Positions 1-20,000 of a stretch of DNA of 20,000 bases are shown here, in pieces. The stretch is from Psammoneis japonica (Eukaryota). Under the pieces are notes generated by a model. It worked only from the letters and a program-made list of their open reading frames with translations, was not told where the DNA came from and ran no database searches. The stretch spans positions 298,929-318,928 of the forward strand of contig QPGO01000107.1 of NCBI GenBank assembly GCA_008632985.1, written 5' to 3'. Numbering within the stretch: position 1 is the stretch's first letter; every line of letters starts with the position of its first letter. A program made the position numbers and the translations under genes.

Positions 1-2520
1 AAGACAGTGACTGTGCTTGCAACAATGTCTTTTTGAAAAGACTCTCCTGCAATCCTGCCCAAAAATTTGGACCTCCCAAACCAGTGCACGTGCACATGGA
101 TGAGAACAACATCAACACACTTGAGTTGGCCATTGTGGTGGCATGCAAAATTCCTGAAGAAGTTTTTGTTGTTGTTGATTTAGAAGAAAATCACAATGTG
201 ATGTGCTGCAACATTGACCCATCTGATGATGACCTCAAGCTGTGCATCATTGGACACAACTCTTAAAACAGCGCCACCATGGCAACATTTTTTGTCTGCA
301 CAATGATTTTGAAAGATTGTGTCCTCCTGATTCATGGATGACAAAAATTGCACCTCATGCAACAAAAACCACCAAGGAGGAATGGTCGACCCACATGAAA
401 TGACAGCCACTGGACAAACAAAAATCTGTTTTGGACCAATTGCACAAACATGAAACCAAGTGAAACAACATTGGTTTGCACACGTTTGTCATTGTCGTTG
501 CAACTTGTCTCAACAATTCTTGGAGAATCAACACAGGTTGGCCCATCCAGAATGACAAAAATGACTTGAACAACCCCACTCCATTGAGTCCAGATCACAC
601 CATCAATTGTCAACATCCAGATGACAATGTGCTCTGGAGCTGCAACTTCATTTTCAAGCTGCAGAACACACATCTCATTGTCATCATGAATGAAGTCATG
701 CCCCTCATTTGCACGAATGAAGTCATGCTGGCTTTTTTGATGGTGATGAACAAAACTCTCAGCACATGCTTGGAGAACTCTCTTTTGTTTTCTTGTGAGC
801 CTGTTTCCACCATGACAATGTGCCGCCAAAGCCATGACAACAACAAACCAACAAAACCACAACAAACTTCAAAATGGAAACAGTTGCACAATGCTTGCCA
901 ATGACTTCTTCCTCATGACCTTGTTGAATTGCACAGAACTTGACATGCAAGAGAGACCAGTCTTGCCAAACCAGAAAAAGATGTTCTTTTAAATGTCAGT
1001 TGTTGATGACATTGAAGAAAAACAACACAAATGCCTTGCCGAGATTTGTAAAAAAAAAAAAGCAAGTGAGCACTCATTGTCCCACACATCACCAAAGGAC
1101 ACAAAAGACAAAAAACCCATTCAATCCAATGTGTGTGCCACAGACACAAACAAATCAAAATGTGTTTGAACTGTCTGCACTTTGACATCATGCAAAGCCC
1201 ATTGGGATTTGTGTGAACACCTGCACAACCTGTGTGAGACCACAGAACAATCAGCGCCAAAATGACTGAAAAAAACCTTGACTCATTTCATCCAACCAGA
1301 TCACCAGGTTTGGAAAACAAAAGCAAATCAATGCCAGTCATCATGCCAGGCACGATGCTCAAATCCCAACAAAAGAGCAAATCTGTCATTTTACAAATGT
1401 GTTTGACAATGAAAAAATTTCATTTGGGTGTTCTTGCCGAGCCATTGCAGATGGTCACACAAAGCAGAAAGCTCCTGTGGAACAAGTGCTGCACGCGTGC
1501 CATTGTTGAAGGTCATTTGAAAACTGGTTCCCCTTTGGAAACCTTGATTTGAGCAACAGCTGGAAGCTGTTGCAGAGCCTGTGACAACAAAGAAAACTGC
1601 AACAAAAACAAGCAATTCTTGCAAATGCAAAATGGGTGAAGTGCACCTTGCATGCGCAAGCTTGCCAACTGTCATGCTGCACTCTCACTCTCTGCTGCAG
1701 TGCAGAGCAGGTGCCAGCAGAGGCTCTCTGCTCTAAAGCCAGCACATGGAGAGGCACTGATGGCACTGCTGCATCTCTTTGCATCTGACGTCCACTGCAA
1801 CTTTGACCAAGACAACCTCGCTGCTGCAGCATGTGCCCCCCCCCCCCCCCCCCCCACTTCAAGATGCCATCTGGTGGTGCTGCAGCACTTTTCTTCAACA
1901 CTTTGCTGCCCAGCCCCAACCCCTTCTGTTGTGAGAGCACTTCCACTGCACCGTGTCCCACAGTGTCAGCTGGCAGTGTTGGCCACCACACTCCATCTCT
2001 GCCAGTGCTGTCCCCCATTTCTGGTGTCACTCAGTTGGCTCACTCCACCAAATGCACAACCCCATGCCCTCAGCACCATGGGAGCAGGCAAGCCTCTCAC
2101 CCTCCCACCTCCTTCTGTGCACATGCTCTCTGGCATGAACAGGGGCCACTCTTCCCACCAGTCATCTCTGCATGCCTCCACTGGGTCCAACGACATTTTG
2201 GGCAAGCACAAGGCACTCCCCCCACCAAGTGGCATCTTGTCATGTGTGCGCTGCAGCCCTGCTGGGGGCTGCCAACAAGTCCCACGGTGCTGTCACAGTT
2301 TGGCAAAGCACCATGTTTTGCTGTGTGGGTGCTGCACCTGCTGGCCACACCCGCTGCTTGCTTCTTGTTGCTCTTTTTCGTGCATTTTCAAAAAAAATCA
2401 GCAGGTTCTTGTCAAGCACACAAAGGGAGCATGTCATCTGACAAACAGCATCATCCTCAGCAATCAGTGTCTTCCTCCAATCAGAGAAGAGGGCTCCCAA
2501 AGCTTTCATAGAATTTCATC
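1..2520. mobile_element. Hypermutated repeat/transposon-derived domain (CpG- and TpA-depleted), family unresolved
   Basis: CG and TA nearly absent, CA/TG in excess. ORFs are Cys/His-rich, Tyr-free and broken. Composition matches the identifiable TE relics at 6650-13560 and returns to normal at about 2520-2690. Confidence 0.6.
700..1490 (+). pseudogene. Possible degenerate Ulp1/peptidase C48-like domain relic (transposon-associated)
   Basis: Across frameshifts, motifs occur in C48 order: TNEVMLAF (~713-736, cf. NDEVINFY), DFFLMTLL (~905), AHWDL (His ~1200), LDSFH (~1280) and Q..AESSCG (~1459-1481). Motif recall only. Confidence 0.35.
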
Positions 2521-2707
2521 AGATGACTGAGTTTTCTCAAAGGAACTCTAGGACAATGAAGAAATGATCCCCACAGATTCTCGCTTTCAAATGACACTGT
2601 CAGTGAAACCTCACAATAGATTCTACATACATCTTCAGCAGCAGTTGCTGATGCTCATGAGTAATGACATTCATTTTAGTGCCGTTAGTCAAGTCAATCC
2701 ATTGAGG

Positions 2708-3088
2708 ATGCGACTTTTGTCGCCGCGTCGGTGTTGTGGCTGGGTTGCCATTGTGGCTTCGCGCTTTGTTTTGATTTTGTGTGATTGGACGTTCGCTTGT
2801 TTCCGCCTTCCCTTTCCTCCATTTATCTCGTTGAAATCGCCATCGATTCCCGGTGCGACTTGCGTCAAGAGAATCCTGCCGTCGACAACTGTTTCTCCTG
2901 CTTCATGGGTTGAAACCAAAGAAGACATCCTCCACGTAGATCCATTGACAAACAATGTTGTCCAGATTTCGATGGACAAGTGCAGAGCCAAGGAATTCAA
3001 AGGACGCGCCTCAAGCGAGACCACCGTTAGCCGCCGTGCTCTTTGTGACCTCGAAAAGGGGATTGCCAAGGCGGAAGGAAAATCGTGA
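2708..3088 (+). CDS. Possible short hypothetical protein or 3' remnant of a gene
   Basis: Open frame in normal-composition DNA ending ...LCDLEKGIAKAEGKS*, convergent with the lipase 3' end. No recognisable domain. Confidence 0.2.
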   Translation: MRLLSPRRCCGWVAIVASRFVLILCDWTFACFRLPFPPFISLKSPSIPGATCVKRILPSTTVSPASWVETKEDILHVDPLTNNVVQISMDKCRAKEFKGRASSETTVSRRALCDLEKGIAKAEGKS

Positions 3089-3228
3089 AAACCAAACTTA
3101 CACTTGCGATGCAAAGGCGCGAGTATTTCCAAAAACAGCTTTCAATGAGCCAGATGCAGATTGAAGAGACGAACTCAGACGTTTTGCAATGGGCGCAGGT
3201 ATAAACAATACACAGCGAAAGCCGCATT

Positions 3229-4468
3229 TTACCAATCGGAACAACATTCACACACTTCTCTCGCAACAGCCGCAAAGTATCCTCCCTTGCACTTGCCATC
3301 CATTCGGGGACATGCCAAACAATGCGCCGCTGCAAACTCTCTCAGCGACAACAAAGTCTTTTGTTCAATATCTTTTATTCGCAAGTCGTCCAACTCTCTT
3401 GTGACGTTGGCGGTTACGGAAATGTTACCATCGATGTATTTTCTCACTCCGACTGGTTGATAATCCCATATATATTCCTTGGCTTGAGATTTGGTCGTGT
3501 TGTCCCAAAGGACGCTGTTCAAACTCTGTGTGTAAGATCATGTTTCCGAGCAGAACACAACTCAAAACACACACCCAATCGACGACATTTACTCACCCAT
3601 CCATCATGTCGGTTGCTTCTTCGTCCATGGCATTCATCACCGCTTGAGACGGAGGCAAAAACGGGACTATATCCAAATAGTATTCGTACGAAGTTTGATT
3701 TACCTGTTTGTAAAAGGCCTTGGCAAATTTTGAATCTCCCGCCTTGGCCGAAGCAAACGTGACTACCTCCGTGACGTTGGGCAATTCCTCATCTTGATTT
3801 ACCAGCATGGCAGCAATACTCGCCATGGCTCCACCCTTGCTGTGGCCCGTCATGAAAATCTTTATGGTATTATTATTTGATTGCATGGCTTCCAAAATGT
3901 TGGACTTCATGGGTTTCCAAATGGATGTGACGGCCCGATAGAATCCCGAATGGAGTCTACCGGGCAAATTGGGAACGCGTTGCAATCGCAGCGCGGCATT
4001 TTGAAGCCAATCGAGTGGCGATACCGTCACTGTCCCACGAAAGGCCAATACTAGACCATCGCATGTTTCTCCCAGTAACACGGAATTGACACTCTTGGTG
4101 ATACGTATCGTGGTAGTTTCAGGTAAGTAACCGGCGGCTTCAAAGTACGGAGGAACTGGATTGTAGGCACATTGCGAGGCGCACAAGAGTCGGCCATCCA
4201 ACGTCTTGGCGACAATTGAGTCGTCGTCGTCCGCGATTTCCTCCTGCACCATGAGGTGTGTCTCTACAATGCCGGTAGCGCCGGTGTCATTGACTACATC
4301 ATCTACCCAAGTTTCGTTAGTGTTTAAAGACGACAACAATCGAGTTGGAAGAATGAATGGCGCTCTTCTAGTCGGAAGAATGCATGTCCTCCTCGATTTT
4401 TGTACACCGGAACATGTAAAAGCATCTGCTACAGCGACAACGGTTATAAAGTGGAATGCTCGAGTCAT
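3229..4468 (-). CDS. Class 3 lipase (Lipase_3, alpha/beta hydrolase), 2 exons: 4468-3597 and 3514-3229; probably plastid-targeted
   Basis: LAFRGT, LHSGFY, nucleophile elbow GHSKGG, catalytic Asp in DIVPFLPP and candidate His in AAAHCL. The 82-nt intron 3596-3515 (GTGAGT...AACAG) joins MMDG|VLWDN in frame. N-terminus is a signal peptide ending ADA-F followed by an Arg/Ser/Thr-rich transit-like segment. Confidence 0.9.
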
Positions 4469-4693
4469 TTTACTTGTTTGACAAACGAAGCTTCAAGGAA
4501 GGCGTTGAGTGTTGATTGCTGCATGCCGGTTCCGGCACCACCGATGTGCAATGTGCAGCCAGAGTTCATTGCTCATCGGCCGGACCATACCTCCCAAGCC
4601 GGGAGTGGGACCATACCTACCCGTACCCGGGGAACGGATAAGCTGGCAAAAAAATGAGGATGACGTCACTCACAGTGCTCGCAGAGCGAGCTA

Positions 4694-5214
4694 CAGTCTG
4701 CTCGCGTTAACATATACTGGGGGTACATACGGTTTTTTAGTATATGTTATAGAGAGGGTATATTATGTTATTCCAGTCTCGTACAAAAGTACGTATATTT
4801 ACCACGTACGTAGAATAAGTACCAAGATTTACGTAGCTTGAAATCTTGCGCTTCTCCCTCACGACTCACGACGCTTTGGGGCCATGTTCGCGCGGCCACC
4901 ACTGTATTTTTTGAAAAAACTCATGACCTGCCTTCATCAATTCTTTGGTCCTGCTAGGTACAAGGAAGCCCAGGACCACTTCTTAGAGTTAAATAATGGT
5001 CAACAAGGGTGTCTACAGTTGTTGTAAGTGTAGTCTTAATGGTTTCATCGCCTCAAACTAGTCGTATCACGGATTCGCAAAATGGTCTGTCGGTCTGTCA
5101 GGCTGTCTGTTTACAGGAAAGTCTGACCTTCGTCCGAGGGGTCAGGCCGGATTTTTTAGTGTGCGTTATAGAGAGAGTATATGTTAAAAAGTGTGTGTTA
5201 GAGCGAGCAGACTG
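4694..5214. mobile_element. Tc1/mariner-type MITE (521 bp) with TA target duplication
   Basis: TA|CAGTCTGCTCGCgttaacatatac at the left end and gtgtgtgttagaGCGAGCAGACTG|TA at the right. 12-bp perfect TIR extending imperfectly to about 24 bp, TA at 4692-4693 and 5215-5216, no coding capacity. Confidence 0.85.
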
Positions 5215-5340
5215 TACTCTCTACTCTAGAGCTAGAGAGGGCCCCACTCTCTAGAGTAGAGAGTAGAGTAGAGAGAGAATGGTGGCAGCTGCTCTCTGCT
5301 CCCTAGAGAGAGAGACTGCAGCTGCTGCAGTCTCTAGCAT
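5215..5340. repeat. CTAG/AGAG low-complexity tract with a 17-bp perfect inverted repeat
   Basis: TACTCTCTACTCTAGAG (5215-5231) and CTCTAGAGTAGAGAGTA (5249-5265) are exact reverse complements with a 17-nt spacer. Confidence 0.8.
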
Positions 5341-6640
5341 GACAGTGCGCGAACATGTTGTGTTGTCTGCCTGCGGGTTGGGGCATCGTCAACAAAATGT
5401 TTCAACTGTCATTTTCAGCGACAAGTTGTTGGTTGTTGAACCCATCTTCACTGGGCTCATTCTCTCCCAGAGTCGAGTGGGTGAAAGGTTGCAAGCAGGA
5501 CCAAGTGGCTCTGGTGCCCCTGTGCTTTTTTGCCAAGCACTCCTGTCAACACCCATGCTGGTCATTTGGCTGGCCAGCTCCTCCATCAGCACCGTTGCAC
5601 TGTGTCCATTGTGTGACTCCCCTCCCTTGTTGCCAAGGATGTCTCTCTTTGTTGGACAGTGCAGTTGTTGATGGGTTGAAGATTGCTGTGTCCATTGCAT
5701 GTGGTGGCAACAGCTTGTCCTCTGCCAGACATGAGCACATTTGGGAGCACAGCAATTGGTCAGAGTTTGTTGTGGGCTTGATGGACTGGGGTGTGTGCGC
5801 TCTGCAAGCAAGAGATGTGTGTCTGTGGTCACACTGGCTTGTGACTTGTTGTCAACAGACAAGACTGTTTGTTGGCATGGCCCAGCCAGCCTGTGCTTCT
5901 GTGTTTCTTGTCAGCACCCAGCCAATGGAGAATGAACAGGGCTGTGCAGCCAAATGCTTGCATTGCAAACCATGGCAAAGGCCATTTCTCCAGGGGCTTT
6001 GAAAATGTTGTGACAAGTTGGGACAATGCCTCCTCCTCTTCATGGCTTTTTTCCTGCATTTTGGAAGCATGGTTTCATGGGCTGATGAGTTGTCTGTGGA
6101 GCTGCCTGCAAGGAGTCTGAGAGAGACAGAGCCCGCATTCAAAGAACTGCAGAGAGTGTGTGCAGAGAACATCCAAGCTGTGGAGCATGCATCAGACTGC
6201 TCATTTGCATGAATCTAGCATCCTTTGGTGGTGCCAAGAAGGAAACAAGCCTGCCAAAAAGTGGGAACTTTCTCATCCGGAAATCTTGGTGGGGCCCATG
6301 GGATGACACAACCACAGGCCAAAGTTCACAGACATGATGGCATTGAGTCTGAGAAATCTGCTGAGCAACAATGAAGCAGAGCTTGTGGCTGTGTGCAACA
6401 AGCTTCAAGAACATCAGGTCAAGGATCACAAGCAGAAGAACATCAATTGCACTCCACTGCCAAGGTCAGCAATTGGGTGGCCATGGTGTGGCCCTGTCTG
6501 AAAGAAAGTGTCAATGAGGCCAGAAGTGCCAAAATTCTGGCTGACCCTCATCCCAGTCCCTTCTGCCATGCTGGCTGTCAGTGCACTGGAGAAGTGTGGT
6601 GGGTCAGCATTTGCTGGCTTTTGCGGAAAAAAGCGCAGTG
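5340..6640. mobile_element. Unidentified hypermutated repeat fragment(s)
   Basis: Same CG/TA depletion. Coding-like plus-strand relics (WADELSVELPARSLRETEPAFKELQRV, NLLSNNEAELVAV). No Copia RNase H motifs recognised where they would be expected. Confidence 0.45.
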
Positions 6641-6649
6641 GTGCCCATG

Positions 6650-8090
6650 GACTGGACTTTTTTTGTGTCCTTGTTGTCAGCTTTGAATGCAGTCTGATTG
6701 TCAGGCCTGGCCCTCACCAGGGAGAGATGCAGCTGCTTGTGGTGGTGAAACATGCACAAGCTGGCCCACTTTGTTCTTGCTCAACAATGGCATCAAGGCA
6801 TCAATGGCAAAACAGGCTTTTTTTGGCAGGGTGTGCTGTGACACCCCTGACATTGCCTGGAACCCAATGGCCAATGGTGCACTGAAGAACACAGCCCTTC
6901 TTTGTGAATTTGACCCTGCCATCCCCAGAGAAATCAGTGGTCATTTGTGCAGCACTTTGCTCCAACATGCAGTGATGGGCACACTGTTTTCTACCTGCAC
7001 TTGTTGTTGAGGGCCATGGCAATGTCCAGTGGCACCCACCATTTGATGTGAAATGGTTTCATTTCATCAGCAACATGCCACATTGTGGCACAGTGCTTGC
7101 CACATTGATGGTCTTGTTGACCATGCACCAATCATGTGGGTTCCTTGACTTGAGTCCTGGGTCTCACCTGCACAGGAATGAGGGCAGATTCATCCAGAGG
7201 AGAAGAGCTCCTTGGAGGATTCCATGTGTGGTCACTTTTTCAGCTCCATGAACAACACAGGTTTTCCCTTCTCTCCATTGCCACACACTTGTGGCACTTC
7301 CTTGCATCAACCCAGTGGAGCAACTCAGCCAGTCTTGTGTGTGTCAACCAGCCCATGATGTCACTGTGCATGAATGCACCTTGCAAGTTGGTGCTCATTG
7401 CTTGGCATTGCTCCTGTGGATCAATTGCAGAAGACAGAAATGAGGTGTGGGATTGCTTCTGTCAGTGCAGAGATGTTTCCTCTTTGCTTTTGTGTGGTCG
7501 TTGTTTCTTCCTGTCAGTGCATCTCCTGCCCTTGATTGCGCTGTCGACGCGTTCCAGCCGTAGGTGGGACTCCGTGTGACATTGGGCCCGTAGAATTCTA
7601 CGTGCGAGCTCCGTAGTACGAGAATTTAATTAATGGATACATTTATCTTCAACATCAAATAAACCGCCAAGTTTGTGGTACAATAGTGCCTCTCACCACT
7701 CGACTTTTTTGCAAATACGCCTGCCCTACGCGATTCTTAAGACATTATAGAATCGCGCTGTAACAAAAAATGTCAAAAGTTGTTGGACGGATCGCTCAAT
7801 AAGTGTACTGTAAAATGACACAAAATATCGAAAAAATCACGTAGAAATCTACGTGCGCGACATACGACGTGATTCAAAAAACTGTCGATGTCACAGTTCA
7901 GTAGTACGAGGTCCCACCTCTAGTAGACCTGGAACACGTCTGTCTTGCCTCTGCTTGAGACACATGAAATGCCTTTGTGTGTTTTTCTTTTGCTCCCTTG
8001 TTGTGTCTTTGGCAAACACCAGCTGGACAACATTGCAGAAGGATGGCTGCTTCATTTGCTTGACCACAGCATCAGCTCTGGCTCTGCCAA
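6650..8090 (-). pseudogene. Copia reverse transcriptase relic, split by the MITE at 7546-7940
   Basis: AVVKQMKQ..TREQKKNTQRHFMCLKQRQD|SAIKGRRCTDRKKQRPHKSKEETS; SAIDPQE..TNLQGAFMHSD; HGILQGALLLW (cf. LYGxLQSALLFW); NPHDWCMVNKTIN.KHCATMWHVAD (cf. NPYDxCVANKxINGKQCTIxWHVDD); MTTDFSGDGRVKF; RARPDNQTA. Confidence 0.9.
7546..7940. mobile_element. Non-autonomous TIR element (395 bp MITE) with 4-bp TSD TGTC, inserted in the Copia RT
   Basis: TGTC|GACGCGTTCCAG..AGGTGGGAC..TGTGACA at the left and TGTCACA..GTCCCACCT..CTGGAACACGTC|TGTC at the right. Removing it restores the RT frame (CAA GAC AGC GCA ATC AAG GGC). A 5-bp CTGTC reading is possible but makes the ends asymmetric. Confidence 0.88.
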
Positions 8091-8909
8091 GCCAACATCC
8101 ACTTGGCAAGGAAAAGTGCCCCCCACCGGGCCTTCAAAGTGTTGGATGATTGGGCGCAGCAGCCAGCCCAGCTCATGATTGCATCTGTGGCTGCAGCCCT
8201 TCTCCTTGCAAGCTTGAAGGTTGCACACCTGGCGCTCCTCTTTCCACATCAGCACCTGTGGTCTGCCAGTGCCACCATCATTGTCTTCCTCTTTGTCACA
8301 GTCACAACCAGAGTTGGGGCCACACTCCACTTGGAGGGCAGGTGCTTGGTCATCCCAGTTTGCCCCCATGACTTCAATTTTCATTGCTCATGTCTTTGGT
8401 CTGTCCCAACTGAGCTTGTCTGGGAATGAGTTCCAGCACCTGGTCTGAGTCAGTGCTGCCCACATCCGCTCCTGCATTTTCTGCTGGTTTGGTCTGTCAC
8501 TCCCCACTCTGGCTTCTTGAGCAGCTTCTTCCACTCCAGTCATTGCACTGGGGCACAGAGTGTTTTCTGTTGAGGGGTCTTCCACTCTTGCTGTTGGCAC
8601 CTCTCTCCAGCAAGTCTCCCACTCATGTGGTTGCCTTGGCTGTGGGCGACACATCTGCTCCACCAGCCAGTGCATCAGATCTCCATTGGAAGCCATTGTT
8701 GGTGGGTGCACTCCTGTGACCCAAGTGTGTCTGGACAAGGGTTGGGTCTGAAATCAGCATCATCTGAGGGATCAGATGAGCAGCCACCATTGTCAAGGAG
8801 GAGTTGTCAGCAGAGTTGTCATTGTTGGGGTCACAGCTTGTGCTCTCATTGTGCACAGAGTTGGGGTGGTGGGGAAGTCAATGTCCACATCTGTCAGCAA
8901 AGGCAAGGG

Positions 8910-9460
8910 TTCAGCACATGTCTTGGCTGGCCCTGAGTTTGTCAACATGGTGAACAACATCAGACAGCATGGGCATGGCTGTCCAGTGGTTTTTGCAAAT
9001 GACATCATGCTTGTTGCCAGTGGTGAGAAACATGAAATGGTGCCCCCCTTGTCCATTTCCTGCAAGTCTGAGGCAGACAGCACTGGTGGTTGTTGGGTGC
9101 ACAGTGTTGTTGCACTCTTCATGGACCTGAGCACAGCTGCCAAACTCAAGGGTTGTGCATGTTTTTGACTGTCAATGTGCTGACCAGTGGTGACACAGCT
9201 CCCTGGTTGTGCTGCCAGGGTTCAGGAGCAGTGCATTGAGCCAGGAAGTGGAGCTGCAGACCAAATGAATGAGGATCATTTGCAAGGTTTGCTTGAAGGG
9301 AAGGGAGCTGAAGCCACTGTGCCTCCTGTCCTTGACTGTTCAGATGCGTTGCTCAACATCTGCCATGTGCACTCATCCTGTGAGTGTGCAGGTTGAATGC
9401 TGCATTTGGCATGAGGTCCTCAAGGGCCTGGAATTCTGGGTCAGCATGAATGGTTGCTGT
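8910..9460 (-). pseudogene. Copia integrase core and C-terminal relic
   Basis: TIHADPEFQALEDLMPNAAFN..QDE..MADVEQRI*TVKDR..SSLPFK..LIHLVCSSTSWLNAL; LEFGSCAQVHEE; TSAVCLRLAGNGQGGHHFMFLTTG..HWTAMPM. Confidence 0.9.
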
Positions 9461-9478
9461 CAGGGTTTGTCAGTGCCA

Positions 9479-9890
9479 ACACCTGAGGACCATGTGACCT
9501 TCTTGAGCATGGCAGCTGCAGCACTGCCCCTGCTGTGTGGTGGCACATGCACTGAGCTTGCTGCTCTTGTTGCCACCACCACATCCTTTTGGGCTTGTTG
9601 TGCTGCTCAATGTCCTGCACTTTGTCTGGCTCCTCTGTTGCACTGGTTGACAGCGACCCTTTCAGTTGTGAAGGCTGGCTCAGTTTTGTCACTGTGAGTG
9701 CCACCATTGTGGTGCTCAGGTGGCACACAGTTGAGGGTGCAGCTGCAGCAGGTTCCTCTGCAGACTTTGGGCCATTGTCCAAACCCCTTGAGCACTTGCT
9801 TCAATGTCTGCCACAAGGTTCCCACATCAATTGTGGTTGCTGTTGAGGAGGGGAAAACACCCCCAACAGATTGACTTTGTCCCCTCACAG
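9479..9890 (-). pseudogene. Copia gag C-terminal relic with CCHC zinc knuckle
   Basis: LLNSNHN*CGNLVADIE (cf. LLNSDxxRYGxLVxDIEN); LKGFGQWPK..LNCVPP; knuckle-like QCCSCHAQEGHMVLRC at about 9526-9479. Confidence 0.75.
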
Positions 9891-10119
9891 ATCAGTCACA
9901 AAATGGGAATCCCGGACTCAGCATGGGTTCCATGTTGTTTGCAGGACTCCCCCCCCCCCCCCCAGTGGCCAGAGCTGGCATTGGGCAAAAGATTTAAAAG
10001 TTCACTTCAGCTGCAGCATGCTGCATCAATCCTCTTGCTGTCTCTCCCACCAGCATTTAATTTGCTGTGTTGTGTTGTTTGCTTCATCATTGACTGTGTC
10101 AAGTGTGGGTGGTGATGAG

Positions 10120-11107
10120 GTTTCTGAGCCAGTGCTGAAGTGCAAGAGAATCAAAAATGTCTTTGAGCTTGACCCTTGGATCAACCCTGATGCAGGCAAG
10201 AGTGTCTTCACTGACAATGAGTTGGACAGTGCACTCTCCAAAATTGCACACAATGAGTGGTGTGGTGCATTCCTGCACAAGGAGACAAACTGTTTTGGAG
10301 ATTCAAGAGGTGGGTGCCAAGGAAACTGAAGATTGGACAACAACAAGTGGCACGTTGTCCATTTCAATGTCAAAGCAAGTGCAACTGCCATGTGGAGATT
10401 GTTCAAAACCATCCAAACAACAACCAAATTTCCAAAGGATTGGTGCCTCATGCTGACTGCAATGTGTCTTTCTACAAGAGCCAACTGGCAAAACAAGTCT
10501 TGCAAGTCTTTGGCTTGCCATGGCATGCTGAGTTGCATCTGAGTCAATTGCTTCAAAAGGGCCTTGGACAGAATTTGAATCTTGACAAGGGTGCACAGAG
10601 GAAAGCCCAGAGGATGCTTTCAAAACAAGCCAAGCAAGTGTTGAGGTTGTGCCCCACCAATGGAGAGAGTGGAGTGGGGTGGGGATGCATTGTGGATGCC
10701 CTTGAGAGATGCAAGCATGACTCCATGAGTCCTGACGCATTCAACAAGCACACAACATGGGTGCTTTTGTGGTGACAAGCATTTTTGTGACAGCAACGCA
10801 GAGCAACTGTGTTGTGCTTTTTCTGCAGAGAATCTGCTGCTGAAAAGATGTTGTCAACTTGCGCCAGGGCAGAATTTCTTTGCTGTCAACACATTGCACC
10901 CACAAAAAGGCTGGTTTAATGCCAATCAAGGTTGTCAGTTTTAAACGAGATGGCCACATTGTTGCATGTGGTGTTGCATCAAATGAAGATGAGGAAACAT
11001 GCAAAATCATCTTTCAGAGCATCAAGAAGGCTGTGAAAGATGTTGTTGGTAGATGTGTTGCTTGTGGGGATCAGCATGCTTGGGATGCAGTGGAGAGAGC
11101 AAAGTGA
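10120..11107 (+). pseudogene. Mutator/MULE-like transposase N-terminal relic
   Basis: RCPFQCQSKCNCHVEI..PHAD (WRKY-like zinc finger); CFSAENLLL; GLMPIKVVSFKRDGHIVACGVASNEDEETCKIIFQSIKKAV resembles the MULE domain segment after the first catalytic Asp (VAYxxxSxExxExY). Confidence 0.6.
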
Positions 11108-11130
11108 CAGTGGAATTTAAATGCTTGTCA

Positions 11131-11311
11131 ACACAATGCAACACAGTGCAATGCAGTGAAATGTGGTGCAACATGCTCTGGCCACCACCAGCTGGTTTAC
11201 ACTCAATTTTGCAATGAAATCATGAGTTGATCATTTGATCTTGGAAATTGATTGTAAAGAAAATGTTGTGCAATGCCATGCAATGCAGCACAACACATGC
11301 AATGCAACACA
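11131..11311. repeat. Degenerate pentamer microsatellites (11131-11175 and 11268-11311)
   Basis: Units acaca atgca acaca gtgca atgca gtgaa atgtg gtgca acatg, and gtgca atgcc atgca atgca gcaca ... Confidence 0.7.
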
Positions 11312-11364
11312 GAAACAGCTCATTGACTTGCATTCAATTTTGCACTCCAATCACAAATCTTTCA

Positions 11365-11868
11365 TTTGGGCTTCATGAGTCAATCATCAGGGCTCCTCCA
11401 TGCTTTGCAGTCTTGGGACAACTGAAAAACTCAATGTCATTTCTCAGTGCTTTGCCATGGCACATGAATGGCAGTGCTGTGCATGATGCTGGCAATCTTG
11501 CATGTGCCAGACATGAACCTGTGTTGATGCCTCATTCCAAAAGCTCTTTTGTTGGCATTGCTTGCAGCCCTTTGTGTGTGAGCATTGTGTGAAGCTCTTT
11601 TGTTGTGACTCAAGTCATGTCATCTGATGGTTGGATCAACCTCACAATGTGGAATGTCTTGATTCAATCCACAGCCATTTCACAACTCATGTCACACTCA
11701 GTGATGGCTTTTTCAGGGTTCAGGAGCAGCGTCTTTGTCTTGTGTTGATGCAGCCATCAATTTGTTGCAAGGCCTTTTTTGCATGCATCAATGTCATCTG
11801 CATTGATGCCAAGGGCAACAAGGTCATTCTCATGAAATGCTGCCCCCAACAATGTGTGGCCCTTGCAG
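11365..11868 (-). pseudogene. Possible SWIM zinc-finger (MULE C-terminal) relic; second copy at 12497-12948
   Basis: IKTFHIVRLI followed by SCLAHAR..MHSTAIH, resembling a decayed CxC-xn-CxH SWIM motif, ending KHGGALMIDS*. Confidence 0.4.
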
Positions 11869-11870
11869 CA

Positions 11871-12986
11871 GCAGCCATTCCAAGATGCCCACGGCCCTGT
11901 GGATTTGCTTCAAGGGTCACACATTGTTGGGGGCAGCACTGCATGAATGATCTTGTTGTTGACCTTGGCGTTGATGCAGACCAACCCCAATGCAGGCAAG
12001 AGTGTCTTCACTGACAATGAGTTGGGCAATGCACTCTCCAAAATTGCACACAATGAGTGGTGGTGTGTTCCTGCACAAGGAAACAAAGTGTTTTGGAAGT
12101 TCAAGAGGGGTGGGATCCAAGGAAGCTGAAGGGTGGACAACAACAAGTGGCGTGTTGTCCATTTCAGTGTCAAAGCAAGAGCAACTGCCACATGGAGATT
12201 GTTCAAAACCATCCAAACAAGAATCAAATTTTCAAAGGATTGATGCCTCATGCTGACCACAATGTGTCTTCTTTCTACAATGGCCAACTGGCAAAACAAG
12301 TCTTGCAAGTCTTTGGCTTGCCATGGCATGCTCAGTTGCATCTGAGTCAATTGTTTCAGAAGGGCCTTGGACAGAATCTGAATCTTGACAAAGGTGCACA
12401 GAGAAAAGCCCAGAGGATGCTTTCAAAACAAGCCAAGCAAGTGTTGAGGTTGCACCTCACCAACAGAGAGAGTGGAGTGGGGTGGGGATGCATTGTGGAC
12501 AACAGGAAAACTCAATGTCATTTCTCAGTGCTTTGCCATGTGGCACATGAATGGCAGTGCCGTGCATGATGCTGGCAATCTTGCATGTGCAAGACAAGAG
12601 ACCTGTGTTGATGCCTCATTTTCCAACAGCTCTTCTGTTGGCATTGCTTGCAGCCCATTGTGTGCAAGCATTGTGTGAAGCTCTTTTGTTGTGACTCAAG
12701 TCATGTCATCTGATGAAGGGATCAGCCTCACAATGTGGAATGTTTTGATCAAATCCACAGCCATTTCACAACTCATGTTGAACCCAGTGATGGCATTTTT
12801 AGGGTTCTGGAGCAGTGTCTTGTGTTGGTGCAGCCGTCAATTTGTTGCAAGACATTTTTTGCACACATCAAGAATGTCACCTGCATCAATGCCAAGGTCA
12901 ACAAGATCATTCATGCAGTGCCACCCCCAACAATGTGCGACCCTTGCAGTGCATCCACAGGGCCACGGGCATCTTGGAATGGCTGC
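11871..12986. repeat. Local segmental duplications: 11982-12499 matches 10182-10696; 12497-12948 matches 11416-11868; 11871-11979 is an inverted copy of 12881-12986
   Basis: Alignment by eye, e.g. ATGCAGGCAAGAGTGTCTTCACTGACAATGAGTTGG and AAAACTCAATGTCATTTCTCAGTGCTTTGCCATG each occur twice. Confidence 0.92.
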
Positions 12987-13109
12987 TGAAAAGAAAAAAG
13001 CGGCCCTCTTGTCAAATTGATGTGGAGTGAAATTTCATTGGTGGTTTTGCCAGCTGAAGCAGTTGAAAAAAATCCCAGAAAACAGAGTCCTAAAATGAGG
13101 AGTTGGTGC

Positions 13110-13560
13110 CTGTTGAGGAGGGGCACACCCGAGCACTTGTTCTGGATGGTGGTCTCTGCCTTGGCCTGTTCTTTTGCCAATGGGGCATCAGCACCCACAT
13201 CTGACTCTTGCAGAAAGGCACTGACCTGCTTGGGGTGCATGCCAATCTGGCCTGTCATGCACTCCATGATGCCCATGAGTTCTCTTGCATTGTCACAGCA
13301 ATCTGCACTGGACATGTGGAGGGTTTGATGGAAGGTGAGTGGTGCATGTTCAGTGTCAATGATCATGTGCATGGGGGGAGGGACTTCTCCTGGTCTGCTT
13401 CTGCATCATGCAGTTTTGGATCAGCTCAAGTCAGCCAATGATGCTGGCATTGCCGTTGACATCTCTCCAGTCGCTCCTTGTGTGCTTCCATCCAGTTTCT
13501 GAGAGGTCAGGTGCTGGACAAGTGTTGGGGTGAAGACTCCACCCAAAACTTGTGATGTGA
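13110..13560 (-). pseudogene. Copia gag N-terminal/middle relic
   Basis: LRNWMEAHK..WRDVNGNASIIG*LELIQNCMMQKQTRR; EHAPLTFHQTLHMSSADCCDNARELMGIMECMTGQIGMHPKQV..AKAETTIQNKCSGVPLLN. Resembles diatom Copia gag with Tyr replaced by His/Cys. Confidence 0.75.
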
Positions 13561-14006
13561 TTGGCCTTGCTGGACGTAGGAACTAGTGCTGTTGATCTCC
13601 AAGAGCATTGAAAAATGACCCTCTTTGGATGGTTTAGCTGCTAAATATTTGCTCATTCATGACAAAGATGCAATTTGTGTTCAACGATGTGTCTTGTAGA
13701 CATTATTTTGAAACGAAGCATTGCTATCAAAACTACGAAGAGCCGTCTGTCTAGAGCACGGAAGAGCTCGTTGGTTTGAGCCGACAGATTCTTTGCTTCC
13801 CTCGTCCCCTGAAACGCACTGCAATGAATTCTCCGAGACACCCAGTATCGCATGAAAGAGACTAGAGGGTTCCTTTCCATCGTGGTTCTCGTGCGAGCGC
13901 CAAGACGATTGATCGTTCACAGTTCACACAAGACGTTGCAGGTGTCATGATTATCAGTGTGCATGAATGGACGAATATGGTGTTCATCACGATGAAAACA
14001 TCTGAA

Positions 14007-15322
14007 TCACTCCAGTTCAGGGATGTCCAAATCAATGCTTCCTTCTCGCATGTCGGCGTTGAGGTACATGACAGCCTCGGAAACCGCAGATCGGCCATGA
14101 ATCATTTGTTCGCACTTGGCCATGGCCAAAATATCAATCAATACTTCCTTGTTGGTTCTATGGTGTGATGCTAAATCGAAGGTTGGAGTCTCGTCCTTGG
14201 ATCGAAGGGCAGTCCCCTGCGTTCTACTTGCTTCATGACTTCCTCCGGCCACTTCTTCTTCATTGTCTTTAGGGTGGATTCGGAGTCCGTTGCGAGATAA
14301 ATAATGTTACCATTGGAGGCAGTGTAGACACCCTTTCTTCGTCTAATGCCAAGATACTTTAACGCATAAGGCAGGTAGTCACGCAGTTCGATCTCAGACC
14401 TCCCGCCGCTGAGCTCCTTGTCCGTTGTTCTGACATGCATTGCAAGGCATTGCTGTCCATCGCGCAATGGGTTGGCTTGTTCAACAGCCTCTAAAACCCA
14501 AGGTTTGGGATGAAAGTATCGTCGAACAACGGTGGCAGCACGCCGTCTCATGGGTCGATACCACTGTTCGAGTGACATGGAATTCCGCTCCTCTTCTGAA
14601 ATTTCTTTGTAGGGCCATGCCATGACACCCCAATCAATCTGAGAGTGCAAACCTGTAGCAACCTGCTCGATATCAAGCTCATAAAGAGGCTTGCTCTTGT
14701 CTTTACAAATCATGTTTCGTGCCGGTGAAAAGGCCGACACTGGTTCAAAGTAGGATTCCCATACCCCGTTCCCCTCCACAACCTCCTCCTCTAGCATTGC
14801 TCTCCGGACTTGTCTGCTTTTAAACAAGGGCGCAGGTTCGGGATCAAGCGGTACATAATCTTCTCCACTTGGAATTTCTCCCTTTAACGTTTCAAAGGTA
14901 CGTGTCGGTCCAGTGCCATGAACGTCAGGGTCGTAGATGCGATGAGACGTGTCATCCAAGTGTATCCACGGCAGGAGGTTGTGTTTTTCTGCATAAAGCA
15001 AATGGTTGACCATGTAGATGAAAAAGACTGTACCAAATGCAGCTCCCTCATCTCCCGATCGAATACGAAGGACTCCATCGTATCCACGGCAAATATCATC
15101 CTCTTTGTTGTCGTACGGCTGCGATGTTGATTTGTTCTGCGTTCGTCGTGAATTAACGGTAGTGTCAACAACAAACGTGTCTTGTCGTTGTTGTACGGAA
15201 CGAATGGAGCGCTCCGCCTCCAATAAAAGTAAACAAGCAATGAGTAGAATCGCTGCAAAGGTCAATTGAAGACGTCTCGAGTGCTGACGTTTCATGTTAG
15301 ACGGATCGTTGTGGGCGGTCAT
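14007..15322 (-). CDS. Fucosyltransferase-like glycosyltransferase (GT23/NodZ/FUT8-type motifs), type II membrane; one apparent 1-nt deletion near 14225
   Basis: Signal anchor LQLTFAAILLIACLLLL; motif I AMHVRTTDK; motif II IYLATDS; motif III LIDILAMAKCEQMIHGRSAVS lies in the shifted frame (ORF 14007-14252). First ATG at 15322. Confidence 0.8.
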
Positions 15323-15557
15323 CGCGACGAGCAAACCGAAGGGAGGGCACTGAATGAATTTGGTGCTTGACGCAATTTTTGGAATTTCATGATATCTTCA
15401 TTCGTATATACCTCATATTTGTATGTATTGTTCAAGCATGGATGTTAATTATTTTTATACTGTCTTCTTTTTCTCGCGTCGTACGTACGTCGTGCAACGT
15501 GCAAAAAAAAAAAACCTTCGATGCACATAGCATTGCGCAGAGCACGACACCATCACC
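15323..15557. promoter_or_regulatory. Short divergent intergenic region (probable bidirectional promoter)
   Basis: 235 bp, AT-richer, between head-to-head starts at 15322 (-) and 15558 (+). Confidence 0.5.
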
Positions 15558-16217
15558 ATGAGCTTATCGTTTGTTTCATCGGCAGTACTGTCGTCTTCGG
15601 ACGGCATTTCGCACAATGAGGAACGTCAAATTGAAAGCAAAGAAGTCCAGGCGCTCCGGGGAAAGCAGACAGCCGCGAAGCCTCTCTTTGATCAATTGCG
15701 CAAAAACCAAGAGGAAGAAGAAGCAGAGCGTGAAGAATTTCAGCGCAGCATTATGCGAGGGACCTTGGCGCTGGACGAGGAAGACTGTGCTCATTTAGAT
15801 AGCTTGCAAAAACAACGTCAAGAACGAGAAGCCATGGTCAAGGCTGACACAGAACAGGAACTCGCATTATTTCGTGCGGCACGAGCAGATCGAATGGAAA
15901 GTCAAGTGGTGCTGCTGTCACAGCAAGACGAAGAAACAAAGGAGCCTGCCGTTCCCGATAAAAGCCAGCAAGTCAAATCGAAACCAAAGACAATAGCTCC
16001 CGTGATTAAAGTCAAGAGACGACTACGTCCGCCGTCAGACAAGGATGCGGATGAGAGTAAAGTAGAAAGCAAGACAAAAAAGCAAAAACAGGAAACCAAG
16101 GAGACAAGCAATACAACCGGCACTAGTAAAAGCGACAACGCCGATGAAACAAAGGAGGAAAACGGCCTAGGAGGCTTGTTGGGTGGCTATGGATCCTCAG
16201 ATGACGAAAGTGATTGA
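15558..16217 (+). CDS. PSME3IP1: FAM192A/PSME3-interacting protein (NIP30/Fyv6 family)
   Basis: N-terminal FVSS, LFDQLRKNQEEEEAEREEF..LALDEEDCAHLDSL..ELALFR, a Lys-rich region and the C-terminal GGLLGGYGSSDDESD. Intact 219 aa. Confidence 0.85.
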   Translation: MSLSFVSSAVLSSSDGISHNEERQIESKEVQALRGKQTAAKPLFDQLRKNQEEEEAEREEFQRSIMRGTLALDEEDCAHLDSLQKQRQEREAMVKADTEQELALFRAARADRMESQVVLLSQQDEETKEPAVPDKSQQVKSKPKTIAPVIKVKRRLRPPSDKDADESKVESKTKKQKQETKETSNTTGTSKSDNADETKEENGLGGLLGGYGSSDDESD

Positions 16218-16867
16218 GAAGATGCTTTAGCAGAGCGCATCCAAGCGTTGATGCTCCCATACGAACATCACATCGCTGACGGGATATCAAGTACGATAGT
16301 CGTTCTAGAACCCTTCACGTAATCTTGAATCGCACTATTTTGATCTGATGTTGTCTTCCATAGCTACAGCTTCAACTCGTGGCGAGATTGATTGTCAATG
16401 GTTTTCGCACATCGCTTCTTCATTGCTTTAGATGCGAGCTAGCAATTCGTTTCTTCTAAACCCCTTTGCTTTTCCTTACATACTGTGGTGGCGGTGCTCG
16501 ATTTAACCTTGATGTTCGAGAAGGAGCGAGCAGGATTTCGATTGGATAGCCCTAGCTAGAGTGAGTGAATGATCCTCCCTATCTATTACTAATAACTGTA
16601 CTATTATGCGTGTCAAACTTTCCGAGCTCGCTGTGCAGGAACAAGATTCCAGAACCCGGAAAAACTGCCTGCGCCGGGTTGGTCGTACGAATGACCAACT
16701 AACTCGAGAAGTGAAGTTTCAAGTTGATGTGCACTTCACTTTGGTTGAATGACATCAGTGTTGATCAGCGTTGAACGTTCGCACAAAAAATCTTCAACCA
16801 AATCCCTCACAAAGATACAACAAAACGACTCTGAAGTTTTCCTACCGAAAACTACATCTTCACCACC

Positions 16868-18555
16868 ATGAGCACCGAAGAAGAAACGAACCAAACCCCC
16901 GAAGAAGTCGCTGAAGCGAAGGAGAAGGATCTTCAGGCCAAGATGAAGCTCGTCGAAGATGCCATCACGTCGCTTTGCAAAGAAGACTCTGAATTTGCGG
17001 ATCTTCGAGAAATTGGCGCTGCCCTCAACGCAGGAGACTCTCTCCAAATCAAAAGCTTGGCCGGTGGCCTCACCAACTACAGCTACAAGGTCTCTCTCGC
17101 ATCTGGAAAGAAAGATCTTTTTTCCAAGATTTGTAAGTTGGATCTTTCGGTGTCCTTGTTGCAAAAGGTCTCGCCATTGCTGGAACAATCGAATTGCTCT
17201 CGAATCATAAAAAGGGTTCTTATTGTCGTTTGTGAGTGCGTACAGTGTATGTAGTATTCACTTTTTCTCATGACACTTTTATTGCGTGGCTGTACAGGCT
17301 TTGAGTATGCACTTTGGAACCCCGATCGAAGCGTCAAGTACGATCTCAGTCGCGTCGAAAACGAGTTCCAGATGATGAAGGACGTCTCAAGCTTTGAACC
17401 TTCTCCAGTTGTAGCTCCTTATCATTGCGTCGACGTCACGGATGACGATGGTAACAAGATGAAGCTTCTTGTTTCTGGCTTGGGCGACATGCGACGAACA
17501 GATTGTGAATCAGTTTATTGACGGCGAAGTGGACCCTCGCATCATGAAGAGGCTTGCAACCGTCTTGGGTACCATCACTGCAAAGACAGACCACGACAAG
17601 AGCTTCAATGAGGATTGTCGTCCGTGCTTTCAAAGCTTGCTCCCGGCAATGCCCATGGTCGTGGAGACCTACTTGGCGGAGCCTCCGACGGACAAATTCC
17701 GTGAGATGTGCCATGAACTCGGTTTGGACCACTTCAAGTTAGTGATGGAAAACTTTGAAAAGAATTATCTGACGCAAGACGTTCTGTGCCACGGCGATCC
17801 GAATGTCTTTAACATCCTTGTGGAACCGAAACCTAGCATTCAGTCTCTTGAACAGTTTGGCCCGGACGGCGACATGGTGCTCTGCGATTGGGAAATGGCC
17901 TTTGTTGGACCTCGTGGAAAGGACGCTGGTTGGTTCCAGGGATTTCCCTTGGCGGCGATCTTTGCTCATGCCGCTCACGGACGTCGAGAGGACGTGGCTG
18001 AAAGATCTTTGAGAACTTGGAGATTTTTTGGGAAGAGTATGAAAAGACCTTGAGAGAGAACGGAAAAGACGACGAATTTGTCCAACAGACATACGTTGGA
18101 CCATTGGTTGGATTGGATGGATCTTGGCGGCCTACAGTCTGATGGGCTTTCACATGAATTACCTGCCGGTTGACGATATTCCAGAAGAAGACAAAGCCAA
18201 GGTGCTGGCCTCGATCGGATACACCGGATACAAACTCTTGGATCTCGTATTCTCGGAAGGCTGCCCGGCTGAAAAGATGTCCCTTGCCGAGCTCAAAAAG
18301 CTGTACAAGGACCTTGTCATGAGTGAAGTTAAGGAGTTGTCCATGGTTGGAGCGAAGCGTCGGGCACGTCCTCGTCGGGCTTCTGTTTTGCGTACCTCGG
18401 GACGTCGTGTCTCGGATGCCGGAGTCTACGAAACTGTCGCTCGACGTGTGTCTCAGGCAATCGTTGCGGGAAGCTTTACTGGAATTGACCAGTTTATGGA
18501 TGATGAATTGCATGGTCTTGGAATAGCCTTGACTGAGGAAGTAGAAGAGGAGTAG
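16868..18555 (+). CDS. APH/choline-kinase-fold phosphotransferase, methylthioribose-kinase-like; intron 17133-17297; three apparent 1-nt indels (~17472, ~18003, ~18100)
   Basis: GGLTNYSYKV, LFSKI|CFEYALWN across a GTAAGT...TACAG intron, Brenner-like CHGDPNVFNILV, and LCDWEMAFVGPRGKDAG. Confidence 0.8.
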
Positions 18556-18745
18556 AAGCTTCCATCCGACAGTGTCCGTGAGAACAATGCATATTGCTAT
18601 TATACGAAAATTCCATCTCGGTGTCGTCTTGCCACTTCCAATCTAAGCTTTCGCCCAGCAGCGTCTATAAGAACATACATGTTAGTATTATACCTTTGCA
18701 GTAATAAGTTGGTCGTTCATGTCTTCAAACCATAGCTACAGTATT

Positions 18746-19777
18746 TCACTTTATCAAGCTGACAGTTTTCCCATCCAGCTTGATCTTGTCGGTTCCAATC
18801 TGTTGCTTCAGTAGCTTCTTCAACAGCTTCAAACTTTCATTTCCTGTTACACCCAACTTGTCACCCACCTCTCGTCGCAACGACTTTACTTTCATGGAGC
18901 GACTCGGAGCCTTCTTTAGAACTTTTTTCATGGCTTTCTTTACAACCTTGGGATTCAAGTCGGATGCATTCATTGTTTCCGTCGATTCCTCGTTCTTTGC
19001 CGCATTCATGATTGTTTGTTCCTCCGATTTGTTTTCTGACTGTTCCCTCTGTCTTTTCTAAAGTTTGCATTTGCTCTTGTTGCTGTTGTTCCTTCTGTTG
19101 TTGTTCTTGTTGTTGTTGTTGTTGTTGTTGTTGCTGTCGCTGTTGCGACAAGTAGTTCCAAATGTCATCCACGATTGCATTACCCGAATTTCCTCGTAAC
19201 TTTAACGAGTTGACGGCAAAGTTTCGAAACTGTTTCTCTTTTCGAGGACAATTCTCGAGGGATGCAAGCTGTTGCATGTAGTGTCGGATATTGGTGGGTG
19301 CGTCGTTGGCTGTCGACTGAATCAAATCCATCCATGCTTCTTGTGGGTTCTTCTTTTTCGAATTTTTTTTTGCCCTTGTACATTGTCTTTTCGTAGCGTT
19401 CCGCCTCGGATATACAGGATGTGTGACTTCGAAAGTCGTCTTACGAAATAAATAGAAAAGCGATAGACAAAAAATTAGATGTTTCCAATCTCATTCAGTC
19501 TAGACAAAGACATTACTGTAACATTTCAAGCCATCAGAGTTTAATTAAAACATTTTTTGCACTTCCATATGGCATTCATTGCCAATCAAGGCATACAAAA
19601 GAAAATAATCATGTGACGTGCTAAAAAAGAGGTTTCATTATTCCCCGTACCTCCGTAAAACGAAACGGAACAGTCGATGCAACTGACAGAATGACAACGT
19701 CGACAACGTTGAGCGTGCAAGTTGACTTTGCTTTTCTTTAACATTTCGCCACAGCCATCACACGAAAACACCACCAT
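18746..19777 (-). CDS. LYAR: Cell growth-regulating nucleolar protein LYAR; intron 19650-19440; two apparent homopolymer indels (~19365, ~19056)
   Basis: MVVFSCDGCGEMLKKSKVNLHAQRC..VSCIDCSVSFYG|DDFRSHTSCISEAERYEK (C2HC fingers), NPQEAWMD, NCPRKEKQFRNF..NSLKL, and a Lys-rich C-terminus. Confidence 0.92.
19072..19146 (-). repeat. (CAA/CAG)n polyglutamine tract within LYAR
   Basis: Encodes QQRQQQQQQQQQQEQQQKEQQQQEQ. Confidence 0.9.
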
Positions 19778-20000
19778 TGTTTTGTTGTTGGATTATTCAA
19801 ATTGTCGTGAGTAACAGTTACGACTATTGCATCCACACGCCGACGTTGTTGGCGTCGTTTTTGCTGTAACAGTATGAAAGCAAAAGTTGAAAGTTCAGAA
19901 AAGTGTGGTCGCAAGACGATGTCGCGCGTCGCCCGCGCGCGCCACATTCTTCCCCCCCAAACATGGACAAACGTCCAGACGTCCATCTGTTCTGTCGCGC

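Follow-up and report, generated by a model that had tools for sequence, protein, structure and literature searches.

Loss of TpA together with CpG from transposon relics of the diatom Psammoneis japonica

The 20,000-nt stretch of Psammoneis japonica DNA analysed here (the window) poses the question of what has stripped its dead jumping genes of almost all TA as well as almost all CG. The results described below indicate that TA loss is a separate and very fast A:T-to-G:C process.

Composition and content of the depleted domains

Depletion was found in three domains with sharp edges (1-2508, ~5336-7539 and 7938-13575), within which TA loss and CG loss had nearly identical limits; at the right edge of the third, the CG at 13575 is followed by a TA at 13577. 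The first-pass annotation had correctly recognised the depletion, but the extent it gave (5340..13570) was too narrow, omitting the domain at 1-2508. Pooled over 10,170 nt (1-2508, 5475-7498 and 7938-13575), the depleted DNA contained 20 TA (o/e 0.03) and 53 CG (o/e 0.09), compared to the ~350 TA and ~580 CG expected from flank frequencies, together with 1165 CA (o/e 1.91) and 1267 TG (o/e 1.92). Corresponding values for the normal flanks (8,617 nt) were 298 TA (o/e 0.49), 493 CG (o/e 1.05), 610 CA (o/e 1.16) and 649 TG (o/e 1.19), TA being moderately under-represented there too. Since the YpR total was essentially unchanged (0.246 in depleted and 0.238 in normal DNA) while CA and TG approximately doubled, TA and CG were turned into CA and TG. 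The earlier report of no TA and about 8 CG between 7926 and 9994 was exact: not one TA occurs in 7925-9994, the window has no longer gap without TA than this one of 2071 nt (7924-9995), and the stretch held 9 CG if that at 7937 is counted and 8 beyond it. Within the window, an intron close to the relic (17133-17297; 9 TA, 7 CG) and eight untranscribed spacers (TA o/e 0.43-1.33) were normal, indicating that the loss is not genome-wide. The flanking gene encodes a lipase whose best named relatives are from diatoms.

Protein homology assigns the core of the depleted DNA to a single Ty1/Copia relic on the minus strand, interrupted by a 395-bp MITE. The second domain (domain B, 5336..7545, minus strand) represents its 3' part, comprising a reverse transcriptase (RT) region at 7536-6810 and an unrecognisable tail to ~5336, with only 2 TA within 5336-7539. 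In tblastn, residues 1170-1248 and 1274-1407 of P0121 aligned to 7536-7306 and 7226-6810, respectively, and the homologues carry RVT_2. The left part of the third domain (domain C, 7941..9522, minus strand; 0 TA, 8 CG) covers the relic from its C-terminal integrase region up to where RT begins: residues 732-1166 of P0121 aligned to 9369-7945 (E 1.7e-37), residues 619-853 of P0139 to 9522-8806, and phmmer returned 1013 homologues (best E 1.9e-28). The right part (9523..13575) is unassigned repeat material containing an internal duplication; it includes a weak gag-like match on the minus strand (13377-13481, E 0.004-0.016), and no relative was found for the frame at 10150-11418. Domain A (1..2508), an unassigned repeat relic truncated by the window start, contained 7 TA and 22 CG in 2508 nt, with CA/TG o/e values of 1.6-2.6 and no Pfam match in the six frames searched. 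Its depth in X1, an independent read assembly (k=31, word depth ~59), was ~115-125, corresponding to roughly two copies at at least 85% likeness.

Damage to the relic was also evident at the protein level. The motifs NPHD (7131-7142; NPYD in P0121), FGSCAQ (9127-9144) and GGHHF (9034-9048), quoted in the first-pass annotation, are present on the minus strand, and all three fall in a region of significant Copia homology. Its claim that Copia tyrosines now read His or Cys was likewise borne out: across 819 aligned pairs, positions bearing Tyr in homologues read Cys (26%), His (26%), Phe (12%) or Tyr (0%) in the relic, while Tyr was present in 146 of 150 family members elsewhere (median 2.7%). 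Conversion of Arg codons to CAN or TGN likewise proved real among the 13 conserved Arg columns, of which 4 were kept; the others read CAA, CAC, CAT, TGA, TGC, AAA, AAG (twice) and ACA. The reading frames are broken. The relic is old, at ~30-37% identity to its relatives, and TA loss in the window is deduced from these homologues and from the internal duplicate, there being no ancestor against which to polarise changes.

Insertions within and beside the relic retained normal composition. The MITE at 7546..7940, a young, high-copy element (summed X1 depth 122,677, compared to ~59), lies in the Copia RT frame: the alignment breaks at residue 1166 (7945) and resumes at residue 1170 (7536). It is bounded by terminal inverted repeats (GACGCGTTCCAG / CTGGAACACGTC), inside which further inverted repeats are nested, and by a TGTC target-site duplication (7542-7545 and 7941-7944). 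With 29 TA and 28 CG (7540-7937) it is unmutated, although it may just be too young. A second, moderately repeated insertion ('MITE 2', 4762..5196) adjoins the left edge of domain B and was also normal, as previously described (32 TA, o/e 0.94; 21 CG, o/e 1.02); one X1 contig omits its 433 nt, from 4762 to 5196, and its bin depth was 472 compared to ~59. At the edge of domain B, a CTCTAGAG-type palindromic piece (5197..5335) kept 10 TA with only 1 CG. Its TAs lie most often in CTAG (5 CTAG, 3 GTAG, 1 CTAC and 1 GTAC), the context that resists erasure in the metagenome locus described below; the piece may or may not belong to the erased element.

TpA erasure is separate from CpG loss

L001, a metagenome locus of a different Copia lineage taken from a short-read-style metagenome assembly, contained only 5 TA across 3.8 kb (2088-5892) while retaining 11-24 CG per 300 nt. 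Changes were polarised, as the first-pass annotation had advised, in a three-way alignment of L001, its sister copy and an outgroup (2189 columns). Of 35 ancestral TA, 33 (94%) were lost, yielding 18 TG, 12 CA and 3 CG, with 2 kept, whereas CG was kept at 35 of 45 ancestral sites. Other dinucleotides were mostly 76-94% kept, AT being lower (61%) largely through its overlap with TA (TAT, ATA). Ninety-nine of the 159 changes on the L001 lineage were A>G or T>C, compared to 26 of 83 on that of L002, and total divergence of L001 was 14%. Its TA-free runs reached 1821 and 1465 nt; no run in the other 79 loci surpassed 444 nt. All 80 loci had been selected for resembling an erased protein, and the tally is thus no measure of how frequent erasure is. 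The same protein recurs in two further assemblies (P0271 and P0272). Other Copia loci (L054, L056 and L066) displayed decay of CG only (CG o/e 0.13-0.18, TA ~0.5). Since TA was erased and CG left intact in L001, the two processes are separable, which upholds the earlier proposal of a second, TpA-removing A:T>G:C process beyond 5mC deamination. The 229-bp LTR of L001 retained 13 of 19 TA; this sparing could reflect biology (dependence on length or transcription), later gene conversion between LTRs, or a chimeric metagenome assembly.

Outcomes at 128 TA sites were 59 TG, 50 CA, 9 CG, 6 TA and 4 other, such that 118 of the 122 changed sites bore simple transitions. Neither strand was favoured (TG vs CA 59:50, binomial p = 0.44), and the choice was made independently site by site (runs-test z = 1.14). 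A 5' C shifted the outcome (23 TG vs 6 CA, compared to 36 vs 44 for other 5' bases; Fisher p 0.002), and CTAG was retained at 3 of 10 sites compared to 3 of 118 other TA sites (p 0.006). Ranked by Bradley-Terry weight, the bases following TA scored 0.45 (T), 0.32 (C), 0.16 (A) and 0.075 (G). The 20 TAs surviving in the window obey this same L001 rule (5'-TAY preferred, CTAG resistant): their pooled 3' neighbours were A 22, G 10, C 8 and T 0, compared to 169, 163, 238 and 190, respectively, in normal DNA (Fisher p 6e-6).

The internal duplication of domain C bears on timing. Its direct repeats (10179-11894 and 11979-12968) are 88-95% identical and differ by 61 transitions and 23 transversions over 977 aligned sites, with TG<->CA exchanges accounting for 11 of 20 adjacent double differences. 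These discordances between the halves indicate action in place, after integration. We estimate that ~22 of ~85 derived sites changed after duplication, which suggests that most of the erasure predates it; with part before and part after, the history would comprise more than one episode.

A proposed mechanism and its alternatives

We propose that two transition processes were overlaid on old transposon copies: ordinary CpG decay and a separate, element-restricted, TpA-specific A:T>G:C hypermutation, the latter probably arising by DNA adenine deamination. CpG>TpG/CpA decay would be the ordinary result of the CG methylation presumed for diatom transposons. The second process converts TpA to TpG or CpA far faster, acting on DNA in place, striking either strand with equal probability and each site independently, and approaching saturation (~95% of TA lost) by almost purely A:T>G:C changes. 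It favours a pyrimidine after 5'-TA and for the most part spares the A of 5'-TAG, leaving CTAG as the surviving context, with weak off-target activity at CpA/TpG. Chemically, adenine at 5'-TA would be converted enzymatically to hypoxanthine and read as G on the next replication; a candidate enzyme is a deaminase recruited to transposon copies by RIP-like or AID-like logic, for which a targeting signal and a role in defence may be envisaged. The process is confined to long transposon bodies, sparing genes, introns, spacers, the 395-bp MITE and the L001 LTR. Thus, the process that the first-pass annotation called domain-limited is indeed repeat-confined, but limited by element rather than by domain.

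TpA being palindromic, adenine deamination is indistinguishable from mutagenic modification of thymine. Under such a scheme, which we consider rather unlikely, the T of TpA in silenced transposons would undergo TET/JBP-type oxidation or hypermodification (5hmU/5fU), or else the A would be N6-methylated on both strands, and the modified base would mispair at replication to give T>C or A>G. A self-complementary dinucleotide changed equally on both strands fits a symmetric mark such as CG methylation, and heterochromatin marking would account for restriction to elements; moreover, 5-formyluracil can form mispairs with G, and in the telomeres of trypanosomes base J occupies T positions that precede an A. 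However, a mark of the chromatin domain should have affected the embedded MITE, its possible youth aside, and near-complete, apparently discrete erasure at the divergence of L001 would demand a very high mutagenic yield. Editing during retrotransposition, by an ADAR-like enzyme on element RNA or a deaminase on cDNA such that copies integrate pre-mutated, is highly improbable. The clearest cases are LTR retrotransposons, and erasure seems all-or-none per copy, as with one hyperedited template, yet such editing is strand-asymmetric, and the balance of TG and CA, like that of Tyr>Cys and Tyr>His, already largely refutes it. ADAR prefers a 3' G, the worst context here; both LTRs are rebuilt from RNA, yet that of L001 kept most of its TA; the duplication places action after integration; and domain parts not recognisable as Copia were erased to an equal degree.

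We give still less credence to a by-product of deaminated-5mC repair, whether through an error-prone patch (Pol eta-like, WA>WG), as the first-pass annotation had offered, or through over-active T:G correction. Co-location of the two losses in the window would suit it, but the intact CG of L001 makes it unnecessary. AA was not depleted (o/e 1.25 in depleted and 1.23 in normal DNA), and all but 4 of the 122 changed TA sites bore simple transitions, while transversions are frequent among the errors of Pol eta at A; over-correction of the E. coli very-short-patch type depletes CTAG, which was the most resistant context here. Slow, untargeted decay under a general context bias, or selection against TA and CG, is just as hard to credit. 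TA is moderately low everywhere in the genome (flank o/e 0.49) and the relic is old, but the adjoining introns and spacers are normal in both dinucleotides, L001 lost its TA while keeping most others, 79 of 80 related loci lack a long TA-free run, and destruction of conserved Tyr and Arg together with broken frames excludes selection for function. Least probable of all is an artefact, arising from modified bases miscalled in long reads or from chimeric assembly. The platforms of the window assembly and of X1 are not on record, and X1 possibly derives from the window's own sample; nevertheless, X1 contigs matched 1838-4224, 6158-7545, 7940-9963 and 12908-18099 with 2, 2, 5 and 14 differing letters, respectively, running across boundaries between depleted and normal DNA. 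Since assembly at k=31 and a depth of 59 requires accurate reads, the depleted sequence is no base-calling artefact, a doubt the first-pass annotation had raised. The signature also recurs in L001, the same protein occurs in two further assemblies (P0271 and P0272), and the protein-level changes are coherent.

Comparison with known systems

A search of the literature for a described TpA-erasing process of this kind found none, and several known systems share parts of the pattern. CpG decay of methylated transposons accounts for the CG>TG/CA half of the window, but cannot remove TpA, which L001 lost without CpG loss. Very-short-patch repair of E. coli resembles the present process in turning TA in a defined context into CA/TG, by T:G-directed repair bias; in contrast, its victim is CTAG, and the process here is limited to transposons. 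AID/APOBEC hypermutation of retroelements, and ADAR hyperediting that becomes fixed through retrotransposition, likewise turn enzymatic deamination on mobile elements and mark integrated copies with clusters of transitions, but they are strand-asymmetric and APOBEC changes C, whereas the process described here is symmetric, disfavours a 3' G and acts post-integration. TadA/ADAT tRNA adenosine deaminases, and the adenine base editors engineered from these, convert A to I (read as G) at an A after U/T and before a pyrimidine. TadA natively acts at U-A-C, and YAC was the preference of early adenine base editors, comparable to the order TAT >= TAC > TAA > TAG seen here; the natural substrates of the enzymes, however, are tRNA anticodon loops, and we know of no natural TadA/ADAT-family enzyme that mutates genomic DNA.

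The available part of a 2025 RIP survey of 1,239 fungal genomes and 16 oomycete/stramenopile outgroups makes no mention of a TpA-erasure signature. RIP of ascomycete fungi is like the present process in being transition-only, dinucleotide-specific, directed at repeats only and at both strands, and in proceeding towards saturation; it too destroys reading frames, stops sharply at the element edge and lets short repeats escape. In contrast to the diatom host here, its hosts are fungal, and RIP changes C:G>T:A at CpA and thereby makes TpA. In the present process TpA is lost and CpA/TpG result, and the base changed is therefore A (or T) rather than C.

Paired loss of TpA and CpG in the window

Sliding composition windows, combined with a map of each TA and CG over the window, revealed three sharp-edged depleted domains at positions 1-2508 (domain A), ~5336-7539 (domain B) and 7938-13575 (domain C). 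The pooled depleted DNA (10,170 nt) retained only 20 TA and 53 CG dinucleotides, corresponding to observed/expected ratios (o/e) of 0.03 and 0.09, respectively, and both CA (1165; o/e 1.91) and TG (1267; o/e 1.92) were doubled. The flanks (8,617 nt) possessed 298 TA (o/e 0.49), 493 CG (o/e 1.05), 610 CA and 649 TG. Since the four YpR dinucleotides combined gave nearly the same value in the two compartments (0.246 in depleted DNA vs 0.238 in the flanks), TA and CG became CA or TG by way of transitions. Neither AA (o/e 1.25 in depleted DNA vs 1.23 in the flanks) nor any other dinucleotide was depleted. The longest TA-free run measured 2071 nt (7924-9995), in agreement with the TA-free stretch of about 2 kb reported in the first-pass annotation. 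The loss of TA and CG in the window does not reflect a bias of the whole genome; 9 TA and 7 CG were present in the intron at 17133-17297, and this intron, a gap within an RNA contig at 3515-3596 and eight untranscribed spacers displayed TA o/e values of 0.31-1.33, with CG mostly ~1.

The edges of the TA and CG erasures differed at positions 5197-5474. The segment 5197-5335, which contains a CTCTAGAG-type palindromic stretch, had 10 TA, mostly within CTAG or GTAG, and 1 CG, while the adjoining 5336-5474 had 0 TA and 6 CG.

Contigs of sequencing run X1 (word depth ~59), which is possibly the window's own source and whose platform is not on record, matched positions 1838-4224, 6158-7545, 7940-9963 and 12908-18099 with 2, 2, 5 and 14 other letters, respectively. 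It follows from these extents that single contigs cross from depleted into normal DNA. As such contigs need accurate reads, it is very unlikely that the pattern stems from modified bases miscalled in noisy long reads. One sample contains the window stretch, and no RNA sample is listed as containing it. Run X2 was transcriptome-like, covering only the genes and containing a GT..AG joint (17132>17298); it lacked cover on the depleted bins and is uninformative about expression there. Its RNA-like contigs displayed one GT..AG intron (165 nt, 17133-17297) in a kinase-like gene, together with a second gap (82 nt, 3515-3596) between two pieces of one contig in the lipase region. The best named relatives of the flanking lipase were diatom transcriptomes, at ≤70% identity.

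A Copia relic and its neighbouring repeats

A Pfam search of all six frames of the three depleted domains, with stops as X, failed to return a match at E<0.01, and six frames of domain B and of the left part of domain C gave none at E<10. By comparison of proteins, phmmer with the minus-strand frame 9432-8602 returned 1013 proteins at E<=0.001 (best 1.9e-28). Among 8 long homologues, RVT_2 scored over the Pfam cut-off in 4 and under it in a fifth, and zf-CCHC was present in 1; judged by sequence, the homologues are Ty1/Copia polyproteins. With the homologue P0121 as the tblastn query, residues 732-1166, 1170-1248 and 1274-1407 aligned to minus-strand positions 9369-7945, 7536-7306 and 7226-6810, respectively. 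Residues 732-1407 were thus colinear with 9369-6810, integrase preceding RVT_2 as in the Ty1/Copia order, which makes domain B and the left part of domain C a single minus-strand relic. When 163 long ORFs from 80 metagenome loci of Copia kin (discussed below) served as tblastn probes, matches were confined to 6685-9450. Neither blastn nor purine/pyrimidine-collapsed self-comparison and seeds found an LTR pair of the relic in the window, the relic being too decayed or truncated.

We measured residue fates over 173 HSPs from 150 homologues. Across 819 pairs in which the homologue had Tyr, the relic had Cys in 26%, His in 26%, Phe in 12% and Tyr in 0%, and its overall Tyr content was 0.0% compared to 3.2% for the family. 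The family is not itself Tyr-free; 146 of the 150 homologues contain Tyr (median 2.7%). The residue was kept in 70 of 119 conserved columns. Both conserved Tyr columns were changed, to TGT and CAC, while conserved Arg was kept in 4 of 13 columns and read CAA, CAC, CAT, TGA or TGC in 5 of 13. The replacement of Tyr by His or Cys, and of Arg codons by CAA or TGA, which had been read directly from the sequence in the first-pass annotation, is confirmed.

The RT frame of the relic is split by a 395-bp MITE (7546-7940), a normal-composition island between domains B and C with nested TIRs/inverted repeats and a TGTC target-site duplication. The MITE was unmutated (29 TA, 28 CG), and its summed X1 depth of 122,677, compared to ~59, is ~2000 times single copy. 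Because run X3 matched here only with contigs of 47-154 nt, on 7597-7919 within the MITE, this element may be a source of small RNAs. Positions 4762-5196 hold another repeat whose composition is normal; 433 nt there are skipped by one X1 contig, which has 17 other letters instead, possibly reflecting an empty-site allele or an insertion polymorphism.

The right part of domain C was without recognisable relatives, and a word-based homology search with the plus frame 10150-11418 yielded 478 candidates, none at E<=0.01. It contains a direct internal duplication (10179-11894 vs 11979-12968) with a ~720-nt gap in the second copy. An inverted repeat (11869-11979 vs 12881-12988) lies in the same element (10179-12988). 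Between the two copies, 11 of 20 adjacent double differences were exchanges of TG and CA, and every other type was a singleton; nine of these exchanges had TG in copy 1 and CA in copy 2, and two had the opposite arrangement. Therefore, ancestral TA or CG sites were resolved independently after the duplication, indicating action in place. By our estimate, roughly one in four derived CA/TG arose later than the duplication.

TpA erasure among related Copia loci

The family alignment A1 (24 sequences) was too divergent for a locus scan, and A2 (8 sequences) was used instead. Scanning metagenome contigs with A2 returned 80 loci, which are not an unbiased sample; a scan of viral_contigs with the same alignment returned 40 pattern matches, 0 of which were confirmed. 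Two of four Tyr-free homologues, P0133 and P0216, had Cys or His in columns where Tyr is conserved in the family; the other two (P0237 and P0257) diverged too far from their relatives to be judged. P0216 retained 0 of 5 conserved Tyr (3 His, 2 Cys) and 11 of 15 Arg, and is probably a third case of TA erasure, as read from its protein sequence.

P0133 is encoded by metagenome locus L001, in which TA was normal up to ~1780 and only 5 TA occurred over 2088-5892, with CG steady at 11-24 per 300 nt throughout the erased zone. A 504-aa ORF flanking the element had no Pfam family, and its Atlas matches were ≤0.82, under the informative range. Locus L002, 86% identical to L001 at the DNA level over 3387 nt, retained its TA. 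In a polarised three-way alignment of 2189 columns, with L004 as the outgroup, the 35 ancestral TA of L001 had become 18 TG, 12 CA and 3 CG, and 2 were kept. In contrast, 35 of 45 ancestral CG were kept, and most other dinucleotides were kept at 76-94% (for AT the figure was 61%, mainly because it overlaps with TA). In the L001 lineage there were 159 changes (55 A>G, 44 T>C), compared to 83 in the L002 lineage (12 A>G, 14 T>C). TpA erasure therefore exists without CpG erasure, in line with the second process besides 5mC deamination that the first-pass annotation had proposed. Long TA-free runs (1821 and 1465 nt) were found in L001 only, with the other 79 loci at ≤444 nt; in this sample, which is not unbiased, the erased state looks discrete.

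Three further Copia loci (L054, L056 and L066) had CG o/e values of 0.13-0.18 in their lowest 1-kb window and ordinary TA (~0.5). All four combinations were thus seen: TA loss only in L001, CG loss only in these three, both in the window and neither in most loci. The ends of the L002 contig overlapped by 77 nt (1-77 vs 5426-5502) at 100% identity, meaning that this Copia element, which looks intact, was assembled in circular form; a circle with one LTR, a tandem copy or an effect of the assembly could account for this.

Within the L001 erased zone, the 128 sites at which L002 has TA read 59 TG, 50 CA, 9 CG, 6 TA and 4 other. Strand use was equal (TG 59 vs CA 50, p 0.44), neighbouring sites were independent (runs z 1.14), and 118 of the 122 changed sites were transitions. 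A 5' C favoured TG (23 vs 6 CA) relative to other 5' bases (36 TG vs 44 CA; p 0.002), and CTAG was retained at 3 of 10 sites compared to 3 of 118 elsewhere (p 0.006). When the two adenines of each site were treated as competitors, the base following TA received weights of 0.45 (T), 0.32 (C), 0.16 (A) and 0.075 (G). For the 20 TA that survive in the window, the pooled 3' neighbour was A in 22 cases, G in 10, C in 8 and T in 0, compared to A/G/C/T counts of 169/163/238/190 in normal DNA (p 6e-6). These survivors follow the L001 rule, and therefore two unrelated elements have one signature in common. CA>CG (6/111) and TG>CG (13/117) were mildly raised in the L001 lineage relative to the comparison (3/111 and 7/110); these increases and the 9 sites that became CG suggest that CpA/TpG is also a weak target. 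The L001 LTR (229 bp, 1569-1797), delimited by homology to the L006 LTR pair, kept 13 of 19 TA, and erasure began at ~1785.

Candidate mechanisms and known systems

The process would act at the DNA level on TpA and be directed at long TE bodies, with length, transcription, small RNAs or duplication as candidate targeting signals. We favor adenine deamination to hypoxanthine as the candidate chemistry. Sites of TadA/ADAT enzymes have a 5'-T-A-pyrimidine context, which the 5'-TAY context of the window and L001 resembles. Mutagenic modification of T or A could act in place of deamination; because TpA is palindromic, sequence alone cannot separate the two. Patch repair of T:G mismatches by a Pol eta-like enzyme had been put forward in the first-pass annotation. 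Pol eta-type WA>WG mutagenesis, as in phase 2 of somatic hypermutation, mutates A in both TA and AA and yields many transversions, whereas here CG is intact in L001, AA is undepleted and transversions are nearly absent, all of which argue against that candidate. VSP-type over-correction is likewise a poor likeness, since the resistance of CTAG seen here is the opposite.

Editing of RNA or cDNA is argued against by the equal use of both strands, the sparing of the L001 LTR and the changes that followed duplication. ADAR prefers a 3' G and accepts both 5' U and 5' A. Retrocopies edited by ADAR were rejected on two counts: sense-strand-only A>G is at odds with the near-equal TG and CA outcomes and with Tyr>Cys and Tyr>His each at 26%, and a 3' G preference is at odds with 3' G having the lowest weight and with undepleted AA. 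The CG o/e and the Arg replacements in the window fit decay by 5mC deamination at presumably methylated CpG, as the first-pass annotation had suggested; such decay was rejected as the sole cause, as TA was erased too and L001 keeps most of its ancestral CG.

We tentatively propose, while leaning against it on balance, that a natural DNA-level adenine mutator exists in diatom-like algae and in at least one further microbial eukaryote: a 5'-TAY deaminase directed at full-length transposons, which it would inactivate by converting every TpA to TpG/CpA. That a new enzyme class, a natural deaminase of adenine in genomic DNA, lies behind the process is a minority prospect in our estimation. If so, this deaminase would be the first of its kind, and its defined 5'-TAY context would be directly relevant to base editing. 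The process, if real, would account for diatom TE relics that lie beyond annotation, as here, where no Pfam match is left, and divergence-based TE ages would be biased. TA-erased relics lack TAA and TAG stops, leading to long open frames that gene callers take for proteins, which is why P0133 and P0216 are in databases. Further relics of this kind may be flagged by 'hypothetical proteins' in public sets that are Tyr-free and Cys/His-enriched. The signature (TA o/e ~0, CA/TG doubled and CTAG surviving) is simple to screen in any genome.

Full-text searches of literature outside subscription journals, and term look-ups in PMC2806351, bioRxiv 10.1101/2025.10.24.684338 and PMC12543289, yielded no account of TpA erasure or of hypermutation of repeats by A>G. 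A repeat-restricted, saturating A:T>G:C change at TpA, if true, would represent a second chemistry for transposon defence, in one of the major groups among marine primary producers. To our knowledge, the only hypermutation known to be used against transposons is cytosine deamination, through RIP in fungi and AID/APOBEC in animals. Fungal RIP is premeiotic, depends on the RID/DIM-2 homologues of cytosine methyltransferases, and changes C:G to T:A at CpA, raising TpA and lowering CpA/TpG. The direction is reversed here: TA o/e is 0.03 with CA/TG o/e at 1.9, and, unlike RIP, TA became TG or CA at 30 of the 35 polarised L001 sites, bearing out the contrast with RIP drawn in the first-pass annotation. 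RIP is also confined to repeats longer than a length threshold, with sharp edges; here, the edges at element ends are sharp and the 395-bp MITE and the 229-bp L001 LTR are spared, and duplication is one candidate trigger. The defence-like logic would be alike, while the chemistry and direction are the reverse; a 5'-TAY deaminase, if true, would be a functional mirror of RIP, different in chemistry and independently evolved.

Follow-up and report, generated by a model that had tools for sequence, protein, structure and literature searches.

Introduction

According to a literature search, TpA-directed hypermutation of foreign DNA has been described once so far, in a 2026 preprint on Bigelowiella natans. 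In the integrated viral DNA of this organism, A>G/T>C mutations were reported to arise de novo at a rate of approximately 6e-7 per site and generation, and with a single exception they fell on TpA (Mettrop et al., bioRxiv 10.64898/2026.01.13.699255). The accessible text of the same preprint states that the hypermutated DNA includes a single-copy region and that DDE-transposase and reverse-transcriptase domains are over-represented among TpA-depleted coding sequences; a search of that text for the term CpG returned 0 occurrences.

The other systems with which such a process can be compared are RIP of ascomycete fungi and the decay of 5-methyl-CpG in vertebrates, plants and diatoms. DNMT4 enzymes, relatives of the RIP factor RID, are present in diatoms; their function is given as unknown in the accessible part of the source (PMC9998398).

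Here we analyze a stretch of 20,000 nucleotides from Psammoneis japonica (assembly GCA_008632985.1, contig QPGO01000107.1, positions 298,929 to 318,928 of the forward strand), referred to below as the window and numbered from its first letter.

Results

Blocks depleted in both CG and TA

The dinucleotide composition of the window delimited three blocks and an unmutated insertion:

1..2590, no strand: hypermutated block 1, CG and TA nearly gone, TG and CA approximately doubled
5400..7538, no strand: hypermutated block 2, delimited by dinucleotide composition
7546..7940, no strand: unmutated MITE-like insertion of 395 bases between blocks 2 and 3, with segmented terminal inverted repeats and TGTC on either side
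7941..13575, no strand: hypermutated block 3, containing copies A and B, fragment C and the stretch 9000-9767, which is single-copy in the contigs of run X1

Over the 10,257 bases of the blocks, CG was counted 57 times against 601 expected (0.09) and TA 22 times against 673 (0.03), while TG reached 1265 against 667 and CA 1176 against 622 (approximately 1.9). The joint deficit of CG and TA (1195) is close to the joint excess of TG and CA (1152), and the remaining 12 dinucleotides lie between 0.87 and 1.23 of expectation. In the flanking genes CG stands at 1.04 and TA at 0.54 of expectation. The GC content of the blocks is approximately the same as that outside (0.486 vs 0.468).

The borders of CG loss and of TA loss coincide at 5/5 block borders, within approximately 70 bases. 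Both the genes next to the blocks and the MITE-like insert read normally. The strand asymmetry of TG versus CA along the blocks is similar to that in normal genes of the window. Scans of the whole window for tRNA and Rfam matches found none. The stretch 9000-9767 is represented by one contig of run X1 (depth 58.8); it is mutated and yet single-copy at a likeness of 80% or more. The stretch may be an ancient repeat or have been reached by spill-over from such a repeat.

The pattern resembles that reported for B. natans in the conversion of TpA to TpG/CpA through A>G/T>C (here Tyr is kept at 0/11 positions, with TA at 0.03 and TG/CA at 1.9), in the sharply bounded, foreign-derived regions that include single-copy DNA (here with borders within approximately 70 bases and MULE-like content), and in TpA depletion with CpA and TpG enrichment as the long-term signature. 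As far as the accessible text of the preprint goes, TpA alone is affected there and GC>AT change is negligible, whereas here CpG is also lost (0.09), with the same borders; the depletion is also much deeper here (TA 0.03, against a Rho of 0.45 in the NCLDV region there). The rate was measured in B. natans, a rhizarian chlorarachniophyte, whereas the host of the present DNA is probably a diatom (a stramenopile) and the process is read from sequence alone.

Dense block-wise transitions in transposon DNA, sharp borders and independent mutation of duplicates are features shared with RIP. However, RIP changes CpA to TpA, so that TpA is made and GC is lowered; here TpA is destroyed (0.03) and GC is unchanged (0.486 vs 0.468). 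RIP is also limited to duplicated sequence; here 9000-9767 is mutated and is single-copy at a likeness of at least 80% in the contigs of run X1, but may stem from an old repeat. A>G changes are outside the repertoire of RIP. The decay of 5-methyl-CpG shares with this locus the conversion of CG to TG/CA in silenced transposon DNA and of Arg CGN codons to CAN/TGN, but neither the removal of TA nor a change of Tyr into Cys or His is within its reach, and CG at 0.09 is beyond the usual.

Layout and identity of the transposon copies

The following features of block 3 were delimited by pairwise alignment and by tblastn with the homologous protein P0121:

10084..11080, plus strand: transposase pseudogene of copy A, found by tblastn with P0121 in 4 pieces with a summed E of 8e-70
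10179..10696, plus strand: first shared segment of copy A, 90.8% identical to 11979-12499 and covered by P0121 in tblastn
10697..11415, plus strand: segment of 719 bases present in copy A only and missing from copy B, with a MULE transposase domain remnant (ORF 10844-11104)
11416..11868, plus strand: second shared segment of copy A, 87.6% identical to 12497-12949, with no homolog coverage
11869..11985, minus strand: inverted fragment C, which matches 12881-12988 and is the third copy of the end piece
11979..12988, plus strand: copy B, 5'-truncated and without the 719-base segment, matched by P0121 residues 56-227 in tblastn (E 1e-36)

Pairwise alignment thus bore out the duplication described in the first-pass annotation, with the segments and identities listed. 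The first shared segment of copy A sits in the N-terminal half of the degenerate MULE-like transposase gene, the 4 pieces of which lie in differing frames and imply at least three frameshifts. The junction at which copy B lacks the 719-base segment is at 12497-12499. Fragment C and the end of copy A form a hairpin.

The ORF at 10844-11104 matched the Pfam MULE profile (PF10551) with E = 0.03 and 15.2 bits, below the cut-off of 27.6, and residues 295-355 of P0121 aligned to 10898-11080 with 57% identity. Two truncated homologous proteins matched profile positions 2-61 of 99: P0125 with E 1.5e-4 (22.6 bits) and P0121 with E 1.5e-3 (19.4 bits). A Pfam scan of 113 ORFs of the hypermutated blocks gave nothing above the cut-off and only the weak MULE match. 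Protein relatives surfaced only in an exhaustive search; word-indexed protein searches with the 172-aa ORF (near lengths) and with the 87-aa MULE ORF (longer lengths) found no relatives. A metagenome locus picked up in a scan with P0121 was rejected: it matched a single peptide pattern by chance and is located on a GC-rich, bacterial-looking contig with normal CG/TA.

Mutator-like elements (MULE) are recognized by their terminal inverted repeats and by a target-site duplication of 9-11 bases. The present element resembles them in having an N-terminal zinc-finger-like region followed by the MULE domain, and in belonging to a multi-copy family with several deletion derivatives, visible here as contig joints. 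It differs in that the Pfam matches are below cut-off and that neither a terminal inverted-repeat pair within 7900-14200 nor a target-site duplication was found; copy B, moreover, is 5'-truncated, unlike a standard non-autonomous derivative. The left border of the family lies at approximately 9866, as placed from loose contig ends of run X1 only.

Run X1, which is from the same organism, contains up to 6 contigs over one site of the family. At several A/B differences the letter of B is also present in 3-5 other contigs, and one contig carries a further double swap, TGCA to CATG, at 11799-11802. A and B may be neighbouring members of the family rather than products of a local duplication. In the three-way comparison of the end piece, B and C show a weak affinity, with 7 differences in common (4 and 4 for the other pairs) and a common 2-base deletion. 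At 11841, TG is found in A and C and CA in B, for which a flip in B would be the simplest reading.

TG/CA swaps between copies A and B

Copy A (10179-10696 and 11416-11868) was aligned with copy B (11979-12949). The alignment was cut back at either end to the outermost run of 10 matches, which lost the swap at 10187, and 23 gap columns were excluded. Over the resulting core of 928 ungapped columns the copies are 91.9% identical, with transitions at 54 of the 75 differing columns. Of the 56 events that these differences form, 39 are single, 15 are double and 2 are triple. TG/CA swaps occur 10 times: eight have TG in A and CA in B (10391, 10458, 10650, 10661, 11579, 11784, 11804 and 11841) and two have the reverse (10268, and a pair inside the triple at 11693). 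The alignment contains each of the nine letter contexts given in the first-pass annotation, at 10187, 10352, 10391, 10458, 10650, 11579, 11784, 11804 and 11841; the AC/GT difference at 10352 reads CACG vs CGTG.

Two chance controls of 20,000 shuffles each were performed. Shuffling the alignment columns gave a mean of 0.39 swaps, and random re-placement of the same substitution spectrum on copy A gave a mean of 0.78, with a maximum of 5 in both cases. Adjacent differing pairs numbered 19, against a null mean of 6.0 and a maximum of 16. The excess of swaps over random transitions, named beforehand as the check on which the original claim depended, is therefore real. The orientation with TG in A and CA in B is found in 8/10 core swaps (two-sided p = 0.11), or in 9/11 when 10187 is added (p = 0.065).

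Direction of loss in the codons of copy A

P0121, the intact homolog, and copy A align over 325 residues, 155 of which are identical. None of the 11 Tyr residues of P0121 is kept in copy A: they are replaced by 5 Cys (all TGY), 1 His (CAT), 1 Trp (TGG), 1 Arg (CGT), 2 Phe and 1 Ile. Among the control residues, Phe is kept at 9/12 positions (Tyr vs Phe, p = 3e-4), Trp at 5/5 and Cys at 5/5. Arg is kept at 5/22 positions, in AGR codons only, and 13 of the 22 are lost to 6 Gln (CAA), 3 His (CAT) and 4 Cys (TGY). Since both Tyr and Arg codons of P0121 are replaced in copy A, the losses of CG and of TA are both mutational, and methylation decay as the only process, the outcome that would have limited the original claim, is not what the Tyr codons show.

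Between 10338 and 10810, CGN became CAN at 9/9 sites and TAY became TGY at 4/4 (post hoc p = 0.0014; p = 0.057 for the whole region), a pattern not to be expected of a single strand-specific deaminase with activity on C as well as on A. A test of the neighbouring base (T before A>G at first codon positions) was discarded, being confounded by the present TG excess. Unconstrained transitions showed no pattern of clustering beside TG/CA steps.

Ancestry of the swap sites and timing

The homologs allow 5 of the 10-12 swaps to be tested; 11416-11868 is beyond their reach, P0121 ending at residue 355. At 10458 the homologs have His in 5/5 cases and at 10650 in 3/5, and at both sites B reads CAC and A reads TGC. 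Because the homologs have His and B keeps CAC, CA is ancestral at these two sites and A flipped to TG; the letter of B at 10459 is also found in 3 other contigs of the same organism. An ancestral CGC GTG would fit the homologs at 10391 (Arg Val; homologs Arg 5/5, Val 3/5), and AAC GGA would fit them at 10661 (Gly in 4/4 homologs). At both sites either an ancestral CG or a simply retained TG would fit, whereas TA would not. At 10352 copy A has CGT where 4/5 homologs have Tyr, so that a former TA site has here given rise to a new CpG. An ancestral TA could be established for none of the 5 swaps tested against the homologs.

The copies share 108 TG and 98 CA, so that 206 of 216 TG/CA sites are common to both; by this count, most of the conversion is older than the separation of A and B. 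CG (4 sites) or TA (1 site) is present in one copy opposite TG/CA in the other. At unconstrained positions 27 transitions were found in 446 (6.1%), with a transition:transversion ratio of 27:4. If TG/CA positions are assumed to change at this rate, which is possibly inflated by the mutator itself, approximately 26 transitions at TG/CA sites are expected, from which a two-step flip model predicts approximately 13 swaps; 10 were seen. With TA stable, approximately 13 discordant new TA would be expected and 1 was seen (P = 3e-5); for discordant CG the numbers are 13 and 4 (P = 0.0035). The shortage of new TA indicates that TA erasure went on after the split. One TA (10473 and 12276) persists in both copies, contrary to fast TA removal. 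The TA sites that survive lie in a context resembling TTTAAA.

These results divide the claims of the first-pass annotation. That the mutator was active after the copies separated is upheld by the 5 one-copy CG/TA sites and by the shortages of new TA and CG. The proposal that a single ancestral CG or TA, resolved on a different strand in each copy, stands behind every swap fails at 10458 and 10650, two of the five testable sites. That the ancestor can be rebuilt from the swaps is likewise not supported, given the ancestral CA at those two sites and the flip prediction of approximately 13 against 10 seen. In the assignment of ancestry through homologs, an ancestral CG or a retained TG fits at 10391 and 10661, no ancestral TA was recovered and CA was ancestral at 10458 and 10650.

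Discussion

We consider it probable that the window holds dead MULE-like copies in a silenced block, exposed to a dual regime that erases CpG and TpA, and that the swaps arising after the split are mainly two-step flips. A, B and C would be dead members of a multi-copy family of MULE-like DNA transposons. Inside silenced blocks the regime would act on CpG and TpA, both of them self-complementary pairs of a pyrimidine and a purine, and turn them into TpG/CpA by transitions on either strand (C>T at CpG, A>G at TpA), with TG and CA as stable end states, and this conversion would have been mostly finished before A and B separated. A flip would then begin with an ordinary transition at TG or CA that re-makes CG or TA; the regime would quickly clear this site, with equal chances of a return to the old state and of a change to the opposite state. 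A minority of the swaps may derive from CpGs still present at the split. The CpG arm would be deamination of 5-methylcytosine in methylated transposon DNA. For the TpA arm, enzymatic deamination of adenine in DNA may be supposed, as proposed for B. natans, the enzymes being a guess, and both arms may be targeted by one common chromatin or foreign-DNA signal.

A stronger version is unlikely in our view: a single genome-defence machinery of diatoms that erases both CpG and TpA in silenced foreign DNA, its TpA arm being the ancient system of Bigelowiella, common to stramenopiles, alveolates and rhizarians. Such a machinery might be a DNA deaminase that takes both C and A (ADAT2-like), or deamination guided by symmetric methylation of both sites, and identical borders of CG and TA loss together with near-total saturation would be its signature.

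That every swap goes back to a CG or TA left unresolved when the copies formed and later deaminated on opposite strands, which would make the ancestor rebuildable, appears doubtful. The homologs at 10391 and 10661 are compatible with it, CG still stands in one copy at 4 sites, and CACG vs CGTG, both at 10351-10354 and between B and C at 12964-12967, resembles a CGCG resolved differently. At 10458 and 10650, however, the ancestral His fits neither CG (Arg) nor TA (Tyr), no swap was traced to an ancestral TA, and the 206 common sites of 216 place the element near saturation before the split. As flips predict approximately 13 swaps by themselves and 10 were seen, unresolved ancestral sites are not needed. 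Ordinary methyl-CpG decay, with the TA shortage either an inherited composition or unrelated to mutation, is very improbable. CpG loss is common in methylated transposons, those of diatoms are CpG-methylated according to the accessible part of the source (PMC9998398), and the clearly polarized one-copy survivors are all CG except one; yet Tyr gave way to TGY/CAY at 6/11 positions and survives at none, the blocks retain TA at 0.03 of expectation and the flanking genes at 0.54, the TG and CA excess of 1152 balances only when both deficits are counted, and new TA after the split number 1 where 13 would be expected.

An artefact, in which modified CG/TA bases are misread or the assembler picks randomly among strand-discordant reads, is hardly credible, even if palindromic sites misread on both strands would yield a mixture of TG and CA. 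Contig pieces of run X1 of 268, 545 and 271 bases differ from the window at 0-1 positions, a 964-base piece over 9000-9963 differs at 4, and the single-copy stretch 9000-9767 has neither an alternative contig nor a TG/CA mixture, although X1 may be the source sample of the window itself. The element also has the frameshifts and deletions typical of a true pseudogene, and the adjoining genes and the MITE-like insert are normal. Transitions do dominate the A/B differences, but the probability that the swaps are merely adjacent independent transitions is negligible, 10 having been seen where 0.39-0.78 are expected and at most 5 arose in 20,000 shuffles. Tiny inversions, considered because TG is the reverse complement of CA, were set aside for lack of a plausible mechanism. 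RNA editing followed by reverse transcription was ruled out, since a DNA transposon is concerned and the flanking DNA that is also hit is single-copy.

With a dual regime and two-step flips as the probable reading, the window of P. japonica suggests that the TpA process described in B. natans has run to saturation in a distant lineage, alongside CpG erasure and within common borders. TG/CA swaps between copies would then be a read-out of continuing activity and not a record of ancestral CG/TA, and for this reason consensus-based mutation reversal of the deRIP type would give a wrong reconstruction of such elements. With the copy pairs and the MITE-like insert, which is unmutated, internal clocks are at hand for dating the activity. 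Diatoms are ecologically dominant and some of them are genetically tractable. For these reasons, and with RID-like DNMT4 enzymes on record in the group, the enzyme and the targeting signal may be searched for in these organisms.

Blocks depleted in CG and TA

Hypermutated blocks, covering 10,257 counted bases, alternate with ordinary DNA in the window:

about 1-2590: hypermutated block
5400-7538: hypermutated block
7941-13575: hypermutated block

In the blocks CG (57 observed, 601 expected; 0.09) and TA (22 and 673; 0.03) are nearly absent, and TG (1265 and 667; 1.90) and CA (1176 and 622; 1.89) are about doubled. The CG+TA deficit of 1195 is balanced by a TG+CA excess of 1152, the remaining twelve dinucleotides lying between 0.87 and 1.23. 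In the rest of the window (9,192 bases) the observed/expected ratios are CG 1.04, TA 0.54, TG 1.16 and CA 1.16. CG loss and TA loss start and stop together, to within about 70 bases, at each of the five borders, and GC content is 0.486 inside the blocks against 0.468 outside.

The genes outside the blocks are ordinary ones, among them a class-3 lipase and a gene for a FAM192A/Fyv6-like protein. Among the best matches of the lipase, the named eukaryotes are all diatoms (Eucampia, Pseudictyota, Pseudo-nitzschia, Bacillariaceae, Chaetoceros, Stephanopyxis and Odontella), except for one transcriptome entry (Tiarin...) of unplaced label. On these matches a diatom host is probable.

Positions 9000-9767 are fully hypermutated, yet in run X1, the sole public run containing the stretch and possibly the very sample behind the window assembly, just one contig represents them; its depth of 58.8 marks them as single-copy at 80% likeness or more. 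The mutational process therefore appears not to be confined to presently repeated sequence, although these positions may be an old repeat or spill-over from one.

A MITE-like element of 395 bases (7546-7940), with segmented terminal inverted repeats (arms of 12, 14 and 19 nt) and TGTC on either side, separates two hypermutated blocks. It has remained unmutated, retaining about 20 CG and about 20 TA, so either it arrived after conversion of the surrounding DNA or it escapes the process. A palindrome of 59 bases, 82% self-complementary, was found at 5211-5269, just outside the start of the second block.

Surviving TA sites in the blocks (n = 21; for example 990, 9995, 10058, 10942 and 11118) are mostly in TTTAAA-like contexts, with T-rich sequence on the 5' side and A-rich sequence on the 3' side: T precedes the TA in 11 of the 21, A follows it in 11, and T follows it in none. 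Either the process hits such sites less readily or they are new. The TA at 10473 and 12276 (TTC TAC AAG) is kept in both copies of the repeat described below, although the other TA sites are erased, and encodes Tyr, where the protein homolog P0121 has Phe.

The 20 kb hold 40 ORFs of at least 120 aa. Because TAA and TAG are gone, long open frames occur in the blocks on both strands (for example 1640-2530 and 10026-10619), and false calls by gene predictors are likely there.

Layout and identity of the duplicated copies

Repeat finding and self-BLAST gave the following arrangement:

10179-10696: copy A, first segment; repeated at 11979-12499 (copy B), 90.8% identity
11416-11868: copy A, second segment; repeated at 12497-12949 (copy B), 87.6% identity
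11869-11985, inverted: fragment C, a third copy of the end piece 12881-12988, between A and B

As the match falls into two segments, the 719 bases at 10697-11415 are present in copy A only and absent from B. The end of copy A pairs with inverted C in a hairpin (11797-11980; about 70 bases, loop of 35-39 nt); its position exactly at the A/B junction points to fold-back or template switching, rather than transposition, as the source of the rearrangement.

The ORF at 10257-10772 (172 aa) had five relatives in an exhaustive protein search, the best match being the metagenome protein P0121 (E 3e-36, 44% identity). By tblastn, P0121 matched copy A over 10084-11080 in four pieces of differing frames (summed E 8e-70); the match to copy B spans P0121 residues 56-227. 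P0121 (E 1.5e-3) and a second homolog, P0125 (E 1.5e-4), matched the Pfam MULE domain over its first 60 positions, below the cut-off, both proteins being cut short; the window ORF 10844-11104 matched it at E 0.03. Judged from the tblastn frames and these weak domain matches, copy A appears to be a MULE-like transposase pseudogene with frameshifts, and B a 5'-truncated copy carrying an internal deletion. To the right of about 9866 the run X1 contigs show a multi-copy family, with up to six contigs per site and several further deletion joints.

Codon replacements in copy A

Copy A was compared with P0121 over 325 aligned residues (155 identical). None of the 11 Tyr residues of P0121 is kept: five are replaced by Cys (TGY), one by His (CAT), one by Trp (TGG), one by Arg (CGT), two by Phe and one by Ile. 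As controls, Phe is kept at 9/12, Trp at 5/5 and Cys at 5/5 positions (Tyr versus Phe, p = 3e-4). Arg is kept at 5 of 22 positions, every one AGR; replacements include six CAA (Gln), three CAT (His) and four TGY (Cys). Both losses are mutational, the Tyr and Arg replacements matching the expected products of TA>TG/CA and CG>TG/CA.

TG/CA swaps between copies A and B

The nine letter contexts quoted in the first-pass annotation as reciprocal TG/CA differences are all present in the A/B global alignment. The core alignment, trimmed to the first and last ten-match runs (which also removes a swap at 10187), has 928 ungapped columns, 23 gap columns having been dropped. The copies differ at 75 of its columns, grouped into 56 events (39 single, 15 double, 2 triple) and including ten adjacent TG versus CA pairs, eight with TG and two with CA in A; the AC/GT difference at 10352 is CACG versus CGTG. 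Under two null models of 20,000 runs each, the mean number of swaps was 0.39 and 0.78, and no run exceeded 5. The swaps are thus far more frequent than chance would give, which confirms what the annotation observed.

Transversions between A and B are four times commoner at TG/CA positions (17/482) than elsewhere (4/446; Fisher p = 0.007), which may reflect error-prone repair of the same lesions.

Ancestral state at the swap sites

The homolog-covered part includes five swaps and the CACG/CGTG site.

Homolog-based reading of the covered sites
10458: A TGC, B CAC; homologs His 5/5; ancestral CA, flip in A
10650: A TGC, B CAC; homologs His 3/5, including the closest; ancestral CA, flip in A
10391: A CAT GTG, B CAC ATG; homologs Arg 5/5, then Val 3/5; compatible with ancestral CpG or retained TG, not with TA
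10661: A AAT GGA, B AAC AGA; homologs Gly 4/4; compatible with ancestral CpG or retained TG, not with TA
10268: homologs give no reading
10352: A CGT, B TGT; homologs Tyr 4/5; new CpG at what had been a TA

At 10459, B's letter is found in three other contigs of the same organism. In the three-way end-piece comparison (first 14 alignment columns dropped), 11841 is TG in A and C and CA in B, and 11804 is TG in A and CA in B and C; B and C are weakly closer (7 common differences versus 4 and 4, plus a common 2-base deletion).

The proposal that every swap goes back to a CG or TA of the ancestor, resolved on opposite strands in the two copies, lacks support as a general rule, given the ancestral CA at 10458 and 10650. 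Ancestral TA could be assigned to none of the covered swaps. Swaps are no marker of ancestral CG or TA, and the idea that the ancestor can be rebuilt from them likewise lacks general support.

The number of swaps fits a two-step flip, in which a transition at a TG/CA site would re-create CG or TA, and this would then be erased at random, to the old state or to a visible swap. The 446 columns outside pyrimidine-purine steps contain 27 transitions and 4 transversions. Assuming that the 216 TG/CA sites take transitions at the rate of these unconstrained columns, about 26 CG/TA would have been re-created since the split, giving about 13 visible swaps; 10 were observed. Discordant TA was found once (at 11714), versus about 13 expected were TA stable (P = 3e-5), and discordant CG four times, versus 13 expected (P = 0.0035). 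From this shortage the erasing process, its TA arm included, was active after A and B separated, as the annotation had argued. Most of the conversion predates the split, because 108 TG and 98 CA sites are common to both copies.

Comparison with known systems

A sequencing artefact was ruled out by agreement of independent contigs: those of run X1, which may however be the source of the window assembly, match the stretch with 0-4 differences per piece and no TG/CA mixtures. Fungal RIP makes TpA and decreases GC, whereas the blocks have TA at 0.03 and GC at 0.486 (0.468 outside); RIP as known from fungi is therefore rejected. A single strand-specific deaminase using both C and A is argued against by the outcomes at 10338-10810, where CGN became CAN at 9/9 and TAY became TGY at 4/4 sites (post hoc test, p = 0.0014); the same test over the whole region gave 9:4 versus 1:6 (p = 0.057). 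At 10849-11063, CGN became TGY at 3/3 sites, a regional strand pattern within 10338-11075 that was also recognized post hoc.

The closest precedent, described in a 2026 preprint, is Bigelowiella natans, whose mutation-accumulation lines gained 231 new mutations in two integrated viral regions, 230 of them A>G or T>C and all of these at TpA, at a rate of about 6e-7 per site and generation; one region is present in single copy (bioRxiv 10.64898/2026.01.13.699255). Its authors found more transposase and reverse-transcriptase domains among TpA-depleted, CpA/TpG-enriched coding sequences, and suggested an ADAT2-like DNA adenine deaminase; a term search of the text found none of the words CpG, diatom and stramenopile (bioRxiv 10.64898/2026.01.13.699255). 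The window agrees with this TpA process in product and targeting, but differs in its equally complete CpG loss within the same borders, its much deeper depletion and its host lineage. The CpG arm would most simply be deamination of 5-methylcytosine; CpG methylation is present on diatom transposons, and RID-like DNMT4 enzymes of unknown function occur in diatoms (PMC9998398).

Our literature search found joint erasure of CG and TA described nowhere, the TpA-only case of B. natans being the only one found. The larger point of these findings is the joint erasure of CG and TA in a probable diatom.
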